Shown piece by piece: positions 1 through 64,000 of a stretch of DNA of 64,000 nucleotides. The stretch lies in the IMG/VR virus record IMGVR_UViG_3300049444_000130; one strand, 5' to 3'. The translations under genes and the position numbers were made by a program. The DNA comes from a virus. Lineage: Duplodnaviria > Heunggongvirae > Uroviricota > Caudoviricetes. The notes beneath the pieces were generated by a model, which was not told the origin of the DNA, made no database searches, and saw nothing but the letters and a program-made list of their open reading frames with translations. Positions within the stretch are counted from its first letter, which is position 1. The number at the start of each line of letters is the position of its first letter.

Positions 1-20
1 CGACCCCGAGCGCCGCTGCC

Positions 21-308
21 ATGTCGCTCCAGGACATCAACCGCTACACCGAGCGCATCATTGCGGAAGGCGTGGTCAGTCCCCGCTTCACCGATCAGCG
101 GGGGGATACCGGGAAGCCCATCTACGGCACGCATGCCATCCATGTGTCGATGCTGGATACCGCCGACCGGGACTTCCTGGCGACGGCGTTGTTTCAGAAG
201 CTGGGCTTAACAACGGGGGATGCCGTAGCAATCCATGCCTTTCGCGAGGACGAACAGCGCCAAAACGATCCGAGCGTTAGCCCAGGAGTATCAGTGCCTT
301 CCGAGTGA
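21..308 (+). CDS. hypothetical phage protein; possible tail assembly chaperone (upstream of tape measure)
   Basis: ORF immediately 5' of the tape measure gene, overlapped by a second ORF in another frame (235..480). Position matches gpG/gpGT-type chaperones. No motif recognised. Confidence 0.3.
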   Translation: MSLQDINRYTERIIAEGVVSPRFTDQRGDTGKPIYGTHAIHVSMLDTADRDFLATALFQKLGLTTGDAVAIHAFREDEQRQNDPSVSPGVSVPSE

Positions 309-480
309 CATCCTTAAGCGGTGCACCCCTGGAGACCTGTTACTCAACATGTTGATCACCTGGCCTGAGATGGCGCAGGGACAGACACCACGGAGAGAAC
401 GAGAGCCAGATAGTCCCAGTTTCACGGCGCTGCTACGGGAGTTACGGCGCGAGCGCAACGGCCACCAGACGGAGTGCTGA
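235..480 (+). CDS. overlapping ORF (+1 frame relative to 21..308); possible frameshift extension of the chaperone, or a separate small gene
   Basis: Overlaps 21..308 by 74 nt and ends 2 nt before the tape measure start. Positional analogy only. Confidence 0.2.
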   Translation: MPFARTNSAKTIRALAQEYQCLPSDILKRCTPGDLLLNMLITWPEMAQGQTPRREREPDSPSFTALLRELRRERNGHQTEC

Positions 481-481
481 G

Positions 482-3352
482 ATGGCGGACACCAATCCCA
501 AGATTACGCTGACCGCGCAAGACAATATGAGCGGCCCGCTGACGTCGATTGCAGCGGCCCTCAAGCGCTTGGAGACGGCGGGGGAAGAGAACCTCGCGTG
601 GGTGACCCAGCTCGCCGCTGGCTTTGGCGGTCAGCAACACGCTGCCGAGCAACTCAGTACGGCGCTCCAGGGCGTGCAGACGCAACTGGCAGCGGGCATC
701 ACGGCACAGCAAGCCAACGCCACTGCGACCCAGGGGGCCACCCAGGCACTGACGCAACAAACGCAAGCGGTCACCGCCACCGGCACCGCCTGGCAGTCCA
801 TCCTCAGCATCGCTGGAGGCGTCGGCATTGCCACCAGTATCAGCGCCATTGTCGGGCAGCTCAAGCAGTTTGTCAGCGAATCCGTGCAGCTCGCCATCAA
901 AATGCAATCCCTCACCGCCTCGTTCACGGCGATTACCGGGAGTAGTGCAGGGGCACAGCATGCCCTCGGGTTTTTGCGCAGCATTGCCGTCCAGACCGGC
1001 ACAGATTTCCTGACCCTCGCCCAGTCCTTTAAGAACTTTGAGGCGGCGGCGCGAGGCACAGCCCTAGAAGGCACGAAGGCCGAAGGCGTGTTCCGGGCCG
1101 TAACCGGCGCCGCCCGCGTCATGGGCCTGTCGAGTGCCGATACGGGCCGGGCCTTGCTCGCCCTGGAACAGATGGTGTCCAAGGGCACCGTGTCCATGGA
1201 GGAATTACGCCGGCAGTTGGGCAATGCCCTTCCCGGCGCCTTCCAGATTGCGGCCCGGGCCATGGGGACGACGACCGAAGGGCTCCAGGCCATGCTGAAG
1301 CAGGGCATCGAGAGCAGTGACTTTGTGACCCGCTTTGGTGCGCAACTGCAACGAGAATTTGGCCCGCGCCTAGCTGATGCCGGACAAACCGCCGCCGCCA
1401 CCTTTGGGCGCCTGGGCAATGAAGTGCAAGCGATGGCCACCAGCGTGGGGGCAAGCATCCTGACGATCTTGACCCCGGTAGCCAGCTTTCTCGAAAGCAC
1501 GCTGCGGAAGGTGCGGGAGACGGAAGAAGCGGCGACCCGACGGGCCAAGGTCGGGCTGGGTGGGATTCCCGAAGGCGCCACCGAGCAGGAAGCGGCACGC
1601 CTCCTTGAGTTACAGAAAAACCAAGATGCGCTGCGGGGGCGCATGGCAGGGGGAGGGCCATTCCCGCAATTTCAAGGGCTCACGGCGCAGCGAGAACAGG
1701 CCGAACTGCTTGCCATTCAAGAACAGATCAAAGCCCGTAAAGACCTCAATGCCACGTTCGCGCGGGATGTCGCCCCCTCGCCCCTGCCCGGCATCCCCTT
1801 TGCCACCGAAGCCCGCAACATTCAGAAAGAAGTCCAGACGCTCCGGGACGAACTGAAAGCCACCAATGTGCAGGCGCAGGTCTTCCCCGCCATGAGTCAG
1901 GACAAGCTCCAGAACGCCAAAGATACGCTGAAAATCCTCGAAACCAGCCTGGAGAAATTGGCTGAGCAGATCGCCCAGACCAAAGACAAAGCGCCGGGCG
2001 TGATGGAGGATCAGAAAAAGCTCCTCGCCACCTTGAACCAGGAATATGCCGAGGCCCTCGCCAATGTGACCAAACTGGAGGCCGCCAAAGAAGCGGAAAC
2101 CGAGGCCACCCGCAAAGCCGCACGGGAAGCCGAGAAGGCCGCGCGCGACAACGAACGGCGGACGCGCGACAGTGCCAAGCTCCTAGCGGAGATGGGCATT
2201 GCGGCCCGACTGGCGGACACCACCGCGCAGGCCGGCGGCGATCCCGAGGCCATGCAGGCCGCCAAGAATGCGGCGGAAGAAGCCACGCTGCGGCAGACCA
2301 TTGCGGAGAAGGGGCTGGGCGCCGCGGTGGAAGAAACGGCGGTCGCCTTTCTCCGCCAGAAGCAAGCTGCCGACGACAGCGCCGCCACGATCGCGGTCAT
2401 GGTCAAGGAGCAACGCGACCGTATCCAAGAGCTGGCCAAGGACCTCGATATCTTTGGCCTCAACCTCGCCCCAGACCAGGAGAAAGCCCTGGCCTTCAGC
2501 AAGAAAATCCAGGATGCCCTCGCCGTCGCCCAGGCCCCCAAAGAGGAACGTCCAGAAACCCGCCTCCGTGCCCTGGCCGGGAAAGAAGGCATCCCCCTCA
2601 GCCCTGCCGATGAAGCGGGCTTGCGTCAGCTCACTCTCACGCTCCAAGAACAGGCCCAGGCACGGGAGATGGAGAAGATTACCACACAGCTCGCGAACAA
2701 TATGCGGCAGACGTTTGACACGCTCTGGGAGCAGGTCTTTACGGGGGGCGTGACGTCCTTTCAGCAGCTCGGGCAAGTGGTGGTGCAGTCGCTCCAGCGT
2801 ATGTTTGCGCAGCTCACGGCGCAAATCATGAACATGCTCCTCAATGCGGCGTCCGGGACCATGGACGAGAAGGGCGGCTGGGAGGGAGCGCTCGCACGGG
2901 GGATTGTCGGCGTGGGGCTGGCAGCCCTGGGGGGCAGTGACTTTGGCTCCGATATCCCGGGCATGACGAATGATCCCGCGGTGATTGGGGATCTCCAGAG
3001 CCAGATAAATCTCCTGGGCACCAGCTCAGCGGGGGGCAATGTTTTTCCAGGGTTGGGCACCATTCGCATGCTGGCCGGGGGCGGCATTGTGAATCGCCCA
3101 AGTTTCACCACTATTGCCGAGATGGGCCAGCCCGAGGCCGTGGTCCCCTTGAGTGGTGGGCGGTCGATTCCCGTGGAAATGCGGGGACAGCAGCCTGCCG
3201 GGAATCAGCCCATCGTCATTGAAATTCACAACGATTACACCAATGCCGTCAGCCCGAGTGCACTCAAAACTGGGAAGAAAGAGATTATTCAACATTTTAT
3301 AAGCGACTACAACGCCGATGGGCCGACCCGTCGTACCATCAAGGCAGGATGA
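482..3352 (+). CDS. phage tail tape measure protein (TP901-family core region)
   Basis: 956 aa, Ala/Gln-rich and coiled-coil. Contains the conserved tape-measure core segment ALEQMVSKGTVSMEELRRQLGNALPGAFQIAARAMGTTTEGLQAMLKQG. Many nested out-of-frame ORFs on both strands are GC artefacts. Confidence 0.9.
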   Translation: MADTNPKITLTAQDNMSGPLTSIAAALKRLETAGEENLAWVTQLAAGFGGQQHAAEQLSTALQGVQTQLAAGITAQQANATATQGATQALTQQTQAVTATGTAWQSILSIAGGVGIATSISAIVGQLKQFVSESVQLAIKMQSLTASFTAITGSSAGAQHALGFLRSIAVQTGTDFLTLAQSFKNFEAAARGTALEGTKAEGVFRAVTGAARVMGLSSADTGRALLALEQMVSKGTVSMEELRRQLGNALPGAFQIAARAMGTTTEGLQAMLKQGIESSDFVTRFGAQLQREFGPRLADAGQTAAATFGRLGNEVQAMATSVGASILTILTPVASFLESTLRKVRETEEAATRRAKVGLGGIPEGATEQEAARLLELQKNQDALRGRMAGGGPFPQFQGLTAQREQAELLAIQEQIKARKDLNATFARDVAPSPLPGIPFATEARNIQKEVQTLRDELKATNVQAQVFPAMSQDKLQNAKDTLKILETSLEKLAEQIAQTKDKAPGVMEDQKKLLATLNQEYAEALANVTKLEAAKEAETEATRKAAREAEKAARDNERRTRDSAKLLAEMGIAARLADTTAQAGGDPEAMQAAKNAAEEATLRQTIAEKGLGAAVEETAVAFLRQKQAADDSAATIAVMVKEQRDRIQELAKDLDIFGLNLAPDQEKALAFSKKIQDALAVAQAPKEERPETRLRALAGKEGIPLSPADEAGLRQLTLTLQEQAQAREMEKITTQLANNMRQTFDTLWEQVFTGGVTSFQQLGQVVVQSLQRMFAQLTAQIMNMLLNAASGTMDEKGGWEGALARGIVGVGLAALGGSDFGSDIPGMTNDPAVIGDLQSQINLLGTSSAGGNVFPGLGTIRMLAGGGIVNRPSFTTIAEMGQPEAVVPLSGGRSIPVEMRGQQPAGNQPIVIEIHNDYTNAVSPSALKTGKKEIIQHFISDYNADGPTRRTIKAG

Positions 3353-3355
3353 GCC

Positions 3356-5158
3356 GTGAACCTGACCGAGCACCGTCACTTTGCCGATGAGCTGTATCTG
3401 AGTTTGCAGCGCTGCGAATCCGCCTATAACGTCCCCATCCTGCAATGGGACGCCACCACGGCCACGCAGCTCACCGGCATAGACGACGCCAGCGTGCACG
3501 AGCAGTGGAACGATACCCTCGTGGGCGCCGACGCCATCCGCCTAGGCTCCCGCCTCGCCGCCGTGCACGCCCTGGCCTTGCGCAGCATGCTACTCCCGGT
3601 CACCCTCCCCCGGGTCACGCTCCACGCCCTCACGGGCTTGCTGGGGTTGACGCTGGGCCAGGTGACGACCGTGCAACAACTGGTGCCGTTGGTCCCCAGC
3701 TATCGGCACCGGCTGACGCTGGCCCCGCCGACCCAGCTCCCGAGTATCAGTGCACAAATCGGGCATCTGCAGAACGTGTACGCGCTCTATGGCGGGATCA
3801 AGGGGGACAGCTTTACCCTCCAGAACAACAGCGCCTATCTCCGTCTGACCACCCAGCTTATCGGCGCGGGCAGCCGGGTCGAAAGTACGGGCACGTTCCC
3901 CCGGGCGCTGACGCTCCTCACGACGGGCACGCCCCCCGAGGCGCACCGGATCGCCGATGCGGCGGCAGGGGTGTGGTATGTCTCCCCGGATGGCACCGGC
4001 AGCCTGCTCATCGATACCGTGCCCCCAGCGGGTGTGAGTCTGAACGTGGGTACGGGCCTGACGTTGCGCAGTATTCCCGGCCCGCGCTACCGCCTCGGCG
4101 TGGGCACGGAGGGCAGCCTGGAACTGCCGGTCGTCAGCACCGCACCGGCGGGGCTCCTCGAAGTCGCAGCCCTGCGGGATGCGACGGGCACCACCTGGTA
4201 CCTGTGGATGGACGGCGACACGCTGACCCTGGATGTGACCCTGCCCCCGCCCGCGCTCGTGCCCCGGGAGGAGCCCGCGTTGCGCTGGGGGACGGGACGG
4301 ATCTGGCTGGCCGACGTCACGGACACGCCGGCGCCCATCCCCCTCTTTCTGACCCAGGGGGCGCCCAATATTGGCCCGGCGCCACTGGAGGTGTCCAGTC
4401 GCGTCGTGGGGCTCACGCTCACGGGGGAGAATCATCTGCTGGCGACCGACGCCTATCGCCTGGCCAGTGGCGCCGTGCGGAGTAATTTCCACGCCGCCCA
4501 CCAGGCCCTCACCGTGACCCTCCAGCTCGAAGTGGACCCGGCGCGGGAGGCCGCCGACCTCGCCGCCTATCTCGATCAGCGCCTCCTGGCCCTGGAGTGG
4601 CAGTGCCTGCAGGAGGCGGTGACCATCGTCCTGGTGACCGCGGGCACGCCGCCGCTGTGGCATCAGGTGACCGACAGCGGCGGGGGCACCTGGTATCTCG
4701 GGGTCGATGTCCTGGGAGAACTCACGGTGAGCGACACGTCCCCAGGCGGCAGTGGGCTGGTCGTCGGCACGGGGCTCCAGCTCCTGGCCCTCGACGGCTG
4801 GCGCTATCGCCTGGGGGTGGATGGGTTGGGACAGTATCTCCTGACCCAAACCACGTTGGTCGGCCCCACGCCGCCGCGCACGGAGATGGGTGCGCTCCGC
4901 GACCCCAGTGGCGGCACCTGGTACGTGTGGCCGGATGGGTTTGGGGGCGTGGAAGTCTCCGCCACACCCGTCCTGCCCTACTGGCACCACGGCTTTGCCT
5001 GGCTGTTTCCTCGGCTGCAATGGCGCGCCCTGGTGCGGTCGACGCAAGCGCAAATGGATATTCTCGAACTTACGGGCACGGTCGAGGAGACGCCGCCCGA
5101 GGAGCCCGTCGTGCTCGATGTGTGGAATGCCCAACCGGGCTATGTCCAACTGGCGTAG
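3356..5158 (+). CDS. phage tail protein with internal repeats (distal tail / tail-associated)
   Basis: GTG start 1 nt after the tape measure stop (TGA..GTG). 600 aa with four repeats of a GGTWY(L/V)W-DG...V(T/S) motif and two RYRLGV(G/D) segments. Location fits a Dit/Tal-like gene. Confidence 0.5.
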   Translation: MNLTEHRHFADELYLSLQRCESAYNVPILQWDATTATQLTGIDDASVHEQWNDTLVGADAIRLGSRLAAVHALALRSMLLPVTLPRVTLHALTGLLGLTLGQVTTVQQLVPLVPSYRHRLTLAPPTQLPSISAQIGHLQNVYALYGGIKGDSFTLQNNSAYLRLTTQLIGAGSRVESTGTFPRALTLLTTGTPPEAHRIADAAAGVWYVSPDGTGSLLIDTVPPAGVSLNVGTGLTLRSIPGPRYRLGVGTEGSLELPVVSTAPAGLLEVAALRDATGTTWYLWMDGDTLTLDVTLPPPALVPREEPALRWGTGRIWLADVTDTPAPIPLFLTQGAPNIGPAPLEVSSRVVGLTLTGENHLLATDAYRLASGAVRSNFHAAHQALTVTLQLEVDPAREAADLAAYLDQRLLALEWQCLQEAVTIVLVTAGTPPLWHQVTDSGGGTWYLGVDVLGELTVSDTSPGGSGLVVGTGLQLLALDGWRYRLGVDGLGQYLLTQTTLVGPTPPRTEMGALRDPSGGTWYVWPDGFGGVEVSATPVLPYWHHGFAWLFPRLQWRALVRSTQAQMDILELTGTVEETPPEEPVVLDVWNAQPGYVQLA

Positions 5159-5508
5159 ACAGGAGCGGTGTGACCACTCCGCCAGCTCAAGCTTGGCGGC
5201 TTCTTTTGGAAGTGCCGTACTTGAACAGCGGCTTCGTGCAGCACGCATGAGTTGACAACCTCTACGTTACGCTGCACAGGCACGATCCATGCCCCACACC
5301 GCTGGCCCGACACTGACGTGGCAGCCTCAAAGGGTCGCGGATACTAGGAGTATAGCATGGTAGGACGTTTTGAAACAGTAAGCAAAGCCTAAACAGATGA
5401 CGAAAAACCTTGAACAAAGTCTGTCGAGGAAGAAAAAACTGGTGACCTTTCAGGCCAACCTTTCATTCCTCTGCCAGATACATCGGGCAGTCCCCTGAAA
5501 GGAGTTTT

Positions 5509-5880
5509 ATGGAAGGTCACGCCCACGACCGCATCACCATTAACATCATGACGCCGATGGAGGCGCAACAACTCATGGACACCTTTGCGGACATTCAAGC
5601 CAAACTCGCCCATCTCCAAGCCAATTCAAGCGAACTCAATGCCGGCATGGAACACATTGCCAGCGGGCTCGTGATGCTCCAGATGCAAGTCACGGAACAG
5701 ACGGCCCTCGTGCAACAACTGCGGGACCAACTGGCCGGGGGAACGGCCATCACGCAAGAACAAGTCGATGCGCTCGGCGACCAAGCCGACACGATCCAAG
5801 CCACGCTCAGTGAGGCGCTGGGCCATGAGCAGGCCATCGAGGACCTCTTACACCCGGAGGAGCCCCCCCCGGCTCCGTAA
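5509..5880 (+). CDS. hypothetical coiled-coil protein
   Basis: 123 aa with heptad-rich Q/L/A sequence. Preceded by a 350-bp AT-richer intergenic gap (5159..5508). Confidence 0.4.
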   Translation: MEGHAHDRITINIMTPMEAQQLMDTFADIQAKLAHLQANSSELNAGMEHIASGLVMLQMQVTEQTALVQQLRDQLAGGTAITQEQVDALGDQADTIQATLSEALGHEQAIEDLLHPEEPPPAP

Positions 5881-5891
5881 AGGACACTGCG

Positions 5892-7604
5892 ATGCATCCC
5901 TGGCACCCTCTCCGGCACCCCTGGCTATGCCTGCTGCTCCTGCTCCTGGTCTGCCTTGTGCCTCGTCATGGGACGAGCGCGACCAAGACGGGCCTGATGC
6001 AAGAGGACGCCGGCATTGTCAACGCCCTCAAGTACGGGGCGACCACGACGGCCCGCAATACCACGACGCTCACGGCGGCAGTCGCGGCGATTGGGGCAAC
6101 CCCGAAAACCCTGATGCTCTCTGCGGGCGCCTGGACGCTGACCGCCAATCTCACCATGCCGCCGACGTTGACGCTGTGGGTGCCCCAGGGGAGCACGTTA
6201 GATATCGACAGCGGGCATACGCTCACGCACCAGGGGCCGCTCAAGGTGGACGGCTGCAACCATTTTACGGGGGCCGGGACGATCCTGCTCCCGGCCATTG
6301 CGGAACTCAACGTATGTTGGTTTGGCGCCACGGGGCAACTCGACGTGGACGATACCGCCGCGTTTCAGCGGGCCGCGCGTGCCCTGAACATGACGCCCAC
6401 GGGGGGCCATGCCACGGGCGTGGGCTGTTGTGCGCCGGTCTTCCGCATTCCTGCGGGCTCGTACAAACTCACCGCGCCGATCCAATTTACGCATGGGGTG
6501 TCCATTAAAGGCCACGGCCCCGCCAATACGCTGCTGGTCGCCTTTAATCTGGCCGGGAATACGTTTGAAACGGGGGGCATGAGCGGGACCGCAGCCCGCT
6601 TTGCGGTCGAGGACCTGACCTTCCTAGCGCTCACACCGAAAACGGCAGGGGCCGCCATTCTCGCGAGTACCCCCAATCCGCTCGACGATTCGCAAGTGCA
6701 ACTCTTCATTCACAATGTCTCGTGCCGGGGGCATTTCAACTGCTTTGATCTGCAGAATAGCGCCTATGCCCATATTGTCGACAATATGCTGGAAGACGTG
6801 CGCGGCACGGGCATCGCTATTGCCACCTCCGGCAATCCTGATGCCGGGGACAACGTCATTGCCCATAACGTCATTGCCGGGGCGGCGGGGTCGGTCGGCA
6901 TTAGCGTGCGCACGGCAGGCCAGCGGATCGTCAACAATAAAATCCTGGCCTTTAGTGTGGGCATTAGTGTCGATCCCATCTCCACGACGGTGAATGACAG
7001 CGACATTCTCATTGCCAATAATAGCATCGAACTCCAGGGCACCTTTGGGATTCTCGTCCAAACCAGTGCCCTGGGGGGGCATCTCTACCATCTCCAGATT
7101 ACCAGCAATCAGTTGGCGCTGCTCCAAGGGGGCAGCCCCTCCGCCTCGATTGCCCTGTCCGGGCTGATTTCCTACACGACGATTGCCAATAACCTGATCA
7201 CGATGGCCGCCCAGGAGGGGACCTATGCCATTCTGCTCTCCTCGAATATTCGCGGCGAGACGCCAAGCGGCTGGGCCATTACCGGCAACCATATTGCGGC
7301 CCCGAACCTGACGACGGCCATTGGCATTCAGATCCCCCAGATTACCCCCCTGGAGTATCGCGGGATGGTGATGGGGAACTATGTCACCGGGCTCACAAAG
7401 CCGTATAGCGGCAACACCGCCGCGTTTATCGGGGGGACGTTTACGAGTGCCACCCTCACTGGGTTTGGAGGGCCGGGGTCCATCGTCTATTGCGCGGGCT
7501 GCGGGGTCACCAGCGGGGCCAATAATACCTGTGCGGGCTCAGGGCCGGGTGCCATGGCGATGCTCACGGAAGCCGGGTGGAAGTGTTTCAATAATCAGAA
7601 CTAG
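5892..7604 (+). CDS. secreted right-handed beta-helix (pectate-lyase-like) protein; tailspike/depolymerase-like
   Basis: N-terminal signal peptide. NVCWFGATG motif typical of pectate-lyase-3 domains. Repeated (I/V)xNN(S/K)I beta-helix rungs. The N-terminal ~100 aa are paralogous to those of the 13156..15384 protein. Confidence 0.6.
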   Translation: MHPWHPLRHPWLCLLLLLLVCLVPRHGTSATKTGLMQEDAGIVNALKYGATTTARNTTTLTAAVAAIGATPKTLMLSAGAWTLTANLTMPPTLTLWVPQGSTLDIDSGHTLTHQGPLKVDGCNHFTGAGTILLPAIAELNVCWFGATGQLDVDDTAAFQRAARALNMTPTGGHATGVGCCAPVFRIPAGSYKLTAPIQFTHGVSIKGHGPANTLLVAFNLAGNTFETGGMSGTAARFAVEDLTFLALTPKTAGAAILASTPNPLDDSQVQLFIHNVSCRGHFNCFDLQNSAYAHIVDNMLEDVRGTGIAIATSGNPDAGDNVIAHNVIAGAAGSVGISVRTAGQRIVNNKILAFSVGISVDPISTTVNDSDILIANNSIELQGTFGILVQTSALGGHLYHLQITSNQLALLQGGSPSASIALSGLISYTTIANNLITMAAQEGTYAILLSSNIRGETPSGWAITGNHIAAPNLTTAIGIQIPQITPLEYRGMVMGNYVTGLTKPYSGNTAAFIGGTFTSATLTGFGGPGSIVYCAGCGVTSGANNTCAGSGPGAMAMLTEAGWKCFNNQN

Positions 7605-7670
7605 GGGAACCGTCTGGCCTATTTTGCTCTCGGGGGCGCGTTACAACTGTCGTTTAATCCACACTATCCC

Positions 7671-8186
7671 GTGACCCGGACGCTGGTGGCGCCGCGCCTC
7701 GCCACGCCGGTGGGGGGCGGCGCCAGTCAACTGCGCCGGCGCTACGCGCGGCCCCTCTACCAATTTACACTCAACGAGACCCAGAGCACCCGCGCGGAGG
7801 CGACCGCGTTGCTGGGGTTTCTCACGTTTGTGCAGGGGGATATCCCGTTTTTCTGGAGTGGCGGCGAGTGGGGCACGCAGAATACCCCCCTCCTCGTGGG
7901 CTATGGCGATGGCGTGCGCCAGCAGTTCTTGCTGCCCAACCGGTACATCACGGGAAACCTGGAGGTGCAGGTCAATGGCGTGGCGATCCCGACCCCGGGC
8001 CTCGATGGGGCGACCGGACTCCTCAGCCTCCCCACGATTGCCTGGGGGGCCCTGATCACCGCGACCTATACCTGCACGTACCGCGTGACGCTGTGGCAGG
8101 AGGGCGAGACGCTGGCCACCGAGGAGAATATCGCCCTGGGGCTCTTTCGCCGGCAGGGGATCGTGTTCCGGGAATTTCCGTTCTAG
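7671..8186 (+). CDS. conserved phage tail protein, possibly DUF2460/GTA-gp12-like
   Basis: 171 aa. The gene order here (tape measure, this gene, BR0599-like, NlpC/P60, host specificity) mirrors GTA/HK97-like tails. Sequence-level assignment is not verified. Confidence 0.35.
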   Translation: MTRTLVAPRLATPVGGGASQLRRRYARPLYQFTLNETQSTRAEATALLGFLTFVQGDIPFFWSGGEWGTQNTPLLVGYGDGVRQQFLLPNRYITGNLEVQVNGVAIPTPGLDGATGLLSLPTIAWGALITATYTCTYRVTLWQEGETLATEENIALGLFRRQGIVFREFPF

Positions 8187-8283
8187 GAGGCGTGGGACGA
8201 AAAGTTTCAGTCAAGAGTATATCAGCGCACTCAATCGTCTCGACCAGACGGGCGGATTCTTTTGCGCCGGCATCGCGTTTGAA

Positions 8284-8709
8284 GTGGGGGATGTGGCCGG
8301 CACGACCCTCTACTTTGCGGACGTGCAGACGCCGTTCACGTTCGAGAACCATGCGTACCAGCCGCTCCTCCTGCGCTTTGACGGTCTGAGTCAGGCAAGT
8401 CAGCAGCAGTTGCCGGCGGTCAGTGTGACGGCGCCCAATATTGATGGCCAACTCGGGGCGTGGCTTGAAGTCCATGACGTGTGTGGGCTGATCATTATTC
8501 TGTACCTGTTTCACCTGGACGCAATAGGGCAGGCGACGGAAGCGGATCGGGTCCGGCTCAGTATCCTGGCCGCCGAATGGGATTGGTTGCAAGCAACGTT
8601 GCATTGTGGGTTGGATCTCGGTTTATCTGAGGTGCTCCCAAGAACACTCTATAATGCCCTGGAAGAGCCAGGCAGCCCCGAAGGACTACGCCGTGCCTCC
8701 ATTTTGTGA
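8284..8709 (+). CDS. conserved phage tail protein, possibly DUF2163/BR0599-like (GTA gp13-like)
   Basis: 141 aa from the first ATG. The start may lie upstream at a non-ATG codon. Assignment rests on position only. Confidence 0.3.
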   Translation: MGDVAGTTLYFADVQTPFTFENHAYQPLLLRFDGLSQASQQQLPAVSVTAPNIDGQLGAWLEVHDVCGLIIILYLFHLDAIGQATEADRVRLSILAAEWDWLQATLHCGLDLGLSEVLPRTLYNALEEPGSPEGLRRASIL

Positions 8710-8710
8710 C

Positions 8711-9373
8711 TTACTCTTGCAGCATCCACCAGACGCGCAAGGCGCGTTGCGCGGAGGCCCACGCGGCGGGATCAAAGGGCCGACCGAGGGCCTCCATTTC
8801 GGCCTGGACATGCGCCTGTTCAACGGCAAAGGTGGGAGGCGGCGAGGTCAGGCCCGCGTACATATTTTGGTATTTGACCAGCTGATCCTGCTCGGCTTTG
8901 ACAAAACGGAGCCCGGCAAAATGTATCCGCAATTGCCGGATGTCCATCGTGGACCCCGCGGCGACCAAGCCGACGAACGGAATAAAGCTGGCGGCGTGGG
9001 GCGTCGAGGTCATGGCCACGTAGACCCACGTACTCTGGTCGTCCGGAAGGTACAGGACATCGGCGGGTTGACCATAGCGGCGGGCCAGCGCCTCTTTCGT
9101 CATCGTGGTCGTGAGTGTGCCCGTGTGGACATCGGGCAAGGCGGGGGTGAGGGCCTGGGTACAGCTCAGCAGCATCAGACTGAGCCAGAGAATCAGACAG
9201 CCGAGGAAGGTCTTGCCGGCATCCTTCAGCGCCGTTGTTGTCGTACTCCAGGTATGGAGGCGTGACTGCATGAGTCGTGAAACTTCCTTGCTGGCGGAGG
9301 TGCCGTGCTCCAGGCAGGCAATGCGAAAGGCACGCCACACCGCGTCATCGAGATACAGAGTTACTTTCGTCAC
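8711..9373 (-). CDS. opposite-strand moron: ribbon-helix-helix N-terminus fused to, or overlapping, a lipoprotein (lipobox LLSC)
   Basis: Minus-strand ORF embedded in the + strand tail operon. The N-terminus MTKVTLYLDDAVWRAFRIACLEHGTSASKEVSRLMQ is CopG/RHH-like. Then FLGCLILWLSLMLLSC (signal peptide plus lipobox) and a ~150 aa periplasmic domain. GC3-rich codon usage favours this strand over the antisense ORF 8606..9265. Confidence 0.45.
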   Translation of the reverse strand: MTKVTLYLDDAVWRAFRIACLEHGTSASKEVSRLMQSRLHTWSTTTTALKDAGKTFLGCLILWLSLMLLSCTQALTPALPDVHTGTLTTTMTKEALARRYGQPADVLYLPDDQSTWVYVAMTSTPHAASFIPFVGLVAAGSTMDIRQLRIHFAGLRFVKAEQDQLVKYQNMYAGLTSPPPTFAVEQAHVQAEMEALGRPFDPAAWASAQRALRVWWMLQE

Positions 9374-9430
9374 CGTCGTCTCCTTTGCCTATGCATTCAT
9401 ACGTCATTACGTAAAGCAGTCTATCAACCC

Positions 9431-10258
9431 ATGCGTGCTTCGGCAAGGACAGCTATGAAAATTCTTGTGGCTGGTCAACCGAGATCTGGCACGAGCGCCC
9501 TGTTTTTCCAGCTCCAACACGCCATGCCCCCAGACACCCTGACCCTCTTTGAGCCTGCCACCTTGGACGGGACGGGCTGGGACACGGCGCCCCAGAGTGT
9601 GGTGAAAACCCTCGTCGCCAGTCTCCCGGGGGACACCACCCCACCGGTCGACCCCCTGCTGTTTGACCGCCGGTATGTGCTTGTGCGTGACCCTCGGGAC
9701 CGGCTCATCAGTCTGCTCCTCTTTCTGCCGCACTGGAGCACTGCGGCGTATCCGCCGCTCTGGCGCACGCGCGCCCTGGAGTTAAGCCACTATGTCGCTA
9801 CCCTCCGCACCAAAGTCCTCGACCCCGCCCGCGTGCCGACGTGGCTCCTCTTTGAGCGCTGCATGCGACTGCGCTTCGGCTGGCGGCATGGCGAGGCGCT
9901 CCCGACGCTGCACTACCTCCAACAGACGTTTCTGCACTGGCATGCCACCCTCCCGGACCACGAGACCGTGTTCTATGAGGCGCTGACCATGGCGCCGTGG
10001 GGGCAGGGGGTGGATGCCCTCCTCCCACGCGCCTACGCCCGCGTGCTCCGCCGTGGGCTGGTTGGTGAGTGGCGCCAGTGGTTCACCCCCGAGGATTGCG
10101 CCTATTTCCGGCCCGTGTTTCAGCCGTACCTGACCTGGTATGGCTATGACAATGACTGGACCCTCTCTGACACGCCCCAGATTGACCACGCGACCAGCAT
10201 CCGCTATCTGGAGACCTGGCTGCGCGTTGACAGGAGGGCTGCCCGTGCGTCTGCCTGA
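9431..10258 (+). CDS. sulfotransferase-fold protein (PAPS-binding motifs)
   Basis: KILVAGQPRSGTSALF resembles the 5'-PSB P-loop (PKSGTTW). YVLVRDPRDRLISLL resembles the 3'-PB motif (RNPRDxxVS). The track ORF starts at 9305; an in-frame start at 9431/9455 is more plausible. Confidence 0.5.
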   Translation: MRASARTAMKILVAGQPRSGTSALFFQLQHAMPPDTLTLFEPATLDGTGWDTAPQSVVKTLVASLPGDTTPPVDPLLFDRRYVLVRDPRDRLISLLLFLPHWSTAAYPPLWRTRALELSHYVATLRTKVLDPARVPTWLLFERCMRLRFGWRHGEALPTLHYLQQTFLHWHATLPDHETVFYEALTMAPWGQGVDALLPRAYARVLRRGLVGEWRQWFTPEDCAYFRPVFQPYLTWYGYDNDWTLSDTPQIDHATSIRYLETWLRVDRRAARASA

Positions 10259-10643
10259 TCCAGCGCCCGTCCTGGCCGCTCTGCAAGCGCTCGTGCTCCA
10301 GCACGTGCCGTGGTCCCAGGGCGGGCTCGATCCCGCCACGGGGCTGGGGTGCTATGGGCTGGTGGCACTCGCGTTCGCCCAGGTGGGTATCAGCCTCCCC
10401 CCCACGGCGGAGGAGGGGCAGGACTGCTTTACGATGATTCCCCCGCCGTATCAACCGTTTGATGTGGCCCTGATGCGCTTTGCATCCCCGCTGACGGCCC
10501 GGCATGTCGGGGTACTGCTCACCCCGACGACGGGCTACCAATGTTCCTGGCTCACGAACGGGGTGTCACAGTTTTGTATTCACGAGAATATCTGGAAACG
10601 CACCTTTCGGCATGGCTTGCGGTACAAGGAGTTTCTGGGATGA
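10245..10643 (+). CDS. NlpC/P60-family cell-wall peptidase (lambda gpK / GTA gp14-like tail protein)
   Basis: GTG start with a GGAGGG RBS overlapping the upstream stop. A GLGCYGLV catalytic Cys context and a downstream HVGVLL His. The stop overlaps the next gene's ATG (ATGA). Confidence 0.55.
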   Translation: MRLPDPAPVLAALQALVLQHVPWSQGGLDPATGLGCYGLVALAFAQVGISLPPTAEEGQDCFTMIPPPYQPFDVALMRFASPLTARHVGVLLTPTTGYQCSWLTNGVSQFCIHENIWKRTFRHGLRYKEFLG

Positions 10644-13156
10644 GACTCACCGTCACCGCGCCCTTTGACCACGAGCGCCACCTGCAAGTCCCTGCCGTCC
10701 CGGGGCAGACGCTGGGGACCTGGTTCCAGCCCCACGTCTACGAGCACATCACCGCCTGTATGGTCAATGGAGCCTTTCGCGACGACTGGCCGGCCTACGA
10801 GCCCCAGCCCACCGATCACATCCGCCTGTACCTGCGCACCGGCGCGCTCTTTACCCTCGGGGCCACCGCCACCATCTGGGGCATCCTGGCCACTGCCGCC
10901 ATCACCGCCGCCGTCAGTACGGGGGTGTCGATAGGCCTCGGGATGATCATGGGGAAGTTACGGAGCAGCGGGTCGGGGGGAGGCGTCACGCCGCATCAGA
11001 CCGAAGGCAAGGCGGAAAGTGCGTTCGGCATCAGTGGGCGCACCAACACCACGGCCCAGGGCACCCCGAAACCGCTCTGTTACGGCCACCAGCGCGTCTA
11101 TGGGCATATCTTGACGACGCGGGTGGCCCTGGCCGATGAGGGCCGCGCCCTGGCGTTCGGCATCCTGTACAGCCTGGGGGAAGGCCCGGTGGCGTCGGTG
11201 TACAACCCCCAGATTGACGATGTGGACCTCGCCCAGTTTCCGGGAGTCGAGGGGTATTCCCGGCTCGGGGGGGCCGACAATGCCGCGCTCATCCATGCCG
11301 ACTTTGCCACCCTCTCGCAAGTGTGGAGTGATGGACGCCAGCTCCCGCTCGCGCAACCCCTCATCTATCAGACGCGGAGTAGTCGCACGACCAAAATCAC
11401 CCTGTTTCTCTTTCTCCCCTTCCTGCGCACGGCGGAGGGCCTGGCGGCGGGGATGCATTTCCAGGTCGAAGTCCGCGCCATTAATGACCCCACCTGGATT
11501 CTCGCCTCTGCAGCCGTGTTCTGGAGCGGCCTGAGCAACGCGGGGCGCTTCTTCCCGCTCGACTACACGCTGCCCAGCGCCAATCAATGGCTCGTCCGCA
11601 TTACGCTCCTGGATACCACGGTGCAAGAAGGCGTGCTCCCCACGCTCTACGACGTGATGGAAGAGCAAGACGGCAATCCGCTCTATCCCACGCTGGCACT
11701 GTTGGCCATCCGAGGCATCTCCTCGGCGCAGATCCAATCGTTTGACGCCATGCGGGGGTCGGCCATGGTGCAGGGGCGCCTCGTGCCGGTCTGGAACGGG
11801 ACGAGCTTTACGACGCAATGGTCGCAGGGCCGCGCCTGGGTGCTGTACGACCTGCTCACCGAACCCCGGGTCGGGCTCGGGCATCGCCTCGATCCGTCCC
11901 TCATTGATGTCGCCTCGTTCCATTTCGCGCAAGGCTACTGGGATGACCAGGCGGGGGCCAACGTCAACATCGCCCGGGATCGCTGTAACGTGCTCATCAA
12001 TGACCGCCGCCCGGCCTGGGATTGGATCAAACTGCTCCTGGGAGAAGCCCGGGCCGCGCTGATTCCGTCGCAGGGCCTCCTCAAGCTCGTGGTCGATCGC
12101 CCGGGCGAGCCCGGCTTGCTCTACAGTCACCCGGGCAATATCGTGGAAGGCACGGTCCAGGCGAGCCAGGGGAACGGCCAGGGCGTGCGCCCCAACACGA
12201 TCTTCGTCCAATTCCCGGATGAGGTGATTGCCAACCGGCCCCACCTCCTGATCTACCGGGAGCCGGGCAGCGAAAGCGAGCCGCAGCGGGAAGCTCCGGC
12301 GGTGACGCTGGTCAGTCTCAGTGGGTACGAGCATGCGTACTGGATGGCACGCTATACGCTGTTGCGGCAGCGGCTCGTGCAACGGCAGGTAAGTTGGCAC
12401 AGTCCGCTCGGGGCGCTGGTGTCGGAACCATTTGACCATGTGGCCGTGAGTTACGATACGCCCAATTTTGCGCGGGGCACCTCGGGGTTTCTCAGTAGCG
12501 ATAGTACGGTGGACCGCCTGGTGCTCGATCGCCTCGTCACCCTCGAACCCGGCCAGGGCTATACAGTCCTGGTGCGCCATCAGGCCACGAATAGCATGGA
12601 GAGTCGCGCCGTCCTCGGCACCGGCGCGGTCGCCGTGGGGGTGCTGCTCCTCACCGCACCGCTCGGCACGGTGCCCGACGCGGGAGATCTCTACGCGCTC
12701 GGGGTCACCAATACCGCCCTGCACCATCTCGTGCTGGAGCAGGTCACCCAGGACGGAGACCAGGGCTGGCAGCTCGTGGGCGGGGTCTATGCGCCCACCC
12801 TGTATGACTATCCCGTGCCGCCGGCCTCGCCGCTCCCCGCGCCCGCACCGCTCAGTAGCAGTGCCGGGCCGCCGGAGGCACCCCTGCTCGAGGGCGTGGA
12901 AGACACGGAGGGGGGCTTTCTCATGCTGACCTGGAGTCTGCCGGCCGTGCCGGCCGGGGATAGCCTCGTGGGCTTCCACGTGTGGTTTAGCGTCACCGAT
13001 GAGGTGCATTTTCTCTTCTACGGCGATATCGGCATGGAGACGACCATGATTCGGACACTCACCGGGCAGGCCCCAGGCTGGTACGCCGTGCGGGCGCTCA
13101 GTACCCTCGGGGGAGCAGGCCCGCTCTCCAACCACTTTCATGTCGCGGGGATCTGA
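10640..13156 (+). CDS. host specificity / central tail fibre protein (lambda J-like, GTA gp15-like)
   Basis: 838 aa immediately after the NlpC/P60 gene with an ATGA overlap. A large beta-rich protein with a C-terminal FN3-like segment (LTWSLPAVPAGDSLVGFHVWFSV). The track ORF starts further upstream, at 10541. Confidence 0.6.
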   Translation: MRLTVTAPFDHERHLQVPAVPGQTLGTWFQPHVYEHITACMVNGAFRDDWPAYEPQPTDHIRLYLRTGALFTLGATATIWGILATAAITAAVSTGVSIGLGMIMGKLRSSGSGGGVTPHQTEGKAESAFGISGRTNTTAQGTPKPLCYGHQRVYGHILTTRVALADEGRALAFGILYSLGEGPVASVYNPQIDDVDLAQFPGVEGYSRLGGADNAALIHADFATLSQVWSDGRQLPLAQPLIYQTRSSRTTKITLFLFLPFLRTAEGLAAGMHFQVEVRAINDPTWILASAAVFWSGLSNAGRFFPLDYTLPSANQWLVRITLLDTTVQEGVLPTLYDVMEEQDGNPLYPTLALLAIRGISSAQIQSFDAMRGSAMVQGRLVPVWNGTSFTTQWSQGRAWVLYDLLTEPRVGLGHRLDPSLIDVASFHFAQGYWDDQAGANVNIARDRCNVLINDRRPAWDWIKLLLGEARAALIPSQGLLKLVVDRPGEPGLLYSHPGNIVEGTVQASQGNGQGVRPNTIFVQFPDEVIANRPHLLIYREPGSESEPQREAPAVTLVSLSGYEHAYWMARYTLLRQRLVQRQVSWHSPLGALVSEPFDHVAVSYDTPNFARGTSGFLSSDSTVDRLVLDRLVTLEPGQGYTVLVRHQATNSMESRAVLGTGAVAVGVLLLTAPLGTVPDAGDLYALGVTNTALHHLVLEQVTQDGDQGWQLVGGVYAPTLYDYPVPPASPLPAPAPLSSSAGPPEAPLLEGVEDTEGGFLMLTWSLPAVPAGDSLVGFHVWFSVTDEVHFLFYGDIGMETTMIRTLTGQAPGWYAVRALSTLGGAGPLSNHFHVAGI

Positions 13157-15384
13157 TGCAGTTACCTCGATCGCTCCTGCTCGGAGGGCTCTTCCTACTC
13201 GTGCTGGCCCGGGCCAGCACGGCGCAACCCTATGGGCCGCCCTACCATACGCTCAATCAAGAAACCATCGGCATGGTCGACATCGCCCGCTCGCCGTACG
13301 GCACGGCCCTGAATTCCGCCACGTTGGCCGCCGCCGTAACGGCCCAGGGCAGCGCGCCCCATTTGCTCCTCCTCAAGTGCGGCACGTGGACCTTGACCAC
13401 CAGCCAGGTCATCCCCGAGACCTTACGCCTCTGGGTGCCGCTGTGTACGACCGTGACCGTGGGCGCGGGCGCCATCCTCACGCTTCAGGCGCCGCCGCTG
13501 GTGGATCAAGAACAATGGTGGAGCGGTCCAGGCCAGGTGGTCTTGGACTTTGTGGTCACCCCACCTCATACCGCCGTCGGGGCCGCCGGCAGTCTCCAGG
13601 CGGCAGATGGGCTCGGGGGCCTGGCGGCGTATAGTGGGTCAGGCGCCTGTGCCGCAGGCCAGTTTATGTCGGAGCTGCTGCCCACGGGGCTCAAAATCTG
13701 CGGCACGCCGGTCTCCCCCAGTACCACGGGCCATCTGCTCACCGACCGCGTCGAGCCGCTCATTCCCAACGCCATCAATCTGGGCGCCCTCTCCTCCGGC
13801 TTGTTGCGCACGACCACCAGTGGTGGGGTGGCCGCCGTGACCACCGTGCCCCTGCCCGCAGGCGCGCTCGTCGGGACGGACGCGGTACAAACGCTCACCA
13901 ACAAATTTGTGGCCCTGCGCGTCGTGCCCGAGGCGACCAATGTCACGCCCGTCGTGATTGACCTGTCGAATACGGATATGACGGTCATCAGTGAGCTGCT
14001 GCAAAATACGCTGATCACCGATCCCCTCGGCAGCTCCGGGACCGGGCAACTCCTCTGGATGCTCGTGCATTCCACGCTCCCCCGGCTGCTCACCTGGAGT
14101 GCCACGTGGACGGGCGACAGCGGCATCCCGCTCCCCACCACGACCACGGGGGGGAGTACGTTTGATCTGTTCGCGTTCCTCTACAACCCCATCAGCGGCA
14201 AATTGGTGCTCGCCTACAATTCCCAACTCCTGCGGCCCGATCCCGCCTCGGGGGTCACCCCTGGGGCCTACACCTGCCCGGCCACGCTCAGCGTCGATGT
14301 GCATGGGCGGATTACGGCCCTCACGAGTGGCACCTGTGGTGGGAGCAGCGGCACGGCGGCGGGGGTCAAAGGCGATGTGCAGCTCAATGGCGGTGGCGTG
14401 CTCGCAGCGGACACCGGCACGCTCTCGCACGATGTCTCAAGCCACATCACGTATACGCAGGGACTCCAGGCGGGCGCCGGCAGTGGCTATGTGGAGTTGA
14501 CCGATGTCCACGGCTTCAAGGGCTGGCTGTTCCCCAGTGATCTGACCAGCGAGCGGGCCTGGAAGCTTCCCAACACGAGTGGCACGCTGGCGCTCCTCAG
14601 TGACATCACCGCCGGCAGCGGCGCCGCGATTAGCGGGGTCCCGACCACCGGCCAACTGGCGACATGGACCAACGCCACCACGATCCAAGGCGTGACCGCA
14701 CTCCCCGCCGCCAACTTCCCCGCCTTGACGGGGGACGTCACGACGACGGCAGCCAGCCTCACGACCACCATTGCGGCGGGGAGCGTCAGCCTGGCCAAGA
14801 TGGCCAATCTGGCCACCGCCACCCTGATTGGCCGCACCACGGCAGGGACCGGCGTGCCGGAAGCATTGACGGTGCTCCCCGCCGCGCTCGAACCGGCGCA
14901 CACGGGGGACGTGACCAATAGCGCCGGGTCGCTCGCCCTCACCATTGCGGCCAATGCGGTGACGTCCGCCAAGATGGCGGCGGCGAATACCTTCCGCACC
15001 TGTACGATGCTGGCGGGGGTGGACAATGGGCCGGTCTTAGTCGATGCGGACCTGGGACCGCAGCTGCACCAGTGTCTCGTGCCGGTCGCCTCCACCATTG
15101 TGGAAATTGTCGTCTATGCCGATGCCGGCACGCCTAACGTGATTGTTCATCGTCGCACAGGGACGACGAATACTGCGGTCCTCAGCAGTGCCCTGGCGAC
15201 GGCGGCCAGTGGGGCGCTCGCGTGTAGTAAGACGACGGGCGTAGCCGGGATTGCAGGAACGACCTGTAGCGCCACGCTCCAAAATACCACGGTCGGCGCG
15301 GGGGATACGCTGGGGCTCACGAGTGGGAGCGCGGGCGGAGTCGCCAAGCGGATGAGCGTGGCGATTGTCATGACCGTCAACTAG
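13156..15384 (+). CDS. tail fibre-like protein with signal-peptide-like N-terminus
   Basis: 742 aa and Thr/Gly/Ala-rich. Internal repeats LTGDVTTTAASLTTTIAAGSVSLAKMANLAT and HTGDVTNSAGSLALTIAANAVTSAKMAA. The N-terminal domain is paralogous to the 5892 protein. Confidence 0.5.
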   Translation: MQLPRSLLLGGLFLLVLARASTAQPYGPPYHTLNQETIGMVDIARSPYGTALNSATLAAAVTAQGSAPHLLLLKCGTWTLTTSQVIPETLRLWVPLCTTVTVGAGAILTLQAPPLVDQEQWWSGPGQVVLDFVVTPPHTAVGAAGSLQAADGLGGLAAYSGSGACAAGQFMSELLPTGLKICGTPVSPSTTGHLLTDRVEPLIPNAINLGALSSGLLRTTTSGGVAAVTTVPLPAGALVGTDAVQTLTNKFVALRVVPEATNVTPVVIDLSNTDMTVISELLQNTLITDPLGSSGTGQLLWMLVHSTLPRLLTWSATWTGDSGIPLPTTTTGGSTFDLFAFLYNPISGKLVLAYNSQLLRPDPASGVTPGAYTCPATLSVDVHGRITALTSGTCGGSSGTAAGVKGDVQLNGGGVLAADTGTLSHDVSSHITYTQGLQAGAGSGYVELTDVHGFKGWLFPSDLTSERAWKLPNTSGTLALLSDITAGSGAAISGVPTTGQLATWTNATTIQGVTALPAANFPALTGDVTTTAASLTTTIAAGSVSLAKMANLATATLIGRTTAGTGVPEALTVLPAALEPAHTGDVTNSAGSLALTIAANAVTSAKMAAANTFRTCTMLAGVDNGPVLVDADLGPQLHQCLVPVASTIVEIVVYADAGTPNVIVHRRTGTTNTAVLSSALATAASGALACSKTTGVAGIAGTTCSATLQNTTVGAGDTLGLTSGSAGGVAKRMSVAIVMTVN

Positions 15385-15395
15385 GGAGACGTTCT

Positions 15396-15902
15396 ATGCG
15401 TCGAGGGTATCTACTCCTCTTGGTGCTGGTGTGGGGGCCGGGGGTCTGGGCAGACTGTACGCCGCAACAACTCCAGACCGCCCTCACCACGGAAACGCCG
15501 GCACCGCCCGTGAGTCTGGGCCTCACAGCCTTCACCGCAGGCGCCACGCGCAATGATGCGCAACTGGTCTTCCTCATGAATCAGGCGCGTAGCGGCGCGT
15601 TCTACGAACAAAACGCGGGCATCATTCCGGCCTATGCCATTGTGCGGGCCTTTGACCCCAATGAGTACGGGGGCCTCACCGCCGCCAAGTATCAAGCCCT
15701 GAGTCCACTGCTCGCACCAGGGCTTGTGGATACGAGCAATGACAATGTGCGCACGATCCTGGGAGCGATTTTCCCGGCAAGCGGTCCCACACGGGCGGCC
15801 CTCATCCTCTTGAGTAAACGGCCAGGGTCCTATGCCGAGGTCGTGTGCGGCAGGCCGGTCACACTGGAAGAGGTGACCATCGCCCTGGGGGTGACGCCAT
15901 GA
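15396..15902 (+). CDS. secreted hypothetical protein
   Basis: Signal peptide MRRGYLLLLVLVWGPGVWA. 168 aa. Confidence 0.4.
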   Translation: MRRGYLLLLVLVWGPGVWADCTPQQLQTALTTETPAPPVSLGLTAFTAGATRNDAQLVFLMNQARSGAFYEQNAGIIPAYAIVRAFDPNEYGGLTAAKYQALSPLLAPGLVDTSNDNVRTILGAIFPASGPTRAALILLSKRPGSYAEVVCGRPVTLEEVTIALGVTP

Positions 15903-16429
15903 AGCAGCGGTCCTCTCTCCTCCACGGATTTTTGGCCACCATGCTCCTCATCGCCTGGTACGTGTCCCCAAGTTGGGGCGCGGCTGTGGTCACTACCTGG
16001 AAACGGGGCGCCGTCGATACCTGGCTGACCAACTCGACCGATGTCACCAATAACAGTCTCATTCTCAGTAGTGCCATTACCATTACGAACACAGGCTATA
16101 CCTTCGCAGAGTGCCAGATCTTTGTGAATAGTTTTAGTGGCACCGTTACGGCGAATACGGCGATTAGTGTCTGGCTGTTGACGGAAGTGGACGGGACCAA
16201 TTATGACGATGGAGGGACGTCGGTCACCCCGGCACGCCTCCCGGACATCGTGTTTCCGCTCCGGGCGGTCTCCACGGCACAACGCGTCGGGGTGAAGAAT
16301 GTCCAAGTCCCAGCAGGACTGTTTAAGGCTTTGGTGAAAAACGATGGGACCGGGGTCACGATGCAAGGGAGTACGGGTGGTGTTCCGTGGACTTTAAAGT
16401 GTGTGCCTCAGACTACTCAGAGCCAGTAA
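15899..16429 (+). CDS. secreted hypothetical protein
   Basis: Start ATG overlaps the upstream stop (ATGA). Signal peptide MKQRSSLLHGFLATMLLIAWYVSPSWGAA. Beta-rich. Confidence 0.4.
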   Translation: MKQRSSLLHGFLATMLLIAWYVSPSWGAAVVTTWKRGAVDTWLTNSTDVTNNSLILSSAITITNTGYTFAECQIFVNSFSGTVTANTAISVWLLTEVDGTNYDDGGTSVTPARLPDIVFPLRAVSTAQRVGVKNVQVPAGLFKALVKNDGTGVTMQGSTGGVPWTLKCVPQTTQSQ

Positions 16430-16437
16430 GGAGACGC

Positions 16438-17397
16438 ATGCGACGACTCCAACTCTGCTTGCTTCTGCTTCTGCTCCTGCCAGGGGGACTTTGCGCCCAG
16501 CGCCCGAACCTGGATGGAGCGCCGCCCAGCGCCAGTGGCGTACTCGATACGCGCCATCCGATCCGACGTCAGCACCCCCTCGCCCGGGGCTTGATCGGTG
16601 CCTGGCGCGTCGTGCCCGGCCTCAGTGGCGGGGTGATGCTCTATGACCTTATGGGCCAGGTACACGGCACGCTCACCGGCATGACGACGGCGGTGACCAC
16701 CGGCTGGAATGGCACGGCCAGGCCGGGCGGGGATGGGGAGTTGCGCTTCAACAATACCGCCGCGACCGTCGCCCTGGGCGCGCCAGCCAGTCTCAACCTC
16801 ACGGGGGTGATGTCGCTCTTTGTCTGGGCCAAGCCCCACCTCCTCGTCTTTGGTGGGGGCGGCGGGGATCCCCTCGTCAGCTATGGCGAGAGTGCCAGCC
16901 CGGACGAGCCCTATGGCCTGCTGATCGGTCGGGCCGATAACGCGGTGAGTGTCCGATGGAACGATACCGATGTCCTCGTGAGTAGCGCGAGCATCCCGAC
17001 GATTGACCGCTGGTACCATGTCGGGTTTACCCGCAGCGGCAGTAGTGGGAGCTGGCCGACGGTCGTCTATGCCAATGGCGTGTCCATTGGCTCGGCCACG
17101 GTCACGACCAATCCTGCCGGAGTCGCCGGCGCCGGCGTGCTCAATTTTGGCAAGCGCGGCGCCGCGGGGGCCTTCCTCGACGGCGCCCTCGATGAAATCC
17201 TCATTTACAACCGGGCCCTCTCCGCACAGGAAGCCTACACCCTCTATGTCCTATCGGCACAAGGGCTCCCCGGCTTGCTCAACCGGGTGCTGCCGCTGGC
17301 CGTCGCCGGGTCGGGCGTCGTGCCCATGCCACGCAAGCCCGTCCAATGGAATTGGCTCCTCGACTCATTCTGGAGGTATGCATATGTCCCTGACTAA
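16438..17397 (+). CDS. secreted LamG (concanavalin A-like lectin) domain protein
   Basis: Signal peptide MRRLQLCLLLLLLLPGGLCAQ. The C-terminus WYHVGFTRSG...FLDGALDEILIYNRALSAQEAYTLY is the classic Laminin_G_3 signature. Confidence 0.55.
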   Translation: MRRLQLCLLLLLLLPGGLCAQRPNLDGAPPSASGVLDTRHPIRRQHPLARGLIGAWRVVPGLSGGVMLYDLMGQVHGTLTGMTTAVTTGWNGTARPGGDGELRFNNTAATVALGAPASLNLTGVMSLFVWAKPHLLVFGGGGGDPLVSYGESASPDEPYGLLIGRADNAVSVRWNDTDVLVSSASIPTIDRWYHVGFTRSGSSGSWPTVVYANGVSIGSATVTTNPAGVAGAGVLNFGKRGAAGAFLDGALDEILIYNRALSAQEAYTLYVLSAQGLPGLLNRVLPLAVAGSGVVPMPRKPVQWNWLLDSFWRYAYVPD

Positions 17398-18874
17398 ACG
17401 ACTCGCTCTGCTCCTTGTCGTGCTGCTTCTCAGCGTGCCCTGTGTCTTTGGGCAAGGCGTGGGCCAGCGTGGCACCACGTCTGTCGGCTTTGCCCCCAAC
17501 GAAACGAGTACCGGCACGACCCAGTACCTGCTCGCCAAGATTGTCGCCGGCAAGGCGATCAAGGCCCTGACGACCGATACCGCCATCCCGCTCTATGTGG
17601 TGGTGTCGAGTACCGCCATTACGGGCGATGCGGTGTATGTGGTCGCCGGGACCACCTCCTGTGTCATGGACGCCACCAACGCCAGCGGCATGTCGAACCT
17701 GCCCGTGGTCGCCAGTGTGACGACCGCAGGGCGGTGCCATGTGCAGGCGAGTCTGCCCGCAGCCGGGTGGATTGTCGGCACGATGGTGGATGACGCCACG
17801 ACTTCTGGAAGCTTGGGGAAGATCAATGGGTTTACCGTGCCGTCGTTCCCCGCCGCAGGGGCCGGCAGTGGCACGGTCACCAGCGCCGCATTGAGTATGC
17901 CGGCGGAGTTTACGGTGAGTGGTTCCCCGGTCACGACGGCAGGCACCCTCACCGCCACGAAGGCCAACGCCGCGACGAACTGCGTCATGGCCGGGCCAGC
18001 CTCGGGGGGGGCGGCGCCCTGGGCCTGTCGCGGGCTGGTGGCGGCGGACCTTCCAGGCGGCGGCAGTCCCCCCACGGGCACGGCAGCAGGGGATCTGGGA
18101 GGCACGTATCCCAACCCTACGGTGCTGAAAGCGAGCGGTGTCTGGGCGCTGACGGGGGATACGACGCCGACCACGCTCACGGGGGATTTGAACGATGCCA
18201 ACCTGGCCGGCTTTACGACCAATAGCGTGATCCGCATTGATGGCGGCGCCGTCGAGCGCATCATTACCGGGTTGGTCGCCACGGCGCGCGGCGATATCAA
18301 GATCATCAAAAACGTGGGGACGCAGCAGCCGATCCTGTTTCCCAATGAGAATGCGAACTCGACGGCGGTGAATCGATTCCACTTCCCCGGTGACATCTCC
18401 CTCTTGCCCGGCGATGCTCAGCCCATGCAATACGATACCACGCTGAACCGCTGGACCCCGTTTGGGCCGGCGGCGCTCCATGTCTATCGCTGGCGGCCCT
18501 GCAACCTGGGCGCCGGCTCCCCCGACCCCAGTGCGGCGCCCCTCTCCGCGACGGATGCCCTCAACGAGGCGTGCCCGAATGACTACGGACGCGATCTGGA
18601 ACTCATGGCCCTCTCCTGTCGGGCCAACAATACCGGCGTGGTCATTACGCCCATCCTGACGGGAGGGTCGAGCACCAGCATCCTGACTGGCCCGCTCACG
18701 TGTGGCAATGCGACCTGGGCGGACGGCACGGTGCAAACGACGCGGCCCGTCCTGCACACCTACAGCGGCACGGGCAATACGTGCGCGGTCACGCCGTGTT
18801 CGATGGCGGTCACGTGGACGACGACGGGCCTGGCGAGTGAGGTGCAAATCAAAATACGGATGCGACTGAAATAA
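17384..18874 (+). CDS. secreted hypothetical protein (fibre/adhesin-like)
   Basis: A GGAGG RBS followed by the signal peptide MSLTKRLALLLVVLLLSVPCVFGQG. Thr/Gly-rich. The track ORF extends upstream in the same frame (17003). Confidence 0.4.
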   Translation: MSLTKRLALLLVVLLLSVPCVFGQGVGQRGTTSVGFAPNETSTGTTQYLLAKIVAGKAIKALTTDTAIPLYVVVSSTAITGDAVYVVAGTTSCVMDATNASGMSNLPVVASVTTAGRCHVQASLPAAGWIVGTMVDDATTSGSLGKINGFTVPSFPAAGAGSGTVTSAALSMPAEFTVSGSPVTTAGTLTATKANAATNCVMAGPASGGAAPWACRGLVAADLPGGGSPPTGTAAGDLGGTYPNPTVLKASGVWALTGDTTPTTLTGDLNDANLAGFTTNSVIRIDGGAVERIITGLVATARGDIKIIKNVGTQQPILFPNENANSTAVNRFHFPGDISLLPGDAQPMQYDTTLNRWTPFGPAALHVYRWRPCNLGAGSPDPSAAPLSATDALNEACPNDYGRDLELMALSCRANNTGVVITPILTGGSSTSILTGPLTCGNATWADGTVQTTRPVLHTYSGTGNTCAVTPCSMAVTWTTTGLASEVQIKIRMRLK

Positions 18875-18900
18875 CCCATGAAAACAATCGGGAGCGCAAA

Positions 18901-20757
18901 GTGGTGCGTCATAACAACACATGGACTCGTCTCACGCTGGCCCTTCTCTTGCTCCTATGGTTTAGTCACTCAGCGTACTGTCTGGAATATTTTGTATCGA
19001 CAGGAGGGAGCAACGCCAATTCCTGCACCGCCGCCAGAACGGTCAGTACGGCCAAGCGGGATATCAACAACGCCACGGGCTGCCTCGCCAGCGGCGATAC
19101 CGTCACTGTGAAAGCAGGGCTCTACGCCGAAGGCAATGTTCAGCTTCCGTCCGGCTCCGCCGGCGCCCCCACCACGATCCGCGCGGCCCCGGGGGAAACG
19201 GTCACGCTCCAGCCCAATAATATTAGTATCGACCAGATTATCAAACTGAACACCGGTCAGAGCTATATTACGATTGACGGCCTGATTCTTGACGCCGGCA
19301 GCCCCACCGGCACGCGCCTGTCCTTTGGCACGGTCGTCAATCAGGACCACGACAGCCCCTCCGGGCATCACTTCACGGTCAAAAACTGTGAGGTGAAGAA
19401 TGGGCGGCATCAGGGGCTCCACATTGCCGGCGCGAACTGGACGGTGGAGAATAACCATATTCACCACAACGGCACCGACGTGGATCTCGATCACGGGATC
19501 TATTTTTCGGCCCACGATAGCCTCGTGAAGAATAACAACATTCATGACAATCGCTGTTTTGGCATCCAGAACTACTCCAGCACCTTCACGAACGTGAACA
19601 ATAACACCTACATCGGCAATACGTTTACGGCCAATGGCTGTGGCGTCGTCATCTCCCAGGGCAGTGGACACCTGTTCATGAACAATGTCATGCATCACGA
19701 CGCCACGCGGGGGACCGTCCCGGCCTTTCGGTGTTGCTCCGATGGGAAGTACTATAACAACACCATCGTGAATAATGTCGGGAGTTCCGGGCTGGAGGGC
19801 TATGGTCCCACCCTGGGCAGTGGTGTGATCATCAAGAACAATATTATCTGTGGCAATAATGGCGCCCAGATTGGCAGCACCGGCGCCACGATGAGCAATA
19901 ACCTGACCACCTGTCCGACGTTCGTCAATAGTGGGGCGAACGACTACCACCTGGTGACCGGCAGTGCGGCGTTAGGCGCGGGAACCACGCTGACCGAGGT
20001 CACGACCGACAAAGACGGCGTGCCACGCCCGCAACCGCCCGGGGGCGTCTATGACATTGGCGCCTACGAGGGCACGGGCAGCGGGGGGCCGCCGCCTGAT
20101 CCCCCGCTCGCCGAGCAGATGTTCGCGCGATGGACGCTCGATGAGGGCACGGGGACGAGCGCGGCGGATGCCACGGGCAATGGCCGCACGGGGACGCTCT
20201 CCGCCAGTGGGCTGTGGAGTCCAGGCCGGGTCGGGAAATTTGCTATTACCATGGGCGTCACCGATATGCTGACCGCTCCCACACTCTGGCCCCTCACGGC
20301 CTATACGTGGGCCTTCTGGCTCAAGGCGGCGACGGCGCCCACGGTCGGCGTGGGGGAAGAGACGCAGCCGTTCTTTTACGGCGCGCAAGCCACGCCGGCG
20401 TTTTGGTTCAGCTGGTCGCATGTGACCGTCGGGGCCGATCAAGCCGCGGCGCAGCAAGATACGGGTGGGGGGAATACCCGGGCGCGCATTGGCAGCACCC
20501 TCCTGGCGAATCGATGGTATCATCTGGCCGCGACGTGGGACGGCACCACGCTGAAACACTACCTCAATGGCGTGCTGCAAGCGTCCACCGCCATCTCGAC
20601 CATGTTCACGCCCGTGGGGCCGGTGTCGGTCGGAAATGGGTTTGTAGGGAGCGTAGATGACGTGCGGCTGTATAACTTCCCCCTCGATGGGGCGGCCATC
20701 CTGGTGCTGTACCGGCAGAGTGCGGGCATGCCTCGGCACAGAATGAGTATGCGATAA
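18901..20757 (+). CDS. secreted right-handed beta-helix protein with C-terminal LamG domain
   Basis: Signal peptide. Repeated NN(N/T)xIxxN rungs typical of the pectin-lyase fold. A C-terminal LamG signature: WYHLAATWDGTTLKHYLNGV...GSVDDVRLYNFPLDGAAILVLY. Confidence 0.5.
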   Translation: MVRHNNTWTRLTLALLLLLWFSHSAYCLEYFVSTGGSNANSCTAARTVSTAKRDINNATGCLASGDTVTVKAGLYAEGNVQLPSGSAGAPTTIRAAPGETVTLQPNNISIDQIIKLNTGQSYITIDGLILDAGSPTGTRLSFGTVVNQDHDSPSGHHFTVKNCEVKNGRHQGLHIAGANWTVENNHIHHNGTDVDLDHGIYFSAHDSLVKNNNIHDNRCFGIQNYSSTFTNVNNNTYIGNTFTANGCGVVISQGSGHLFMNNVMHHDATRGTVPAFRCCSDGKYYNNTIVNNVGSSGLEGYGPTLGSGVIIKNNIICGNNGAQIGSTGATMSNNLTTCPTFVNSGANDYHLVTGSAALGAGTTLTEVTTDKDGVPRPQPPGGVYDIGAYEGTGSGGPPPDPPLAEQMFARWTLDEGTGTSAADATGNGRTGTLSASGLWSPGRVGKFAITMGVTDMLTAPTLWPLTAYTWAFWLKAATAPTVGVGEETQPFFYGAQATPAFWFSWSHVTVGADQAAAQQDTGGGNTRARIGSTLLANRWYHLAATWDGTTLKHYLNGVLQASTAISTMFTPVGPVSVGNGFVGSVDDVRLYNFPLDGAAILVLYRQSAGMPRHRMSMR

Positions 20758-20795
20758 GCAAGCTTGCAAGCAAGGAAGCAAGCTTGCAAGCAAGG
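20756..20795. promoter_or_regulatory. 2 x 20-bp tandem repeat AAGCAAGCTTGCAAGCAAGG containing the 10-bp palindrome GCAAGCTTGC
   Basis: A perfect tandem duplication lying between the stop of the 18901 gene and the holin-like gene at 20808. Confidence 0.6.
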
Positions 20796-20807
20796 AAGGG
20801 ATACGGT

Positions 20808-20966
20808 ATGGGTCTGCTCCTGATTCTCCTGTGCGTCGTGCTGATCGTCAGCGGTGTCCCGCAAGCGCCCTGGGGCACGTGGCATGGTGGCGGGTGGGGC
20901 GTCAGTGGCCTGGGCACCGTGGTGCTCGTGGTGCTCCTGGTGCTCCTGCTCACTGGGCGCCTGTAA
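20808..20966 (+). CDS. small two-TM membrane protein (holin-like)
   Basis: 52 aa with two hydrophobic helices separated by WGTWHGGGWG. Positioned at the start of the small-membrane-protein cluster. Confidence 0.35.
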   Translation: MGLLLILLCVVLIVSGVPQAPWGTWHGGGWGVSGLGTVVLVVLLVLLLTGRL

Positions 20967-20977
20967 AGGAGTCTGCC

Positions 20978-21541
20978 ATGGCCCTCCCCCCGAACACGCC
21001 CAGCAGCGCACCGCCGGCCTCGACCCTGGTGACGCCCCTCAAAGGCCCCACGATCTCGGCCTGGCATCGACCGGACGCGCCCGTGAGTTTCACCATCCCC
21101 CCCGTCGTGTTCCTCGGGCTCTTAGTGGCGTGCATGGCGTTTGCGGCGGTGCTGACCTGGTTTGTCCTCTACCACCAGGCCCGTACGGACGAGACGCTGG
21201 CCGCCCTCGTGACCAAGACGGAGACCGCCCTGCGGGGGCTCGACGGACGCCAGGACACGTTAGAGCGGGCGCAACAGGAGATGCTGCGGGAACAAGCCCG
21301 ACGCACCGCCCTGGTCGTACAAATTCCCGCGGTGCAGGCCCTTCTCCAGGCCCAACAAACGCATATGAGTGACAATACCATCACCCTGAAAGCGGTTGAG
21401 GATAGAGCAACGACGAATGCCCAGGCGATTGGCGAACTCAAAAAAGAGACGCTCGATCTGCGCGTGCGGATGAACGATTTGTTGTATGTCAAACGGGTCC
21501 ATCCCCCACCGAAAAAGGAGCGCCCGTATGACGCTCCCTGA
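20978..21541 (+). CDS. membrane-anchored coiled-coil protein (N-terminal TM)
   Basis: TM helix VVFLGLLVACMAFAAVLTWFVLY followed by a long coiled coil. Confidence 0.4.
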   Translation: MALPPNTPSSAPPASTLVTPLKGPTISAWHRPDAPVSFTIPPVVFLGLLVACMAFAAVLTWFVLYHQARTDETLAALVTKTETALRGLDGRQDTLERAQQEMLREQARRTALVVQIPAVQALLQAQQTHMSDNTITLKAVEDRATTNAQAIGELKKETLDLRVRMNDLLYVKRVHPPPKKERPYDAP

Positions 21542-22016
21542 GCCCTTCTGGCCGCACGCCCTGTGTCTGCTCCACGATCCAAGCCTAATCGGGCTGCATG
21601 TGCTGGCGGATGGGATGATCGCCCTGGCCTACTTCGCCATCCCGAGTGCGCTGGCCTATTTTGCGCTCAAGCGGCGGGTGTTCCCGTTTCGCGGCATCGT
21701 CCTCTGGTTTGCGGCGTTCACGGTGGCGTGTGGCCTGACCCATGTCGGGAATGTGGTGGAGATGTTTTCGCCGGCAGCCTATTGGATCACCGGCGCGGGG
21801 AAGCTGATCACGGCGGCGCTCTCGTGGTGGCTGTTGCGGCTCCTCCTCCCCGTGCTCCCCCAGATGCTGGCCCTGCCGGGCCTGGACCAATTGGACGAGG
21901 TGCGGCAGTGGATGAGCATGCCCGTCGGAGAGACCCTGCCGCAGATGCAGGCGGAGCTCGATAAACTGATCGACGTGCTGACGACGCTCACGCCTCCCAA
22001 AGCGCCCGAGAGGTAA
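21528..22016 (+). CDS. stand-alone ethylene-binding-domain (ETR1 N-terminal-like) membrane protein
   Basis: Three predicted TM helices. DGMIALAYFAIPSALAYFALKRRVFPFRGIVLWFAAFTVACGLTHVGNVV aligns almost residue-for-residue with ETR1 [50 protein letters not shown], including the Asp, the Tyr and the Cu-ligand Cys/His pair. There is no output domain. Confidence 0.6.
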   Translation: MTLPEPFWPHALCLLHDPSLIGLHVLADGMIALAYFAIPSALAYFALKRRVFPFRGIVLWFAAFTVACGLTHVGNVVEMFSPAAYWITGAGKLITAALSWWLLRLLLPVLPQMLALPGLDQLDEVRQWMSMPVGETLPQMQAELDKLIDVLTTLTPPKAPER

Positions 22017-22026
22017 AGGAGGGCGG

Positions 22027-22401
22027 ATGGGCGAAGCCCCACCACGCGGCCAGTTGGACCAACTGCGGCGCGACATGCAGGACACCACGACGAAGCTCGC
22101 GGATGTCGTGTATCAACTCCGCGATACGCTGCGCCAACAGCAGCATGTGGAAGAGGATATGCGGGAGACGCGGGCCGCCGTGCAGAGCATCCATCAGCTC
22201 CTCCAGGGCGGGGATCTGCCGCTGCTCACGCGGATGATCGTGGTCGAGGGGAAGGTGAAAGAGGTGGAAGCGAGCCAGTTCCGCAACCGCGATTGGTGGC
22301 TCAAAATCGCCGCGACCTTGACCACAGCGCTGATTGTCGCCATGGCGGGATTGCTGCTGGTGCTGTACGTCAGCACGAAAACCCCGCTGCCGAAGCCCTA
22401 G
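22027..22401 (+). CDS. coiled-coil protein with C-terminal TM anchor
   Basis: 124 aa: a coiled coil followed by WWLKIAATLTTALIVAMAGLLLVLYV. Confidence 0.4.
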   Translation: MGEAPPRGQLDQLRRDMQDTTTKLADVVYQLRDTLRQQQHVEEDMRETRAAVQSIHQLLQGGDLPLLTRMIVVEGKVKEVEASQFRNRDWWLKIAATLTTALIVAMAGLLLVLYVSTKTPLPKP

Positions 22402-22461
22402 GAGCGTATCCGATGTCTGCCGACTGTTTCCAACTTTCTCCATGCCACAAGGAGTGACGCT

Positions 22462-22953
22462 ATGCGTAACCGCCTTCTCCTCCTCATCTTGGCGCTCCTC
22501 GTGCTGCGCATTGGCACAGCACGAGCGCAAGTGACCGACACGAACACGGCCCCCGATGGCCGCACCACGACCCACAATATGGACTGCATGGGCAACATGT
22601 GGCTCTGGACGCAGTGGACCATCTTCACGGACGCGGGCCGGGGGGGCCGCCGCGTCATCCGGTTTGTGCAGGACTGCGTCTCCACCGAGGGGCACCCTTC
22701 GACGGCCAACCGGGACAACTGGCCCACCCTGACCCTCCGCGATGGCAACGTCAAGGCTATCTGGGTCGAGGGCTTCAGTCACTTTGCCCAGGCCATCCCC
22801 GGCGCTGTCGCCCAGTTCTGGCCGTTCCGCTTCGAGCAACGCGCCGACCGTATAGATTTTCCGGTCTTTACGGGCGATGAACCCGCGACAGACGAGCAGC
22901 ACGAGCAGACCAGCTACGCGAGCATCTATTTTTTCGCCAGCAGGCCCAGGTAA
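22462..22953 (+). CDS. secreted hypothetical protein
   Basis: Signal peptide MRNRLLLLILALLVLRIGTARAQ. 163 aa. Confidence 0.4.
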   Translation: MRNRLLLLILALLVLRIGTARAQVTDTNTAPDGRTTTHNMDCMGNMWLWTQWTIFTDAGRGGRRVIRFVQDCVSTEGHPSTANRDNWPTLTLRDGNVKAIWVEGFSHFAQAIPGAVAQFWPFRFEQRADRIDFPVFTGDEPATDEQHEQTSYASIYFFASRPR

Positions 22954-22996
22954 GGACCGTATCAACATCCCGACGCCGGAGGAAGGACGGTGCGCC

Positions 22997-23341
22997 ATGT
23001 CTGCCGACGCCCTCGGGAAGTGGATCATGGGCCTGGTCGCCACGCTGCTGGTGCTGGGCCTGGGGTCCTATATTGCCACGACGAATCGCCAGTTGGACGC
23101 GATGGAAAATCGGCTCGATGCCCTCACGGAGCGGCAAGGGGAAGTGCGGGAGCAGTTGCGGCATCTCGAAGTCGTGCTCCCGGAGATGACGGAGCGGCTG
23201 GCGGACCTGCGACGGGAGTGTCTGGCGCTCCAGGCGCGGGTGGTGCTCCTCGAAACGCAGGGTGTGGTGCTGGCGGAGCGGCTCCGGGTCCTCGACCAGC
23301 ACCACCAGGAAGGGTGGCGCCCACGTGAGGACGGGCCGTGA
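22997..23341 (+). CDS. membrane-anchored coiled-coil protein (N-terminal TM)
   Basis: MSADALGKWIMGLVATLLVLGLGSYIATT followed by a coiled coil. Same architecture as the 20978 gene. Confidence 0.4.
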   Translation: MSADALGKWIMGLVATLLVLGLGSYIATTNRQLDAMENRLDALTERQGEVREQLRHLEVVLPEMTERLADLRRECLALQARVVLLETQGVVLAERLRVLDQHHQEGWRPREDGP

Positions 23342-23730
23342 CGGCGCCCACGTTGGCGGAAATCGCCTACCGGGCCTGGTGTGCGCAGCAACCCCTACCG
23401 CAGCCGCTCTATAAGGCCCTCACGTTCGAGGAGAAACTGGGGTGGGCAGTCGGGGTACAGGAAGCCCTGGAGGCAGCGCTGACCGTCCCGGGCCTCCCCC
23501 CACCGCCGACTGTGGACCTGACGCAGACCATCACCCAGCTCCGTCAGGCCGTGCAGAGGGCGCTCCAGCCCCACGCGTACAGCCTCGCCCAGGCCAGCCG
23601 CGTCGTCGGGGTGAATCGGCGCACCCTCACACGCTGGCTGGCGGGAGAAGACAATTTGACGCTTCGCACGCTCCAACGACTGGAGACGTGGGTAGGGAAC
23701 AGGTGCCGAAAGCAAGACGATGGGCCTTGA
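23338..23730 (+). CDS. HTH DNA-binding protein
   Basis: C-terminal SLAQASRVVGVNRRTLTRWLAG helix-turn-helix. Confidence 0.4.
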   Translation: MTAPTLAEIAYRAWCAQQPLPQPLYKALTFEEKLGWAVGVQEALEAALTVPGLPPPPTVDLTQTITQLRQAVQRALQPHAYSLAQASRVVGVNRRTLTRWLAGEDNLTLRTLQRLETWVGNRCRKQDDGP

Positions 23731-24426
23731 GCCAAGCCTCAAGCTCGTCCCAGTAGCCAGACGGCCTGTCATCAGGGGTCGCATACCAGGCGTCCAGCAA
23801 CGCAAGGGCGGCAGCATTGGGCACGGCGGGCGGCTGCTGCAGTGTAGGGCCTGTTTCTGACATATATACTTCCTAACTCATTGGTTTTTCTGGCTTCACT
23901 GGCGCTGCAGATCTGGGGCTGGCACAGAAGACTCCTCAAGGGGAGGGCGGCGGTGCCGTACACAGGAGGAGCGCGAACAGGATGCAGGCGGTACACACCC
24001 CCAGATCCCCGGCCAGCCGTGCCACAGGATCATTGGCAAAGAACGCAAGCGGGGTCGCCCCACCCAGGAAGCCAACCGCCAAGGCCGCCACCCCACACCG
24101 CAGGCCCCCAATCAGCCTATGGGACATAGACAGGTCCTCTTGTGTGAAGCTCCCTCCCACCTAACCCTCGCCGGGCACGGGGTAAAGCACAGTGCTCTAC
24201 ATCCTCATTGGCAAAGAGCGGCTGCGGGGGTGGTGGTACTGACGGGAGGTTTCTCATTTTGACGTCCTTGTCACACTGGCCGGCCTCGCTGTGCTTCCAG
24301 TGGCAGCCAGAAACGCCTGAAGCAGCTCCAACGGAAACGGAAAGACGACGGTCGAATTCTGCTCAACGGCAATTTCCGCCAGGGTTTGGAGATAGCGGAG
24401 TTGGAGCGACATCGGATGCCGTCCCA

Positions 24427-25059
24427 TCACCTCAGCGGCTTCGGCGAGCCGAGTGGCCGCCTGGAATTCGCCATGGCGGCAATAATCTTGGCGCGGCGTT
24501 CGCGTTCGGCCTCGGCTTGCTTCGCCATCGCCCGCTGCATCTCCTGGGGTAAGTCAATATGTTTGACTTCGACCGCATCCACTTTGATGCCCCAGGGCTC
24601 CGTCCCCGCATCCAACATGCTTTGGAGCCGATGGTCAATCCTGTCAATTTGTGTCAACAAATCATCGAGCTCAAATTGCCCCAAAACACTACGCAAGACG
24701 GTTTGCGCTTTTTCATAGGTGGCGTCTTCAAAGTCTTCGACCGCGATCACCGCTTCTTTGGGGCTCGCCACATGAAAAAAGACAATCGCATGGACCTTGA
24801 GCGTAATATTGTCTTTGGTAATGATGTCTTGGGGGGGGATATCGAGCGTAATGACCTGCGTAGTAATCCGCGTCATGCGATCAATAACTGGGAGGAGAAG
24901 GACAATCCCGGGTCCTCGCACCGCCCGGAAGGTCCCGAGCCGCAGCACGACGCCGCGCTCCCACTCGCGCAAGATTTTCAGACTCATACATCCGAGTACC
25001 AGGAGCAGGAGGGGCAGGCCAAGACCAAGACTGAGCAGAAACATACACATGCCTTTCAT
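24427..25059 (-). CDS. SPFH/band-7 (stomatin/HflC-like) membrane protein
   Basis: N-terminal TM followed by [16 protein letters not shown]...PVIDRM...ITKDN...[17 protein letters not shown], the canonical SPFH domain. The start was chosen at MKGMCMF. The track ORF extends to 25239. Confidence 0.7.
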
Positions 25060-25103
25060 GGTTGCGGTTGTAGAAGGCGGTGGTACGCGCGGGAACCTAG
25101 CGC

Positions 25104-25472
25104 TTACACGGTGCTCGTCCCCTCGACCCCCCGACGCAGCCGCGCCTCGGTGCGCATGTGAAGCCAGTCCATGGCCATGATCACCGCGTCGAGGGCCTCG
25201 GCGTTCTCCTGACAGGCGTAGGGACCCGCTTGGAAACATGCCAATCGATCCCGCACCACCGCCAGGAGCGCCTCGTTCGAGACGCCGTTGGCACCCGCCT
25301 CCGCGATGGGGCCTTCCTGAAAATGGAGATCCCAGTGGAGCAGGTCGAGGCCATCACGAGGAATATGCAGATGATACTGATGGCACGCCCCACCGGCGCC
25401 CGGTTCGTCCAACACGGTGATCGTAATCGCCTCGTTCAGGCCCTTGACGGTATGCGTCGTAATGGTTCTCAT
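25104..25472 (-). CDS. hypothetical phage protein
   Basis: 122 aa ORF with GC3-rich codons and consistent spacing in the - strand operon. Confidence 0.35.
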
Positions 25473-25864
25473 AGGGGAAATTCCTCCTCGTCCTCGCTGC
25501 CATACTCCCTCTCTCCAGCCTCGTCATACCGATGACGCGCCGCCCGCTCCCCCGCCGTCAGTTGGGGCGGGAGATACACCGTCACGGGTTCGGTGCGGAT
25601 ACTGCGAGCCGCCGCCACGGCCAACTCCTCCGTGACCAGCGTCAGGTCAAAGATACTGCTCACCCCAATATAGCGGGTATAGGCGGGGTGCTCGTCCACG
25701 GCGGGGATATCCACCCGCAGGAGGGCACTGCCGCCCAGGAGTACGGTGGACACCCGGCCAGCGAGTTTCGTGTGGCCAAACTGGGAGACAATCGCCCAGC
25801 CGTCAATCGTGGTTGGTTCGTCAGACATGTTTTGCTCCTTGCTGCAAGCGTCGAGGGTCAACAT
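25469..25864 (-). CDS. hypothetical phage protein (acidic C-terminus)
   Basis: 131 aa. Overlaps its neighbours by 4 nt (operon coupling). Confidence 0.35.
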   Translation of the reverse strand: MLTLDACSKEQNMSDEPTTIDGWAIVSQFGHTKLAGRVSTVLLGGSALLRVDIPAVDEHPAYTRYIGVSSIFDLTLVTEELAVAAARSIRTEPVTVYLPPQLTAGERAARHRYDEAGEREYGSEDEEEFPL

Positions 25865-26271
25865 CAGCGCGGTGGCAGACTCGTCAACCGTGGCAGCTTC
25901 CGGCCATTAAAAGGCCGATGGGAAAAGCGCATCCCGGCCTTGGCCAGATTCCGCAAGAGATCGCCCATCCAGAGCTGTGTTTGCGTGCCAAAATCTTGCA
26001 ACTGGTGGAGCATATGCCCCGTGCCCAGGGCGAGCTGCTCCGCACGCGTTGGCCCCTGCTCCGCCGTCTTCAGCCGGAACCGAAAACCCAGCGGGAGAGT
26101 GTCATCCTCAATTATACAGTTCCAAGTAGTATAGACGGGATAGGTGAAGGCCGCCTCATGTTCGCTCACTAACATAATGGCCCCCGCCAGGTCGTATTCG
26201 CGGCAAATGATCTGGATCATGGCGAGCGCTTCCTGCAAGCGTGGGTCCTCTATCGGACGGTCATTTCTCAT
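25864..26271 (-). CDS. hypothetical protein; intact copy of a gene whose 5' end is duplicated at 27016..27168
   Basis: Starts MRNDRPIEDPRLQEALAMIQIICREYDLAGAIMLVSEHEAAF. A second diverged copy of this N-terminus lies upstream of the HNH gene. Confidence 0.45.
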   Translation of the reverse strand: MRNDRPIEDPRLQEALAMIQIICREYDLAGAIMLVSEHEAAFTYPVYTTWNCIIEDDTLPLGFRFRLKTAEQGPTRAEQLALGTGHMLHQLQDFGTQTQLWMGDLLRNLAKAGMRFSHRPFNGRKLPRLTSLPPR

Positions 26272-26906
26272 AAAGGCCCTTTTTCTTGAAGTAGGTGTTT
26301 CCAGGTATGCTCACAAACAATGTGGCTAATACATGACGGCCCACGTTGGTATTTTTCTTGGAGTGCCTTGACCGTCATGCCATTAAGCCGGTCTGCTCGA
26401 ATTGCTCGAACGACAGACTCTGTGAGTGTTGCACGGCCATTGCATTCACCTTGGGCAATCTCAGGATGGAGATGCATATAGTTATTCTCTGGCCGTCGAT
26501 AGCGATACATTTCTTCAGCCGGAAAAACACGACCCATTTGGATCGCATCAGCCATATTTTCTTTGGCTGTCCCTTGATATAAGTGCCTAATACACGCACG
26601 GATGAGACAAGGGGGCGTGTGGAGAACGAATTGCTTCCGCGACAAAGGTCCATAAAGCGCATCATAGAAAAACCGATGGGCATTTACAGAATGCCCCCTA
26701 TATGAAAAGGCGCCATAGCCATTGTTTAATGCCTGTGCCCATCCCGTACAACGCTCCTCCCAGGGATGGCATGCACAAGCTGCCTGCATGGTAACTTGCT
26801 GCCAAAAACGCATCACGACATTAGAGGAATAGCGACGCCGCATGAGGGCACGCATTTTTTCGAGCTGTGAAAAATCAAAAAGTGTGGGATGCTCTGCGGA
26901 TGCCAT
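26268..26906 (-). CDS. HNH homing endonuclease (HNH_3/AP2-like)
   Basis: GYGAFSYRGHSVNAHRFFYDALYGPL...HTPPCLIRACIRHLYQGTAKENMADA. Low GC relative to its surroundings. The stop overlaps the downstream gene start. Confidence 0.7.
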   Translation of the reverse strand: MASAEHPTLFDFSQLEKMRALMRRRYSSNVVMRFWQQVTMQAACACHPWEERCTGWAQALNNGYGAFSYRGHSVNAHRFFYDALYGPLSRKQFVLHTPPCLIRACIRHLYQGTAKENMADAIQMGRVFPAEEMYRYRRPENNYMHLHPEIAQGECNGRATLTESVVRAIRADRLNGMTVKALQEKYQRGPSCISHIVCEHTWKHLLQEKGPL

Positions 26907-27015
26907 GGCACTGTACCTCGCATGTACGGTGGTATGGGAGTGTCTGGTGGTGCTCGATACACCACCAGAACATAAAACGCTGTAATTATATCACATCTCA
27001 TTGATTTTTCAACAC

Positions 27016-27168
27016 TTATTCCACAAAGAACAGTTGGTACCCAAACGCCGCCTCCTCCTCGTTGACCAGCATCACGGCACAGGCCAGGTCTTGCTCCCGG
27101 GCCAGGGCCAGCACCGCGTCGAGGGCCGCCTGGAGGCGGGGGTCGTCTATCGGTCGATCATTCCTCAT
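27016..27168 (-). pseudogene. 5' fragment (about 46 codons) of a paralogue of gene 25864..26271
   Basis: MRNDRPIDDPRLQAALDAVLALAREQDLACAVMLVNEEEAAF then diverges and stops. The nucleotide similarity covers the start region (..tctatcggtcgatcattcctcat vs ..tctatcggacggtcatttctcat). Confidence 0.5.
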
Positions 27169-27357
27169 CGTGGTCCCTTTCGTGCGGCACTGCCGCCGCA
27201 TTCCGACACACCGCCTCGACCGTCGCATGCCAGCGGCAGTAGCGCCGCGGCGCTTTGTGGGGGCGCGTGCCGCGCTGGTCAATCGCCCAGCGCTGGTGGC
27301 TGGGCGTGTAATAGACGCCATGCGTGGCATCGTGCAGGCAGCCCGCGTGGCAGCACC

Positions 27358-28041
27358 TCATGGCGGAGGCACCTTCTCGAGGGGCACCAGCACCAGGGCG
27401 CGTTGCGTCATCGCGTGCAAGGCGCGGGTGGCTACCGGGCCTTCCTCGCGGGCCATCGCTTCGAGGATCGGCAGTCCTGACTCGATGGCCGCCAGGACCT
27501 CTGCCCGTATCGCGTCGCGTCCCTCGCAGTACCAGGCAATGGACGTGGGCTCCCCCAGCGCAAAGAGCACCCCGCCGCCTGGGACCGCAAACGGACGCAC
27601 CCGCCGACTCGTCCAGAGACAGCACACGCCCGGATTGCGTTTCAGGCCAACGCCAGCGGCCTCAACGACGGTATCGGGCAGGTGTCCGTCGCGGCGGACC
27701 ATATGGGGGCGTGCGAGAAACGGGCAGGCTTGGGCGGCATACTGCGCACAGTCGAGATGCGAGGGCGGTTCCGCAATGGTGCGGTTGATGGCACACATGG
27801 GACCAATCACCGACGTGAGATAGCGCCCCAAGACCTCGCCACAGATCCAGCACCGATGTTCGTCACAGGCGCGCTGCATCTTCTCGGGCTCGATGATGCG
27901 GAAGTCCGGTACCCCGTCAATCCAGGCGACGAACCACGGGACGGGAAATCCGCGTGGGTCCAACGGCAAACGCGCAATGCGCGCGGGTCGTTCCACATCT
28001 GCAAGAGACGGATGGAGGGGTGGGAGCGTCATTGGAGTCAT
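27358..28041 (-). CDS. hypothetical Cys-rich protein
   Basis: The start at MTPMTL is preceded by an AGAGG RBS. 228 aa. No family recognised. Confidence 0.4.
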   Translation of the reverse strand: MTPMTLPPLHPSLADVERPARIARLPLDPRGFPVPWFVAWIDGVPDFRIIEPEKMQRACDEHRCWICGEVLGRYLTSVIGPMCAINRTIAEPPSHLDCAQYAAQACPFLARPHMVRRDGHLPDTVVEAAGVGLKRNPGVCCLWTSRRVRPFAVPGGGVLFALGEPTSIAWYCEGRDAIRAEVLAAIESGLPILEAMAREEGPVATRALHAMTQRALVLVPLEKVPPP

Positions 28042-28112
28042 ACGTACCTCTTTCTTTTGCACAGGCCATTGGTGTCCACACGGCAGCTTACAACCCCGCA
28101 CGAGACGCAGTA

Positions 28113-28856
28113 TTAGCGTACTTCCCGATCCAGATGCCGACATCGCGGACATCCTTTGAGTTCCCATTTGTCCTTCGCCAGGGCGTCCGCATAGGTCTGC
28201 CACTGAAGATTCTCTACCGCATCTTTCCCTCCGCAAGCGAGGGCGTCAACATGATCACGGATATACCCCGGGCACTTCCCGGTCGTCTTCCCCGTACTGG
28301 GGCAGGGGTGCAGCCGTTGAAAGGCGCGCAACACCGCCTGGGAGCGCGGAATCACCGGGCAGGTAGCCTGGCTGGGGGCGGCCAGGGCGACCAGGAGGAG
28401 CGGTACGAACAGCCAACTCTTCAAGGTCCCGGCCCCTAAAAACGTCAGTTGACCAGCGGCTTCCCGTTGGAGGCGCCGCGTTTCGGCCCGGTGCTGACTG
28501 TGCAATACCCCATCAGTGCGGAGGTGACAGCGGTTGCACATGGCTTTGACATGGGCCGCTTCGACACAGGGGGGATCACAAGAACAGAGATGCGCCACCG
28601 TCAACACCACGCGCCCCCGAGCCCACTGGGCCGGCTGCTGATCGCGCTCGACACACCGTCGAGGGCCAGGATGCGTGCGATGCAAGCCACACTCCCCACA
28701 ACATTCGCATTGACCCAGCGCCCGCTCAAACCGAATGGCCCGGGAAAACACCTTCCAGGTGGGAGGATACGTCAATCGAGGGCGGCGCATACGGCCTCCG
28801 TGTTGGCCCCAGCACCTGCCAGGGCCGTAGAGAGGAATAAGTGTCCCAAGTGCCAT
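28113..28856 (-). CDS. HNH nuclease domain protein (zinc-ribbon N-terminus, internal signal-peptide-like segment, canonical C-terminal HNH)
   Basis: N-terminal CECCGECG...CNRCH zinc ribbon. An internal MKSWLFVPLLLVALAAPSQA-like segment (TTG codon). C-terminal RDHVDALACGGKDAVENLQWQ...CPRCRH, which is a DH-GG-N-CxxCxH HNH motif. This may be two genes. The first 236 codons of the track ORF are judged spurious. Confidence 0.45.
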   Translation of the reverse strand: MALGTLIPLYGPGRCWGQHGGRMRRPRLTYPPTWKVFSRAIRFERALGQCECCGECGLHRTHPGPRRCVERDQQPAQWARGRVVLTVAHLCSCDPPCVEAAHVKAMCNRCHLRTDGVLHSQHRAETRRLQREAAGQLTFLGAGTLKSWLFVPLLLVALAAPSQATCPVIPRSQAVLRAFQRLHPCPSTGKTTGKCPGYIRDHVDALACGGKDAVENLQWQTYADALAKDKWELKGCPRCRHLDREVR

Positions 28857-28989
28857 TTCTAGGCCTCTGCAAGCGCCGTCAAGCCACGATCTTTTTCCAC
28901 ACTTCAAAGTACGCACGTGGGGGCTCCAACGTCTCCTTGCCTGATCTCTCACGCAAAAAACGGCATGCCTGTCCTGTCTCTCTTCTTGC

Positions 28990-30252
28990 TCACTCCTGGG
29001 CCGCGTCGAGGATGTCGAGCACCGCGCTCGCCAACTGCTCCGCCTCGTCCGCCGTGGCGGGTTCGACTGTCGACAGCGCAGACCGGATCTGCTCCAGCAT
29101 CTCGCTGGGGAGATGGGCATCGTCTTGGTGCGTGCGCAACGTCTCCCACGCCCGGCCTTCGGTGGGAGGCGCAGCCGTCGCCCCTGCCTTGGAGACCACC
29201 CAGGCGCTCTGCGTGCCGTCCTGGGGCTGCTGGGGACCTTCCTGGGCGGTTCCTGACGTGCCCCCGCCATCGCCAAACAGATCGGCATGCGCTTGCGCGG
29301 CAGACGCCCGCACCGCCCGCTGCACCTCCGCGACCACGGTGGGCGCGTCCCACTTGACCCCGGCCCGGGTGGCAATGTCCACCACCTGCCCCGCCACGGC
29401 CAGCCGATCCTCGTCCAAGAACGGCAGGTCATTGGCCCGCAACGGCTCGCCGAACACCGCCAGAATGGCTTGGACTTGCGTCGAGGCCCGTAAGCCCCGC
29501 AACCAGGTCCGCAGGGGAGCCAGCAGCGCTTGACGTTCGGCATCCTCGTCGCGCTGGTCTTCATCGGGATCGCCTAGCTGGGCAAACATCTCACTCACCA
29601 GCGGCAGGGCTTTCACGGCGGCGCTTTTGGCCCGTTTGACCGCCATCTGCAACACCGTGGCTTCCACGTCGGCCAGGTCGTCATTGTCCAGGCGGTAGCG
29701 GGTATAGGTGCCCGAGCGGCCCTGACTTTCTCGTTGCTTCAGGCTGGTCTTGTCCACGCCCTTGGGGACCTGGTTGCCCCCCACCCAGCGATACGCATAC
29801 TTGCTCTCACGGGTCGAACAACTGCCGGTGCCGGCGCCCATCGGCTGGCCGGAGTGGGAGGAGATCAGTCGCACGGTGGCGCGGCACATATAAAAGCCGT
29901 CCTCACGGCTCTCATAGATCGTCGGTTCATCCGGGTAACACTGGAACAGGGACATCAGGTTGTGAATGCCGTCCTGATTCAAGGCCGGCTTCTGCCCCTC
30001 GGCACTCATGGCGGCCAACGCCTCGGGGGTCAGCGGGGTATAGCGATTATTGGCAAAGCTGTAGAAATGGCGCTTGGGGTCCATATGCTTCTGCACGTAT
30101 TCGAGAAGCACCGGGCGAAACTCGGTCATCCAGGCCATGTGCTGCTTGATCTCCGCGATACTGCGCAGCGAGGACACCGGAGCCGCCACGACAAGGGCGG
30201 TGGCATCGGTATGGATCGGGACCAAAGCACGGGTATCGGTCGCCATGGTCAA
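28990..30252 (-). CDS. Erf-family-like ssDNA annealing recombinase
   Basis: PKRHFYSFANNRYTPL resembles the P22 Erf PKNQYNSFGKYKYRS motif. GTGSCSTRESKYAYRWV resembles GSAxTYARRY. It has an acidic C-terminal tail. Confidence 0.4.
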   Translation of the reverse strand: MTMATDTRALVPIHTDATALVVAAPVSSLRSIAEIKQHMAWMTEFRPVLLEYVQKHMDPKRHFYSFANNRYTPLTPEALAAMSAEGQKPALNQDGIHNLMSLFQCYPDEPTIYESREDGFYMCRATVRLISSHSGQPMGAGTGSCSTRESKYAYRWVGGNQVPKGVDKTSLKQRESQGRSGTYTRYRLDNDDLADVEATVLQMAVKRAKSAAVKALPLVSEMFAQLGDPDEDQRDEDAERQALLAPLRTWLRGLRASTQVQAILAVFGEPLRANDLPFLDEDRLAVAGQVVDIATRAGVKWDAPTVVAEVQRAVRASAAQAHADLFGDGGGTSGTAQEGPQQPQDGTQSAWVVSKAGATAAPPTEGRAWETLRTHQDDAHLPSEMLEQIRSALSTVEPATADEAEQLASAVLDILDAAQE

Positions 30253-30563
30253 CCCCTTTCAGGTGTGGTAGACTGAGAGTGACACTGTACACGTTCGGCA
30301 TCGATCTCCCTGGGACTCCCGGAATGGGTCCCAGGGCCTTCCTCCGCCGCCATCCGCACCTCCAGCCGCACAGACGGCGGCGTCTCGTCCGTGCAGACGG
30401 TCATATCCTCGGCCAACAGGTTCACCAGGCGGCGCGGGGTCTGCACTTTGATGGGGCAGGCCGCGTACCCCTGGTCTTCCAGGTCCAGCAGCAGCGCGAT
30501 CAGGTCATGCACGGTCATCAGGTTCCTCCTCTCGACACACATGATCCTCACCAAAGACGCCAC
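30249..30563 (-). CDS. hypothetical protein
   Basis: 104 aa ORF in operon register. Confidence 0.3.
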   Translation of the reverse strand: MASLVRIMCVERRNLMTVHDLIALLLDLEDQGYAACPIKVQTPRRLVNLLAEDMTVCTDETPPSVRLEVRMAAEEGPGTHSGSPREIDAERVQCHSQSTTPERG

Positions 30564-30674
30564 TCACTTGCTTCCCCAGCTCGCGCCAGTGCGGCGGGTC
30601 CTCTTTCGACGTCCCGTGGACCCACACCCGCGTCAGCACTAGGGCACCACAAGGGCAGGGGGTGAAGGCGGTCG

Positions 30675-31100
30675 TCATGCGGCGGCTCCTTCGCGCCGGG
30701 GTGGGACATCGGCCAGGCAGGTGAAGCCCTCCACCGTGCGTGTCTCCCAGCGCTGACGATAGGCATCAGGCGCTCGCTGGTAGGCCGCCTGGGCAATGGT
30801 CTCCCGTTGCTGCGCCATCATCTTTCGCGCACGCCACCAGGGCAGCGGTGCGCCGGTCTCGGGGTCCACCATGCCGGCGTACTGCGTCATCAGGGCGGCG
30901 ATCCAGTGCACGATATCATCCACGAGGTCTGGGCGGCGCTTGTCTGCGTCCCGGCTCTCCACGTAGAACAGCCGGAGATGGGCGCGGAGGACATCACATC
31001 CGTTTTCGTCATTCCCCACATTGGCGGCAATGGCCATCTGATGGGCACTACGGACCTGGGGATCCCGGTCGGCACACCAGGGACAATCGTTCGCGGTCAT
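30675..31100 (-). CDS. hypothetical protein
   Basis: 141 aa ORF. Confidence 0.3.
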   Translation of the reverse strand: MTANDCPWCADRDPQVRSAHQMAIAANVGNDENGCDVLRAHLRLFYVESRDADKRRPDLVDDIVHWIAALMTQYAGMVDPETGAPLPWWRARKMMAQQRETIAQAAYQRAPDAYRQRWETRTVEGFTCLADVPPRREGAAA

Positions 31101-31613
31101 CTAGGGCTCCTTCTGCTCATCTTGGATTTTCCGGGCTTGCCGCAAGAGCCGGGCTTTGCGGTCGGCATATTCCCATTCCTCCAACGGCGTGCAGTACTCA
31201 GGGATACGCTTGTCACGGGGTGGGGCGGGGATGGGCACGCCCTCAGCGACCTGATCCAGCAGCGCTTGTATCTGGTTTTTCACATAGTCAGGGGGCATTG
31301 GCCCGGCGAGCAGGGCCTTCTGCGTCTTTGCACGATAGTCGGCATCAAAAGCGCGTACGGCATCTCGCTTCCGGTATTCATCACGATAGGTAGCGACATA
31401 CCTGAGCAGAATGGCGGGGAGCGGGACCTTGTGAAAGGCCTCGTGCTCCATCACGCCGTAACACGCCTGCTGCCACTCCTCGATGGTGCAGTTGTCCTTC
31501 ATCACCTGCCAGTACAAGCGTTGGCGGGTCTCGGTGAGCTCATCAGTGAAGAAGGTGCCGAGAAGATTCAGGGAGTGGTAAAAGATCACCTCGTCCTGTG
31601 AGGTCATGCGCAT
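31101..31613 (-). CDS. hypothetical protein (replication module)
   Basis: 170 aa. Lies immediately downstream of the replication initiator. Confidence 0.35.
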   Translation of the reverse strand: MRMTSQDEVIFYHSLNLLGTFFTDELTETRQRLYWQVMKDNCTIEEWQQACYGVMEHEAFHKVPLPAILLRYVATYRDEYRKRDAVRAFDADYRAKTQKALLAGPMPPDYVKNQIQALLDQVAEGVPIPAPPRDKRIPEYCTPLEEWEYADRKARLLRQARKIQDEQKEP

Positions 31614-32514
31614 GCTCCTCTAAAATGCGTTGCGTGGCTAAGGCCGTCCGATAGCCCTTCTCGCCCAGCCGAGCATAGGCGGCCTCGGCGGGGGTTTCGT
31701 CGTATTTCCCTTCCGCGACTTTCACACAGTTCTCTGTGCCATCCTTGCCCTTGCTCAACAGCCAATCAAAGTCCGCACGCCAGCCACCATGACCGTTCGA
31801 GACCTTCTCCCCCCGCAGAAAGGGCGAGGCGCCGATATGGGCGAACACCTCAGACCACCACGCAGGATCAGGAAACATACGGAGATACTGCTTGGCCTTG
31901 GCCAGTCGAGCGGGGGAGAGCGTTTTAATCTTTGGGTGACTGGTGGGAGTGTCGGCATTGTACATCGCGACTAATTGCTCTGGAGTCAGCACAGCGGGGG
32001 ATGTCGCGGTAGCGACAGGGGGGTTACTCTCTTCAATATTTTCTACAATCAATACTTGCTTCTTCTCAATACTAACTAGCAGCGGATTAGCCGACTTCGG
32101 TTGATCCGACTTCGGTTGATCCGACTTCGGTTGATCCGACTTCGGTGACGTGGTGGCGGTCAGGCCAATCGTCTCGGTCGAGGAGGAGGCGTGCATCTCT
32201 TGGTCCGCCAGCGTGGGCGTTTCGTAAATGGTGGTATCCCATCCAGCCATGCGACCTTTGGCACCCCGGAGCTTCTCCCGATGCAGATAACCTGCCTTCT
32301 GGAGTTCGGCCAGTGCTGAGCGAATGGCATCCCGGCCTTCGCGGGGGGACGAGTGTTCGAGTTGCTCGATATACACCTGCCAGCCATCTGGTTTGGACAT
32401 CAGATAGGTATGGATACCTTTGGCCCGATAGCTGAGTCGGTCATCATTGAGCGCGGTCGTATCCAGCATGACAAAGGGTTTTTCCTTGGATTTCTTGGTA
32501 CGGACAACGCTCAT
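31543..32514 (-). CDS. replication initiator / replisome organiser with winged-helix N-terminal domain and KSDQP tandem-repeat linker
   Basis: Start at MSVVRTKK with a GAGGG RBS. KPFVMLDTTALNDDRLSYRAKGIHTYLMS...AIRSALAELQKAGYL has the HTH_36/DnaD-like pattern. Contains a 15-bp tandem repeat encoding KSDQP x3.7. Confidence 0.5.
   Translation of the reverse strand: MSVVRTKKSKEKPFVMLDTTALNDDRLSYRAKGIHTYLMSKPDGWQVYIEQLEHSSPREGRDAIRSALAELQKAGYLHREKLRGAKGRMAGWDTTIYETPTLADQEMHASSSTETIGLTATTSPKSDQPKSDQPKSDQPKSANPLLVSIEKKQVLIVENIEESNPPVATATSPAVLTPEQLVAMYNADTPTSHPKIKTLSPARLAKAKQYLRMFPDPAWWSEVFAHIGASPFLRGEKVSNGHGGWRADFDWLLSKGKDGTENCVKVAEGKYDETPAEAAYARLGEKGYRTALATQRILEEHAHDLTGRGDLLPLPESSRHLLH
32091..32146. 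repeat. 15-bp tandem repeat CCGACTTCGGTTGAT (about 3.7 copies) inside the replication initiator gene
   Basis: Seen directly in the sequence. Confidence 0.8.
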
Positions 32515-32682
32515 AGAGATACCCTCGTGTGCGTCACAGCGCAGCATGCACTACACTTCTGGATATTCAATACTGCGCACCACAGATATGTATATTACAC
32601 ATTTGTACTTACGATTGCAACGTAAAATATAATTTGCCTTGTGTAGTAGGCTCATATCTGTAATAATCTCTCAGCTCATATC

Positions 32683-32940
32683 ATGAGAGGACATCAGATG
32701 CCCATCGGGGAACGTATTCGTACAAGGCGCCGGGAGCTTGGTTGGACCCAGGAAGAGCTTGCCCGTCGGCTCGGGGTCAGACAGAATGTCATTTCGCGTC
32801 TGGAAGCCGGGAATGTGAATAACCCGAGTGTGCATATGATTCGCTCTCTTGCCCGTATCCTGGGCGTGACGGCTGATTACCTCATTGGCATGTATGACGA
32901 CGACCCCGCGTTACTGGCTCTCACTGCGTCCTCTCCCTGA
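32683..32940 (+). CDS. XRE-family HTH transcriptional regulator
   Basis: ERIRTRRRELGWTQEELARRLGVRQNVISRLEAG. Divergent from the replication operon across an AT-rich 130-bp region. Confidence 0.6.
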   Translation: MRGHQMPIGERIRTRRRELGWTQEELARRLGVRQNVISRLEAGNVNNPSVHMIRSLARILGVTADYLIGMYDDDPALLALTASSP

Positions 32941-32986
32941 TCCGCCGCCTCCTGGCCGACGAACGCCAGCGCCGCACCGCCTCCCC

Positions 32987-33181
32987 CTAACCCTCCCCCG
33001 CCGCCGTCAGGTCCGCCTCGAACACGCGCACGCCATCGGCCCCAGGGGTGATGCTGTACATAATCCAGGTCTCCCAGGCGCTCTCGCAGTACCAGCGCCG
33101 CGTAATGGTCCACACCTGCCCCTCGTAGCGCACGCGCTGGCCCACGTGATAGCGGAAGGTGAGGCGCACTGTGTCAGGCAT
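32987..33181 (-). CDS. small hypothetical protein
   Basis: 64 aa counted from MPDTVRL. Confidence 0.3.
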   Translation of the reverse strand: MPDTVRLTFRYHVGQRVRYEGQVWTITRRWYCESAWETWIMYSITPGADGVRVFEADLTAAGEG

Positions 33182-33551
33182 GCGGGATGTCCTCGCTCGT
33201 CCCCAGTGTGACGCTGCCGTGCGCACTGCTGAACGTGATGCCGGTCATGTCGGGCACCACCCGCTCCGCGTCCAGGGCGTCCAGATGCCGCATGACCACG
33301 CCCTCCAGCACCGCCTGATGCGCCAGCGTGAGCGATCCCTTGGGGGAGACGGCCAGCTTCCGCCGGGCACGGACCACTTTGAGGGCGGTCGAGAGTGCCC
33401 GCATGGGGAAGTCATCGGCATAAGACTCTTTGAGGAGGCGCAGCTCCTCCCGCAGGCGGTCCTGCTCATCGTCCAGGGCACACGCCCGGGTGAGATACTC
33501 CCCGAGCTTCCTGTCATCGTAGGCAAAGGGCAGGTCGAGTTGGTCAGTCAT
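33174..33551 (-). CDS. GapR-like (DUF2312) DNA-binding protein with C-terminal extension
   Basis: LREELRLLKESYADDFPMRALSTALKVVRARRK parallels GapR [30 protein letters not shown]. Confidence 0.45.
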   Translation of the reverse strand: MTDQLDLPFAYDDRKLGEYLTRACALDDEQDRLREELRLLKESYADDFPMRALSTALKVVRARRKLAVSPKGSLTLAHQAVLEGVVMRHLDALDAERVVPDMTGITFSSAHGSVTLGTSEDIPHA

Positions 33552-33715
33552 TCGATACCTCCGTGCTATCTAACATTTTTCTAGCCCGGCGACACGCACC
33601 AGGCGCGGCCCGTGTCCCTGGGCATCGAGGATGACGTGATGCAGGAAGGCCACCGCCAGGCTTCGCTCGGGGGACGGGCCGGTCAGGGCGTGATTGGGGA
33701 GCGCGTAGGCGCGGG

Positions 33716-34720
33716 TCATCGCGGCTCCTGCACGCCGAACAGCGTCAGTTGGGGGGCATCGTTGCGGAGACAGTGGGGAGAAAACCAGAGGACTTCGCGG
33801 TGCTTATTGATCCGCCCGCGCCCGTCCCCCTGATTCCCGTACCCGCCCTGGGTGGACCAAGAGACTTTCTCCCACGTCGCAGGCATGGTATACGTGGGCG
33901 TTTCATAGCCACAGAGCACGATCCGCAGCAACGGATGTTCCCCATTGGCCAGCGCCCACTGCCGCACGTCCTCAGCAATGCCCGGTGTCTCACAGGCATA
34001 GACGTCGTCGCGTTCGTCCGCTGGATAGGGCGGGTCGAGCACGATGCCCGTCAGCCCGTGCGTCCAGGTCACACTCGGCCCGAGCACCCGCGTCCAATCG
34101 CCGCAGCAGCTCCGCACGCGGCGTAACCGCGTTTGCAAGGCCGCGAACCAGGCGCGAAGGCCCTCGCCCTCCACGAGCTTCCGCTGCACCCCCTGCCCCG
34201 CATTCCCCAGGTGCACGCGCTTCCGCTGCACCCCCCGCCCCGCATCCCCCAGGTGCACGAGCTGGCGCGTCCCATCCGCCTGGACCACGCTTTGCCACGG
34301 CCCGTCCCCGGAGCACCACCCACCGCCAATCCAGCACGCAATGCCCCAGAGCCAACGTCCCGCAACTTGCGCGTCGTAGTAGTCGGGATCGCCCATGAGC
34401 CGGGCCGTAAAGGTTTCACGCTGGCGGACCAGCCAACCATGCACGGCGTGCTGGTGGCACTCATCGACCGGGAAGTCACACCAATACGCCACAGCGTCGG
34501 GATCGGCCTGCAAGGCTCTCGTCACGTTGCAGATAAAGCCATCAATATCGTTCACGGTCTCCAACCCAGGCTCGTGGGGGCGTGCCCACAGTTCGGCCCC
34601 ACTGCCAAAGAACGGGAGCACCAAATTGGGCACGTTCCCTAGGCGTGGCCAGATCAGGGGCGCTGCCCGGGCCTTGCCGCCATACCACGGATAGGGCGCC
34701 TTGAGCGGGGGCATGGCCAT
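33716..34720 (-). CDS. dam: Dam-like N6-adenine DNA methyltransferase (D12 class)
   Basis: Start at MAMPPLKAPYPWYGGKAR (GGGAGG RBS). PFFGSGAE motif I and VLDPPYP motif IV. Confidence 0.75.
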   Translation of the reverse strand: MAMPPLKAPYPWYGGKARAAPLIWPRLGNVPNLVLPFFGSGAELWARPHEPGLETVNDIDGFICNVTRALQADPDAVAYWCDFPVDECHQHAVHGWLVRQRETFTARLMGDPDYYDAQVAGRWLWGIACWIGGGWCSGDGPWQSVVQADGTRQLVHLGDAGRGVQRKRVHLGNAGQGVQRKLVEGEGLRAWFAALQTRLRRVRSCCGDWTRVLGPSVTWTHGLTGIVLDPPYPADERDDVYACETPGIAEDVRQWALANGEHPLLRIVLCGYETPTYTMPATWEKVSWSTQGGYGNQGDGRGRINKHREVLWFSPHCLRNDAPQLTLFGVQEPR

Positions 34721-34927
34721 CGCGCTAATTCCTCCCCTGCCTGCCGGCCTGGTAGCGCCACCAGCCGGCATCCGTCTGCGTGCCCGTGGTGGTGAGCACC
34801 CAGGCCAGCAAGGCCCGCGTGGCGTCCACCTGCCCGAGCGGCTGGGTGCCATCCAGACAGATCGTGCCCGGGCGCAACACGTGCAGGCCCAGGTCGCCGG
34901 GCGTGGGGTCGGGGGTGCTGGGCAGGA

Positions 34928-35248
34928 TCATGGTGCCTCCGTGCATGCGGAGAGATTGTCGAGCAGCATATCAGACTCCTCTACGACGGTACTCCGGTGC
35001 TCAAGAGCCGCGACATACGAGAGACTGCTCTCGCCAATACCGCGCAACTGGGCGATGGCATCACGCGGCACACCCGCCTTGAGGAGCGCCTGCACCTGGG
35101 CCGTCTGCGCCGGGGGATACTGCGTATGCAGATAGCGGCCATTCCACTTTGCGAGATACCAGAAAGGTTTCTTTCTCTCGTCAGTCTTCACGGCCCCTCC
35201 TTCCTGGCACACACGATCGCAATATGTTTGTCCAGCAGCCGCTGCCAT
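34928..35248 (-). CDS. hypothetical protein
   Basis: 106 aa. Confidence 0.3.
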   Translation of the reverse strand: MAAAAGQTYCDRVCQEGGAVKTDERKKPFWYLAKWNGRYLHTQYPPAQTAQVQALLKAGVPRDAIAQLRGIGESSLSYVAALEHRSTVVEESDMLLDNLSACTEAP

Positions 35249-35532
35249 CCCCGCAACACCGTCAGCCGCGCCGCCGTGGTCCCAATGCGAAACGTCTGGC
35301 GCTGTTCCTCCAGGGCGGCCTGGAGCGCCAGGTACACGGGGTCAAGAGGGAGGCCATCCGGCTCCGGAGGCGCCTCTCCCAGCACCAGTCCGTGCAGGTC
35401 GAGGAGTGCACCCGGCACGCGCCACGGGCGGCCTGCGCTCTGGGTGTCCTGGGTGCGCAGCTTGTGGCGAATTTCGGCATAGGTCGCAGGACTGACGGTC
35501 ATCAGGGCGTAGGCGTGCTCTGTGTGGCGCAT
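35188..35532 (-). CDS. hypothetical protein; tandem paralogue A (SPATYxEIRxKL N-terminal domain)
   Basis: MRHTEHAYALMTVSPATYAEIRHKL is shared with the adjacent gene 35502..35726. Confidence 0.35.
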   Translation of the reverse strand: MRHTEHAYALMTVSPATYAEIRHKLRTQDTQSAGRPWRVPGALLDLHGLVLGEAPPEPDGLPLDPVYLALQAALEEQRQTFRIGTTAARLTVLRGWQRLLDKHIAIVCARKEGP

Positions 35533-35726
35533 AGGGGTATCTCCTGTTCCGGTGCGCACGAGGTAGCCCGTAAGGCGATCCCGTGCATGTCGATCACTTC
35601 GCCGTCTCCACGCTCGTGCTGGATGGCATGGCCATAATCCACCGACAGCAGCTTGGCGCGTATCTCCCTATAGGTTGCGGGACTCACCTCCAGAATGGCG
35701 TAGGTGTGGGTCTGTCTCAGTCTCAT
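35502..35726 (-). CDS. hypothetical protein; tandem paralogue B
   Basis: MRLRQTHTYAILEVSPATYREIRAKL. Confidence 0.35.
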   Translation of the reverse strand: MRLRQTHTYAILEVSPATYREIRAKLLSVDYGHAIQHERGDGEVIDMHGIALRATSCAPEQEIPLCATQSTPTP

Positions 35727-36007
35727 AAGATATCCCCCCGCAGGAGGTCGAATCCTTCGCGCTGCATATAGGCGTCCGCTTCTTCCCGCGTGCCGTCGTA
35801 TTCCCCTTGCTTCGCAGCCTCAGCCAGAGACCGCAAGGACGGAAGCCCGGTGGCGAGACAATCCCGCACCAGGTCGATAATCGGCGTGACAGAATCGGAT
35901 TCGTATTCATCGTATTGACCAGCGTGGGCCTTGCGGAGCATAAAGGTGGGGGCGCCGGCATTAGTGAGGGCCTGGAAGAGACGATCTTTCGTGGGCAGGG
36001 ATGCCAT
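35723..36007 (-). CDS. hypothetical protein
   Basis: Start MASLPTKD with a GAGGAG RBS. 94 aa. Confidence 0.4.
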   Translation of the reverse strand: MASLPTKDRLFQALTNAGAPTFMLRKAHAGQYDEYESDSVTPIIDLVRDCLATGLPSLRSLAEAAKQGEYDGTREEADAYMQREGFDLLRGDIL

Positions 36008-36009
36008 GG

Positions 36010-36384
36010 TTATCTCCTCGTGAGGAACTGCTGGATAAGGGGCCAATGCGCTGGCGTATACACCGCCACCTCGACCGACGTCACCCGCGCCAGGGCCGCC
36101 AGCCAGCGCTGCTGATCCCCGCTCGGCTGTTCCGTCGCACGCTTCCACTCCCACAAATACAGCGGGCCGCCATCCCGATGGCAAATCGCGGCGTCCGGCC
36201 AGCCCGGGGTGCTGCCTTGGGATTTGCGCGCGTGGTAGTACAGGTGATCGGTCGCCTTGCAGAGCGCCTGCGTCCGACTCCGCAACAGGTCTTCGGGGGC
36301 ATCTGCAGCGAGCGGCATCAGCAGCGTCGGGCGGACGGCGCGCCCCTCCAGGTACGCATGATATTGTTCCGGGGTCCAGACGTC
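36010..36384 (-). CDS. VRR-NUC domain nuclease (PD-(D/E)xK)
   Basis: GWPDAAICHRDGGPLYLWEWKRATEQPSGDQQRWL...VEVAVY. Own AGGAG RBS and ATG. The reading frame is also contiguous with the upstream methyltransferase ORF. Confidence 0.55.
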   Translation of the reverse strand, partial: DVWTPEQYHAYLEGRAVRPTLLMPLAADAPEDLLRSRTQALCKATDHLYYHARKSQGSTPGWPDAAICHRDGGPLYLWEWKRATEQPSGDQQRWLAALARVTSVEVAVYTPAHWPLIQQFLTRR

Positions 36385-38430
36385 ATCGCTCATAGGGGTC
36401 TCCTGTGGTGGTTGGGGGCGGGCCAGGGGGCAGCGTGCCGAGCTGGCCGGACGTGGCGCCGTAGGCGTCGAAGCATCGTGCTCCCTGCGTATATCCCTCC
36501 CCCCTCCCGTGGTAGGTCCGCCGGTGAGGGCGGTAGCGGCATACGGCGGCGAGCTGACACACGCCGTCACGCCCCCTCCCCCGGCACCGACCGTGGTACT
36601 GGCCGGCTTGCTCATACACACCACGACTTCGTAGTCAATCGCCAGGTCGGGGCGCTTGGCCTCATGCAATCGTCTGAAAAAACTTTTTTTGGCCGTGGTA
36701 TGCTGCGTGTCCTCGCCAAACAACCCGCCCTGGGTACCGTGGTGCTCGACCAGCAGCGCGTGGTGCTCGTGCAGCGTCACAAACCCGACATGCTCACACA
36801 GGGCACGCCACTGGCCGGGGAAGTCCACAATTTTGCCTGCCCGGCAGTAGGCTTTGACGACCCAGATGGCATGGCCGCCTGGCTTGAGGACGGCGTACAC
36901 CTGCGCCAGAATTTCCCGGGCTGCAGACCAGAACGTCGTGCCCTGGGCATTGCCGAGCTGGCCGGGGGAGGTGCCGTAGGTACTGTCCTTGTAGGTTTGT
37001 CCCCCGGTCCCAAAAGCGCGGGGATCGCCTTGCGCATGGCTCGGTTCCTGGTCTTCCCAGGGGGGCGAACTCACGACCGCCTCGACCCGGCCCGGAGGGA
37101 GTGCGGCGAGTTGGCCGGGGGCGAAACCATAGCCCTCGCCTTTATAATTCGCGCGATTAATGACGCCACGGTCTGTCCGTGCCCCCTGCGCCCACTGCAG
37201 GCTGGGGTCGGCTGCCTGATCGCCGCCTTTGGGCGTCAGGTTGGCATACGGCGGACTACTGACACAGCACGCTATCTCCGCCGCCTCAATGACCGCCTGC
37301 AACTGGCGCGAATCGCCCTGCAAAATTATTGGGATAGGCGCTAGGAGTTTGCCGCACGTTTTGCAGCAGTCTTCTCCTGCCGTAAGAGGCGATTGTACGC
37401 CACTCCGCACGCGAGACTCTTGCACTTGTAAAACCGAACATTCTTCCGTGTGGTCCGCAACATCTCGATCCCACAGAAATCGCATTTGATCAGGATGGGC
37501 GTGCGCCGGCGCGTCGTTTTTGCATGGTAGGATTTGAAATGTTGAAGTTGTCTCAGGCGGTGGCAGGCAGGACTGCACAGTTTCTGGTGCGGCTTCCCCA
37601 GAAACTCTTGGTGGCAAATCATGCATTGACATCGTACTAGATGTTTGATGATGCCATGAGGATGGTGGTGCTTCATGTGTTCTGAGATCGTCAGAAGTTC
37701 GAGGTTTTCTCTGCGATTGTCCTGACGATTGCCGTTGATGTGATGCACCACCTCCCCCTTCTGTAATCGGCGCCCCATCTCCTGTTCGAGAATATTGGTG
37801 TGCTCCTTGCGGTCCTTGCCGTTTGCCCGAATGTGTACGTATCCCTGTTTGTCGATGTACCTTCCGCCCTTCCAGTGTCCATTTTTCTCCTTGGCTCTGT
37901 TGCCATTGCTCGCAAGACGGCTGAGGGTTTGTTTCATCTCGTCTGACCATGGTCGCCCCTTGTTCCATGGAATTCGACATGTCTTGCTGCAATAGGGGCC
38001 GGTTGGACTTTTCTTTAACTCCGATGGGGCCCTGTGGAACGTCTTTCCGCAGGTGCGGCATTGTACTTGTGGCATGGTTACACTCACAGATATAGCGTTG
38101 AGTCCAAAGTTTTATATTGCTATCAGAGAGCGCAACAAAAGTTTTTTCTAATTCTATTCCAATCCACTGTAGTCTATGAAAAATTGCATCAATACCTCCT
38201 AGGGAACATCCCCCAAAGGGATCAATCACGGTACTCTCGCCCGGCACCAGCCAGCCCTCCGCGAGCGCATGCTGGTAGATTTTTTGTATCAGCGACCGAC
38301 TAAATTTTGCAGGGTGACTATATGCCTCATTCGTAATTAACCCATTCCATCCTTTCCCATAGCATCCTTGCCACTCATCGACCGTCGGCGCTTGTCCCAT
38401 CCCTTGCGACTCCTTCCGGGTTGCTGTCAT
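36010..38430 (-). CDS. DNA methyltransferase reading frame (motif I DPFGGCSLGG N-terminal; three SSPPY/W motif-IV-like repeats). It is interrupted by, or nested with, HNH gene 37341..38087 in another frame, and is C-terminally contiguous with the VRR-NUC gene
   Basis: The methyltransferase-like sequence before 38088 and after 37340 is meaningful (VIDPFGGCSLGG; CVSSPPYANL, VVSSPPWED, CVSSPPYAAT). The ~250 codons in between, in this frame, are low-complexity Q/S/R-rich read-through across the HNH gene. Confidence 0.4.
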   Translation of the reverse strand: MTATRKESQGMGQAPTVDEWQGCYGKGWNGLITNEAYSHPAKFSRSLIQKIYQHALAEGWLVPGESTVIDPFGGCSLGGIDAIFHRLQWIGIELEKTFVALSDSNIKLWTQRYICECNHATSTMPHLRKDVPQGPIGVKEKSNRPLLQQDMSNSMEQGATMVRRDETNPQPSCEQWQQSQGEKWTLEGRKVHRQTGIRTHSGKRQGPQGAHQYSRTGDGAPITEGGGGASHQRQSSGQSQRKPRTSDDLRTHEAPPSSWHHQTSSTMSMHDLPPRVSGEAAPETVQSCLPPPETTSTFQILPCKNDAPAHAHPDQMRFLWDRDVADHTEECSVLQVQESRVRSGVQSPLTAGEDCCKTCGKLLAPIPIILQGDSRQLQAVIEAAEIACCVSSPPYANLTPKGGDQAADPSLQWAQGARTDRGVINRANYKGEGYGFAPGQLAALPPGRVEAVVSSPPWEDQEPSHAQGDPRAFGTGGQTYKDSTYGTSPGQLGNAQGTTFWSAAREILAQVYAVLKPGGHAIWVVKAYCRAGKIVDFPGQWRALCEHVGFVTLHEHHALLVEHHGTQGGLFGEDTQHTTAKKSFFRRLHEAKRPDLAIDYEVVVCMSKPASTTVGAGGGGVTACVSSPPYAATALTGGPTTGGGRDIRREHDASTPTAPRPASSARCPLARPQPPQETPMSDDVWTPEQYHAYLEGRAVRPTLLMPLAADAPEDLLRSRTQALCKATDHLYYHARKSQGSTPGWPDAAICHRDGGPLYLWEWKRATEQPSGDQQRWLAALARVTSVEVAVYTPAHWPLIQQFLTRR
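37341..38087 (-). CDS. HNH homing endonuclease
   Basis: GYVHIRANGKDRKEHTNILEQEMGRRLQKGEVVHHINGNRQDNRRENLELLTISEHMKHH plus zinc-finger CxxC pairs. Lower GC than its neighbours. Lies inside the methyltransferase ORF in a different frame. Confidence 0.7.
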   Translation of the reverse strand: MSVTMPQVQCRTCGKTFHRAPSELKKSPTGPYCSKTCRIPWNKGRPWSDEMKQTLSRLASNGNRAKEKNGHWKGGRYIDKQGYVHIRANGKDRKEHTNILEQEMGRRLQKGEVVHHINGNRQDNRRENLELLTISEHMKHHHPHGIIKHLVRCQCMICHQEFLGKPHQKLCSPACHRLRQLQHFKSYHAKTTRRRTPILIKCDFCGIEMLRTTRKNVRFYKCKSLACGVAYNRLLRQEKTAAKRAANS

Positions 38431-38760
38431 GCGATTCCTCTTGTGGTGGCACGATCGTCACACACGCTCGACACGCCGCGATCCGCGTACTCACATGCTG
38501 CCGGCCACACGGACACAGCACATACACCGCCCCACACGCGCACTCCAGTTGCGGGGCGGGACAGGGGAGCAGGGGGATGACGAGGCGGCGGTCAGGCATG
38601 GGGTACCTCTCTTCAGGAGTCTTCCGCCATCCCGGTCTCATCGGGCGACCACGACTCCAGGTCGCCGAGAAACCCCTCGACGTGCGAATCACAATAAAAC
38701 TCCAGGCCGGCGGCTTCGTCGGGGCAGTCCGCCATGTGGGTGAGCCGCACGCCGCATGCC

Positions 38761-39741
38761 TCACACGTGTGGCTCTGCCGTGTCATGTCGCACCGCCTCG
38801 CTGGTTAAGATGCGCCATGCTGCGACTGCCACTGCTGGAACAATGCCATTGCCAAGGGCTCTAATACGGTCCACATGATGGGCCAACCGAGGAGCCACTC
38901 GGCGAACATCGGGTTCAGTAGTCCACCAAGTTGTTCGTTCAAGGGGCGAGCGTTGCGCTCCAGGGTCTCCGGTGAGGCTTTGCCCGACCGCCCGGGACTG
39001 GCGGTCGGGGTCGCAAACATCTCGGTGTTGCCGTGACTGTCGGGGACTCCCCACTTGTTCGCCCTCGGCGTTGGGAATTTCTTCACGGCCCCACTCAGCG
39101 TGTCCCACTGATATTTGCCTTTGCGTTGATAGGGGTTGTTCTTCCAGTCTGACGCTTTGATCGTAGGCCACATCTTGACTGCCCCGTCCAAACTGAGGTG
39201 TTTCTTGTCCATGGATGGCCCGGTATTGTTGCGCGGGGTAGGCCAGTATCCAAAGCCGCTTCCTGATATGGGGCGCTCCGACTTCGTCAGCCCCCAGACA
39301 GCACCAGCGTGCATCCATCCCCAACGCGGCAAGGTCTGTAAGCACTCGGGGAAGCCCTCGAACAGCGAGATCTGCGGTGTTCTCAATGAATGCGTAGCGG
39401 GGTCGTACTTCGCCAAGAATGCGGGCAAACTCTGCCCAGAGACCTGAGCGTGGGCCAGTAATACCGATTCGCTTGCCGGCCTGGGAGATATCCTGACACG
39501 GAAATCCTCCAGCGACGACATCGACGTGTCCGCGCCAGGGGATGCCGTCAAAGGTGACAACATCGTCCCAGATGGGGAAAGGGGGCAACACGCCGTCCCG
39601 TTGGCGGTGGACAAGCACATGCTGGCAGTAGGGGTCGATCTCGACGGCACACACAGGCACATGCCCGAGCAACAGGCCGGCGAGGATGCCTCCCCCGGCG
39701 CCAGCGAAGAGATGCAATTCTCTGAGGGGAGATGTCTCCAT
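38761..39741 (-). CDS. dcm: C5-cytosine DNA methyltransferase (Dcm-type)
   Basis: LFAGAGG motif I, GFPCQDIS motif IV, ENT motif VI, RLWIL and a C-terminal GNGIVPAV. GGGAG RBS. Confidence 0.8.
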   Translation of the reverse strand: METSPLRELHLFAGAGGGILAGLLLGHVPVCAVEIDPYCQHVLVHRQRDGVLPPFPIWDDVVTFDGIPWRGHVDVVAGGFPCQDISQAGKRIGITGPRSGLWAEFARILGEVRPRYAFIENTADLAVRGLPRVLTDLAALGMDARWCCLGADEVGAPHIRKRLWILAYPAQQYRAIHGQETPQFGRGSQDVAYDQSVRLEEQPLSTQRQISVGHAEWGREEIPNAEGEQVGSPRQSRQHRDVCDPDRQSRAVGQSLTGDPGAQRSPLERTTWWTTEPDVRRVAPRLAHHVDRIRALGNGIVPAVAVAAWRILTSEAVRHDTAEPHV

Positions 39742-39742
39742 G

Positions 39743-39934
39743 TCATTTCATCTCCCGTGCGACCGCCTCGTTACCGTTGACACTGGGGGTCAGCTCGGGT
39801 GCCACGTCCGCTAACGGGGCATCAGGTAGCGGGGGGTCAGGCCGGGCATGCGCGTCGAGGTGATGTGTGGACATCTCACTGAGTGTGGTGAACTGGGCAG
39901 GACAGGACCAACAGGATACGCGGATGAACGTCAT
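39743..39934 (-). CDS. small Cys-containing protein upstream of dcm
   Basis: MTFIRVSCWSCPAQF... Its stop lies 1 nt before the dcm ATG. Confidence 0.25.
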   Translation of the reverse strand: MTFIRVSCWSCPAQFTTLSEMSTHHLDAHARPDPPLPDAPLADVAPELTPSVNGNEAVAREMK

Positions 39935-40695
39935 GAGGTGACTCCTGGGGAAAAAAGTGCGACTTGGGAAGGCCGTGCAGAGGCAGTGGGCGGAAACAAT
40001 GGCAATTGTTGGTACGCGGCTGCGAGGCGGTGACAAGCGAGGGCAAAGTAGCGTGGGTCTTGTTCAATGCCGATAAACCGTCTGCCCATTTCGAGCCAAG
40101 CGATACCCGTCGTCCCGCTGCCCATAAAGGGGTCGAGAATCTGTTCACCGGGGAGACTAAACTCCCCAATCCACGCGCGCAGCAGGGCAAGCGGTTTTTC
40201 AGTGGGATGCCCGCTCGTAGTCGCGCCTTTCGGAAACGTCCATACGGCATGCTTTCCTCCACCATTCCAGAATTTCCGACCAGGCCGGTGACAGATGGCC
40301 ACCGCCTCCCAACCCGTCCCGGGCCGATCTCCCGTAAACTGCGGGGAACCATCCGGTTTCCGCCAGATGCCCAGCCGTACGAGGAGCCCAGCGGTTTCCA
40401 GGGCGTGGGCATACCGCCAGTCGCACGTAAAAATGACCCACCGCCGTGCCAGGGCCGTCCAGGTGTGCACATAGGAGACACATTCCCCCAACGATATGCC
40501 CGCAAATGGGAGAGCCTGCCCGGCAGGCTCTCCAGTGCGGAGGAGCACGGTCGCAAGGTGGTGCGCATGGGAATGCGCTGTCCCATAGGGAGGGTCAGTC
40601 ATGATGAGATCGACCGTGTCAAGGGTGGGCAGTACGGCGACACAATTTCCGCATATCAACCGGCACGCACCTATCGTCACCTCCTCAACACTCAT
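39931..40695 (-). CDS. beta-class N6-adenine/N4-cytosine DNA methyltransferase
   Basis: DLIMTDPPYG (motif IV) is N-terminal and ILDPFMGSGTTGIAW (motif I) is C-terminal. Start at MSVEEV with an AAGGAG RBS. Confidence 0.8.
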   Translation of the reverse strand: MSVEEVTIGACRLICGNCVAVLPTLDTVDLIMTDPPYGTAHSHAHHLATVLLRTGEPAGQALPFAGISLGECVSYVHTWTALARRWVIFTCDWRYAHALETAGLLVRLGIWRKPDGSPQFTGDRPGTGWEAVAICHRPGRKFWNGGGKHAVWTFPKGATTSGHPTEKPLALLRAWIGEFSLPGEQILDPFMGSGTTGIAWLEMGRRFIGIEQDPRYFALACHRLAAAYQQLPLFPPTASARPSQVALFSPGVTS

Positions 40696-40890
40696 GAGGT
40701 GACTCCTTCTGGCTTGTGCCACGCCTGCCACGCAAACCCCACACAGCCAGCCTGCACATGGGGGTGCTCACACATTATGGGATGAGGCAGCCCATGACAG
40801 AGACACCGTTGGCGCAGGAGCGGCATGACCCGGGCCTCGAAGGCCCGGATGGTCATCGGGGTCGCCGCGTACACGGCACACAGGGCACAG

Positions 40891-41106
40891 TTAGGCTGTC
40901 GCATCGTCCACCTCCCGCAGCCAGGCTCTGATCTGGCGAAACGCTTCTTGCCCGGTCGTCACCCGCGCCACCCGCAGGTCCGTCCCCAGGTCCCGGGCCA
41001 GGGTGGGGGCTCGGGAGAGCATCGCCCAGCCGTCGTGGGGCCACAGGGCGACGAGAAAGGCGGGGGCGGGTCCCAGGGGCTCCGGATCATTCGCGGGAGT
41101 CAGCAT
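40891..41106 (-). CDS. small hypothetical protein
   Basis: AGGAGG RBS. 71 aa. Confidence 0.3.
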   Translation of the reverse strand: MLTPANDPEPLGPAPAFLVALWPHDGWAMLSRAPTLARDLGTDLRVARVTTGQEAFRQIRAWLREVDDATA

Positions 41107-41350
41107 GGGACACCTCCTGGGGGCGCTGGGTCGCTGCATGATGGCACAGGATCGCCCGATCAATCGCGCGCACGAGGTGACTATTGCTCGACTCACTCAC
41201 GTGCAGGATGGCGCGGGCCATGACAGACCACAGCTCGGGGGTCGCCCGGCCACTCATGAAGAGGCTACATACTGCCGCGACATAGTGGTCAGGGCCGAGG
41301 GCGTGGAACACGGCCAGGTCGTCGGGGGTCAAGTCGTCAGGGATGGACAT
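41087..41350 (-). CDS. small hypothetical protein
   Basis: AAGGAG RBS. 87 aa. Confidence 0.35.
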   Translation of the reverse strand: MSIPDDLTPDDLAVFHALGPDHYVAAVCSLFMSGRATPELWSVMARAILHVSESSNSHLVRAIDRAILCHHAATQRPQEVSHADSRE

Positions 41351-41362
41351 TGGGGGCTCCTT

Positions 41363-42094
41363 CTAGCTGCTGGGATGCAAGAGCCGGACTTGCTGGGGTT
41401 TGCGTTGCTCATGGCGGAGCCACGCGGCCAGTGCGGCTAAGGGATAGCCGTTCTCATCGGTCCAGGATTGTCCGTACACGGGGACTTTCGGGACGTGAAG
41501 GCCATTCTCCAGGCAAAAGTCCTTGAGCCAGCGGCTATAGGCCGCAAAGTGACTGCGGGGGAATTGACGCAGCAGCCCATTTTTTAGCACGAACTCTTCC
41601 AGAGTCATCCGGTGCGCGTCTTCGAGCGCGAGGTCCGCTTTCGTCTCTGCGATCGTGGCGACGTGTTTGGCCTCTGCCGCAAGGGCGCGGGCCTCGTCCA
41701 GTTGCATGGCCATGTCGATGAGCATCTGAATGGCGGGGTCCCGGACCTTGGGATGCGTGCTCTGGCTAAGGGAGAACTGTCCGGTTTTGCGGATCTGCGG
41801 CAGAACAGTTACAAAGACCCAATCTTGAAAATGCTTCGCTTCAGGTTTGTTGCTCCGAAAGATCAGTCGATACAATCCAGGCTCATTAATGAGCAGCAAT
41901 CGATGGGGCATGCCATCCTCAGAAAAACTGAGGATGGTTGATTCTGAAGGAGAAAGGCGTGCGACAACCTCACTGGGATTGGTCAGCCCCAACGTTGCAC
42001 ACACGTCTTTCGCAATCCACCAAGGATGCCCCTCGTTATCGACCTGGACACGAATGGCATGTTCCCCATACTGAAAAGGAATAATGTTTGACAC
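41363..42094 (-). CDS. phage antirepressor (Bro-N domain + ANT/KilA-C-like)
   Basis: MSNIIPFQYGEHAIRVQVDNEGHPWWIAKDVCATLGL is Bro-N. Sits immediately downstream of the Cro-like gene. Confidence 0.65.
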   Translation of the reverse strand: MSNIIPFQYGEHAIRVQVDNEGHPWWIAKDVCATLGLTNPSEVVARLSPSESTILSFSEDGMPHRLLLINEPGLYRLIFRSNKPEAKHFQDWVFVTVLPQIRKTGQFSLSQSTHPKVRDPAIQMLIDMAMQLDEARALAAEAKHVATIAETKADLALEDAHRMTLEEFVLKNGLLRQFPRSHFAAYSRWLKDFCLENGLHVPKVPVYGQSWTDENGYPLAALAAWLRHEQRKPQQVRLLHPSS

Positions 42095-42313
42095 TTACGC
42101 TCCTTCGACGCTGGCTGGCGTGACGGCCAACTCAGGATCAATGTCAATGGCCGCGACGTTCAGTGCCCGGGCAATCTCTTTCAACGTGTCAAGCGGGAGG
42201 GTGGCACTCTGTTCCCAACGCCACACGGTTGCTGGATCAACGCCAAGGGCACGAGCGAACGCAACACGACTGACGCCACGGGCTTCGCGGAGTGCTTTGA
42301 GACAATTGGACAT
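42095..42313 (-). CDS. Cro-like XRE HTH regulator
   Basis: 72 aa: LKALREARGVSRVAFARALGVDPATVWRWEQS. Confidence 0.6.
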   Translation of the reverse strand: MSNCLKALREARGVSRVAFARALGVDPATVWRWEQSATLPLDTLKEIARALNVAAIDIDPELAVTPASVEGA

Positions 42314-42489
42314 CGGGAAACCTCCGTTGCATAGAGTGCAATAACAGAAGCCATTCTACAGGATCATTGCATGCCTTGCAACGTTTTTCCTCACAGAAAT
42401 CTCACTTGCATTGCACATCAAGCAACGGTATATTTGGTAGCATTGCATCATTTACAATGGATATCGTGCAGGGAGGGAATGGACGTCAG
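42314..42489. promoter_or_regulatory. divergent switch region with repeated TTGCA(T)/ATGCAA operator-like half-sites
   Basis: gttgcatagagtgcaat, cattgcatgccttgcaacg, cttgcattgcac and gcattgcatc lie between the divergent XRE genes. Confidence 0.5.
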
Positions 42490-42927
42490 ATGGATGCGAT
42501 TCGCAGGGTGTTTGGGGCGCGGGTACGGACATTGCGGGAAGCAAAAGGATGGGAGTTGGACGATTTAGCTGCACGACTTGGTAAGTCCCGGTCGAGTATG
42601 TCGCGCATCGAAACGGGCAAACAGAATTTAACATTGAGGGCCATTGCGGCCATTGCGACGGCTTTAGATGTGTCGGTCCCTTTCCTCTTTGGCGCTGCTG
42701 AGCCGCTTGTGACACCCCCCGTGGTGGCGGGCATTCTCACGCGAGCCGAGCGTCTGCATACGACCCTGGAACATGCTTTCCAGGATGCAACCGCGTTGAA
42801 AGAAGCGTTAGTCCCTTTCCAAGACCCCCCCCAGTCCAAAGAGCAATATTCAGGCCTGGAAGAATCTGAACTCCTAGACGACTTCTTCGCGGTCGATGCC
42901 TTCACCCGCTGCGTCCTCACCTCCTAG
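42490..42927 (+). CDS. CI-like XRE repressor
   Basis: MDAIRRVFGARVRTLREAKGWELDDLAARLGKSRSSMSRIETGKQNLTL plus a C-terminal domain. The track ORF starts at 42367. Confidence 0.55.
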   Translation: MDAIRRVFGARVRTLREAKGWELDDLAARLGKSRSSMSRIETGKQNLTLRAIAAIATALDVSVPFLFGAAEPLVTPPVVAGILTRAERLHTTLEHAFQDATALKEALVPFQDPPQSKEQYSGLEESELLDDFFAVDAFTRCVLTS

Positions 42928-43109
42928 TCATGCGACCCCTTGACAGCCCCTCCCCTCTGCCTCTAGCACACCCCCCGCGTCTGTGCCGTGCGCCTCCCCC
43001 CATGCCGCCTGTATGCGTGCCCCCTGTTGCCCGGGCCTGCAGGGGTCGATAGAGCCCGCGTGTCGCGTGTCGTCTTGCGTGCCGTCTTGCGTGCCGTCTG
43101 GAGGTCGCT

Positions 43110-43982
43110 ATGAAGACGTTACCGGATCTCTGTGCCGCCTATCTGGCCGAAACGTTCTTGAATCACGAGCCATCTACGCATTATCAGCAAACGCGCTTTT
43201 TTGCGGGGCTCATCGCCGACCTGGGCGCCCTGCCGCTCCCCGAGGTCACCCCAGACGTGCTGCGGGCTTGGAAGGGCCGGCTGGCCCTGCGGCACAAACC
43301 GGCGACCGTGTACCGCTACATGATGTTTCTGGGGGCCGCCTTGCGCTACGGCGTGGAGTGCGGTTGGCTGGCGAGAGATCCTATGCGCCGTATCCGCAAG
43401 CCCTCGCCGGGGCGCGGTCGGGTGCGTTTTCTGACCACGCCTGAGCGTCAGCGGCTCTTACTCGCCTGCCGGATGAGCCGACAGCCCCTCCTGTATCCCC
43501 TCGTGGTCCTGGCGTTGGCGACGGGCGGCAGGAAAGAAGAGCTGCGACAGCTCCGCTGGCCCGAGGTCGATTTTGCGGCGGGGGTCGTGCGTTTCCTCAA
43601 GACCAAAACCCATGCGCCGCGTAGCGTGCCGCTCGTGGGCGAAGCGCGGACATTGCTGGAGCAGTTGGCCCAGCGGAAACGCCCGGCAGAGGTGTGGGTA
43701 TTTGCGCGGCCAGATGGGCAACAGCCGATTGAGATGGAGAGTGCGTGGCGGACGGCGCGGACGTTGGCCCAGGTGGACCAGTTTCCCTTTCATGCCCTGC
43801 GGCATACGTATGCCTCGTACCTCGCGATGAGTGGGGCCAGTTTGCGGACCATCGCGGAGTTACTGGGGCATGCCAAGATCACCCAAACGATGGTGTATAC
43901 GCATATGTTAGAAAGTCATACAACAGGGGCGGTAGAGAAAATGTATCGATGGTTGCGCGAGAAGGAGGAGCCGGGGCCGTGA
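43110..43982 (+). CDS. int: tyrosine recombinase / phage integrase
   Basis: An N-terminal SAM-like region, then HALRHTYASYLAMSGASLRTIAELLGHAKITQTMVYTHM (the R..H..Y catalytic box). Confidence 0.8.
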   Translation: MKTLPDLCAAYLAETFLNHEPSTHYQQTRFFAGLIADLGALPLPEVTPDVLRAWKGRLALRHKPATVYRYMMFLGAALRYGVECGWLARDPMRRIRKPSPGRGRVRFLTTPERQRLLLACRMSRQPLLYPLVVLALATGGRKEELRQLRWPEVDFAAGVVRFLKTKTHAPRSVPLVGEARTLLEQLAQRKRPAEVWVFARPDGQQPIEMESAWRTARTLAQVDQFPFHALRHTYASYLAMSGASLRTIAELLGHAKITQTMVYTHMLESHTTGAVEKMYRWLREKEEPGP

Positions 43983-44305
43983 CACCCCGGCGTGTGTTAG
44001 TCCGTGCTGGCGACAAAGCGGACAGTAGACAGGCGTTGCGCGAGCTGCCCGAGGGTAAAATGATCCTTGTGCCGCCGCCAGAAACCCGCACAACAGAGCG
44101 GCCGGCGGAGCGGGGAATGATGGCAAATGCGATAGCCGGTAAAGAATTGGGAGCAGTGGGGATCTGCTATCTCGGCTTCCAGGTCGGAGAGATTCAGGGG
44201 CGACTCCGTGCGATAGATGCAGGTCGTACAGGGGGACTGTTGCACGTCGAACATGGGGCGTCCTTTCTGGGGGCCGGGGTATCCCTACCCCGGCGGGGGT
44301 GGTTA

Positions 44306-44632
44306 CTAGCGGCCCCCAGTGGGGTCCCTGTCCTTGGGAAGACACTGATACCGCATGTCCCATAGGCCCAGCGTGCTGGCAGGGACATCGGCAGCGGCAA
44401 ATGTGCCTGCGACATTCCCGGCGGCGTGATCGTGTGCGAGGCGGGTGGTGATGGCCTCCTCACACGCGGCGGCAGTCTCATAGAGGGTGACAATCCCCCA
44501 GGCAGCATGCGGCGTTGGGGCGGGGTCTCCCTCGCAGCGTATGCGGGTATCGGGGAGCGGTGTACAACGCATGGGGAGCGGTTGTTGCCAGAGCACCCAG
44601 GCGCAACTGAGCAGAATGAAGGTGTGGTTCAT
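44306..44632 (-). CDS. secreted/lipoprotein-like hypothetical protein
   Basis: AAGGAG RBS. MNHTFILLSCAWVLW is a signal peptide with a lipobox-like LLSC. Confidence 0.35.
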   Translation of the reverse strand: MNHTFILLSCAWVLWQQPLPMRCTPLPDTRIRCEGDPAPTPHAAWGIVTLYETAAACEEAITTRLAHDHAAGNVAGTFAAADVPASTLGLWDMRYQCLPKDRDPTGGR

Positions 44633-44682
44633 AGGGGCTCCTTGAGAGAAGCCGGGGCGGTGATACCCCGGCAGTGTGGTGG

Positions 44683-44940
44683 TTAGGAGCGCGCGGCGTC
44701 CGCCCGGTCTTCGAGCTCCGCCAGGGATGCATCGCATTGGTCGATGTCAGCCAGCAGCGTCGGGGGCAGGGCGCCCAGTGCGGTACGGGCGGCCCGCACC
44801 GCGAGCACCACGCTCATCATGTCCTGCCAGGTGGTCGCACTCTCGGTATACAGGGTCTCGGCCAGCTCCTCCACATAGCGGAGGGATTCCACGATATCCT
44901 GCCAGCCCTGGTGCAAATCAAGCAACGGAAATTCCGCCAT
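44683..44940 (-). CDS. small hypothetical protein (cassette array)
   Basis: AAGGAG RBS. A hairpin lies upstream. Confidence 0.35.
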   Translation of the reverse strand: MAEFPLLDLHQGWQDIVESLRYVEELAETLYTESATTWQDMMSVVLAVRAARTALGALPPTLLADIDQCDASLAELEDRADAARS

Positions 44941-44997
44941 GGTCGGGCTCCTTGCTGGTGAGTGAAGGGGGGTCTCGCTCCCCCCGGTGATGGTGCG

Positions 44998-45372
44998 TTA
45001 GGGCCGGGCGCCCTCGCGCTGCATGGCCTGCTGCACCGCCTCCCACAGGTGTTGGTGCGCTGCCTCTTCCTCCTCGTGTTCCCGCTGGCGTTCGGCATAG
45101 CACTCGGCTTCCAGCGCGTCCTGGCGCGGATCGTCGGCGTCAACGTTGGTCCAGGTGTTCATCGTGCTCTCCTTCTGGGTGGTGGGGGAGGTGGCTCCCC
45201 CGGGGGTGTGACTGCGTGAGCGGTGGACGATCCTGCGCGTGATACGCACCGTCTGCCCGTCGCTCCGCAGGCGCTGGGCGATCTCTTGGGCGAGCGGGAG
45301 CCCCTGCGTGCGGCAGTGGGTGATCCACCGCACCCCACGCTGGACTTGGATGCGGTACAATCCTGCGGTCAT
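44998..45372 (-). CDS. small hypothetical protein(s); a hairpin/RBS module lies inside the ORF at 45161..45210 with an internal ATG at 45162
   Basis: AAGGAG RBS at 45372. May be two genes. Confidence 0.3.
   Translation of the reverse strand: MTAGLYRIQVQRGVRWITHCRTQGLPLAQEIAQRLRSDGQTVRITRRIVHRSRSHTPGGATSPTTQKESTMNTWTNVDADDPRQDALEAECYAERQREHEEEEAAHQHLWEAVQQAMQREGARP
45161..45210 (-). repeat. hairpin + RBS module copy 1 (GGGGGAGGTGGCTCCCCCGGGGG)
   Basis: About 50 bp, nearly identical to the modules at 46279 and 46561. Confidence 0.7.
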
Positions 45373-45581
45373 TCTCGTTTCTCCTTGTGGGTGAGGGGGA
45401 GGCGGCTGAAGTGGGGGCGTTTTCCGCCCCCCGTCCTGCATCAGGGTATCTCCTCAGTAAGATGGTGTTTCGGCCCTCCATAGGCCCTCGTCAGGGGGGC
45501 GGTCTCAGCCCCCGACACCCTCGCTTCTTGGCCTCCCGACGCGCCCTAGGGTGATGGGGGAGTTGCCTCCCCCGTGTGATG

Positions 45582-45854
45582 TTACGCGCGCAGCATCTCC
45601 CGCGCGCATGCAATGGCCGCGTAGCCATGACGGGCGTCGTCGGCGGCGCGTTGCGTCTCAGCAATATCGCACCGGCCATATAAGAGCAAGTCACTATCTT
45701 TGTAGCTCACCAGGACGGCTTGCCGCTGACCCTCGGGTCGGAACAGGTAGCCCGAGCCACACACCAGCTCGGCGGTGCCGCTGACTTCCTGGCCCTGTAC
45801 CAGGTAACTGGCATAATGCTTGATGGGGGTCACGTTTTGTGCTATCGTGCTCAT
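45582..45854 (-). CDS. small hypothetical protein (cassette array)
   Basis: GGAGAG RBS. Confidence 0.35.
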   Translation of the reverse strand: MSTIAQNVTPIKHYASYLVQGQEVSGTAELVCGSGYLFRPEGQRQAVLVSYKDSDLLLYGRCDIAETQRAADDARHGYAAIACAREMLRA

Positions 45855-46023
45855 GGGTACTCTCCATGCTCCCCGTAGGGAGGGTGTCTGCTGATGTGTG
45901 ATCTGGCCCCACCGCTCTATTGGGGGGAGGTGGGGCCTCTCTCTTCTTCGACTCCGTCTTCCGTCTAGCGTTGGTCCTCAATTCCTTCGTGTTCCTGCAC
46001 CAGACTGGCGCGCAGGGGGATGG

Positions 46024-46281
46024 CTACTCAGCCTCAGCGACCTCTTCCAGCCTACCAATTTGATCCACGAGCTGATACCAGGGCGTGCCCGCGATACACA
46101 GGATGAGGCTATGATCCTCATGCCAGGTCTCAGGCGCCGTTGGGAGAAAGGTTCCTGACCAATCGACAAAATCGGCGCCGTCGGCTTCAATGTTCATGGC
46201 AACGTCCTGCGGATCGAGATGCGTGGTGAAATGCCCGAACAGCGTCCCAGATGCATTAAACAACGGTATGCGTGTTGCCAT
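46024..46281 (-). CDS. small hypothetical protein (cassette array)
   Basis: Conserved module ..GAGGAGAGACGACGATG. Confidence 0.4.
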   Translation of the reverse strand: MATRIPLFNASGTLFGHFTTHLDPQDVAMNIEADGADFVDWSGTFLPTAPETWHEDHSLILCIAGTPWYQLVDQIGRLEEVAEAE

Positions 46282-46333
46282 CGTCGTCTCTCCTCGTAGG
46301 TGTGGGGGAGGCGGCTCCCCCGGGGGTGGTTAG
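46279..46333 (-). repeat. hairpin + RBS module copy 2
   Basis: catcgtcgtctctcctcgtaggtgtgggggaggcggctcccccgggggtg. Confidence 0.75.
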
Positions 46334-46563
46334 GCTATTTCCTGCATCGTCCCCGCTGTGAACCGCGCTTGCATCATCGTGAAGTCCCAGGTCGTCTGGG
46401 GGGCCATCGTCCCAAAACACCGTTGGAGCTCTGTGCGCACGCCGACCAACACTTTTCCGTCCACGCGGCGGATGCGTTCAACCACATAGGTAGTATCCAT
46501 CGGGCCGTCGCCGCGCTTGTAGGGGGTCGCAATCTTCATGCCAACTCTTAGCTTGCTTACCAT
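46330..46563 (-). CDS. small hypothetical protein (cassette array)
   Basis: Conserved module ..GAGGAGAGACGACGATG. Confidence 0.4.
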   Translation of the reverse strand: MVSKLRVGMKIATPYKRGDGPMDTTYVVERIRRVDGKVLVGVRTELQRCFGTMAPQTTWDFTMMQARFTAGTMQEIA

Positions 46564-46612
46564 CGTCGTCTCTCCTCGTAGGTGTGGAGGAGGTGGCTCC
46601 CCCGGGGGTGTG
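46561..46612 (-). repeat. hairpin + RBS module copy 3
   Basis: catcgtcgtctctcctcgtaggtgtggaggaggtggctcccccgggggtg. Confidence 0.75.
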
Positions 46613-46867
46613 CTAGCCGATCCTGCTACCAGTCGCGTGGAGGGCGTTGCTGAACTCGCCCGTGCTAAAGCCTGCCGTGTACACGCGCACCGTCTCCAGC
46701 TTGGCGCGTTTGGCGCGGCGGGTGGGCTTGGCGACTACGGTTTCCCAGTAGCTGCCTGGGCGGGTATCGAGGGCCGGCAACACCGCCTGGGCTTCGGCCA
46801 GGGTCAAGGTCCAGACTTCTTGCTGCAAGGCCAGGTTGCCAGGGTAGGAGGTCGTGTAGGTCGCCAT
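46613..46867 (-). CDS. small hypothetical protein (cassette array)
   Basis: GGGGAGAG RBS. Confidence 0.35.
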   Translation of the reverse strand: MATYTTSYPGNLALQQEVWTLTLAEAQAVLPALDTRPGSYWETVVAKPTRRAKRAKLETVRVYTAGFSTGEFSNALHATGSRIG

Positions 46868-47039
46868 CGCTCTCCCCTTTCGCAGGGTGAAGGTTTCGCC
46901 CTCGGCATGCGCCTGGGCTCGTCAGTGCGGGCACACACCCGCAGACCTTCTCGTCTCTTGGCTCTTCCGCGTCAGGCCCCTACTGCTCGATCACCCGAGC
47001 TAGGTCGTCCTACCCTTCGCGGTGGCACCCGGTCTACCC

Positions 47040-47219
47040 GGTCGCTTTGTATAGTGAGAGTATAGCATCAGAGTTTCTCATATGCAACACTTATTTCCAT
47101 CATGATAGAAAATAAAATGCCGAAATATTTTCTAGATAGTGGGTGAGAATTGTAGTAGACATTTTCTATGGGAAGGGGTACCATTGACTCATTAGTCAAC
47201 ACTTCTCTCTGAGGATGGG
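47040..47219. promoter_or_regulatory. AT-rich promoter/operator island with the perfect palindrome TTGACTCATTAGTCAA about 30 bp upstream of the XRE gene
   Basis: A local GC drop in a 65% GC background. The inverted repeat lies at ~47183..47198. Confidence 0.5.
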
Positions 47220-47498
47220 ATGAGCGAAAAGGAGACGATGGGGGATCGTATCAAGAAGTGGCGCTTGAAGAAAGGCTGGAGTCAGCGCGAACTTGCCCGG
47301 GCAACCCGACTCGATGTCTCGTGGATCAGTCGCCTTGAAAGTGATGAGCGGGCCAATATTTCGTTAGACGGTGCCCGGCGGATTTGTGAGGCCCTGGGGA
47401 TCTCGTTGGATTATTTGGCAGGGCGCTATGACACCGAGGGCAACCCTGTGGCCGCTACGGCGGACAGTGTGGAAGCTGCGACCGCCGTAGCAGGATAG
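47220..47498 (+). CDS. XRE-family HTH transcriptional regulator
   Basis: IKKWRLKKGWSQRELARATRLDVSWISRLESDERANISL. Confidence 0.6.
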   Translation: MSEKETMGDRIKKWRLKKGWSQRELARATRLDVSWISRLESDERANISLDGARRICEALGISLDYLAGRYDTEGNPVAATADSVEAATAVAG

Positions 47499-47686
47499 AG
47501 GCTGTGCTCAACCAAGCCTCCTGGCTATTGTAGCATGACGAGCAAGGGGAGGAAATGGCTTCTCACGGTGCAGGAGTTCTGCCCCCCGGGGTAGGTGCGC
47601 GAGAGAGACGACCCACCCCGGCAGGCGAGCGCGTGCACCACACACGCACCGGAGCCCGAGTGTAGCACACGGGAGGAGGAAAGACG

Positions 47687-47968
47687 ATGCCGCGACCCCC
47701 TGATGGCCTGACCAAAGCCCAGCGTGACGAAGCCCGCTTACGGCAGCAGCTCGCGGCCGTGCAGGCGGAGCGGGCCGCTAAACTCACCCAAACCGCACGG
47801 CTTGAAGCCCAACTGCGGCGTCTCGCCCGCGAGCAACGCGGCACCCTTCAGGCCGAGGTGGGGAAACTGGCGGACGCCGCCGGGCTATTGGCCTTCGATC
47901 TGCCGACCCTAGAGAAGGCGTTTGCGCGGCTGGCGGAGGCGTTGGGGAGCGGCGAGGGAACGGCATGA
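47687..47968 (+). CDS. coiled-coil hypothetical protein
   Basis: 93 aa, Ala/Leu/Gln-rich. Confidence 0.35.
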   Translation: MPRPPDGLTKAQRDEARLRQQLAAVQAERAAKLTQTARLEAQLRRLAREQRGTLQAEVGKLADAAGLLAFDLPTLEKAFARLAEALGSGEGTA

Positions 47969-48363
47969 AAAGCATCCTGTGTGGGGGGCGCGATGCTCCA
48001 CCATTCACCCCAGCCGAGACGGCGTGGCTCGATGCCTTTGCGGTCGAGCATGCGCTGTCGCTCGTGGTCGAAGGCGGGGCGCCTGGCGTGGAGACCTACG
48101 GGAGAGTGTGGGCACAGCGCCGGGGTATTGAGGTCGTCACGTTTTGGGCGAATGGGGTGGCCTGGGGCTGCGAGGCAGAGCGCAAACGGAACCGCCGCAT
48201 GCTCGATTATCTGATGCTCGAAGGACTGTCTGTGGGGGAGGCGGTGAGCGTCATCGCCTTCCCGGGAGGGAGCGGGACGGCGCAGATGTGTCTGCTCGCG
48301 GAGCGCGCCCATGTGCAGGTCTTGAGGCGGCTGGCGCCAGTGAGGACGGGCGAGGCGAAGTGA
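47965..48363 (+). CDS. DUF2493/SLOG-family protein
   Basis: ILCGGRDAP...VVEGGAPGVETYGRVWAQRRGIEVVTFWANG...ERKRNRRML...VIAFPGGSGT matches the DUF2493 pattern (GSR..HGGA.GAD...A...G..V..F.A.W...G..AG..RN..M). Confidence 0.45.
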   Translation: MKSILCGGRDAPPFTPAETAWLDAFAVEHALSLVVEGGAPGVETYGRVWAQRRGIEVVTFWANGVAWGCEAERKRNRRMLDYLMLEGLSVGEAVSVIAFPGGSGTAQMCLLAERAHVQVLRRLAPVRTGEAK

Positions 48364-48485
48364 GGGGCGTTGTGGCAGCCTCTGGCAGTGCTGCTGTGGC
48401 CGGATCGCAGAGCTTCTCCAGCCTTCGCAGTACGAATGACGGGGAGGGGAAAGATGGCGACGCGGCTCTCTGGAGGGACAACGAC

Positions 48486-48749
48486 ATGAGCGCCTACCAA
48501 CTACGCACCCCGGCCTTTACCTGTCTCGTCGTCACCGACCTGGACACGGCGACGGGCCAGGAGATGGTCCTGCGGGAGAGTGCCCCCATTGTGCGGTGGG
48601 CGCATGGCAAACCGCTCACCCCGTTGCGGCGCTGGTGTGAGACGAAATGGCCAGGAAAGGTCGAGTGGGTCGCCCTGGAGAATGCCCAGGGCGAGGGGAG
48701 AGGGGAACTATTTGAGCCCGTTAGGTATTTCTCTCACGAGAAACACTGA
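48486..48749 (+). CDS. hypothetical protein
   Basis: GGAGGG RBS. 87 aa. Confidence 0.3.
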   Translation: MSAYQLRTPAFTCLVVTDLDTATGQEMVLRESAPIVRWAHGKPLTPLRRWCETKWPGKVEWVALENAQGEGRGELFEPVRYFSHEKH

Positions 48750-48765
48750 GCAATAAGGCGGGGAA

Positions 48766-49059
48766 ATGGCCCTCTACCATGTCAATGCCAGTGTGATTAC
48801 CAAAGGGAAAAGCCCGGGGGGAGGGAGTCGCTCCGCTGGCGCGTGGTGCAGGGGTGGGTACTGCCGGTGCAGGCGCCCCAGGTGGTGGTCACGCCGAAAA
48901 GGGGGAAGTGATGCCAGAGACGCCTTGGTATGTAGAAATGACGTGGTGGGAGTGGGGTCCTATCGGGGCCATGACCCTGGGGCCATTGGTAGGCTTCTGG
49001 CTCGTGGACTGGCTCAAGAAACGTCGGGAACGTTCGGCGAGGGGGAAGTGATGGAGTAG
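48766..49059 (+). pseudogene. remnant of MobA/MobL-family relaxase N-terminus
   Basis: MALYHVNASVITKGKS matches the MAIYHxxxKxxSRSxG relaxase start. Similarity is lost after a CCCGGGGGGAGGGAG tract (48811..48825). The ORF stops at 97 aa. Confidence 0.35.
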
Positions 49060-49214
49060 AACGGGAAGCAATTTCCCTCGGATGAGTGGCTTGCCTCGCC
49101 AGAACTGAAGAAGCTCAAGCGGGCGATTTCTGCGAGCGGGCGCGACAAGCTTCCCCTCGCTCGAAATAGGTATGACGGGGAGGGGAGGTGGCTACGCTGG
49201 TAAAGGAAGACGGG

Positions 49215-49745
49215 ATGAAAGACAACACGAGAAACCCCATGCTTTCAAGGAGAATCGCTATGACACGTGTATGGGTCATGGCCCTATTGGGAAGTGCTCT
49301 TGTCGGGGCGAGTATCGGACCAGGCGCGGTGCTGCACGCCTCGACCGTCCAGGGGACGGCGGTGCAAATCACGGGCTTGGACGATCTCAATGCGACGGTG
49401 GACCAACAGGCCCGCAAAGGCAGTGGCAAGATTCTGGCCACGGCGCTCGGCGTGGGCGGGCTGATCACGATCGGCGCCGGCCATCACTACCTGGGCGCCG
49501 CTGGCGTTGGGGCGGGCTTAGGCACGGCATTCATTCCCGGCATGATGTCGAGTGCCTTTGATGCGGCCCCTGCGGCCACCAGTCTCGCCGTCGAGCATGT
49601 CGCCTCCGGGGCCTGGTGGGCGCCGCTGACGGCCCTCCTGTACCCCCTGTTCCTGGCCCTGCGCCTGTTGCAAGACCCCGTGGTACTCGCGGCGGGCGTG
49701 CTGGCCCTGGTCCTGGTACGGACCCGAGGTGCCTATGTGGGCTGA
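49215..49745 (+). CDS. traA: conjugative pilin precursor (TraA/VirB2-like)
   Basis: Long leader, then two hydrophobic segments (ATALGVGGLITIGAG...; WWAPLTALLYPLFLALRLL). First gene of the tra operon. Confidence 0.45.
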   Translation: MKDNTRNPMLSRRIAMTRVWVMALLGSALVGASIGPGAVLHASTVQGTAVQITGLDDLNATVDQQARKGSGKILATALGVGGLITIGAGHHYLGAAGVGAGLGTAFIPGMMSSAFDAAPAATSLAVEHVASGAWWAPLTALLYPLFLALRLLQDPVVLAAGVLALVLVRTRGAYVG

Positions 49746-50010
49746 GTGCCCGCGCGTGTTGGATGTCCCGGTGAAAATCCTTGGCTTTGAAATAGAGGAT
49801 TTTGCCGCCGTGGCCGTGTCCCCCCTCTTCCTGAGCTTCGCCTGTGACGCCATGCTGAGCTTTGCCCTGGCTGGGGCGCTCGGTGCGGCGGTGTATCTGT
49901 CGAAGCGGGGACGTCCACAAGGCGCGTTGCTCCATACGCTCCACGCCCTCGAACTGCTGAAGCTCCCAGGGGTCCTGGGACCACGAGAGAAAAGGTATTC
50001 AGCGTGGTAG
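49729..50010 (+). CDS. traL: TraL (VirB3-like) T4SS protein
   Basis: KILGFEIEDFAAVAVSPLFL...YLSKRGRPQGALLHTLHALELLKLPGVLGP parallels F TraL ...MKRRKPGLHHLLHLLYRLGLG.... Confidence 0.55.
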   Translation: MPMWAECPRVLDVPVKILGFEIEDFAAVAVSPLFLSFACDAMLSFALAGALGAAVYLSKRGRPQGALLHTLHALELLKLPGVLGPREKRYSAW

Positions 50011-50603
50011 CACCTCCACAGACCCCGCATGACTTCTATGGCCATCTCCAGGCTCGCAATAGCCGCCTGGAAGCCACGTGCCTTGTCTTGAGCCTGGCCG
50101 TCTTGGCGCTCGGGGGGCTGATCGCCTGGTACGTTGTCCGCGGCGTGCCGGTGCACTTCGTTCCCCCCGGGGGGCCGGGCCTATCGCAGCCGGGAGTCAT
50201 CCCCGACGACAGTGCCACGGCCTTCACCAGTCGCTGGCTGGCCGCGCGCTATACGTTCACGCCCGCGACGGTCAAGACGATGCACAACGCCATGCTCTCA
50301 ACACTCCATCCTGTCCTGAGTCTCCCGTTCAAAGCCCAGGCGGAGCGGGAGGCGGTGCTGGTGAAAGAGGCGCAGCTCAGTAGCCAACTCGTGGTGGTCA
50401 GCACCAGCGTCAGCCGGCCTGGTGGCGTCGTGCTGGTGGACCTGGACGCACGGCGGACCATCTGGATCGGTGGGCAGCAGACGCGGGACGAGCCCGTGCA
50501 TGCGACCATCGCCGTCGCCCCCTGGGTGGTGCATGGGGATCCGAAAGGATTGGTGGTCTCTCGGGTGGTCATTACCCCGACGTTGAGCGTCTCGGGACCC
50601 TAG
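50004..50603 (+). CDS. traE: TraE (VirB5/8-like) T4SS protein
   Basis: N-terminal TM followed by a periplasmic domain. F-type gene order. Confidence 0.45.
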   Translation: MVAPPQTPHDFYGHLQARNSRLEATCLVLSLAVLALGGLIAWYVVRGVPVHFVPPGGPGLSQPGVIPDDSATAFTSRWLAARYTFTPATVKTMHNAMLSTLHPVLSLPFKAQAEREAVLVKEAQLSSQLVVVSTSVSRPGGVVLVDLDARRTIWIGGQQTRDEPVHATIAVAPWVVHGDPKGLVVSRVVITPTLSVSGP

Positions 50604-50627
50604 CCCGAGCGTATTGCTCTCGCCACT

Positions 50628-51365
50628 GTGCGAGGTATGGAGTGGTCGATGCGTGGTCCTGTGGTCGCTCTCCTTCTCCTGCTGGTCCTTGCTCCTCGCG
50701 CCTATGCGGCCCGTACGGCGTCCACGGACCAACCCGTGGCGGTGCGCCTCGAAGTCGCGCAACCCACTGCGATCGCCCTCCCTGAGCCGGTGGCCAGTGT
50801 GAGTGTGGGCATAGAGCCGACGCGTTTCAGTCTCGACTACGACGGCCCGTATCTCTTCCTGCTCCCCCTTGATCCCACGGTCAGCGGTCGCCTGTTTATC
50901 GTCGGGCAGTCCGGCAAGCTGTACACCGTGCTCTTTAAGGTGGCGTCCCCTGCCGATGATGTGGTCGCGCTGGTCACGTCCGTGCCAGGCCCAGCCAAAG
51001 CGCCACCCTTCTCGACCGCCTCCTTCCTGCGGGCCTTACGCACGGGCACGGTGATCCCTGGGCAAGGGACCGAGGACCTCCCCGCACCCACCATGCCCGA
51101 CAGTCGTCTCACACTCCTGAGCACGGCGACCGTGCGTCTGGGGGCACAGCTTGGCCAGGTCCTCACCGTGAAGAATACCGATCTGCAGCCCCTCCTGGTG
51201 GATGTCCGGGTCGGGCACCAGGACGTCCATCACGAGGCCGGCACGATCGCGCTGAACACCTGGGCCTTCCCCCCGCGCCTGACGATTAAAGCGGTGGCGA
51301 CGGAGCCGGAAACCCTGGCCCCGGGCACCGAAGGCCGGGTGTATCTGATCTACGAGAGGCGGTGA
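50628..51365 (+). CDS. traK: TraK (VirB9-like) T4SS protein
   Basis: Signal peptide. Position in the F-like order. Confidence 0.45.
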   Translation: MRGMEWSMRGPVVALLLLLVLAPRAYAARTASTDQPVAVRLEVAQPTAIALPEPVASVSVGIEPTRFSLDYDGPYLFLLPLDPTVSGRLFIVGQSGKLYTVLFKVASPADDVVALVTSVPGPAKAPPFSTASFLRALRTGTVIPGQGTEDLPAPTMPDSRLTLLSTATVRLGAQLGQVLTVKNTDLQPLLVDVRVGHQDVHHEAGTIALNTWAFPPRLTIKAVATEPETLAPGTEGRVYLIYERR

Positions 51366-52582
51366 CCATGCCCACGTTTCTGACGCAGCTCCTGGCCTCG
51401 ATCCGCCGCCGTCCGCTCATCGCCCTGCTAGGCAGTGGCCTGGTCGGCTGGCTGGTGTGGGCGCAGATGACCCCCACGCTGCCGGTGTCCCGGGCCGCCG
51501 TGGCCAAGACGCCAGCGATCCCCGGCCTGGGGATCGAGCGCGCGACGATGGAGAAGACGTTACTCGACGTGCAGAAAGATAATGCGCAGCTTCAGGAACG
51601 GCTCAAAGAGCAGGAGCGCACGGTGCACACCATGCAGCAAGCGCAGGCGGGGGATGCGCGGGAACGACAGGCCGCGGCGCAAGCGCAGGAACAAAAGCTC
51701 GAAGAGATTCTGAAGCGGGCGCAACAACTTCCCAAGCCCACGCCCCAGCCGGTGCGGGTGGTCACGAAAACCCCGCTCCCGGCTGCGAAGAGTGCGCCGG
51801 TGGCGGCAGACCCGCCGGTGCCCCACGACGCGGGGGTGAAGGTCCGCATTCTGCGCAGCGACAAAGCCGCCTCGTTCGCTGGCCCTCCGCCTGCCGCGAA
51901 CCGAGGGGACGTGGCGTATCTGCCGGCGGGCAGTTTTGCCCACGCCCGGGTGATAACCGGCGCCATTGCCACCAGTCGGGCCGGGGGCGCCCTTCCAGTG
52001 CTGTTCAGTGCCGTGGGACCCTTCCAGCCGCCGTGGCAGCTCCAAGGGCCAGGCGTCTTCCCCGTCCGCACCGAGATGCCGGCGCAAGGATGTTTCGTGT
52101 TGGGCAAGGCGCAGGCGGACCTCGGGGCCAACCGCGTGCTCGTGCAGGTGGACCTGCTGTCGTGTGTCATGCCGGACGCGGCGACGTTTGAAGTGCCGAT
52201 CCGGGGGTATGTGGTGGACGTCGATGGTTCTCTGGGCATGGTCGGGCGCCTCGAAACCCACGACAGTGCCGTGCTCGCCAAAACCTTTCTCACGAGCCTC
52301 CTGGCGGGCGCGGCAGAGAGTTTCAAGCTGGCCAAGCAGAGCAGTATCACCACGCCCCTCGGGGGGACGATCACGACACAACAGGGCCAATACGGCGAGG
52401 CCGCAGGCTTTGCGGCCCTGGCCAACGCCAGCGCACAACTGAGTCAATTCTACCTGAGCCAGGCCAGCCAACTGCTGCCCACGCTGGCGCTCGATGCTGG
52501 CCAAGCGGCGCGCGTGGTGCTCCAAGAAGGGGTGTCCTTTGACGGCTTTCCCCTGACCACCACTCTTGTGAAAGGACGCTAA
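51362..52582 (+). CDS. traB: TraB (VirB10-like) T4SS protein
   Basis: N-terminal TM, a Pro-rich coiled-coil linker and a C-terminal beta domain. Overlaps its neighbours by 4 nt. Confidence 0.5.
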   Translation: MTMPTFLTQLLASIRRRPLIALLGSGLVGWLVWAQMTPTLPVSRAAVAKTPAIPGLGIERATMEKTLLDVQKDNAQLQERLKEQERTVHTMQQAQAGDARERQAAAQAQEQKLEEILKRAQQLPKPTPQPVRVVTKTPLPAAKSAPVAADPPVPHDAGVKVRILRSDKAASFAGPPPAANRGDVAYLPAGSFAHARVITGAIATSRAGGALPVLFSAVGPFQPPWQLQGPGVFPVRTEMPAQGCFVLGKAQADLGANRVLVQVDLLSCVMPDAATFEVPIRGYVVDVDGSLGMVGRLETHDSAVLAKTFLTSLLAGAAESFKLAKQSSITTPLGGTITTQQGQYGEAAGFAALANASAQLSQFYLSQASQLLPTLALDAGQAARVVLQEGVSFDGFPLTTTLVKGR

Positions 52583-52584
52583 CG

Positions 52585-53025
52585 ATGCGCTACCGTTTTT
52601 TCCTCCTGCCTGTGGCCCTGGGCATACTCACCGCCTGTGCCCCGATGGGCCTCGGGCCGGAAGTCGATCTCACGACGCTCGCCACGCCTGATCCCCTGCC
52701 GCCGCCGCCTCGGGCGCTCCCGCCCTCCCTGCCAGGTCCCACCCCGGGCGCGGACCAGTGGCGCGCCTGGGTGCCACCCGAGGTCACGGCTCACGGCGAT
52801 ACGATCGACGGCCATTTCCTCCTGATCAGTCGCACGCCTCCCCCGCTCGAAACCCTCGAACCCAGTGCGCCGATCCCTCGCGCGCCCAAAGTGCACCTCA
52901 GTGCGAAGCCCAAGCCGCCTCCGCCGCTCGCCGTCCCGGCACCACCGCTCAGCCCAGCCCGCCCGCTGTCGGGCGGTCGCGCCTCCCCCGGCCCGCTGAC
53001 GCTCCCCACGCTGGGAGGGCCGTAA
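52585..53025 (+). CDS. traV: TraV-like lipoprotein
   Basis: MRYRFFLLPVALGILTAC lipobox. Pro-rich. Confidence 0.5.
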   Translation: MRYRFFLLPVALGILTACAPMGLGPEVDLTTLATPDPLPPPPRALPPSLPGPTPGADQWRAWVPPEVTAHGDTIDGHFLLISRTPPPLETLEPSAPIPRAPKVHLSAKPKPPPPLAVPAPPLSPARPLSGGRASPGPLTLPTLGGP

Positions 53026-53026
53026 C

Positions 53027-55576
53027 ATGGTGGCGTGGACCCGGCGGGATTTCGAGGATGCCGATCCTTTTAGTGCATTGCTGCCCCATGGCCTGATCCT
53101 CGAAGAGACGGAGGGCACGGTCTTACTGTCCACGCCACGCTGGGGGCGCCCCGGTCTCGCGGTCGGCGGTGCCTGGGCGGTGGAACCACGCAATATCGAG
53201 GTGTGTGATGAGGCGGTGTGTCTGGACATGGCCCGGGCGCATGACAGCCTGTTACGCAGTCTGCCCCTGGGCAGTGCCCTGCAGGTACTGATGACGATCG
53301 CCCCGACGTGTGAGGTCCCGGGCTGGGAACGTCTCCGCGCGTCTGTGCGTCCTGCTGGCTGGCTGGCGCCGATCCTGGACGCACAGGGGACAGCCCTGGC
53401 GCAAGGTTTCCCCCATCACGACGGCGCCGCGCCTGGCCGCTTGCGGACCATTCGTACCCTCGTCACCTTCCGTCTGCCGGTCGGCGCTCTGGCGCCCAGT
53501 ATTCCCTTACTCCTCGACGCGCTGCTGAGCCTCCCCAGTCGCCAGAGTCAGGGACTGGCGGGCCGTATGCGGGCGGCCCTCGCGGAGACCGTCACCCAGC
53601 TTGGGGGCTATCGGGCCGGGATTGCGGAGACCCTGCGCGCGGCAGGCCATCAGGTCACCGCCCTCGATGGGGCCGGAGTGGGGCAGGCCCTCGCGGCGGC
53701 GCTCGATCCCTTGGGCGATATCCCCAGTGCGCTGGATGATGCCGTGCCGCTCAAGGAACAGGTCCTGACGCACGACGCCACCCGGCAGACCGGGGGCTGG
53801 ACGTTTGGCCAGGGGGAGACGGCCCTGACGGCCCGGGTGCTCTCCCTGCATCGCGCGCCGCCGCGCACCTATCCGGGCATGCTCAGTGCCCCACGGGCTC
53901 CCGAGGGCGCGCAACCCCTGGCCCTGTGGGACGCCTGGCCGGGAGCACTGACCCTCTGCGTGAACGTGGCGGTGATTGATCAGGGCAAAGAGCGGGATCG
54001 GCTGCGGTGGAAGCGGCACTTTGCGGTGCTCCAGGGCAAGAGCCTGGAGAATGCGGCGATTAAAGACGAACTCGATGGCCTCTTGCGCACGTTCTTTGTG
54101 AGTGGGGGCCACCTCTTCTGGACCCGTATCCACTGCGTGCTGTGGGGCGCAAACCCGCCGCGCCTCGCCCGGGGGGTGCAGGATGTCATTCGGGTAGGCC
54201 GGCGGCTCGACCTGGAGTGGGTGCCCGAGCCCACCCTCGGGAGTACGTTGTTCCTGCAAACGCTCCCGCTCGGGTTTGATCCCACCTGGCCCAGCGAGAA
54301 GACGTTGCGCCGTGAACGGCGGATTCCCGGTATCCATGTGGCGAATCTGTTGCCGCTCTATGGCGGGTTTCGGGGGACACCGACGGCGAGCGTCCTCTAC
54401 TTGAATCAGCGCGGGGAGAGCGTGGGGTTTGATCCGTTCGACAATGTCACCAATCCCCATATGGTGATCACCGGGATGAGTGGCGCGGGGAAGAGCTTCA
54501 CCGTCGGCCATCTGGCGCAACAGGTGTTGCCGCTGGGCGCCTCGATGGTGATTCTCGATCGCTTACCCAGCTACCAGGACTTGTGCGCGGTGTGGGACGG
54601 CACGTATCTCGCCATGAACTTTCAGATGCCCTTGTGTTTTAATCCCTTCTATGGTCCGCTCGATGCCGAGCATGTGGCCTTCCTGACTGCCGTGCTGGCC
54701 GAACTCGCCAGCGGGGGCACCGAACGGTTGAACCGCGAGGCCCTGAATGTGTTAGCGGATGCCGTGGCGTACTTTGCGCAGCGTTGGGAGCCGGCACGGG
54801 GGGAGCCACGGCTGGGCGTGTTTGTCGAGGAGGTGCTCCAGGATGGCGCCTTCAGTGCCAAGGATGCCCTGGCACGGCGGCTTGGGAAGTCGTTGGCCCG
54901 GAAATTGAGCATGTTTCACTCGCGCGGACCGTTTGCGGGCTTCTTTGATGGCCCCAACCAGCTCGCCCTGCACCCCACGCTGACCGTGGTCGAACTCTCC
55001 CAGCTCCGGGATGCGCCCGACTTGCAAGGCGGGCTGCTCTTCTGCCTTTTGCACTTACTCAAGGTGCATTTTGCCGCGCCAGAACGCCTGCATCAACGCA
55101 AGTTTTTCGTGAGTGACGAGACCTGGAGCTTGCTCAAACACCCCGCGACGGCGGAAGTCATTGAAGAAATTGCCCGGACGTATCGCAAGCTGCGGACGAG
55201 TGCGATCTTCCTCAGCCAGTATGCGGAGGACTTCAGCTCACCGGCGGGTCGCGTCATTCGGAAAGGCAGCCCGGTCACCCTCTTCCTCCAACAGGAACAG
55301 GAAGAACTGGCGGAGCTGACGGCGTTGCTCAAACTCTCGCCCGCCGAGCACGCTCTGCTCACGCAGGTGGGGCGTCATGCGGGCTGGAGTACCATGTATC
55401 TGCGCCTCCCGGCTCACACAGGGGGGCTCGTGCGGCTGATCCCGGATCGGTATACGGCGCTGCTGCTCGGGCAAGATGACCAGACCCGACGGCGGCGGGA
55501 TGCCGCGCTCGCCCAGACGGGTGGCAATATGCGAGCGGCGATGGCCCTGCTGCTGGCGGAGGAGCGCGATGCGTGA
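53027..55576 (+). CDS. traC: TraC (VirB4-family) T4SS ATPase
   Basis: 849 aa. Walker A VITGMSGAGKSF. Size and position match F TraC. Confidence 0.75.
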   Translation: MVAWTRRDFEDADPFSALLPHGLILEETEGTVLLSTPRWGRPGLAVGGAWAVEPRNIEVCDEAVCLDMARAHDSLLRSLPLGSALQVLMTIAPTCEVPGWERLRASVRPAGWLAPILDAQGTALAQGFPHHDGAAPGRLRTIRTLVTFRLPVGALAPSIPLLLDALLSLPSRQSQGLAGRMRAALAETVTQLGGYRAGIAETLRAAGHQVTALDGAGVGQALAAALDPLGDIPSALDDAVPLKEQVLTHDATRQTGGWTFGQGETALTARVLSLHRAPPRTYPGMLSAPRAPEGAQPLALWDAWPGALTLCVNVAVIDQGKERDRLRWKRHFAVLQGKSLENAAIKDELDGLLRTFFVSGGHLFWTRIHCVLWGANPPRLARGVQDVIRVGRRLDLEWVPEPTLGSTLFLQTLPLGFDPTWPSEKTLRRERRIPGIHVANLLPLYGGFRGTPTASVLYLNQRGESVGFDPFDNVTNPHMVITGMSGAGKSFTVGHLAQQVLPLGASMVILDRLPSYQDLCAVWDGTYLAMNFQMPLCFNPFYGPLDAEHVAFLTAVLAELASGGTERLNREALNVLADAVAYFAQRWEPARGEPRLGVFVEEVLQDGAFSAKDALARRLGKSLARKLSMFHSRGPFAGFFDGPNQLALHPTLTVVELSQLRDAPDLQGGLLFCLLHLLKVHFAAPERLHQRKFFVSDETWSLLKHPATAEVIEEIARTYRKLRTSAIFLSQYAEDFSSPAGRVIRKGSPVTLFLQQEQEELAELTALLKLSPAEHALLTQVGRHAGWSTMYLRLPAHTGGLVRLIPDRYTALLLGQDDQTRRRRDAALAQTGGNMRAAMALLLAEERDA

Positions 55577-56042
55577 TCCGCAGCCCGTCAAGGCGTTGTT
55601 CCTGCTGACGGTCCTCGCGGGCGTCGGCCTGGCCGCGTGGTGGGTGATCGGCCTGACGGCCAGCGAGCGGCTGGGGCACCTGGCGGCAGTGATGGTCCGG
55701 GAACACGTACCGACCGTCCCTCCCGAGGGGCTGTGGGAGCAGGCGGTGTGGCTTGTGACGCACCGCCTGACGCAACTCCAGGGCATGACGGGGGTGCTGC
55801 TCGTGGCGGTGCTGGGGGGGAGCGGGGAAGGGATCGCACGACGGCGGGTGGATGTCCTCGGGGGGTTCCTCTTGCGCCTCTGGACGGTCGGGGTCGTGGG
55901 GCTGGCCCTGCTCCCGGGCGCGGTGGCGGGGTATCTCCTGGCACCCTGGCCGCTGCCCGCGCGGGCAGCGGCCGGTGGCCTAGCAGGGCTGGTGGCCGTG
56001 AGTAGCTATGGCGTGGGAGCGGGAAGGCCATATGTACCCTAA
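55569..56042 (+). CDS. polytopic membrane protein (tra operon)
   Basis: ATG overlaps the traC stop. Four or more hydrophobic helices. Confidence 0.4.
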   Translation: MRDPQPVKALFLLTVLAGVGLAAWWVIGLTASERLGHLAAVMVREHVPTVPPEGLWEQAVWLVTHRLTQLQGMTGVLLVAVLGGSGEGIARRRVDVLGGFLLRLWTVGVVGLALLPGAVAGYLLAPWPLPARAAAGGLAGLVAVSSYGVGAGRPYVP

Positions 56043-56063
56043 GAATGTGAGAAGGGAGGAACC

Positions 56064-56288
56064 ATGACGTTTGAAGGCAAACACTTTACGCCAGACGAAT
56101 GGGACGTCTCGCCCGAGCGCAAGAAGCTGATGAGACAGCTCTGGGGGGCTCGGGTGGGCATGGGGGTGTGCTGGACTGCTATGAGCGGGCTCCTGCTGCT
56201 CGGCCCACGGCCCTGGAAGGAAAAGATCGCCTTGTGGATACTGGGAACCGTCTTGATGGTGTTTCCGTGGGGAGGGTACCGTCGATGA
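56064..56288 (+). CDS. small membrane protein
   Basis: 74 aa with two TM helices. Confidence 0.35.
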   Translation: MTFEGKHFTPDEWDVSPERKKLMRQLWGARVGMGVCWTAMSGLLLLGPRPWKEKIALWILGTVLMVFPWGGYRR

Positions 56289-56545
56289 CCACCCGCGAAT
56301 TGCTTGTTGACATGATCCAAGACCCACGCGTGCTCACCGAACGCGAAATTGACACGCTCTGGCGGCTCATCAACAATCCGTTTCAAGCGTTTGCGCTCCT
56401 TGCCCTCGTGAATGATGCTGACATCCGGGCCATTCATTGGGTGGCCCAGGCGCTTATCTCTTGTCCTGAGTTGCGCCCCTTTGCCCAGGGCTTGCAGGAT
56501 GGCATCCAACGGTATCTGCAAGCGCGCGCTGGGGGCGCTTCTTAG
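56285..56545 (+). CDS. small hypothetical protein
   Basis: ATGA overlap with the upstream gene. 86 aa. Confidence 0.3.
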   Translation: MTTRELLVDMIQDPRVLTEREIDTLWRLINNPFQAFALLALVNDADIRAIHWVAQALISCPELRPFAQGLQDGIQRYLQARAGGAS

Positions 56546-56557
56546 CGAAAGGCATGT

Positions 56558-57823
56558 ATGGGTACGCAACGACACAGGGTTGGGTGGGTGGTCTTGTTCC
56601 TCTTGGTGCCTTCCCTCGTCTCCGCCGATCTCTTCGACACGGCGCGCCAGGCCATCCGCACCGATGTAGGTCGGGCCGATAGCAGTGGTGTGAGCGTGCG
56701 CGGCGGGGCGGCGATCACCTCGGGCGTCACGGCGACCAGCGTGCCGCTCTTGCGGGGACAGCTCACCACCGGCGGCGGCTGCGGCGCGTTCTCGTTTGCG
56801 ACCAGCCTCACGCAAGTTTTCGAGGAAGTGCCGGAGTTACTCGAGGCCCTCGCCCAACAACTCGCGAATAACCTCCCCATGTTGGTGTTGTCGTATGCCT
56901 GCCCGACGTGCGTCGATCTGGTGAAGCATGTGCAAGCCCTCTCGAATGTGCTCGTGAACGCCCGCTTTGCCCAGTGCCAGGCGATGACCGCGGCGGCGCA
57001 GTATGGGGGCATGCGATTACGCGGTGGGGAAATTAGCCAGTGCCTGTCCGATGAGGTGGCCGCCGGCCATGGGATCAGCGCCGCCTTACGGACCTGCAAT
57101 GGCGACGTGACCGACGTGCGCTCGCCGACGGGCCGCCGGGCGCCCCGGGTCGAGGTGCTGGCCGAGACCCTGGACGCGGCAGGGGCCTCGCCTGAAACGC
57201 GCACCCTGGCCAAGAGCCTGCTGGGGGAACTCACGATGAGCGCCAACGGGGGGCAGCTTGGGACGCAGCAAGACCGGCCCAGTGCTGGGATGCTCGCGCG
57301 CTATGAGGCGAACCGGCTGGCCGCCGACACGGCATTACGCACCGCGATCGAGGAGCTGAAGACGACGGGCCAGGTGTCTGATGCGACCTTACGCGCGGTC
57401 TCAGTGCCCGGCCAACCGCTCCCCCGGGCGGCCCTGGATGCCCTCGTCGCCCTCCAGCAGGACCCCACGCGCTACGAGACGCTCCTCGGCAAGCTGAGTA
57501 CCGGGCTGGCCGTGACCCAGCTCACCTGGGAATGTGACGATCTCAAGAGCCAGCTCGCCGGATCAATCGAGAGCAATCAGGAGCTGACAGACGAGCAACG
57601 GCGCCTCCTCGAACGACGCTTAGAAGCCTTGGAGCGGGATCTGAAGCAGGTCATTGCCAAGAAAGACATAGTTGAAAAACACCTGCAACCCGCCTTGGAC
57701 GCGCTCTTGCAGGAGTACCAGGCGGTGCAGAGTGTGGCAACCCAAGCCGGATTCCGGGCGCCGGCGAAAGTGGGACCTGTGATGCCCTATCGGACACAGG
57801 GGCCAGGCGGATACGGGCAATAA
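56558..57823 (+). CDS. traH: TraH-like T4SS protein
   Basis: Signal peptide. GGGCGAFSFATSL parallels F TraH AGCGGIDAYLGSFSF. C-terminal coiled coil. Confidence 0.5.
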   Translation: MGTQRHRVGWVVLFLLVPSLVSADLFDTARQAIRTDVGRADSSGVSVRGGAAITSGVTATSVPLLRGQLTTGGGCGAFSFATSLTQVFEEVPELLEALAQQLANNLPMLVLSYACPTCVDLVKHVQALSNVLVNARFAQCQAMTAAAQYGGMRLRGGEISQCLSDEVAAGHGISAALRTCNGDVTDVRSPTGRRAPRVEVLAETLDAAGASPETRTLAKSLLGELTMSANGGQLGTQQDRPSAGMLARYEANRLAADTALRTAIEELKTTGQVSDATLRAVSVPGQPLPRAALDALVALQQDPTRYETLLGKLSTGLAVTQLTWECDDLKSQLAGSIESNQELTDEQRRLLERRLEALERDLKQVIAKKDIVEKHLQPALDALLQEYQAVQSVATQAGFRAPAKVGPVMPYRTQGPGGYGQ

Positions 57824-57864
57824 CACGTTATATTTGAAGCATTTATGTTGAATTGAGTGGGGGA

Positions 57865-57942
57865 AAATGGTAGAATAACGGGGTAGGGAGGAGCTGTAAC
57901 TCCTCCCGCCCCTAAACACACGCCTCTGAGAAGGAGAAGCGC
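57865..57942 (+). repeat. conserved HNH-cassette leader: AT-rich box + 13-bp-stem hairpin GGGGTAGGGAGGAG..CTCCTCCCGCCCC + GAAGGAG RBS (copy 1)
   Basis: About 80% identical to 61641..61720. Confidence 0.7.
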
Positions 57943-58563
57943 ATGTCTGACGAGCACCATACCACAGATCCCGACAGTTCCCAGAGACAAAAGATCAGCA
58001 AGCGTCTCGAATATGGGCCAAGAAGAAAGAAATATGGAGAGGGGAAATATGTCGCCCCTCGTAGTGATTTGAAACCAGGCGCAATTACTCGAAGAGAATG
58101 GTTGCGTTTTATGAGTTATGTTGAGGAAGGAAATACCTGTCTCTGCACTCCTGAAATTCCTCATCGTCATTGGGTATGGATTGGTGTTCGAACGAGAGAA
58201 GGCTATGGGAGATTTAGCTGGAGAGGACGAAACTATCTGGCCCATCGGTTTGCCTATATTGCTTTACGTAGCGTCATCATAGATGGTCTGGAGCCAGACC
58301 ATCTATGCCGAATGACGTGCTGTTGTAATCCAGATTGTATTGACATCGTATCGCCGCAAGTCAATAAATTGCGCGGCAAAGGCATTGCGGCGATGTGTGC
58401 ACGAAAAACACATTGTCTTAAGGGGCATCTTTTAGAAGGGCAAAACCTTCGTGCATGCAAACTCAAAAAAGGGTGGCGCGCCTGTCGTATATGCTTTAAC
58501 GAATCCCATCGAATAGCCAAACACCACAAAAAACAGGCGAAGGAGGGGCTATCGACTTTTTAA
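57943..58563 (+). CDS. HNH homing endonuclease (HNH_3 family)
   Basis: WVWIGVRTREGYGRFSWRGRNYLAHRFAYIAL...GLEPDHLCRMTCCCNPDCIDIVSPQVN. About 45% GC. Paralogue of 61715..62512. Confidence 0.75.
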   Translation: MSDEHHTTDPDSSQRQKISKRLEYGPRRKKYGEGKYVAPRSDLKPGAITRREWLRFMSYVEEGNTCLCTPEIPHRHWVWIGVRTREGYGRFSWRGRNYLAHRFAYIALRSVIIDGLEPDHLCRMTCCCNPDCIDIVSPQVNKLRGKGIAAMCARKTHCLKGHLLEGQNLRACKLKKGWRACRICFNESHRIAKHHKKQAKEGLSTF

Positions 58564-58565
58564 CG

Positions 58566-60026
58566 ATGAGTCTCCCGGAAGCAAGCTATCTCTTCTTGGG
58601 TTTGGCTTTGCAGAGCATTGTTCGTGCCTCTTCATTGCGCCACATCCCGCGTGTCATGGTTCTCATATGGACCCTCGTAATGTTGTGGCGCGCAGGTGGG
58701 CGCGCAGGGGGGTATCGCGCGGTGGTCGGCTATGTGGGGACGTCGCTGGTGCTCTGTGTGCTCTTCTGGCCCGAGGCGGTCCCGTATGGCCGGCTTCTGG
58801 TCCAGACAACGGCCCCAGAGCAAGTCGCCTCCTATGCGGCCAGTCAAGATCCGGGTGCGGAGATCGTGACCGCGGCAGACGCGGGCATGGTCCCAGAGAT
58901 GCTCACGCAACCGGTGCCCATTCCCCCCGGGCTGCGGCTGCTCCTCCGGGCCGTGACCCAAACCCCGCTGGCCCTCGCCCGGGGAATCAATCTGCAAGCC
59001 CATCGCCTGTTCGCCAATCTCATGCCGCTCGCGTGGTTTCTGGATGTCAGGCTGCCCGCTGACGCGACGGCGGCGATTGCCGATTTTGTCCACGGGTGCT
59101 ACATCCCCACGCTCCTCGAAATGCTCAATGGCCAGCCCGGGCGCACCAGCGAGGACCTCCTGCCCTTTGGCGACTCCCCCATGCGGCAACAGTTGGCCCT
59201 CCATTCCGTCATCCCCGGCGCCCAGAGTGGCTTGACCATGATCAGCGGCCCCAATGCGCGGAATCTCACGCCGTGTCATGTGTACCTCAGTGGGTTGGAA
59301 CTGAATGCCCAGCGCTGGCTCAGTGAGCTGCGCTCTCCGCGGGGGGTGCCGTACCTCGAACTCTTTGCCACGGAGCTGGGCCTCGACGCCCCCACGCAAG
59401 CGGCGATCCTGCTCTACCGGGAAATGCTGCACGCCGCGGGCCCGGGCGTGCCAGCTCCCAGCCTGGCGGCGCAGTATGCCACGTTACGCGGGGGGAGCGT
59501 GCTGGGCAGTGTGGTGGAAGGGACGGCCCTGGGAGCCGTCGGGGGCTGGGCTGGGGCAGGTTTTGGCGCCCTGACGGGGTTGGTGCGTGGCGTCAATGGC
59601 GAATGGCAGCGCAGCCTGGAGGGCCTGACCTGGCTGGTGCGGGTGGCCATGGCGCTGGTGTGGTATAGCCCGTATATTTTAGGCATGGTGAACATGGTCC
59701 TCGTGGGGCTGTTCCCCTTTCTGCTGCTCTGGGCGCTCCTGCCGGGGACGCAATTCGAGCCGTTGGCGCATTATTTCATGGCGCTGCTGTTTACGAGTTC
59801 GGCGCCCTTGTGGTTGGCGCTGGTGGACCAGGCTGCGCGCCTCGGCGCGCAGCAACCCCCTGCGGTCGAGGGCGCCATGGGGGCGGTCTGGAGCGTGTTT
59901 ATCACCACGGGGTTGTGGAGTGCCTCACTCACAGCGCTGGGGCTGCTGCTGATCCCATTGGTGTTAGCAATTTTGTACTTTGCTGCCTTTCGTGCGATTG
60001 GGCATTTGTGGCGAGGAGGAGTGTAG
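58566..60026 (+). CDS. polytopic membrane protein, TraG N-terminal-domain-like (mating-pair stabilisation)
   Basis: 486 aa with multiple TM helices flanking a periplasmic domain. Position after traH, as in F. Confidence 0.35.
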   Translation: MSLPEASYLFLGLALQSIVRASSLRHIPRVMVLIWTLVMLWRAGGRAGGYRAVVGYVGTSLVLCVLFWPEAVPYGRLLVQTTAPEQVASYAASQDPGAEIVTAADAGMVPEMLTQPVPIPPGLRLLLRAVTQTPLALARGINLQAHRLFANLMPLAWFLDVRLPADATAAIADFVHGCYIPTLLEMLNGQPGRTSEDLLPFGDSPMRQQLALHSVIPGAQSGLTMISGPNARNLTPCHVYLSGLELNAQRWLSELRSPRGVPYLELFATELGLDAPTQAAILLYREMLHAAGPGVPAPSLAAQYATLRGGSVLGSVVEGTALGAVGGWAGAGFGALTGLVRGVNGEWQRSLEGLTWLVRVAMALVWYSPYILGMVNMVLVGLFPFLLLWALLPGTQFEPLAHYFMALLFTSSAPLWLALVDQAARLGAQQPPAVEGAMGAVWSVFITTGLWSASLTALGLLLIPLVLAILYFAAFRAIGHLWRGGV

Positions 60027-60027
60027 G

Positions 60028-60219
60028 ATGCATCCTGTGGTGGCGAAGGTGGTGTTATGCAGTCCGATGCTGGCCCTCTTTGGGCTGGTGCTCGGGCTCT
60101 CGTGTCTCTTTCTGCGGACGTGCCCGGCCTGTAAGCGGCGGATTGCCCGCACGGCGACGAAGTGTCATTGGTGTCATACGTTGCAACCAGTGAGGGCACA
60201 GCGGGATCATGCCTTTTAA
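60028..60219 (+). CDS. small membrane protein with CxxC..CxxC zinc ribbon
   Basis: MHPVVAKVVLCSPMLALFGLVLGLSCLFLRTCPACKRRIARTATKCHWCH. Confidence 0.3.
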   Translation: MHPVVAKVVLCSPMLALFGLVLGLSCLFLRTCPACKRRIARTATKCHWCHTLQPVRAQRDHAF

Positions 60220-61519
60220 CCGTTGGCGAGGGCTCGTGCTCGGGCTTCTCCTAGCGCCGGGCTGCTGGGCACACGCGGGATCGGTGGAATTGCACTGGGA
60301 GTATGACCTCGCCTGGCAACGTGATACCACGTATCGGCTGCGCATCGTCACGCTCCAGGGCGGACGGCCCACGGCCAGCGAGCGCACCCTCGACCCCTTC
60401 ACCCCGCAGCAGTGTGCGCAGTCGCCTGACCCGGCCCGGACCCCCGACACGCTCTGTGGGACGGTGTGCCTGGAGCCGGGCGACTACACGCTGAGCCTCA
60501 CAGCGGTGCACCGAAGGCAGCAGAGTGCCCCAAGTAATCTGCTCGACGTGGACCTGACATCGAGCACCTCCTGTGTCCCAGGTGGGAGCGCCGCTCCGGT
60601 CTCTGCATCTCCCCCTGCGCCTCCCCGTCCGACCTCGTCAGCGGGGTCGGCAGGCGGCGGCCTGGCGGTGGGCGGGGCCGCGGCGGCGCTTCTAGCGGCG
60701 CAGCAACAGATACCCGGGCTGTTCGGGCTCCCGAATCTTGGCTGTGTGCAGTGGCTGCCCGTCGAACCGTGCGTCTGCCCCCCCTTCCTCCCGTGCACGC
60801 GCGTGACGTATATGGAACCGGCCTATATTGTCGAGGTCGTGCCCAAGCCAGGGGAGACCGTGGTGCCCCTCCTGGGCGGGTTGCTGCGGGAGGCGCTGGC
60901 GACGGTCGGCAGCCCGGCGCTCGGGGGCGGCGGCGCGGCAAACACGTCGGGGCCAACGAATCTCCATTACAACGAGGTGCATGTGTATGATTTTCCGAAC
61001 ATCTTCGGGGGCCCCTGTACGGGCTGTCTGCCCGGTGGTGGGCTCGCGCTGCACTATGCCAGTGAGCTGGACGCGGTGAGTTGGCGCACGGCGGCCATCA
61101 CGCCCACGCCCGTCGATCTCCTTCAGCAGATAGGGGTGTGGGGGCCGCTCTACCCCCGGGGAGGGAAAGTCATCCACGGGAGTGGGGTCATTGCCGGCGC
61201 ACTGGCCGCCGTGCGCGGCATGGATATCGCGCACCAGCCGATTGGCAGCCCGCCCCATGTGGATGCCCATGTGGTGCCGCTGCCGGCCCTCGGGCGGGCG
61301 GGCTGCCTGCAACTGGCCTATCCGAAGCAACTGCCCTGCATGGACCCGGGGGGGCCTCCGCCCCTCTGGGAAACCGGGACCACGAGCCTGAATGGCCGCT
61401 ATCTCTATATCGTCTGGCAGCGGCGCACGTGCTGTGTCCAGGTGCCGACCTGTGGCATTACCCTGCCAGGGATTGGGGGCTATGGGCAAAACCTGTGCGC
61501 GTTGTCCCTCGTACCGTAA
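60209..61519 (+). CDS. traU: TraU-family T4SS protein with N-terminal extension
   Basis: CVCPPFLP...TYMEPAYIVEVV parallels F TraU ICPAPPP...INYWEP. EVHVYDFPNIFGGP parallels HVHWYKYPLTYWLN. GCLPGGGLALHYASELD parallels GCLEGGDMDIAYLSEID. GRYLYIVWQRRTCC parallels FGYLMWRKRNCV. Confidence 0.7.
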   Translation: MPFNRWRGLVLGLLLAPGCWAHAGSVELHWEYDLAWQRDTTYRLRIVTLQGGRPTASERTLDPFTPQQCAQSPDPARTPDTLCGTVCLEPGDYTLSLTAVHRRQQSAPSNLLDVDLTSSTSCVPGGSAAPVSASPPAPPRPTSSAGSAGGGLAVGGAAAALLAAQQQIPGLFGLPNLGCVQWLPVEPCVCPPFLPCTRVTYMEPAYIVEVVPKPGETVVPLLGGLLREALATVGSPALGGGGAANTSGPTNLHYNEVHVYDFPNIFGGPCTGCLPGGGLALHYASELDAVSWRTAAITPTPVDLLQQIGVWGPLYPRGGKVIHGSGVIAGALAAVRGMDIAHQPIGSPPHVDAHVVPLPALGRAGCLQLAYPKQLPCMDPGGPPPLWETGTTSLNGRYLYIVWQRRTCCVQVPTCGITLPGIGGYGQNLCALSLVP

Positions 61520-61529
61520 GGAGAGGTGT

Positions 61530-61607
61530 ATGAAATGGCTTCCCCTCGTCCTCTGTCTGGCCGGGGGGCATGGCCAGAACACGTGTGCCTTGCCACCAAT
61601 ACCTTAA
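61530..61607 (+). pseudogene. 25-codon remnant of a signal-peptide gene start (MKWLPLVLCLAGG...), displaced by HNH cassette insertion
   Basis: An AAGGAGAGG RBS and ATGAAATGGCT.., similar to the start of 62509 (ATGAAGTGGCT..). Confidence 0.4.
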
Positions 61608-61640
61608 AGAATCAATAGGTTATATTGTGTAAAAACGGAC

Positions 61641-61714
61641 GAAATGGTATACTAACGGGGTAGGAAGGAGCTGAAACTCCCCCTACCCCTGAACACACGC
61701 AGCTACGAAGGAGC
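61641..61714 (+). repeat. conserved HNH-cassette leader (copy 2): hairpin GGGGTAGGAAGGAG..CTCCCCCTACCCC + GAAGGAG
   Basis: Paralogous to 57865..57942. Confidence 0.7.
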
Positions 61715-62512
61715 ATGCGCATGTCTAAAAGAAGACTTATCACAGATCCCTATTTCTCACAAACTGTTCTGTCTGGGAAAGGGCGGTTGCGTAGCCCAAA
61801 CAGAGCGGCGCCTGGGCAAGGAATGTACAAAGCACCGCGGAGCGACTTGCGGCCGGGCGCTGTCACACGACGGGAGTGGCTACGTTTTATGAGCTACATA
61901 CAAGAAGGGGAACAGTGTCTGTGTACTCCGGGCGTTTTTCATCGCCACTGGATATGGGGAGGCTGGCGGACCAAGCAGGGTTATGGGAGCTTCAGGTGGC
62001 GAGGAAGAATGTATCTCGCCCACCGTTTTGCGTGTATCGCTATGGGAAGGTCCATACCAAACGGACAAGAACCTGACCACCTCTGCCGGGTTACATATTG
62101 TTGTAACCCGGCTTGTATCGACGTCGTTCTTCAATCTGTCAACATTCTACGAGGCAGTGGTATCTGTGCGTGCCATGCACGCCAAACACATTGCAAATGG
62201 GGACATCTTTTAGAGGGAGACAATCTTCTTCCTGCCCCATGGATAGCGGAAGGGCATCGCATATGTCGTGCGTGTGCAAAAAAATCTAAGAGCGAACAAT
62301 GGGCACACAGAAGGGCGACTGTTGGCTCAGGTTCAATATGTCTTGTCATCGCTCAAAAAACGCATTGTAAGCGTGGGCACCTCTTCACAGAAGAGAATCT
62401 TGATCCTTACCTTCTCAAGCATGGTATTCGCAAGTGCCGTCGATGTAGAAATCTACAAATACAACGAGCCAAACAACGCAAAAAGCTCCAAGAAATGGAG
62501 GGCTCTGTATGA
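61715..62512 (+). CDS. HNH homing endonuclease (HNH_3 family), paralogue of 57943..58563
   Basis: HWIWGGWRTKQGYGSFRWRGRMYLAHRFACIAMGRSIPNGQEPDHLCRVTYCCNPACIDVV. Low GC. The stop overlaps the next ATG. Confidence 0.75.
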   Translation: MRMSKRRLITDPYFSQTVLSGKGRLRSPNRAAPGQGMYKAPRSDLRPGAVTRREWLRFMSYIQEGEQCLCTPGVFHRHWIWGGWRTKQGYGSFRWRGRMYLAHRFACIAMGRSIPNGQEPDHLCRVTYCCNPACIDVVLQSVNILRGSGICACHARQTHCKWGHLLEGDNLLPAPWIAEGHRICRACAKKSKSEQWAHRRATVGSGSICLVIAQKTHCKRGHLFTEENLDPYLLKHGIRKCRRCRNLQIQRAKQRKKLQEMEGSV

Positions 62513-62835
62513 AGTGGCTCTGTATGTTCCTCGCCTTTCCCTTCTTGGTCTCTGCCCAAGAAATGCGCTTTCTTGATTGTGGACAGGTCAATTTTTTTGG
62601 AGAAGCTTGTCCTTCACAATCACCGCCGCGCCTTCTCCCACCCCCGGCCCCAGAGCCCCTATTCCCTCGTGAGTCAATGGCGCCTGACACTCCGAGTCTT
62701 ATGATGAACCTCTTGGAGCAACCAACCCCAGAAAATGCACAAAAGTTCCTGGCCTGGCAGGCGCAGCGCACGACGCGCATCCAGGAGGTGCAGCAGCTCC
62801 TCCACACCCTGACCCTGCAGAGGAAAGCGCCGTAG
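62509..62835 (+). CDS. secreted hypothetical protein (tra operon; TrbC/TraW-like position)
   Basis: Signal peptide MKWLCMFLAFPFLVSAQ. Confidence 0.35.
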   Translation: MKWLCMFLAFPFLVSAQEMRFLDCGQVNFFGEACPSQSPPRLLPPPAPEPLFPRESMAPDTPSLMMNLLEQPTPENAQKFLAWQAQRTTRIQEVQQLLHTLTLQRKAP

Positions 62836-62837
62836 CC

Positions 62838-63230
62838 ATGAGCACCAGACACGAGAAAAGCACGCCGTATCGGTGGGCATCCTGGCAGCAGTACCTCATG
62901 GGCCATGCCCTTCTCCCGCCCGACGCAGCCCAGCGGGACTACACCATGTTGCGGGTCCGGCCCAGCCTGCGACCGGCCTTCTTTGTGGTGCTCGATCTCC
63001 TGAGTGCCCGGGTGCATCTCGAAGATCGGGCACTCCCCCTCCTCGCAGACACACCACCCGGGCCAGGGCTGGCGGAGGCGCAGGCCGCCTGGCTCGCGTG
63101 GCAGCAGTGGACGCGGCGCCTGGCCGCGTATCTCGACCGCCTCGCCACAGGCCGGGAGGGTACGCTCCCCCCGGTCCCTGACGTGCTGACGACGCTGCTG
63201 GCAGACGGGAAGGGCGAGGATGGCGCGTAA
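62838..63230 (+). CDS. hypothetical protein
   Basis: 130 aa. Confidence 0.3.
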   Translation: MSTRHEKSTPYRWASWQQYLMGHALLPPDAAQRDYTMLRVRPSLRPAFFVVLDLLSARVHLEDRALPLLADTPPGPGLAEAQAAWLAWQQWTRRLAAYLDRLATGREGTLPPVPDVLTTLLADGKGEDGA

Positions 63231-64000
63231 GTGGCCGGTCAGGGAGGCGGCCCTGCTCACCGTGGCGGGGAGTGCCTGTCTCGGGGTAGTCCTGGCGCCG
63301 ACAAGTCCGTACCTCGCGCCCGAGCTGCGCCCCCTCGCCCTCACGCTCAGTACCGCGTGGGTCGTGTGGCGGCTGCTGGCCCTCGACCGGGTGGTGGCGC
63401 AGCGCCGCGCCTGGCACCACGCCACGGCGTGGGTCGTGACACCCGCCGCGCTGGCGTGCGCCACCCTCTCCCCCTGGTGGCCGGACCAGCTGGGCCGTGA
63501 GACGCCTACCCACGAAGGGTTGCTGTTGGGACGAGCGTTCCCCTGGCACGCGGGCCACACGCAGGTCTTGGAAACCGCCCTGGCCACGGACGGCGCCTTA
63601 CCCATTGCCGAGGACAACCGGGGGGGCCATCCTGCGCTCCATGCCGTGGGGACGGATACCGAGCAGGCCCTGGTCGTCCCCTGGAGTGAGTTGGGGGGGC
63701 ATGTGCTGGTCACGGGCACGACCCGGAGCGGCAAGACGCGGCTGCTCGAAGTGCTGGCGTCGGAAGCGATCCGAGGACCCGGCGCCGTGGTCGTGCTTGA
63801 TCCCAAGGGCGAGCGGGAGTTGCTGGCCCGCTGTGCCGCCGAGGCCCACCGCCAGGGCCGCCCCTTTGCCCTGATCACCCCCGCCTTTCCCGAGCAGTCT
63901 GCCACGCTCAACGTGCTCGACACTGCCACGACGCCGGCGGAAGTGTCCGCCCGCATCCGGGCACTGATGCCGAGCGGTGGGGCCCGGGGAAGCGATCCGT
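63220..64000 (+). CDS. traD: type IV coupling protein (TraD/VirD4-like), 5' partial; runs off the window
   Basis: Not in the ORF track because no stop is reached. Two N-terminal TM helices, then Walker A VLVTGTTRSGKT and VVVLDPKGE. Confidence 0.6.
   Translation, partial: MARKWPVREAALLTVAGSACLGVVLAPTSPYLAPELRPLALTLSTAWVVWRLLALDRVVAQRRAWHHATAWVVTPAALACATLSPWWPDQLGRETPTHEGLLLGRAFPWHAGHTQVLETALATDGALPIAEDNRGGHPALHAVGTDTEQALVVPWSELGGHVLVTGTTRSGKTRLLEVLASEAIRGPGAVVVLDPKGERELLARCAAEAHRQGRPFALITPAFPEQSATLNVLDTATTPAEVSARIRALMPSGGARGSDP

Follow-up and report, generated by a model that had tools for sequence, protein, structure and literature searches.

A putative PAPS-dependent sulfotransferase gene within the tail-tip operon of a lambda-like temperate prophage

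In a temperate prophage of the lambda-like kind, the tail-tip genes for a gpL-like and a gpK-like (NlpC/P60) protein have between them a gene whose product, judged from its sequence, belongs to the true PAPS-dependent sulfotransferases of the Sulfotransfer_1-like type. The gene, termed ST in the following, was studied within a window, the whole stretch of 64,000 nucleotides that was analysed. Its product represents a large uncharacterised subfamily of about 1,000 cluster representatives that lacks the catalytic histidine and is barely detected by Pfam. In our preferred reading, to which we assign a probability of roughly 0.45, ST encodes an active PAPS sulfotransferase that is borne by the tail operon and sulfates a polysaccharide of the host envelope. 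Phages acetylate or glucosylate surface glycans of their hosts and glycosylate their own virions. No description of a phage sulfation system, or of sulfation by a phage enzyme, was found in our literature search, and ST is a known kind of enzyme in an unusual place that offers a concrete and testable case of a phage sulfating its receptor or its own tail.

Organisation of the locus

The features of the locus are given below; residue numbers follow the 275-aa numbering that begins with the ATG at 9431.

7671-8186, plus strand: gpM-like (GTA g12-like, DUF2460) gene; Pfam DUF2460 E 0.0067, below the cut-off; position conserved in related loci
8284-8709, plus strand: gpL-like minor tail protein gene, 141 aa; phrog_396 minor tail protein, E 0.006
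8711-9373, minus strand: oppositely oriented, lipoprotein-like accessory gene; conserved Cys71 followed by a conserved mature part
9374-9454, no strand: AT-richer spacer of 81 nt between the divergent minus-strand gene and ST; GC 0.49 versus about 0.62-0.65
9305-10258, plus strand: full open frame of ST
9455-10258, plus strand: ST gene, 267 aa, start MKILVAG; in-frame alternative ATG at 9431 (275 aa)
9476-9496, plus strand: 5'-phosphosulfate-binding (PSB) loop QPRSGTS, residues 16-22; R18 where most sulfotransferases have Lys
9551-9553, plus strand: Glu41 in an FEP motif after strand 2, candidate catalytic base; E in 165/170 family domains
9605-9613, plus strand: Lys59-Thr-Leu on strand 3, counterpart of K-T-H in cytosolic SULTs; K in 167/170 domains
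9686-9712, plus strand: 3'-phosphate-binding (3'-PB) motif RDPRDRLIS, residues 86-94 (R86, S94); R and S in 169/170 domains
10049-10096, plus strand: C-terminal PAPS motif RRGLVGEWRQWFTPED; aligns to RKGVSGDWKNHFT of SULT2A1
10233-10258, plus strand: coupling junction with GGAGGG (10233-10238), GTG start of K (10245) and TGA stop of ST (10256-10258)
10245-10643, plus strand: gpK-like NlpC/P60 tail-tip peptidase gene, 132 aa; Pfam NLPC_P60 29.6 bits, E 7e-7
10640-13156, plus strand: gpI+gpJ-like central tail fibre/host-specificity protein gene, 838 aa; phrog_31 'central tail fiber J', E 9e-51

The initial annotation had proposed a protein of about 275 aa, which is obtained from ATG 9431, but homologues and gene calls prefer ATG 9455 and a length of 267 aa. 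The MKILVAG start is shared by homologues and by independent gene calls on identical contigs, and an AAGGA is located 7 nt upstream of it. In base composition ST (GC 0.652, GC3 0.79) matches K (0.637, 0.75) and J (0.659, 0.82), and comparison with these two flanking phage genes revealed no contrast in GC or GC3.

Upstream, every related locus has a counterpart of the gpL-like gene, with 43-59% identity. The matches behind its former designation as BR0599-like are weak, namely the one to phrog_396 and a Phage_tail_L match of the orthologue in L001. ST does not follow this gene directly, as had been assumed: the minus-strand gene, which had been overlooked, and the 81-nt spacer intervene. The L001 orthologue of the minus-strand gene is 59% identical over residues 71-220, and weak matches to BamE and phrog_3135 were obtained. 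The gene is called with 220 aa on L015 and L016, and its true start is probably internal. The spacer is a possible regulatory region; a promoter scan of it gave no match to the sigma-70 consensus, and the promoter and terminator scan around ST returned nothing beyond shuffle expectation. Flanking repeats hinting at a mobile cassette were not detected around ST, nor were Rfam matches in 7500-11000 or PADLOC defence matches.

Downstream, the gpK-like protein also matches phrog_329 (minor tail protein, E 1e-8). The gpI+gpJ-like protein is TipJ-related according to NCBIfam, contains a phrog_32 'tail assembly protein' match at residues 107-201 and is called with 838 aa on identical contigs; the K stop and the start of this gene share an ATGA. 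ST and K overlap by 14 nt in the window, no terminator-like site lies between them, and the 3' end of ST carries the ribosome binding site and start of gpK. ST should thus be part of the same transcript as K and I/J.

PAPS-binding motifs, fold and family

Both PAPS-binding motifs reported earlier, QPRSGTS and RDPRDRLIS, are present, and a third canonical motif that had gone unlisted was found at residues 207-219 (nt 10049-10087). This motif, RRGLVGEWRQWFT, fits the C-terminal nucleotide-binding motif R-K/R-G-x-x-G-x-W-x-x-x-F-T and is covered by the Pfam and PDB alignments, so that all three motifs occur in the correct order. In the AF2 model, which has a pLDDT of 90.4 and a pTM of 0.89, the QPRSGTS loop directly follows the strand formed by residues 9-15, and RDPRDRLIS is placed at the junction between strand 80-85 and helix 88-101. 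A profile search against PDB aligned the former to PKSGT of SULT7A1. The latter aligns to RNPRDVLVS in chains of SULT2A1, the bile-salt sulfotransferase. Among 170 family domains, the position of R18 is occupied by K in 138 and by R in 27, G20 is present in 167, and T21 is conserved as well. R207, W214, W217 and D222 are invariant. Altogether, conservation of the motif residues reaches 97-99% in the 170 domains, which argues for a working enzyme.

The family departs from the cytosolic SULTs in its presumed catalytic centre. Whereas SULT7A1, SULT1B1, SULT2A1 and SULT1E1 carry a catalytic His two residues after the strand-3 Lys, this K+2 position (Leu61 in the window) is L, I, V or M in all but a few of the 170 domains of the family; one domain has Q there and none has His. 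A candidate for the general base is Glu41, which the AF2 secondary structure places after beta-2, 23 residues past R18. In sulfotransferases with a Glu base, such as the heparan-sulfate sulfotransferases and the TPSTs, a conserved Glu is found about 20-28 residues past the basic residue of the PSB loop. By analogy with these enzymes Glu41 may act as general base, and it may be the counterpart of the catalytic Glu of NDST1, 3-OST and TPST. When the family was compared by hhalign with TPST2 and SULT1E1 sequences, the P-loop alone aligned to TPST2, and a partial alignment was obtained with SULT1E1.

On the single window protein, the Pfam model Sulfotransfer_1 (PF00685) scored 21.7 bits, just under the cut-off of 22, with a match restricted to residues 204-232, i.e. 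the C-terminal motif. Family relatives pass this cut-off, among them P0010, P0011, P0013, P0015 and P0018 and 19 of the 41 long members (>=350 aa). The homologue profile reached an E-value of 7e-9 against solved PDB sulfotransferases, and a sulfotransferase fold was recovered from the AF2 model, as structure prediction had been expected to reveal if the initial annotation was right. TM-scores to SULT-type structures are just 0.3-0.47, which indicates that the substrate-binding helices differ. Fold relatives with solved structures include the small-molecule enzymes SULTs, StaL and Teg12/14, and phage and giant-virus proteins of the sulfotransferase fold in BFVD match the model weakly. The sulfotransferase assignment also withstands the alternative of another P-loop NTPase: sulfotransferases rank above kinases in both fold searches, the Walker A motif GxxxxGK[ST] does not occur in the protein, and the kinase reading could be discarded on these grounds.

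Several other enzymes are distinguished from ST by sequence or setting. No significant HMMER match links ST to the heparan-sulfate sulfotransferases (NDST1 domain, 3-OST-5) or to bacterial glycan sulfotransferases; the former are eukaryotic Golgi proteins, whereas ST is a soluble phage protein of 267 aa. TPST1/2, the tick TPST and RaxST likewise lack HMMER-level similarity to ST. The 'PAPS reductase/sulfotransferase' morons of Burkholderia are CysH-type reductases with a fold unlike that of ST. Phage sulfotransferases with unclear functions have been annotated elsewhere, in OM43 phages (Sulfotransfer_3) and in the Synechococcus phage S-SRM01 (PMC10580990). These proteins share the superfamily with ST but belong to another subfamily (no tblastn match to ST at E<=0.01 among 50,697 phage records), and a location in the tail-tip operon is not described for their genes in the literature consulted.

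Conservation of the insertion among related phages

ST is found at the gpL-gpK junction in six uncultured lineages (the window, L001, L002, L007, L011 and L018), whereas L, K and J are contiguous in three sister phages without it (L012, L013 and L014). The comparison with related phages that the initial annotation had called for thus bears out its view of an insertion into a normally contiguous tail series. The J proteins of the sister phages are 45-50% identical, and in the J tree L012, which has no ST, adjoins L018, which has one. Across the six lineages ST has co-diverged with the tail genes and has not moved around. Its retention at one junction in six lineages and its absence from three sisters mark it as an accessory gene of the tail operon that is stable yet dispensable. 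With amino-acid identities of 40-60%, saturation of synonymous sites precludes a dN/dS analysis.

The translational coupling to the peptidase gene that had been noticed in the window is confirmed there and conserved in four lineages: the window, L001, L007 and L018 all feature an ST/K overlap of 14-20 nt with GGAGG inside the 3' end of ST. In L007 and L018 the start of ST overlaps the gpL stop as well (ATGA), so that an intergenic promoter would have no space there. The junction also takes unrelated cargo, namely the lipoprotein-like minus-strand gene in the window and L001 and Bro-N-like genes in L002. In the preferred reading, an ancestor of this lambda-like temperate siphophage clade acquired ST at the gpL-gpK junction, after which the gene was passed on along with the tail module and dropped from time to time.

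Like a moron, ST separates two genes that are direct neighbours in related phages (L012, L013 and L014). A moron's own promoter and terminator were not found, and the ST stop is located 14 nt inside K. The missing terminator and the lack of a difference in composition rule out a classical moron, one of the options raised initially.

Possible substrates and roles

The family-level evidence for a sugar substrate comes from gene fusions and gene neighbourhoods. Eleven of the 41 long family members (>=350 aa) are fused to GT2, and further fusions involve GT1/GT4, WbsX, PIG-L de-N-acetylase (2), Wzt_C and methyltransferases. Stand-alone homologues reside in glycan clusters: L019 neighbours GT2 and GT1, L020 neighbours GT2 and Peptidase_S74, and L021 (Sporichthya) is surrounded by GT1/GT4, UDP-glucose dehydrogenase, a 2-epimerase, a polysaccharide deacetylase and two more sulfotransferases. 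Since the family is tied to work on sugar polymers, in contrast to the cytosolic SULTs that act on small molecules, ST probably sulfates a surface glycan. This first of the options offered by the initial annotation is accordingly favoured, while the moron architecture is not borne out. For annotating bacterial sulfated-polysaccharide pathways, a His-less and glycan-associated sulfotransferase subfamily should be useful.

In the preferred reading, the ST protein would be an active cytoplasmic enzyme that binds PAPS via R18, G20 and T21 (5'-PSB), R86 and S94 (3'-PB) and the R207...W214 motif. With Glu41 in the role of general base that a Glu plays in heparan-sulfate and tyrosylprotein sulfotransferases, sulfate would be transferred to a sugar hydroxyl or amine of a glycan accessible from the cytoplasm. 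The likeliest target would be a polysaccharide of the host envelope (O-antigen, capsule or EPS) at the stage of a lipid-linked intermediate. A polysaccharide of this kind is probably recognised by the beta-helix and lectin-like tail proteins of the phage; the regions 5892-7604, 16387-17397 and 18901-20757 code for proteins of the beta-helix, pectate-lyase-like and Laminin_G_3 types. Sulfation could alter the surface receptor and thereby exclude related phages or shield progeny from re-adsorption. Catalytic activity, the glycan substrate, the target at the host surface and the timing of expression are all inferred from family and context. The window proteins that were scanned yielded no glycosyltransferase and no PAPS-synthesis gene, so the enzyme would depend on PAPS and glycan intermediates of the host.

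A similar logic underlies gtrABC glucosylation and Oac O-acetylation, likewise accessory enzymes of temperate phages. As with these, the receptor polysaccharide would be altered, and this phage has depolymerase-like tailspikes. GtrABC and Oac, however, are membrane proteins encoded beside int/att, while ST is predicted to be soluble and cytoplasmic, would use PAPS sulfate chemistry and belongs to a late tail operon. Known seroconversion genes are neighbours of the integrase gene and active in the lysogen; ST is about 33 kb away from the integrase gene (43110-43982). Co-expression with late tail genes is an awkward moment for remodelling a surface polysaccharide and counts against the preferred reading.

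Locked in the tail-tip operon and kept in six lineages, the enzyme appears tied to the adsorption machinery. A broader proposal, which we regard as somewhat doubtful, is that this clade of temperate phages uses sulfation within its tail-gene programme, by sulfating either the tail tip or fibres, which would yield the first sulfated virion, or the host receptor polysaccharide during particle production. In the latter case, infected or lysogenic cells would repel progeny and competitors.

The main rival, which we consider unlikely, is that the enzyme is produced alongside the tail-tip proteins and acts on the virion, sulfating one of its components ahead of assembly. Tyrosines, as in the case of TPST and RaxST, or a glycan on J, a fibre or a tailspike could be modified, with consequences for charge, receptor binding or stability of the particle. 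Timing and place are as expected for such a role, given that ST sits inside the tail-tip operon and is coupled to K and, in L007 and L018, to L as well. A glycosyltransferase and a methyltransferase are encoded downstream of the tail genes in L018, and enzymes of mycobacteriophages are known to glycosylate virions. The PRSGT loop with Arg and the Glu after strand 2 correspond to the TPST arrangement, but Arg and Lys interchange within the family, with Arg as the minority state (27/170), so the Arg is no TPST signature. TPST is also absent among 42 PDB matches (HMMER), and the alignment to TPST2 mentioned above is confined to the P-loop. Moreover, family fusions and neighbourhoods indicate polysaccharide synthesis and not proteins or peptides, and the sister phages show that the tail does not need ST.

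Quite improbable is a small molecule, lipid or metabolite as substrate (a sulfolipid, signal, toxin or antibiotic), with ST as an auxiliary or fitness gene at a tolerated site. Such a role would agree with the unrelated cargo at the gpL-gpK junction, with the small-molecule enzymes among the fold relatives and with the treatment of phage sulfotransferases elsewhere as metabolic genes of unclear function (PMC10580990). Yet none of the family fusions or neighbourhoods belongs to a small-molecule pathway, glycan enzymes dominating instead; the family lacks the His that the small-molecule enzymes (SULTs, StaL and Teg) use for catalysis, and ST co-diverged with the tail genes. Finally, a non-catalytic pseudoenzyme serving as tail assembly or chaperone factor, or a P-loop kinase-like protein, is very improbable: the position among tail assembly genes and the Arg of the PSB loop in place of the usual catalytic Lys would suit it, but all PAPS-contacting motifs are conserved in the phage clade and the family, the kinase reading fails as described, and close relatives (L012, L013 and L014) assemble tails without ST.

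A tblastn search of 50,697 phage records gave no match to ST at E<=0.01, and the nearest isolates in J are lambda-like phages with 24-27% identity. A J-like protein search of viral contigs returned nothing, and no tRNA was detected in the window. Searching genome contigs with the phage-clade alignment yielded just distant bacterial homologues (26-33%) and no prophage of this clade, and TraC relatives in plasmids are about 25% identical. One short extra locus, L011, was retrieved from metagenomes with the J alignment, and among named relatives a Candidatus Tectimicrobiota MAG ranks first, with 52%.

The sulfotransferase gene in the tail-tip operon

A lambda-like tail module takes up the left 21 kb of the window.

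Tail module of the window
482-3352: tape measure
5892-7604 (+): pectate-lyase-like beta-helix protein
7671-8186: gpM/GTA g12-like gene (DUF2460, weak)
8284-8709: gpL-like gene (phrog_396, weak; Phage_tail_L, weak, in the L001 orthologue)
9455-10258 (+): sulfotransferase
10245-10643: gpK-like NlpC/P60 peptidase (Pfam, E 7e-7; phrog_329, minor tail protein)
10640-13156 (+): gpI+gpJ fusion (phrog_32, then phrog_31, E 9e-51)
13156 onwards: fibre- and lectin-like proteins

The sulfotransferase is contained in a plus-strand open reading frame at 9305-10258, for which the initial annotation had picked the ATG at 9431 (275 residues; this numbering is kept below). In the alignment all homologues begin with MKILVAG and the protein is called as 267 residues on two contigs identical to the window, so that the ATG at 9455, with AAGGA 7 nt upstream, is the likely start. 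The motifs QPRSGTS (nt 9476-9496) and RDPRDRLIS (nt 9686-9712) were found where first reported, and a third canonical motif, RRGLVGEWRQWFT, occupies nt 10049-10087. The proposed translational coupling to the peptidase was borne out: GGAGGG (10233-10238) is followed by the GTG of the K gene at 10245, ahead of the sulfotransferase TGA (10256-10258), and K thus begins 14 nt inside the upstream gene. The sulfotransferase gene thus lies within the tail-tip operon in physical coupling to gpK. Its product is a soluble protein; it has no signal peptide, and in the 267-residue form the first strand starts at residue 2. The codon-position GC pattern is that of the neighbouring genes (GC3 0.79).

As a whole the initial observation is confirmed, and its interpretation finds support. 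In the gene order, the place in the tail series before the NlpC/P60 gene stood; the place directly after the L-like (BR0599-like) gene did not, as a minus-strand reading frame (8711-9373, 220 codons) and, between it and the sulfotransferase, an 81-nt spacer (GC 0.49) intervene. This frame is a real gene. The related uncultured phage L001 (IMG/VR UViG 3300047409_000788) has a 59% identical orthologue, which begins at a signal-peptide-like segment with a conserved Cys at its end. The first ~52 codons are not conserved there, so that translation probably starts further inside the frame. In the conserved part a signal-peptide-like stretch ending in LLSC is followed by CTQALTPALP, and weak matches to BamE-like proteins and phrog_3135 were obtained. 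The gene looks like a phage lipoprotein moron (an autonomous accessory gene in a late operon), possibly with a role in superinfection exclusion.

The host-specificity protein is an apparent gpI-gpJ fusion: the match to phrog_32 ('tail assembly protein') covers residues 107-201, and the J region of phrog_31 comes after it. Its tblastn matches in lambda-like isolates cover both the I and the J gene. Putative receptor-binding proteins lie at 5892-7604, 13156-15384, 16387-17397 and 18901-20757, all on the plus strand; among them are two proteins of beta-helix type (pectate-lyase/NosD-like) and two lectin-like domains of the Laminin_G_3 family. About 120 residues at the N terminus of the proteins encoded from 5892 and 13156 are found again in tail proteins of L001 and two further relatives (L002 and L014), suggesting a common attachment module with swappable distal parts.

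Sulfotransferase fold and glycan-linked family

Scored alone, the protein reaches 21.7 bits with Pfam Sulfotransfer_1, whose cut-off is 22, in a match limited to the C-terminal motif, and NCBIfam and PHROGs gave no match. A database search retrieved 18 homologues, the more distant of which carry PF00685. The invariant columns of their alignment (K59, R86-D-P-R-D90, S94, R207, G212, W214, W217, F218 and D222) are exactly the PAPS-binding residues, and the alignment profile matches solved cytosolic sulfotransferases with E 7e-9; Teg12/14, StaL, CurM-ST and Stf0 are also among its matches. There is thus good support for the fold and for the cofactor site, and membership of the sulfotransferase superfamily, as claimed initially, holds by motif, profile and fold. 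A coincidental resemblance in a P-loop NTPase is disfavoured. An active PAPS-dependent enzyme is very probable.

When 1.84 billion cluster representatives were searched exhaustively with a profile, 3,394 relatives were found with E<=1e-3, of which 1,065 reached E<=1e-10 and 773 reached E<=1e-30. The family is large and hardly covered by current libraries. Residues were counted over 170 aligned domains. At the basic position of the 5'-phosphosulfate-binding loop, 138 domains have Lys and 27 have Arg, which is also the residue of the phage clade. Lys59 is present in 167/170. In cytosolic SULTs the catalytic His sits two residues after the equivalent of this Lys; here that position is never His and, with few exceptions, is Leu, Ile, Val or Met, which places the enzyme outside the cytosolic SULT family in the strict sense. 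Glu41 belongs to an FEP motif that immediately follows strand 2 and is shared by 165 of the domains. In heparan-sulfate and tyrosylprotein sulfotransferases a Glu at a comparable position is the general base, a role that Glu41 may play by analogy. The enzyme would work most like the Glu-base carbohydrate sulfotransferases; hhalign of the family against approximate TPST2 and SULT1E1 sequences gave only partial alignments.

The substrate class was read from domain fusions and gene neighbours. Among the 41 family members of >=350 residues, 11 contain a GT2 domain, and GT1/GT4, WbsX, PIG-L de-N-acetylase (2), Wzt_C, methyltransferase and further sulfotransferase domains also occur. A stand-alone homologue in Sporichthya brevicatena (L021) lies amid GT1/GT4, UDP-glucose dehydrogenase, UDP-GlcNAc 2-epimerase, polysaccharide deacetylase and two more sulfotransferases. 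Other homologues adjoin GT2/GT1 genes (L019), GT2 together with a tail-fibre-type protein of the Peptidase_S74 kind (L020) or, on a mobile element, a second sulfotransferase (L004). These fusions and neighbourhoods point to polysaccharide sulfation as the business of the family. The window protein is a conserved, enzyme-like sulfotransferase of this glycan-linked family and, if active, probably acts on a glycan.

Two bacterial members (P0071 and P0097) combine PIG-L de-N-acetylase, GT2 glycosyltransferase and sulfotransferase in one polypeptide, an architecture reminiscent of eukaryotic heparan-sulfate N-deacetylase/N-sulfotransferase logic. The Wzt_C domain of another member is an O-antigen-export recognition domain.

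Presence and absence among related phages

The closest homologues (40-62% identity) come from contigs of uncultured phages (L001, L002/L003, L007, L011 and L018), in each case at the same junction, and no homologue was found among 50,697 sequenced phage records. In L007 and L018 the sulfotransferase gene overlaps both neighbours, with its start in the gpL stop (ATGA) and its end across the K start, giving a tight L-sulfotransferase-K-J series. Differing minus-strand genes separate L from the sulfotransferase in the window, L001 and L002; the lipoprotein-like gene is common to the first two, and L002 has Bro-N-like genes there. An overlap with K of 14-20 nt, with GGAGG in the last sulfotransferase codons, was seen in every lineage in which both genes are visible.

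Three relatives, L012, L013 and L014 (J 50%, 44% and 45% identical to that of the window), have L, K and J contiguous without the insertion. In L014 the K gene was located by tblastn at 6126-6509 (+) as a 51% identical gpK-like NlpC/P60 frame, and the two minus-strand gene calls lying over it are probably annotation errors. L012 has a tail-region protein (6275-7561) with a weak match to Chondroitinase_B, a lyase family for sulfated glycosaminoglycans.

Sulfotransferase identities to the window rank as those of K and J do, and the composition of the gene equals theirs, which fits a single old acquisition followed by inheritance along with the tail module. A simple neighbour-joining tree of J, built with no support values, pairs L012 with the sulfotransferase-bearing L018, so that at least one loss or exchange of the gene has taken place. 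It is dispensable for building the tail.

Proposed target and the surrounding element

Since the scanned window proteins include no PAPS-synthesis gene, the enzyme would draw on host PAPS. It would sulfate a glycan within reach of the cytoplasm, the preferred candidate being a lipid-linked intermediate of an envelope polysaccharide of the host, and so alter the receptor recognised by depolymerase-type tailspikes such as the phage's own beta-helix and Laminin_G_3 proteins. Related phages would be excluded, or progeny protected against re-adsorption. We put this whole chain, host-surface target included, at a little under one half (about 0.45). Its weak point is timing: for an enzyme that remodels a surface polymer, coupling to late tail genes is an odd arrangement. 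Known seroconversion genes are located near the integrase. The operon position would suit modification of the virion itself, either on Tyr or on a glycan carried by J, a fibre or a spike, as would the TPST-like fold matches; the glycan context of the family is at odds with this main rival, which we consider unlikely. A role on a small molecule or in metabolism is somewhat less likely again, and a pseudoenzyme or kinase very improbable.

As a phage feature the gene resembles accessory glycan-modifying genes (gtr, oac), from which it differs in chemistry, solubility and late-operon position. It departs from a moron in two of three respects, having no terminator or promoter of its own and no compositional difference. 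Sulfotransferase-domain genes were annotated in phages earlier, with a function stated as unclear (PMC10580990); the 'PAPS reductase/sulfotransferase' morons of Burkholderia are CysH-type reductases, and no paper was found for the phrase 'phage-encoded sulfotransferase'. The enzyme is of a known kind at an unusual, conserved place, and a demonstration that virion or receptor is sulfated would add considerably to the interest of the finding.

Right part of the window
24427-25239, 33716-34852, 36010-38430, 41363-42094 (-): jointly, SPFH/Band-7, two methyltransferase-like and Bro-N proteins
43110-43982: tyrosine integrase
50004-50603: TraE
51362-52582: TrbI
53027-55576: TraC/VirB4
56558-57823: TraH-like protein
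60209-61519: TraU

The integrase is followed, from about 50 kb, by F-type conjugation genes, and the element is therefore a temperate prophage abutting, or within, a conjugative element. The best named relative of TraC, in a Candidatus Tectimicrobiota MAG (52% identity), is a weak clue to the host. Besides an SPFH/Band-7 and a Bro-N protein, the non-structural half of the prophage encodes two proteins that resemble DNA methyltransferases (D12-class, weak; N6_N4_Mtase). A 176-residue protein whose gene closely follows those for the tail fibres (21486-22016, +) matches the N-terminal domain of the ethylene receptor ETR1 (PF25487, E 6e-28), an ethylene- and copper-binding transmembrane domain.

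Follow-up and report, generated by a model that had tools for sequence, protein, structure and literature searches.

Ethylene receptors are the closest described counterparts of the gene considered here, and their membrane domain has been dissected residue by residue in plants and, more recently, in bacteria. In Arabidopsis ETR1, the ethylene-binding domain (EBD, residues 1-128) consists of three transmembrane (TM) helices with an Asp/Cys/His copper site and is followed by GAF, histidine-kinase, and receiver domains. How ethylene binding in this membrane domain becomes a signal is still unresolved, and the kinase-independent output and ion permeability of ethylene receptors are under active debate; no experimental structure of an EBD was found in searches of the PDB. 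Roles have been assigned to Asp25, Cys65, His69, and Lys91, including an Asp-Lys relay of the signal to helix III, and Lys91 mutants retain copper binding (PMC10266040), while Ile62 has been reported as essential for ethylene binding along with the other residues of a list drawn from two studies (PMC6586836; PMC11819568). Full-length receptors of the same class occur in bacteria (e.g., SynEtr1, slr1212, of Synechocystis and AzoEtr1 of Azospirillum), and an isolated 130-residue bacterial fragment, AzoEtr1[1-130], binds ethylene (PMC11819568).

The window (the whole stretch of 64,000 nucleotides of phage DNA that was analyzed) carries an EBD gene that stands alone on the plus strand (21528..22016; 162 codons plus stop). 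The first-pass annotation had recognized this open reading frame and quoted its peptide strings exactly, but had given its length as 163 residues by counting the stop codon. Residues 20-116 of the protein align with positions 2-97 of the 97-position Pfam profile PF25487 (ETR1_N) at 97.6 bits (E=5.1e-28; gathering cut-off 27), a significant, full-profile match of the kind by which the first-pass annotation had proposed to check its assignment, and a score that rules out chance hydrophobic similarity as the source of the match. The gene is of coding type (GC3 = 0.84), and its start at 21528 is favored over an ATG at 21486 because a Shine-Dalgarno sequence, AAGGAG, read from the sequence at 21515..21520 on the plus strand, lies 7 nt ahead of it. 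The EBD gene and g187, the gene before it, overlap by 14 nt at this start, which suggests translational coupling. An identical protein is encoded on 11 metagenomic contigs from several samples, while searches of NCBIfam, PHROGs, and PDB sequences with the protein, as well as a tblastn search of 50,697 GenBank phage genomes, returned no matches. The protein is a true ETR1_N-family EBD, and it is a member of that family outside the receptor-kinase architecture, since ETR1_N is its sole domain and the chain ends 48 residues past TM helix 3.

AlphaFold2 modeling (mean pLDDT 87) yields three TM helices and a two-helix cytoplasmic tail, with which the hydropathy profile agrees as to the TM helices, bearing out the three-helix description given at first pass; the topology is predicted to be N-out/C-in. 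On the plus strand, TM helix 1 (residues 18-48; 21579..21671; pLDDT above 89) contains Asp28 (21609..21611) and Tyr35 (21630..21632), as well as Ile38 and Pro39; TM helix 2 (residues 55-80; 21690..21767) contains Thr65 (21720..21722), Cys68 (21729..21731), and His72 (21741..21743), as read from the codons and placed by alignment; and TM helix 3 (residues 82-114; 21771..21869) contains Lys92 (21801..21803), Thr95, Ala96, and Ser99. The tail (residues 115-162; 21870..22013) is modeled as helices at 119-129 and 133-154, is net acidic, and carries two motifs, LPxLxELxxxRxWM and ELDK(I/L), that are conserved in the alignment of the phage clade described below; its first helix is the counterpart of the juxtamembrane linker of full-length receptors. 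As the first-pass annotation had put it, no kinase, GAF, or receiver output follows, its estimate of about 45 trailing residues comparing with the 48 found after TM helix 3. Foldseek comparison of the model with the PDB gave no significant match, and comparison with BFVD gave a borderline match to a 289-residue viral protein (A0A8E4UZR7; E=2.5e-3, probability 1.0).

Alignment with plant-type database sequences and with the Arabidopsis ETR1 sequence equates Asp28 with Asp25 of ETR1, Tyr35 with Tyr32, Ile38/Pro39 with Ile35/Pro36, Cys68 with Cys65, His72 with His69, and Lys92 with Lys91, and the T-A-x-x-S pattern of helix III recurs as Thr95/Ala96/Ser99. The four residues that the first-pass annotation had listed as kept (ETR1 D25, Y32, C65, and H69) and the helix III pattern that it had noted (K...TA-x-x-S) are hence all present at aligned positions. 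The phage protein and ETR1 share the three-helix layout, the copper site, the Tyr/Ile/Pro of helix I, and the residues of the Asp-Lys bridge; they differ at the N-terminus, where the phage protein has the bacterial PHxxC in place of the CxC pair of plant receptors, and at the position of ETR1 Ile62, where it has Thr. The equivalents of the three copper-site residues (Asp28, Cys68, and His72) are invariant in six of six clade members, as are both bridge residues (Asp28 and Lys92), and the four clade members that were aligned have lost none of the universal EBD residues. From this conservation the protein would be expected to bind Cu(I) and ethylene. The protein retains six of the seven residues on which ethylene binding depends, the exception being Thr65 at the Ile62 position; Thr also occupies this position in two other clade members (P0098 and P0195), whereas the remaining three (P0002, P0097, and P0194) have Ile, as do 99% of 267 cellular sequences, so ligand affinity or specificity may differ.

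This substitution bears on the idea that the protein senses or buffers copper or redox state, or binds some other gas or alkene, instead of sensing ethylene. The copper ligands are strictly kept while half of the clade has Thr at the Ile62 position, and the periplasmic N-terminal motif P9-H10-x-x-C13-L-L-H16-D17 (21552..21578, plus strand), delimited by column statistics over 271 aligned sequences, points the same way: His10 and Cys13 are near-universal in bacterial EBDs, whereas His16 and Asp17 are specific to the phage clade (Trp occupies position 16 in 97% of cellular sequences), and the resulting H-x2-C-x2-H-D resembles a metal-binding motif. A copper chaperone gene also adjoins one cellular stand-alone EBD. 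Copper binding alone, however, would not require the six conserved ethylene-binding residues together with the relay Lys, and no copper-homeostasis gene other than the EBD gene was recognized among the window genes scanned; a role confined to copper or to another ligand is accordingly judged unlikely.

The closest relatives of the phage protein are cyanobacterial, acidobacterial, and verrucomicrobial sensor proteins (40-49% identity), that is, proteins of the SynEtr1 and AzoEtr1 type, with which it has in common the N-terminal PHxxC and the first linker helix after TM helix 3. These bacterial receptors carry PAS, GAF, HisKA/HATPase, or GGDEF outputs, unlike the phage protein, which has none, and all 73 of the closest complete cellular relatives are 378-1466 residues long; a scan of JGI metagenomes likewise recovered only distant full-length kinases. 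Given that the phage EBD corresponds to the N-terminal part of such long receptors, it might be a passively carried 5' fragment of a host sensor-kinase gene left by imprecise recombination. The intact reading frame, strong Shine-Dalgarno sequence, and coding-type GC3 all count against a non-functional remnant, as do six diverged proteins forming one clade in which key residues and a clade-specific tail are conserved, the standing of the EBD as the best-conserved gene of its neighborhood, and the recurrence of the same truncated architecture in two independent phage lineages. The conservation pattern effectively refutes the reading as a pseudogene fragment, and passive carriage of this sort is highly improbable.

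Stand-alone EBDs of 124-210 residues proved to be common in cellular genomes, where they occur as split receptors: a HisKA/HATPase_c kinase gene lies directly downstream in all four cases examined, and one such operon additionally has an SCO1/SenC copper chaperone gene and response regulators. The cellular split EBD-kinase receptors were encountered on metagenomic as well as genomic contigs, and to our knowledge there is no published description of them. Since a membrane histidine kinase follows these small EBD-only polypeptides in every one of the four cases, action in trans is normal for the domain, and in this respect they resemble the phage protein. They differ from it in that the kinase is the next gene, whereas the phage EBD is never kinase-adjacent and is flanked by coiled-coil membrane proteins; the gene after the window EBD encodes a 124-residue coiled-coil/TM protein lacking HisKA/HATPase_c. 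No kinase domain was detected by Pfam among about 50 window open reading frames, including all called genes of the plus-strand block around the EBD, and none was seen in related phage loci. The first-pass annotation had known of no virus-encoded or truncated stand-alone example. The literature searches agree, in that no paper on a phage-encoded or kinase-less viral EBD was found, but cellular split EBDs are common and further phage EBDs lie unannotated in databases.

Five of these further examples belong with the window protein in one clade, and two come from unrelated IMG/VR contigs, which answers the question raised at first pass of whether other phages carry the gene. The clade (six proteins of 155-166 residues; identity 46-59%) is monophyletic with bootstrap support of 198/200 and is marked by 11 clade-specific substitutions in column statistics, several of them in TM helices. 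The order g187-like gene, EBD, g124-like gene holds in all four lineages with context (the window, L098/L099, L100, and L105/L106), although conserved gene order in phages is no proof of physical interaction, and wherever upstream context is available the EBD follows tail-fiber genes. Its start overlaps the stop of the g187-like gene in the window, L098, and L100 and abuts it directly in L105, and the g124-like gene lies within 11 nt of the EBD or overlaps it. Conservation in the stretch is highest for the EBD, at 47-53% identity compared with 25-28% for g187 and 39-45% for g124. In L097, a g187-like gene is followed directly by a g124-like gene with no EBD between them, so the EBD is an accessory, an add-on input as opposed to the core of the cassette. 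As judged from sequence comparison, the gene has been retained under selection across the clade, whose monophyly, conserved neighborhood, and accessory status the same comparison establishes.

In the two unrelated phage contigs from IMG/VR, stand-alone ETR1_N reading frames follow tail genes and adjoin single-pass coiled-coil membrane proteins; these frames were found by a scan with clade-specific motifs, the canonical motif IALAYF[SA]I having yielded nothing. Comparison of the g124 family with their neighbors by hhalign detected no homology, and tblastn with the two proteins against the 50,697 GenBank phage genomes returned no matches.

The EBD belongs to a plus-strand cassette (20808..23341) whose members the first-pass annotation had described as small holin-like and membrane-anchored coiled-coil proteins; the small membrane and coiled-coil proteins are indeed there, but the holin-like label is doubtful, the 52-residue protein matching DUF3309 and no endolysin being recognized. 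This first gene, g52 (20808..20966), encodes two TM helices by hydropathy and matches the DUF3309 family of Pfam at 23.7 bits (E=5.2e-5; cut-off 22.3). The product of g187 (20978..21541) has a Pro-rich N-terminus, one TM helix (residues 43-61, by hydropathy), and a C-terminal coiled coil; its homologs in L098/L099, L100, and L105 (25-28% identity) immediately precede the EBD, and the L097 homolog (39% identity) weakly matches Rz-like spanin PHROGs (E=1.3e-3). Downstream, g124 (22027..22401) starts 11 nt past the EBD stop with its own AAGGAGG and encodes an N-terminal coiled coil and a C-terminal TM helix (residues 94-112, by hydropathy); homologs lie directly downstream of the EBD in L098, L100, and L105 (39-45% identity), with a further homolog in L097 (56%). 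PDB sequence searches with g124 and g187 were empty, as was tblastn against the GenBank phages. The remaining plus-strand genes are g163 (22462..22953), with a predicted signal peptide read from sequence, no Pfam, PHROG, or PDB match, and a single-sequence AlphaFold2 model of pLDDT 42; g114 (22997..23341), called on metagenomic copies and encoding an N-terminal TM helix (by hydropathy) and a coiled coil; and an HTH_3 (Xre-type) regulator (23338..23730; Pfam E=2.9e-6) that closes the block. Between the tailspike stop and the start of g52 lies a perfect tandem duplication of a 19-20 bp unit (20760..20798; two exact copies compared with 0.03 expected), each copy of which holds a 10-bp palindrome, GCTTGCAAGC, that occurs nowhere else in the window; the duplication is a candidate operator for the cassette.

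Placement of the gene in a lysis or late-regulatory cassette, as first proposed, retains some weak support. The g124 protein weakly matches phrog_937 'hemolysin' (XhlA-like; E=2e-4), a match that its homologs do not reproduce. Evidence for a lysis cassette is weak, since these marginal PHROG matches (E=2e-4 and 1e-3) are not reproduced by homologs, and neither an endolysin (by Pfam, PHROG, and PDB searches near the EBD gene) nor a holin family match for the cassette was recognized. It is in this setting that the EBD itself could be taken for a membrane permeabilizer, acting as a holin, pinholin, or viroporin-like protein with three TM helices in N-out/C-in orientation and perhaps with ligand or copper gating. 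A position after tail-fiber genes is frequent for lysis genes, the topology and size resemble those of class I holins, and dimers of ETR1 and ERS1 have been described in a preprint as Ca2+-permeable, with enhancement by ethylene (bioRxiv 10.1101/2025.10.20.683334). One of the IMG/VR EBDs (in L104) has a sub-threshold match to Phage_holin_3_6 (E=0.007), and structural neighbors in BFVD include a Gordonia phage holin at a non-significant E-value. The window protein, however, has no significant holin family match in Pfam or PHROG and a tail that is acidic as opposed to basic, and a plain holin would have no need to preserve all of the copper and ligand residues over 46-59% divergence; furthermore, the closest relative of the cassette (L097) dispenses with the EBD, other multi-TM candidates exist in these cassettes, and no endolysin lies nearby. 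Pore formation by the EBD itself is thus rated as quite unlikely.

The surroundings are those of a phage. A tailspike or tail-fiber-like gene (18901..20757, plus strand; Beta_helix, NosD, and Laminin_G_3 by Pfam) lies immediately upstream and ties the cassette to the tail module, an arrangement also seen in L001/L002, L098, and L105; tape-measure, J-like tail protein, and tailspike genes lie upstream of the EBD on its strand, and the genes downstream include those for a phage-type O-like replication initiator, methylases, and an integrase. The candidate explanation of a host gene at a prophage edge was rejected, given the phage-type genes on both sides and the position of the cassette after tail-fiber genes in L001/L002, L098, and L105 as well. 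The tail and TraC proteins of the window have relatives of at most 27% identity, in proteobacterial phages and plasmids, and no relatives of the window phage were recovered from IMG/VR with either the J-like protein or g124 as query.

Since an integrase is present, the element is regarded as temperate, which would suit interference with a host receptor. The EBD would form mixed dimers with a host EBD kinase (with dominant-negative or constitutive effect) or dock onto a host kinase, thereby rewiring motility, pili, biofilm, or exopolysaccharide, with such consequences as altered receptor display or superinfection exclusion. Truncated plant etr1 fragments can act dominantly, the determinants of dimerization (the N-terminal Cys13, the entire TM domain, and the first linker helix) are kept, and cellular stand-alone EBDs work beside separate kinases; moreover, with the candidate operator pair and the terminal HTH gene, expression could be uncoupled from the late operon. 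In bacteria, receptors with an EBD govern biofilm, motility, and colonization (PMC11819568; PMC6508509). Against this, translational coupling within a block directly behind the tail genes suggests that the EBD is expressed late, at a stage when changing host signaling would bring little benefit. In addition, the clade is distant from every cellular EBD (about 50% core identity at most, with the 11 clade-specific substitutions, several in TM helices), which receptor mimicry would not predict. Interference with the host is therefore entertained as a possible, if doubtful, alternative.

The reading tentatively preferred, and held with something less than confidence, is that the EBD is a Cu(I)/ethylene-type membrane sensor whose state would be read through protein contacts within a late membrane cassette, one possibly related to lysis. 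A temperate tailed phage lineage would have captured the EBD once and kept the sensor together with approximately 45 residues of juxtamembrane helix. The protein would insert N-out/C-in and dimerize as EBDs do, possibly aided by the conserved periplasmic Cys13; loaded with Cu(I) at Asp28/Cys68/His72, it would bind ethylene or a chemically similar small ligand. Ligand occupancy would then be relayed through the Asp28-Lys92 bridge and helix 3 to the conserved two-helix cytoplasmic tail and be read by direct protein-protein contact, not phosphotransfer. The most probable partners would be g187 and g124, the single-pass coiled-coil membrane proteins that always flank the EBD, and the signal would presumably gate a membrane function of the phage encoded behind the tail genes (possibly lysis timing or another envelope event). 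Taken together, the data suggest that a phage is able to sense gas or copper via a previously undescribed minimal receptor. The functions put forward at first pass (sensing of ethylene or copper, or manipulation of a host pathway) are all plausible. The bolder proposition, advanced with considerable doubt, is that in this lineage a minimal copper-ethylene sensor without a kinase serves the phage as a ligand-controlled switch for its membrane machinery (e.g., in lysis timing).

A natural EBD of 155-166 residues that lacks enzymatic output bears directly on how ethylene binding becomes a signal: it is a compact target for structural work and ligand-binding assays, and, as its output must run via a short conserved tail and a few neighbors, that output should be genetically findable. 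If the switch proposition is correct, a virus would for the first time be seen to sense a gas directly, an EBD would be shown capable of signaling purely by membrane protein contacts or ion permeability, and a natural minimal EBD of about 160 residues would be available for the still-missing experimental structure of the domain. A gas or copper input would likewise join the environmental cues that phages are known to read. Split EBD-kinase operons of cellular genomes independently show that EBDs are able to act in trans, and they offer easy bacterial test systems.

Finally, two kinds of phage and viral system invite comparison with this locus. Antiholins such as T4 RI, as well as XhlA/XhlB of PBSX, are small membrane proteins that exert signal-dependent control of phage lysis. 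By analogy and not by homology, the phage EBD is likewise a small accessory membrane protein among others after the structural genes, and, much as antiholins do, it could tie a membrane event to a signal; the weak XhlA-like match of g124 adds a likeness to PBSX. The EBD has no sequence relationship to antiholins or holins, no endolysin has been identified beside it, and its signal would be a membrane-bound gas or metal. Brown-algal giant DNA viruses, according to work cited in PMC7700396, have been suggested to have exchanged full-length cytokinin- and ethylene-type histidine kinases with their hosts, and to that extent would set a precedent for a virus with receptor genes of this signaling class. 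The giant viruses of that account have eukaryotic hosts and full-length hybrid kinases, whereas the locus described here belongs to a bacteriophage and encodes a sensor-only protein.

The 162-residue protein encoded by the plus-strand open reading frame (ORF) at 21528..22016 is the product of a genuine gene, since an AAGGAG Shine-Dalgarno sequence lies 7 nt before its ATG, its first 14 nt are shared with the end of the upstream gene, the gene that follows begins 11 nt beyond its stop with its own AAGGAGG, and its GC3 of 0.84 (window GC, 63%) is as expected for coding sequence. Its resemblance to the ethylene receptor ETR1, noted by eye in the first-pass annotation, was confirmed by the profile search called for there, in which Pfam PF25487 (ETR1_N) was matched over profile positions 2-97 of 97 (E=5.1e-28, 97.6 bits; curated cut-off 27). 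Residue register was obtained from an alignment of database relatives, two plant-type fragments and what we take to be the Arabidopsis ETR1 N-terminus, which served for numbering only and whose register was corroborated by the database plant-type sequences. In this alignment, D28, Y35, I38, P39, C68, H72 and K92 correspond to ETR1 D25, Y32, I35, P36, C65, H69 and K91, and T95/A96/S99 form the helix III motif; the Asp, Tyr, Cys and His of the ethylene-binding domain (EBD) and the T-A-x-x-S pattern that had been proposed are thus all retained in register. In ETR1, the Cu(I) site is formed or organised by D25, C65 and H69, and signal relay to helix III runs through K91 and its bridge to D25 (PMC10266040); residues reported as indispensable for binding ethylene include I35, P36 and I62 (PMC6586836, PMC11819568). 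The position of I62, occupied by Ile in 99% of 267 cellular sequences, is Thr65 in the window protein. An AlphaFold2 model computed from a 61-sequence alignment is confident (mean pLDDT 87), with helices at 18-48, 55-80 and 82-114, then 119-129 and 133-154; the chain ends after these two tail helices, and the absence of an output domain holds good, as no GAF, PAS, kinase or receiver domain was found in the protein.

The phage setting that had been assumed for the gene is likewise borne out. Upstream, on the plus strand, lie a tape-measure protein (482..3352; TMP_3 3.5e-26, phrog_2335 2.5e-43), a lambda-J-like central tail fibre protein (10541..13156; phrog_31 9e-51) and several tailspike-like proteins of beta-helix or Laminin_G_3 type, of which the last stops at 20757. 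Downstream, where most genes occupy the strand opposite to the EBD gene, are an SPFH protein, a phage O-like replication initiator (31543..32547; phrog_345 1.7e-20), three DNA methylase-like genes and a tyrosine integrase (43110..43982, plus strand; 3.9e-28). Given phage genes on both sides, and an identical protein in identical gene order on 11 metagenomic contigs from several samples, the EBD gene lies inside a temperate tailed-phage genome. A host-junction location is ruled out by the same flanking genes and shared order. An F-type conjugation/T4SS block (49000..62500, plus strand) shares the window with the tail module and includes TrbI/VirB10 (51362..52582, plus strand; 8e-21), a TraC/VirB4-like ATPase (53027..55576, plus strand; 3e-24) and TraU (60209..61519, plus strand; 2e-18); no host housekeeping genes were found among the ORFs scanned in the 64-kb window, which represents either a prophage beside an integrative conjugative element or a composite phage-conjugative element. 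For the metagenomic copies of a 122-aa protein encoded at 25104..25472 (minus strand), the precomputed annotation gives PF24729 (Acb2_Tad1_hairpin, an anti-defence sponge fold), whereas hmmscan of the identical sequence finds no Pfam family at E<=0.01.

Relatives were collected by a profile search that took the window protein and its first relative as seed, and two further members came from HMMER run exhaustively against 1.84 billion representative proteins, giving a phage clade of six proteins of 155-166 aa (the window protein, P0098, P0097, P0002, P0194 and P0195). The exhaustive scan gave 8,842 matches at E<=1e-3, of which only two short proteins, of 166 and 158 aa, reach 223 and 194 bits; the next score is 149 bits, and below it, among the matches listed, nearly all are far longer (shortest 210 aa, most 280-1,828 aa). 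The tree, core identities and column statistics cover the four members known at that point, whose monophyly was recovered in 198/200 bootstraps (neighbour-joining, EBD core, with the 90 closest other sequences). Core identity among the four is 52-65%, and to any cellular EBD at most about 50% (P0002, up to 56%). Every near-universal EBD residue is kept in all four (H10, C13, D28, I31, A34, Y35, F36, I38, P39, R49, P53, F61, F64, C68, G69, T71, H72, Y85, K92, T95, S99 and P111). The four also have in common 11 substitutions specific to them, among which are H16 and D17 (beside H10 and C13) and, in the helices, W60, N75, E78, W100 and L103, as well as a conserved tail, LPxLxELxxxRxWM ... ELDK. 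That the gene is a passive fragment is highly improbable, being effectively excluded by these conservation data. At the N-terminus (residues 9-17; 21552..21578), the clade has PHxxCLLHD versus the near-universal bacterial PHGxCxLW, and the extra His and Asp beside the conserved His/Cys could, judging from the motif, form an additional periplasmic metal-binding string. Together with Thr at the I62 position, these residues speak for a sensor of copper or another ligand, a reading considered unlikely. P0002 derives from ENA ERZ1292642 (locus L096, contig Hain_H14_01um...), a name that suggests a 0.1-um filter fraction of groundwater and, as far as a contig name goes, would be consistent with a free phage particle or with a host of very small size.

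Whether other phages carry the gene, a check proposed at the outset, can be answered affirmatively. Wherever context was available (the window and the retrieved loci L098/L099, L100 and L105/L106), gene order is constant: tail-fibre genes (Laminin_G_3, F5_F8_type_C, Beta_helix) are followed by a TM and coiled-coil gene (g187-like; g187 at 20978..21541, plus strand), the EBD gene, and a coiled-coil gene with a C-terminal TM (g124-like; g124 at 22027..22401, plus strand). The g187-like stop is overlapped by the EBD start in the window, L098/L099 and L100 and directly abutted in L105. Across these phages, the EBD (47-53% identical to the copy in the window) is conserved better than any other gene of the stretch (g124-like, 39-45%; g187-like, 25-28%; tail-fibre genes, 25-35%), and it is under strong constraint where present. 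In L097, which has the closest homologues of g187 (39%) and g124 (56%), these two genes adjoin each other and the EBD is missing; the EBD was therefore inserted, as an accessory gene, into a membrane cassette that already existed. A perfect tandem duplication of AAGCTTGCAAGCAAGGAAG occupies 20760..20798, in the gap that separates the tailspike stop from the first gene of the cassette; each copy contains a 10-bp palindrome, GCTTGCAAGC, that is unique to this site within the window. This is perhaps an operator pair, possibly for the HTH protein at 23338..23730 (plus strand).

Among one-genome-per-species bacterial assemblies, the closest 73 complete relatives are all fused receptors of 378-1,466 aa, mainly cyanobacterial and also acidobacterial, verrucomicrobial and alphaproteobacterial. 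Stand-alone EBDs of 124-210 aa occur in cellular contigs, and in all four examined (P0011, P0020, P0015 and P0168; loci L007 948..5439, L094 6001..8069, L095 6001..7983 and L101 3382..6138) the next gene, overlapping or at most 7 nt away, encodes a HisKA/HATPase_c histidine kinase. The kinase that follows P0020 combines two TM helices with a periplasmic domain, and in the P0168 operon (L101) a gene for a SCO1/SenC copper chaperone lies immediately upstream and response regulators lie downstream. We know of no description of this split arrangement, which indicates that an EBD can work in trans with a membrane partner encoded separately and thereby supports signalling by contact for the phage EBD. 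Interference of the phage protein with a host EBD kinase is a possible, if doubtful, alternative.

Two further viral contigs, having nothing else in common with the window, were recovered by scanning IMG/VR with the clade alignment: L103 (UViG_3300024284_000013; 7785..8444; GC 50%; ETR1_N 5.5e-30) and L104 (UViG_3300024331_000257; 7890..8546; GC 67%; ETR1_N 1.2e-20), the latter with a DUF1353/phrog_1158 tail gene preceding the EBD ORF. Both EBDs (~218 aa each) have one additional N-terminal TM helix, the cellular-type PHGxC-x-W motif and all seven ethylene-binding residues, with no output domain following, and are adjoined by single-pass coiled-coil membrane proteins of no detectable homology to g124. 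Sensor-only truncation has thus arisen in at least three phage lineages, and EBDs of the three types are absent from 50,697 GenBank phage genomes (tblastn). Among predicted viral structures, the only near-significant neighbour was BFVD entry A0A8E4UZR7 (289 aa; Foldseek E=2.5e-3, probability 1.0, TM-score 0.59 on query), which may, on its modelled fold, be another viral EBD-like protein. The L104 EBD gives a sub-threshold Phage_holin_3_6 match (E=0.007). A phage EBD that is itself a ligand-gated holin or channel is made more thinkable by the reported Ca2+ conductance of ETR1 and ERS1 dimers (bioRxiv 10.1101/2025.10.20.683334), and is nonetheless judged quite improbable.

Retention of the copper ligands, pocket residues, Asp-Lys relay and clade-specific cytoplasmic tail argues that copper and ligand binding and the helix III relay remain in use; isolated AzoEtr1[1-130] and the isolated ETR1 TM domain both bind ethylene (PMC11819568, PMC10266040, respectively). 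As no enzyme is attached, output would have to come either from contact between proteins or from the membrane domain as such. Signalling by contact with the co-conserved neighbours is the favoured reading, because the predicted 90-residue coiled coil of g124 would face the cytoplasm, where the EBD tail would also lie, because translational linkage of the three genes recurs in four lineages, and because the cassette exists without the EBD in L097, as expected of a regulatory input; the whole chain, from sensing to contact, is held tentatively, at a little short of an even chance. A cassette role in lysis or the envelope is uncertain. In its favour are the location after the tail fibres, the i-spanin-like architecture of g187, marginal Rz-like matches of the L097 g187 homologue (E=1.3e-3), a marginal XhlA-like match of g124 (E=2e-4) and the multi-TM proteins that follow the g124-like gene, in L105 also with an embedded lipobox; against it, the Rz-like and XhlA-like matches are below significance and no endolysin was found for the cassette. 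Within the L105 multi-TM ORF (6335..6934), an internal Met precedes a lipoprotein signal whose lipobox is LLAGC, and this may mark a separate small o-spanin-like lipoprotein gene, embedded or mis-called.

Bacterial EBD receptors with diverse outputs have been described (PMC7700396, PMC11819568), and giant DNA viruses of brown algae have been suggested to have exchanged cytokinin/ethylene-type kinases with their hosts (PMC7700396). The first-pass annotation had known of no virus-encoded or truncated stand-alone EBD; its premise needs qualifying for sequence databases, where stand-alone EBDs exist in cellular contigs and other phage contigs carry EBDs, and stands for the literature, in which no phage-encoded or kinase-less viral EBD was found, an absence that is not proof given that most subscription papers fall outside coverage. 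The window protein belongs to the ETR1_N domain family, agreeing in all sequence and structure features compared save Ile62. It lies outside the kinase architecture of ethylene receptors, outside the split EBD-kinase arrangement, in which a kinase gene follows the EBD whereas the phage EBD has none, and outside the holin families, in each case lacking a defining feature. The sensor domain is already known; the novelty lies in a phage as its carrier, an architecture with no kinase and a set of partners that is conserved.

Follow-up and report, generated by a model that had tools for sequence, protein, structure and literature searches.

A phage homing-endonuclease cassette that probably carries a replacement for the gene start it displaces

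Introduction

Free-standing homing endonucleases of phages are usually thought to be confined to close relatives with common flanking genes. Intronless homing by such genes (HEGs) has been described for SegF, SegG, SegB and MobE of phage T4 (PMC2988022, PMC2330249, PMC2790892), and hairpins that sequester the ribosome-binding site (RBS) are documented for the T4 HEGs, for which a review of these free-standing elements makes no mention of a duplication (PMC2988022). A related configuration is that of mobE in nrdA of Aeromonas phage Aeh1, summarised as genes in pieces created by HEG insertion (Friedrich et al. 2007, as related in PMC8351571 and PMC2988022). Outside phages, mORF elements of fungal mitochondria have given rise to hybrid atp6, atp9, cox2 and nad3 genes in Glomus (PMC3630166), and the atp6 gene of Allomyces macrogynus is cited there as a further mORF case.

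Here we describe a locus within a 64,000-nt stretch of DNA from a tailed phage (IMG/VR record IMGVR_UViG_3300049444_000130, hereafter the window). Its approximately 0.9-kb segment 27017..26119 (minus strand) is, with a probability that we put at roughly 0.78, a mobile homing-endonuclease cassette placed between codons 51 and 52 of a gene for a 135-aa protein.

Results

Architecture of the locus

On the minus strand, a 50-codon ORF (27168..27016) is followed by a 109-nt AT-rich spacer, a gene for a 212-aa HNH-type endonuclease (26906..26268) and an intact gene for the 135-aa protein (26271..25864), the last two genes sharing the overlap ATGA. The arrangement is no assembly artefact, as it is 100% identical in contigs of at least six samples. 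An earlier note, made from the letters of the window alone, had reported the same three minus-strand ORFs at the same positions; its upstream fragment is indeed a short ORF, with 50 codons plus stop instead of the 46 codons given there. The features are as follows.

27158..27361, minus: upstream resident gene, a Cys-rich ORF of 67 aa, its stop reaching 11 nt into the fragment ORF (ATGAGGAATGA)
27016..27168, minus: 5' remnant of clade B type, probably left by the resident 135-aa gene allele; the N-terminal family profile recovers it with E 4.7e-23 (5.8 billion proteins searched)
between 27018 and 27017, minus: remnant/cassette junction; DNA-level homology stops at TGGAAT (27023..27018)
26907..27017, minus: left end of the cassette, an AT-rich spacer (GC 0.45) with in-frame stops right after the junction, then a putative promoter and a predicted structured leader
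26985..27012, minus: sigma-70-type promoter-like site, TTGAAA-16-TATAAT with TG extension, 11/12 consensus matches
26944..26968, minus: predicted leader hairpin 1, 9 bp, CTGGTGGTG-N7-CACCACCAG, conserved
26903..26937, minus: predicted leader hairpin 2, conserved, with the Shine-Dalgarno sequence GAGG (26919..26916) inside it and the HNH start codon (26906) base-paired
26268..26906, minus: free-standing HNH-type homing endonuclease gene, 212 aa (PHROG HNH families, E 1e-11 to 1e-8)
26527..26591, minus: 65-nt HNH segment missing from the population variant L003, with CGTGT microhomology
26119..26271, minus: codons 1-51 of the intact gene, clade A type, the presumed HNH-borne replacement segment (from its similarity to the remnant of locus L008)
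25864..26118, minus: codons 52-135 and stop of the intact gene, the putative right-hand homology arm; its resident and co-converted shares are not resolvable in the window

The 5' end of the fragment is tied to the resident backbone by its overlap with the stop of the 67-aa gene, a homologue of which was not found in either of the two other loci described below (L008 and L013). The window holds a second HNH gene (57943..58563), which fits the classical class of intergenic free-standing HEGs; a duplication was sought around it and none was found.

The remnant and the intact gene

Identities between the remnant and the intact gene amount to 28/42 or 29/47 amino acids, in agreement with the roughly 60% proposed earlier, and to 86/126 nucleotides, the nucleotide differences falling mainly at third codon positions (22/40). 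Homology is in frame as far as codon 47 (…GYQLF); beyond it there is a 2-nt deletion, after which DNA homology continues up to TGGAAT (codons 50-51). Judged from these alignments and the profile match, the remnant is a true N-terminal homologue of the same gene family, with a similarity far above chance, and the two copies are assignable to different allele clades, the remnant to B and the intact gene to A. The remnant shares 41/47 amino acids with the family members P0050 and P0054 and 77% of its nucleotides with the 5' part of the intact gene of L008; codons 1-51 of the window's intact gene match the L008 remnant at 76% of nucleotides and 81-82% of amino acids.

The GC content of the intact gene is 0.54 in its 5' part vs 0.60 in its 3' part, with no GC3 step at codon 51 (0.686 vs 0.694), and chimerism is not detectable in it, both halves being clade A-like and the best two-parent gain only 5. 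Empty-site relatives of the window phage were not found, including by a viral-contig search with the upstream 201-aa neighbour. Since no such relative was found and no chimerism could be detected, the view that the window remnant is a piece of the resident allele draws on analogy and on the overlap with the upstream stop codon. The position of the 3' crossover cannot be placed in the window, and the lack of an empty-site relative, the A-like halves and the even GC3 mean that the window alone does not demonstrate the import of just codons 1-51.

Two further loci with the same junction

The layout of remnant, spacer, HNH gene and intact gene recurs in two other metagenomic phages, L008 and L013, which brings the known instances of the cassette to three only. 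In all three loci the junction is identical and follows codon 51 (…AAT|AA.…TTGAAAAA.CAA.GAGAT), within a highly conserved coding motif. Homology between the window, L008 and L013 is limited to the stretch from the remnant to the gene end, the flanks being unrelated in both DNA and protein. In the window an allele of type B is replaced by A, in L008 A by B, a combination reciprocal to that of the window, and in L013 B by D. The 5' allele types of the three cassettes thus differ (A, B and D; 57-61% nt identity), while their HNH genes are 72-75% identical in nucleotides; consequently, a 5' segment that travels with the HNH gene would need to have evolved faster or to have been replaced secondarily at least once.

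L013 has an empty-site relative in L016, and the two have a common upstream flank. The upstream flank and codons 1-51 of L016 align with the flank and remnant of L013, and its codons 27 to end align with the intact gene of L013; the remnant is 83% identical (nt) to the 5' part of L016, vs 66% for the 5' part of the intact gene. In the chimera test for L013, the C-part of P0048 has 90% identity with P0050, its next best match reaching 79%, and the N-part of P0050 is 84% identical to the L013 remnant vs 69% to the N-part of P0048; the breakpoint of the intact gene falls at residues 59-62. Composition also changes along this gene (GC3 0.51 in the imported 5' part, 0.74 in the 3' part). As far as alignments can show it, in L013 the remnant and the codons from about 60 on are resident, and the spacer, the HNH gene and codons 1-51 are imported; direct demonstration of the import of codons 1-51 comes from this locus only.

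The three loci bear the marks expected of horizontal spread independent of the backbone, with co-conversion of adjacent target sequence seen in L013. The earlier note had proposed homing from a related phage with co-converted flanking sequence, and the recurrence of cassette and junction in two unrelated backbones, together with the comparison of L013 and L016, bears this out, with a refinement: the unit appears to be a discrete cassette with promoter, leader and codons 1-51, inserted at codon 51|52, and not an intergenic HEG with incidental co-conversion. Its further proposal, that the fragment is the 5' remnant of the resident allele, holds for L013 by way of the empty site of L016 and extends to the window itself by analogy and the stop overlap.

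The 135-aa protein family

Approximately 45 independent loci of the family were recovered, 3 with the cassette and about 40 with one uninterrupted gene, which establishes a presence/absence polymorphism at one fixed site. Phages with the uninterrupted gene, which the earlier note had suggested looking for, always carry it in single copy, and two full-length paralogues at one locus, named there as the observation that would speak against homing, occur at none of the ~45 loci. Neither an HNH gene nor a remnant with this junction was present at any of the ~40 uninterrupted loci. The insert of L015 was considered as a decayed cassette and rejected, as it has no HNH or N-part similarity.

The family is highly mosaic, with a correlation between N-part and C-part identities of only ~0.2, and the contexts of its genes vary widely from phage to phage. 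Two-parent breakpoints cluster around residues 40-59, a clustering that is suggestive only, because the histogram has no formal null model. The 135-aa protein belongs to no Pfam, NCBIfam or PHROG family; its AlphaFold model is confident (pLDDT 88.5). DNA searches with the 5.6-kb region and protein searches with the 135-aa sequence gave no match in 50,697 GenBank phage records. No family member turned up among 185,579 bacterial and archaeal genomes, which thus offered no hint of a prophage or host. Contigs from viral, metagenome and genome collections, apparently without the window's own samples, were also scanned specifically for the HNH, with no confirmed locus.

The HNH endonuclease

The HNH gene has a GC content of 0.487 and a GC3 of 0.43, its neighbours 0.63-0.68 and 0.75-0.81, so that the earlier remark on its AT-richness is correct. 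The cassette is compositionally foreign in all three hosts (GC 0.48-0.49 vs 0.59-0.63). The HNH protein has no match in Pfam or NCBIfam at E <= 0.1 and none in a PDB sequence search, and its designation is supported by matches to PHROG HNH/endonuclease families (E 1.2e-11 to 1.3e-8), by alignment with PF13392-bearing homologues (E 2.5e-11 to 4e-6, 31-34% identity) and by a conserved catalytic core, in which H96, H108, N117 and D120 are invariant in the clade down to 36% identity. With HNH_3 / I-HmuI-like proteins (PF13392) it has its general plan in common: GYG…AHR at the N-terminus, a ββα-metal core of the form H…N, and LT..V..IR…W.H, resembling a helix-turn-helix, at the C-terminus. It differs from them in staying under the Pfam threshold, in an atypical core (VLHTPPCLIRACIRHL vs HxCDNxxCxNPxHL, with PPC replacing CDN and no NP) and in a 23-residue insert ahead of the DNA-binding module.

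The clade is small, with 9 cluster representatives only at E <= 1e-30. The closest homologues are the copies of L008 and L013 (72-73% aa identity), with no other close ones, and the three cassette HNH genes are under purifying selection (dN/dS 0.10-0.16). In L003 the HNH gene has lost its catalytic …RHLYQGTAKENMAD… core through the 65-nt deletion and is out of frame beyond it, by which L003 is recognisable as a population variant with a decayed HEG; this deletion variant marks the HNH gene as dispensable. Nuclease activity of the protein is predicted from these motifs, and a cut near codon 51 is suggested by the position of the junction only.

Promoter and leader of the cassette

The spacer is conserved more than the HNH coding sequence, with 76-84% nucleotide identity between the three cassettes. 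The promoter-like site recurs in the same position as TTGAAA-16-TAGAAT in L008 and TTGAAA…TATAAT in L013, and from this consensus match the cassette would have a sigma-70-like promoter of its own. Hairpin 1 has one compensatory change in L013 (G-C to A-U), and the 23-nt core of hairpin 2, CACCGTACATG(C/T)GAGGTACAGTG, is nearly invariant in 3/3 cassettes; the two-hairpin leader is predicted to occlude the RBS and the HNH start codon. No match to intron families was obtained in window positions 22000..31000, L008 or L013, and an intron- or intein-borne HEG was rejected on this ground and because the HNH gene is a separate ORF that follows stops and has its own Shine-Dalgarno sequence and ATG.

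Discussion

From 5' to 3', the proposed cassette would contain stops ending the truncated resident frame, a promoter, a two-hairpin leader, the HNH gene and replacement codons 1-51. The HNH protein would cut cassette-free alleles near the conserved sequence coding for YTTWN/xVxED, with the predicted target region at their codon 51|52 boundary (…ACNACNTGGAAY|…GARGAY). The left end of the break would then pair with the remnant of the donor and the right end with the 3' part of the donor gene, and repair synthesis would copy the whole stretch between these two arms. After insertion, resident codons 1-51 would stay upstream as a short remnant ORF (27168..27016 in the window), and imported codons 1-51, fused to the resident 3' part, would form an intact hybrid gene expressed from the cassette promoter. 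As both homology arms would lie inside the target gene, the element could enter that gene in any phage regardless of its neighbours. Since the hybrid gene would regenerate the full target sequence, self-immunity must be assumed; unusual residues by the junction of the hybrid allele are suggestive only of such immunity.

An improbable alternative is that the mobile unit consists of the codon 1-51 remnant, the spacer and the HNH gene, placed just upstream of a wholly resident intact gene. The duplication makes this description and the preferred one circular permutations in sequence terms, and the intact gene of the window, clade A-like in both halves and lacking a GC3 step at codon 51, would suit it. 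What weighs against it is L013, where the remnant is contiguous and co-linear with the resident flank of the empty-site relative (83% vs 66% nt) and the intact gene has cassette-like GC in its 5' part and a chimeric product; in the window, too, the remnant start overlaps the stop codon of an unrelated upstream gene. A unit of this kind would moreover have one homology arm only and would depend on illegitimate joining each time, which sits badly with one junction shared by three loci.

We consider it somewhat less probable again that ordinary mosaic recombination built these loci, with the HNH gene not driving the insertion but carried along passively or as an operon partner of the 135-aa gene. 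The mosaicism of the family (N/C-part correlation ~0.2) and the widely differing gene contexts would fit such an origin, and the nuclease activity of the HNH protein is itself predicted; but the association between HNH gene and duplication is absolute (3/3 cassettes vs 0 of ~40 uninterrupted loci), the same insertion point lies in a highly conserved coding motif, purifying selection acts on an HNH gene that the L003 deletion marks as dispensable, and a strong compositional foreignness lasts in three hosts. Very improbable, and the least favoured of all, is a tandem duplication in an ancestor after which the upstream copy decayed and an HNH gene inserted independently between the two. Two homologous N-termini do stand in tandem on the same strand, but they are of different clades, each closer to copies of other phages than to that of its own genome; no locus has two full-length copies, and across three unrelated backbones, whose allele pairs differ, the truncation point coincides to the base with the HNH junction. 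The preferred reading thus remains a cassette that brings its own codons 1-51.

Compared with the T4 HEGs, the cassette is likewise free-standing, lacks intron and intein, varies in presence between related phages, and probably shares with them the co-conversion of flanking markers, a conserved coding target beside its own gene and a structured leader sequestering the RBS. Whereas T4-type HEGs are intergenic and depend on the synteny of neighbours for homology, the window cassette lies inside the target ORF with 51 codons duplicated; having both arms in one target gene would, unlike in T4, permit transfer between phages with unrelated neighbours. Classical intergenic intronless homing was accordingly rejected as a description, given an insertion inside the ORF at codon 51|52, a 51-codon duplication and unrelated neighbours. 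As related for Aeh1, mobE is likewise an HNH homing endonuclease gene within a phage coding gene without intron or intein, but both of the complementary pieces into which nrdA is divided there are required, whereas the window can dispense with the upstream piece, a full-length gene being restored by the cassette. It is L015, and not the window, that resembles the split-gene situation.

The closest precedent is the fungal mORF. There, too, an endonuclease ORF moves with a foreign copy of one host-gene end, fused into a hybrid gene (expressed in the mORFs), and the native end is kept beside the endonuclease as a diverged duplicate (~64-81% nt identity in fungi vs ~65% in the window). The window cassette replaces the 5' end and has its remnant upstream, while the fungal elements replace the 3' end with the remnant downstream; its nuclease is of the HNH type and not LAGLIDADG or GIY-YIG, is a separate ORF without in-frame fusion, and its host is a bacteriophage and not a mitochondrion. 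Because it displaces the start of the gene, unlike mORFs, the cassette must supply translation signals and a (putative) promoter. With its mirrored orientation and different nuclease family it is analogous to the mORFs rather than homologous with them, and it reads as a mirror-image phage version of a mORF with a putative promoter of its own.

Each cassette delivers an N-terminal allele unlike the one displaced. It is conceivable, although we regard it as unlikely, that the element is not just a parasite but serves as a vehicle for swapping the hypervariable N-terminal modules of this family, with the old allele kept as a silent neighbour. HEG-driven allele replacement could be advantageous if the module sets specificity, e.g. 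where the protein, whose gene neighbours an Acb2/Tad1-like gene, acts in host interaction or anti-defence, and a cis-antisense RNA of SymR type spanning the start codon might restrain the endonuclease; an antisense promoter for such a structure was sought and none was found.

The cassette would represent a way round the limit that common flanking genes set to free-standing HEGs: with its arms in one small conserved gene, and with 51 spare codons and a putative promoter on board, it leaves the gene intact and could hop between phages that otherwise share nothing, three unrelated backbones having been seen so far. Remnants of this kind yield spurious short ORFs and chimeric alleles, which confuse phage annotation and phylogeny. 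For experimental work, the cassette further provides a tractable HNH clade whose target site is predicted, and its likeness to mORFs suggests that the strategy of carrying one's own replacement gene end arose independently in different nuclease families.

Organisation of the HNH locus

The earlier note had described an HNH gene lying between an intact gene and a diverged 5′ fragment of the same gene, and this was confirmed by ORF calls and a gapless alignment at 27168..25864. The locus comprises:

27361..27158, minus strand, 67-aa Cys-rich ORF (ORF call)
27168..27016, minus strand, 50-codon ORF (remnant), whose ATG overlaps the end of the 67-aa ORF
Between the remnant and the 212-aa ORF, minus strand, AT-rich spacer of 109 nt
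26906..26268, minus strand, 212-aa ORF (HNH)
26271..25864, minus strand, 135-aa gene, with an ATGA overlap with the 212-aa ORF

The remnant aligns without gaps to the 135-aa protein (28/42 and 29/47 residues, 86/126 nt shared), which agrees with the previously estimated identity of about 60% between the two N-termini, and the nucleotide differences fall mostly at third codon positions. Its length is 50 codons and not 46 as first given; the in-frame likeness ends at codon 47, and a 2-nt deletion is then followed again by family sequence up to TGGAAT (codons 50–51, 27023..27018). GC content in the window drops from ~0.68 to 0.36–0.56 over 27060..26110, and the HNH gene is AT-richer, as had been noted (GC 0.487 and GC3 0.43, versus GC3 of 0.75–0.81 in the neighbouring genes). 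The arrangement is not an assembly artefact, since it is 100% identical in contigs of at least 6 samples. The window derives from a tailed phage and encodes a tape measure protein as well as tail fibre proteins of beta-helix type.

Two genes downstream of the 135-aa gene, the gene at 25104..25472 (minus strand) has a precomputed annotation as PF24729 (Acb2_Tad1_hairpin, an anti-CBASS/Thoeris sponge fold), whereas a Pfam scan gave no match at E ≤ 0.1; it matches PHROG 2428 (unknown function) at E 7.6e-28. A Band_7/SPFH gene follows (24427..25239), and this region is possibly an accessory or anti-defence island. A second free-standing HNH gene (57943..58563, plus strand, 206 aa; PHROG 826 at E 1.2e-29; GC 0.46 versus 0.64–0.66 in its flanks) is intergenic, between ORFs 56558..57823 and 58566..60026, with a TAGAAT-like box and a GC-rich hairpin upstream; a flanking duplication was looked for there and none was detected.

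Family of the interrupted gene

The 135-aa protein belongs to a metagenomic phage family of 74 members, nearly all of 133–139 aa, with no annotated domain; 185,579 genomes of bacteria and archaea were searched and none contained a member. AlphaFold models the protein with confidence (pLDDT 88.5), and a search for fold relatives found none. N-terminal allele types are recognisable within the family: the intact copy in the window is of ‘clade A’ (…ICREYDLAGAIMLVSEHEAAFTYP…), and the remnant is of ‘clade B’ (…LAREQDLACAVMLVNE.EAAFGYQLF…), being identical at 41/47 positions to the family proteins P0050 and P0054 and recovered by an N-terminal profile at E 4.7e-23. Across the family, identity of the N-terminal part predicts identity of the C-terminal part poorly (r ~0.2). 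In a two-parent scan, run without a null model and with detection power uneven along the sequence, 17/70 sequences look recombinant and ~10/17 breakpoints fall at residues 40–59, peaking at 50–54, near the cassette insertion site. This clustering is compatible with repeated endonuclease-associated exchange at the cassette site.

Recurrence of the cassette

Two further cassettes were identified on other contigs. On L008, the HNH gene (protein P0075) lies directly upstream of P0054, the clade B gene most like the window remnant, and is preceded by a 53-aa ORF corresponding to a clade A N-terminus ending in …YTTWNKY*. Judged by sequence, L008 is the reciprocal of the window, because the allele types of remnant and intact gene are swapped: remnant B, HNH, intact A in the window, and remnant A, HNH, intact B in L008. 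Same-type pairs from the two loci are 76–77% identical at the nucleotide level, and different-type pairs 54–65%. The third cassette, found on L013 by N-terminal profile search, consists of a remnant of type B (…YTMFNNH*), an HNH gene (206 aa) and the intact gene P0048, whose N-terminus is of a third type, ‘D’.

Each of the three remnants breaks off after codon 51 (AAT), and the bases after the junction read AA(G/A/T)(T/C)(G/A)TTGAAAAA(T/A)CAA(T/C)GAGAT(G/A)TGATA(T/G)AAT. Homology among the three loci extends from the ATG of the remnant to the intact gene's stop codon, and the flanks are unrelated at both DNA and protein level. The three HNH genes are equidistant (72–73% aa, 72–75% nt identity), and the spacer is better conserved than they are (76–84% nt).

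A survey of metagenome and viral contig collections, together with individually looked-up contigs, covered ~45 independent family loci. The uninterrupted gene, for which the earlier note had proposed a database comparison, is present in ~40 of them, with a single N-terminal part directly continued by its own C-terminal part; the combination of a second N-terminal part, HNH gene and spacer motif is confined to the window phage, L008 and L013. Two full-length copies, the paralogue arrangement that had been named as speaking against homing, occur at 0 of the ~45 loci.

Other irregular family members were:

383..1156, Logan SRR24204732_1239343 (L015), split family member
3396..3530, ENA ERZ27250609 k141_23946 (L014), N-terminal remnant

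An unrelated insert of ~435 nt, with neither an HNH gene nor a duplicated 5′ part, interrupts the L015 gene after codon 53, two codons away from the HNH cassette site, and the C-terminal part begins anew at its own ATG. The beginning of this insert (526..632, minus strand) has a sub-threshold match to the HgcC RNA family (42.5 bits; gathering score 50), and a second HgcC-like match lies on L013 (3298..3420, plus strand). On L014, a truncated N-terminal part (44 aa, homologous to about residue 38) stands directly ahead of an unrelated ORF, with no HNH gene up to the contig end, and may represent a different truncation or replacement event. On contig L025 (3678..4208, minus strand), a distant homologue of the cassette HNH (68 bits) is encoded ~270 nt downstream of a family gene that is uninterrupted and runs on the opposite strand; it may be another endonuclease associated with the family. 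L013 also carries an IS605 OrfB/TnpB (Cas12f1-like) gene at 36..1169 (plus strand), ~5 kb upstream of the cassette.

Resident and imported segments

An empty-site relative of L013 is available as L016, a 653-bp contig with the uninterrupted family gene P0050. Its upstream flank and codons 1–51 are co-linear with the upstream flank and remnant of L013 (L016 1–340 to L013 5808–6154), and its gene, from codon 27 to the end, can be aligned with the L013 intact gene; its 5′ part is identical to the L013 remnant at 127/153 nt, versus 101/153 for the 5′ part of the intact gene. In a chimera test at protein level, the C-terminal parts of P0048 and P0050 were 90% identical (next-best family member, 79%), whereas the N-terminal part of P0048 reached up to 82% with its best neighbours (e.g. 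P0046), whose C-terminal parts were 64–69% identical to that of P0048. The best two-parent breakpoint of P0048 is at residues 59–62, which implies a co-conversion tract extending a short way 3′ beyond the insertion point.

Composition of L013 segments
Intact gene, codons 1–51: GC 0.49, GC3 0.51
HNH gene: GC 0.48, GC3 0.41
Intact gene, 3′ part: GC 0.60, GC3 0.74

As the empty-site relative, the chimera test and the composition agree, the sequences assign the L013 remnant and 3′ part to the resident gene, and the spacer, HNH gene and codons 1 to about 51–60 to imported DNA. The view that the fragment is the 5′ remnant of the resident allele thus holds for L013. For the window phage, an empty-site relative was sought and none was found; its remnant is probably resident, by analogy with L013 and from its resident-like GC3 (0.78–0.83) and the way it overlaps the stop codon of the unrelated gene upstream. 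The nearest relatives of the C-terminal part of the window intact gene are of clade A, and exactly at codon 51 total GC increases from 0.54 to 0.60 but GC3 is unchanged, so that co-conversion may have taken in a large share, or the whole, of the 3′ part.

The HNH protein

Searches of Pfam, NCBIfam and PDB sequences with the 212-aa protein gave no recognised match. It matches several PHROG HNH/endonuclease families (E 1.2e-11 to 1.3e-8) and can be aligned with PF13392 (HNH_3) proteins. An exhaustive profile search returned 47,697 relatives at E ≤ 1e-3 and only 9 cluster representatives at E ≤ 1e-30; this small clade has the distinctive core VLHxPPCxxRxCxRHLYxGTxxxNxxD, in which H96, H108, N117 and D120 do not vary even at 36% identity. 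P0075 (72%) was the only close homologue in a search of 5.8 billion proteins. The HNH genes compared were:

Window 26268..26906, minus strand
L008 5158..5778
L013 6271..6891

Their pairwise dN/dS of 0.10–0.16, approximate because dS is saturated, indicates that a functional protein has been kept by long-term selection. All three have GC of ~0.48–0.49 and GC3 of ~0.41–0.43 in hosts of GC 0.59–0.63, and this absence of drift toward any host despite saturated synonymous divergence suggests frequent transfer or compositional constraint. In L003, a population variant of the window phage that is otherwise 99.97–100% identical to it, a 65-nt deletion with CGTGT microhomology (window 26591..26527, in the HNH locus at L003 4254..4827) has removed the catalytic RHLYQGTAKENMAD segment and shifted the frame. 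Such dispensability and decay are as expected for a selfish endonuclease once fixed.

Leader and predicted expression signals

In-frame stop codons follow the remnant/cassette junction immediately. A near-consensus predicted promoter, TTGAAA-16-TGnTATAAT (27012..26985; 11/12 matches), is the sole match of this kind within 1.8 kb, and both L008 and L013 have kept it. Two conserved hairpins follow, one of 9 bp (26968..26944) with one compensatory change in L013, and one (26937..26903) that encloses the Shine-Dalgarno sequence and pairs with the AUG; hairpins sequestering the ribosome-binding site are documented for T4 homing endonuclease genes (PMC2988022). The leader folds better in antisense than in sense (−39.8 versus −25.7 kcal/mol), because each C·A mismatch of the sense strand corresponds to a G·U pair in antisense. 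The antisense of the spacer and HNH start gave sub-threshold, full-length matches to the cis-antisense antitoxin RNA SymR (38.6 bits in L013, 31.9 bits in L008; gathering score 61) and no SymR score in the window:

Window 26890..26985, plus strand, antisense to the HNH leader
L013 6199..6276, minus strand
L008 5089..5163, minus strand

An antisense promoter or U-tract was sought in this region and none was found; a SymR-like antisense RNA over the HNH leader is offered as a lead only.

Proposed mechanism and relation to known systems

The best-supported model is that of a homing endonuclease cassette with both homology arms inside the target gene, the left arm being the remnant (codons 1–51) and the right arm codons 52–135. 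A break near codon 51 of an allele lacking the cassette would be repaired with a cassette-bearing genome as template: the left end of the break would pair with the donor remnant and the right end with the donor 3′ part, and repair would copy the spacer, the HNH gene and donor codons 1–51. Such homing would account for the identical junction at three loci, transfer between unrelated backbones, a remnant that mirrors the allele type of the recipient, the chimeric gene in L013 and the need of the cassette for its own promoter. The original proposal, homing from a related phage with co-converted flanking sequence, is supported and sharpened by the two further cassettes and the chimeric L013 gene.

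The model leaves two points unexplained. First, the HNH genes are related to one another to an equal degree, yet the imported 5′ segments fall into three types. To account for this, either the hypervariable segment must have evolved rapidly or a secondary replacement must have taken place, for example gene conversion of the 5′ part by the remnant with subsequent homing into a different allele type; such a course of events would also give the reciprocal pattern of the window and L008. Second, as the hybrid gene regenerates the complete target sequence, immunity would have to come from substitutions near the junction, where the three hybrid alleles have unusual residues (CII, TSYN and IVIQD).

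Free-standing homing endonuclease genes of phages (Seg and Mob proteins) lie between genes and find their homology in syntenic neighbours, whereas the arms of the cassette lie within the target gene. A review of T4 mobile elements does not mention duplication (PMC2988022), a Skunavirus HNH survey reported truncated HNH genes and no duplicated target segments, and a study of ICP1 described nucleases at recombination boundaries without this type of architecture; in the open-access literature searched, we found no earlier phage description of such an element. The closest precedent there is in fungal mitochondria, where mobile endonuclease ORFs bring with them a foreign C-terminal end of atp6, atp9, cox2 or nad3, and the native C-terminus persists downstream as a duplicate (PMC3630166). 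The phage cassette is their mirror image, with the 5′ end replaced and the remnant upstream, and differs from them in its HNH nuclease, phage host and own promoter. We infer its nuclease activity, cut site, promoter use and immunity; the feature in the window is a real, recurrent mobile element.
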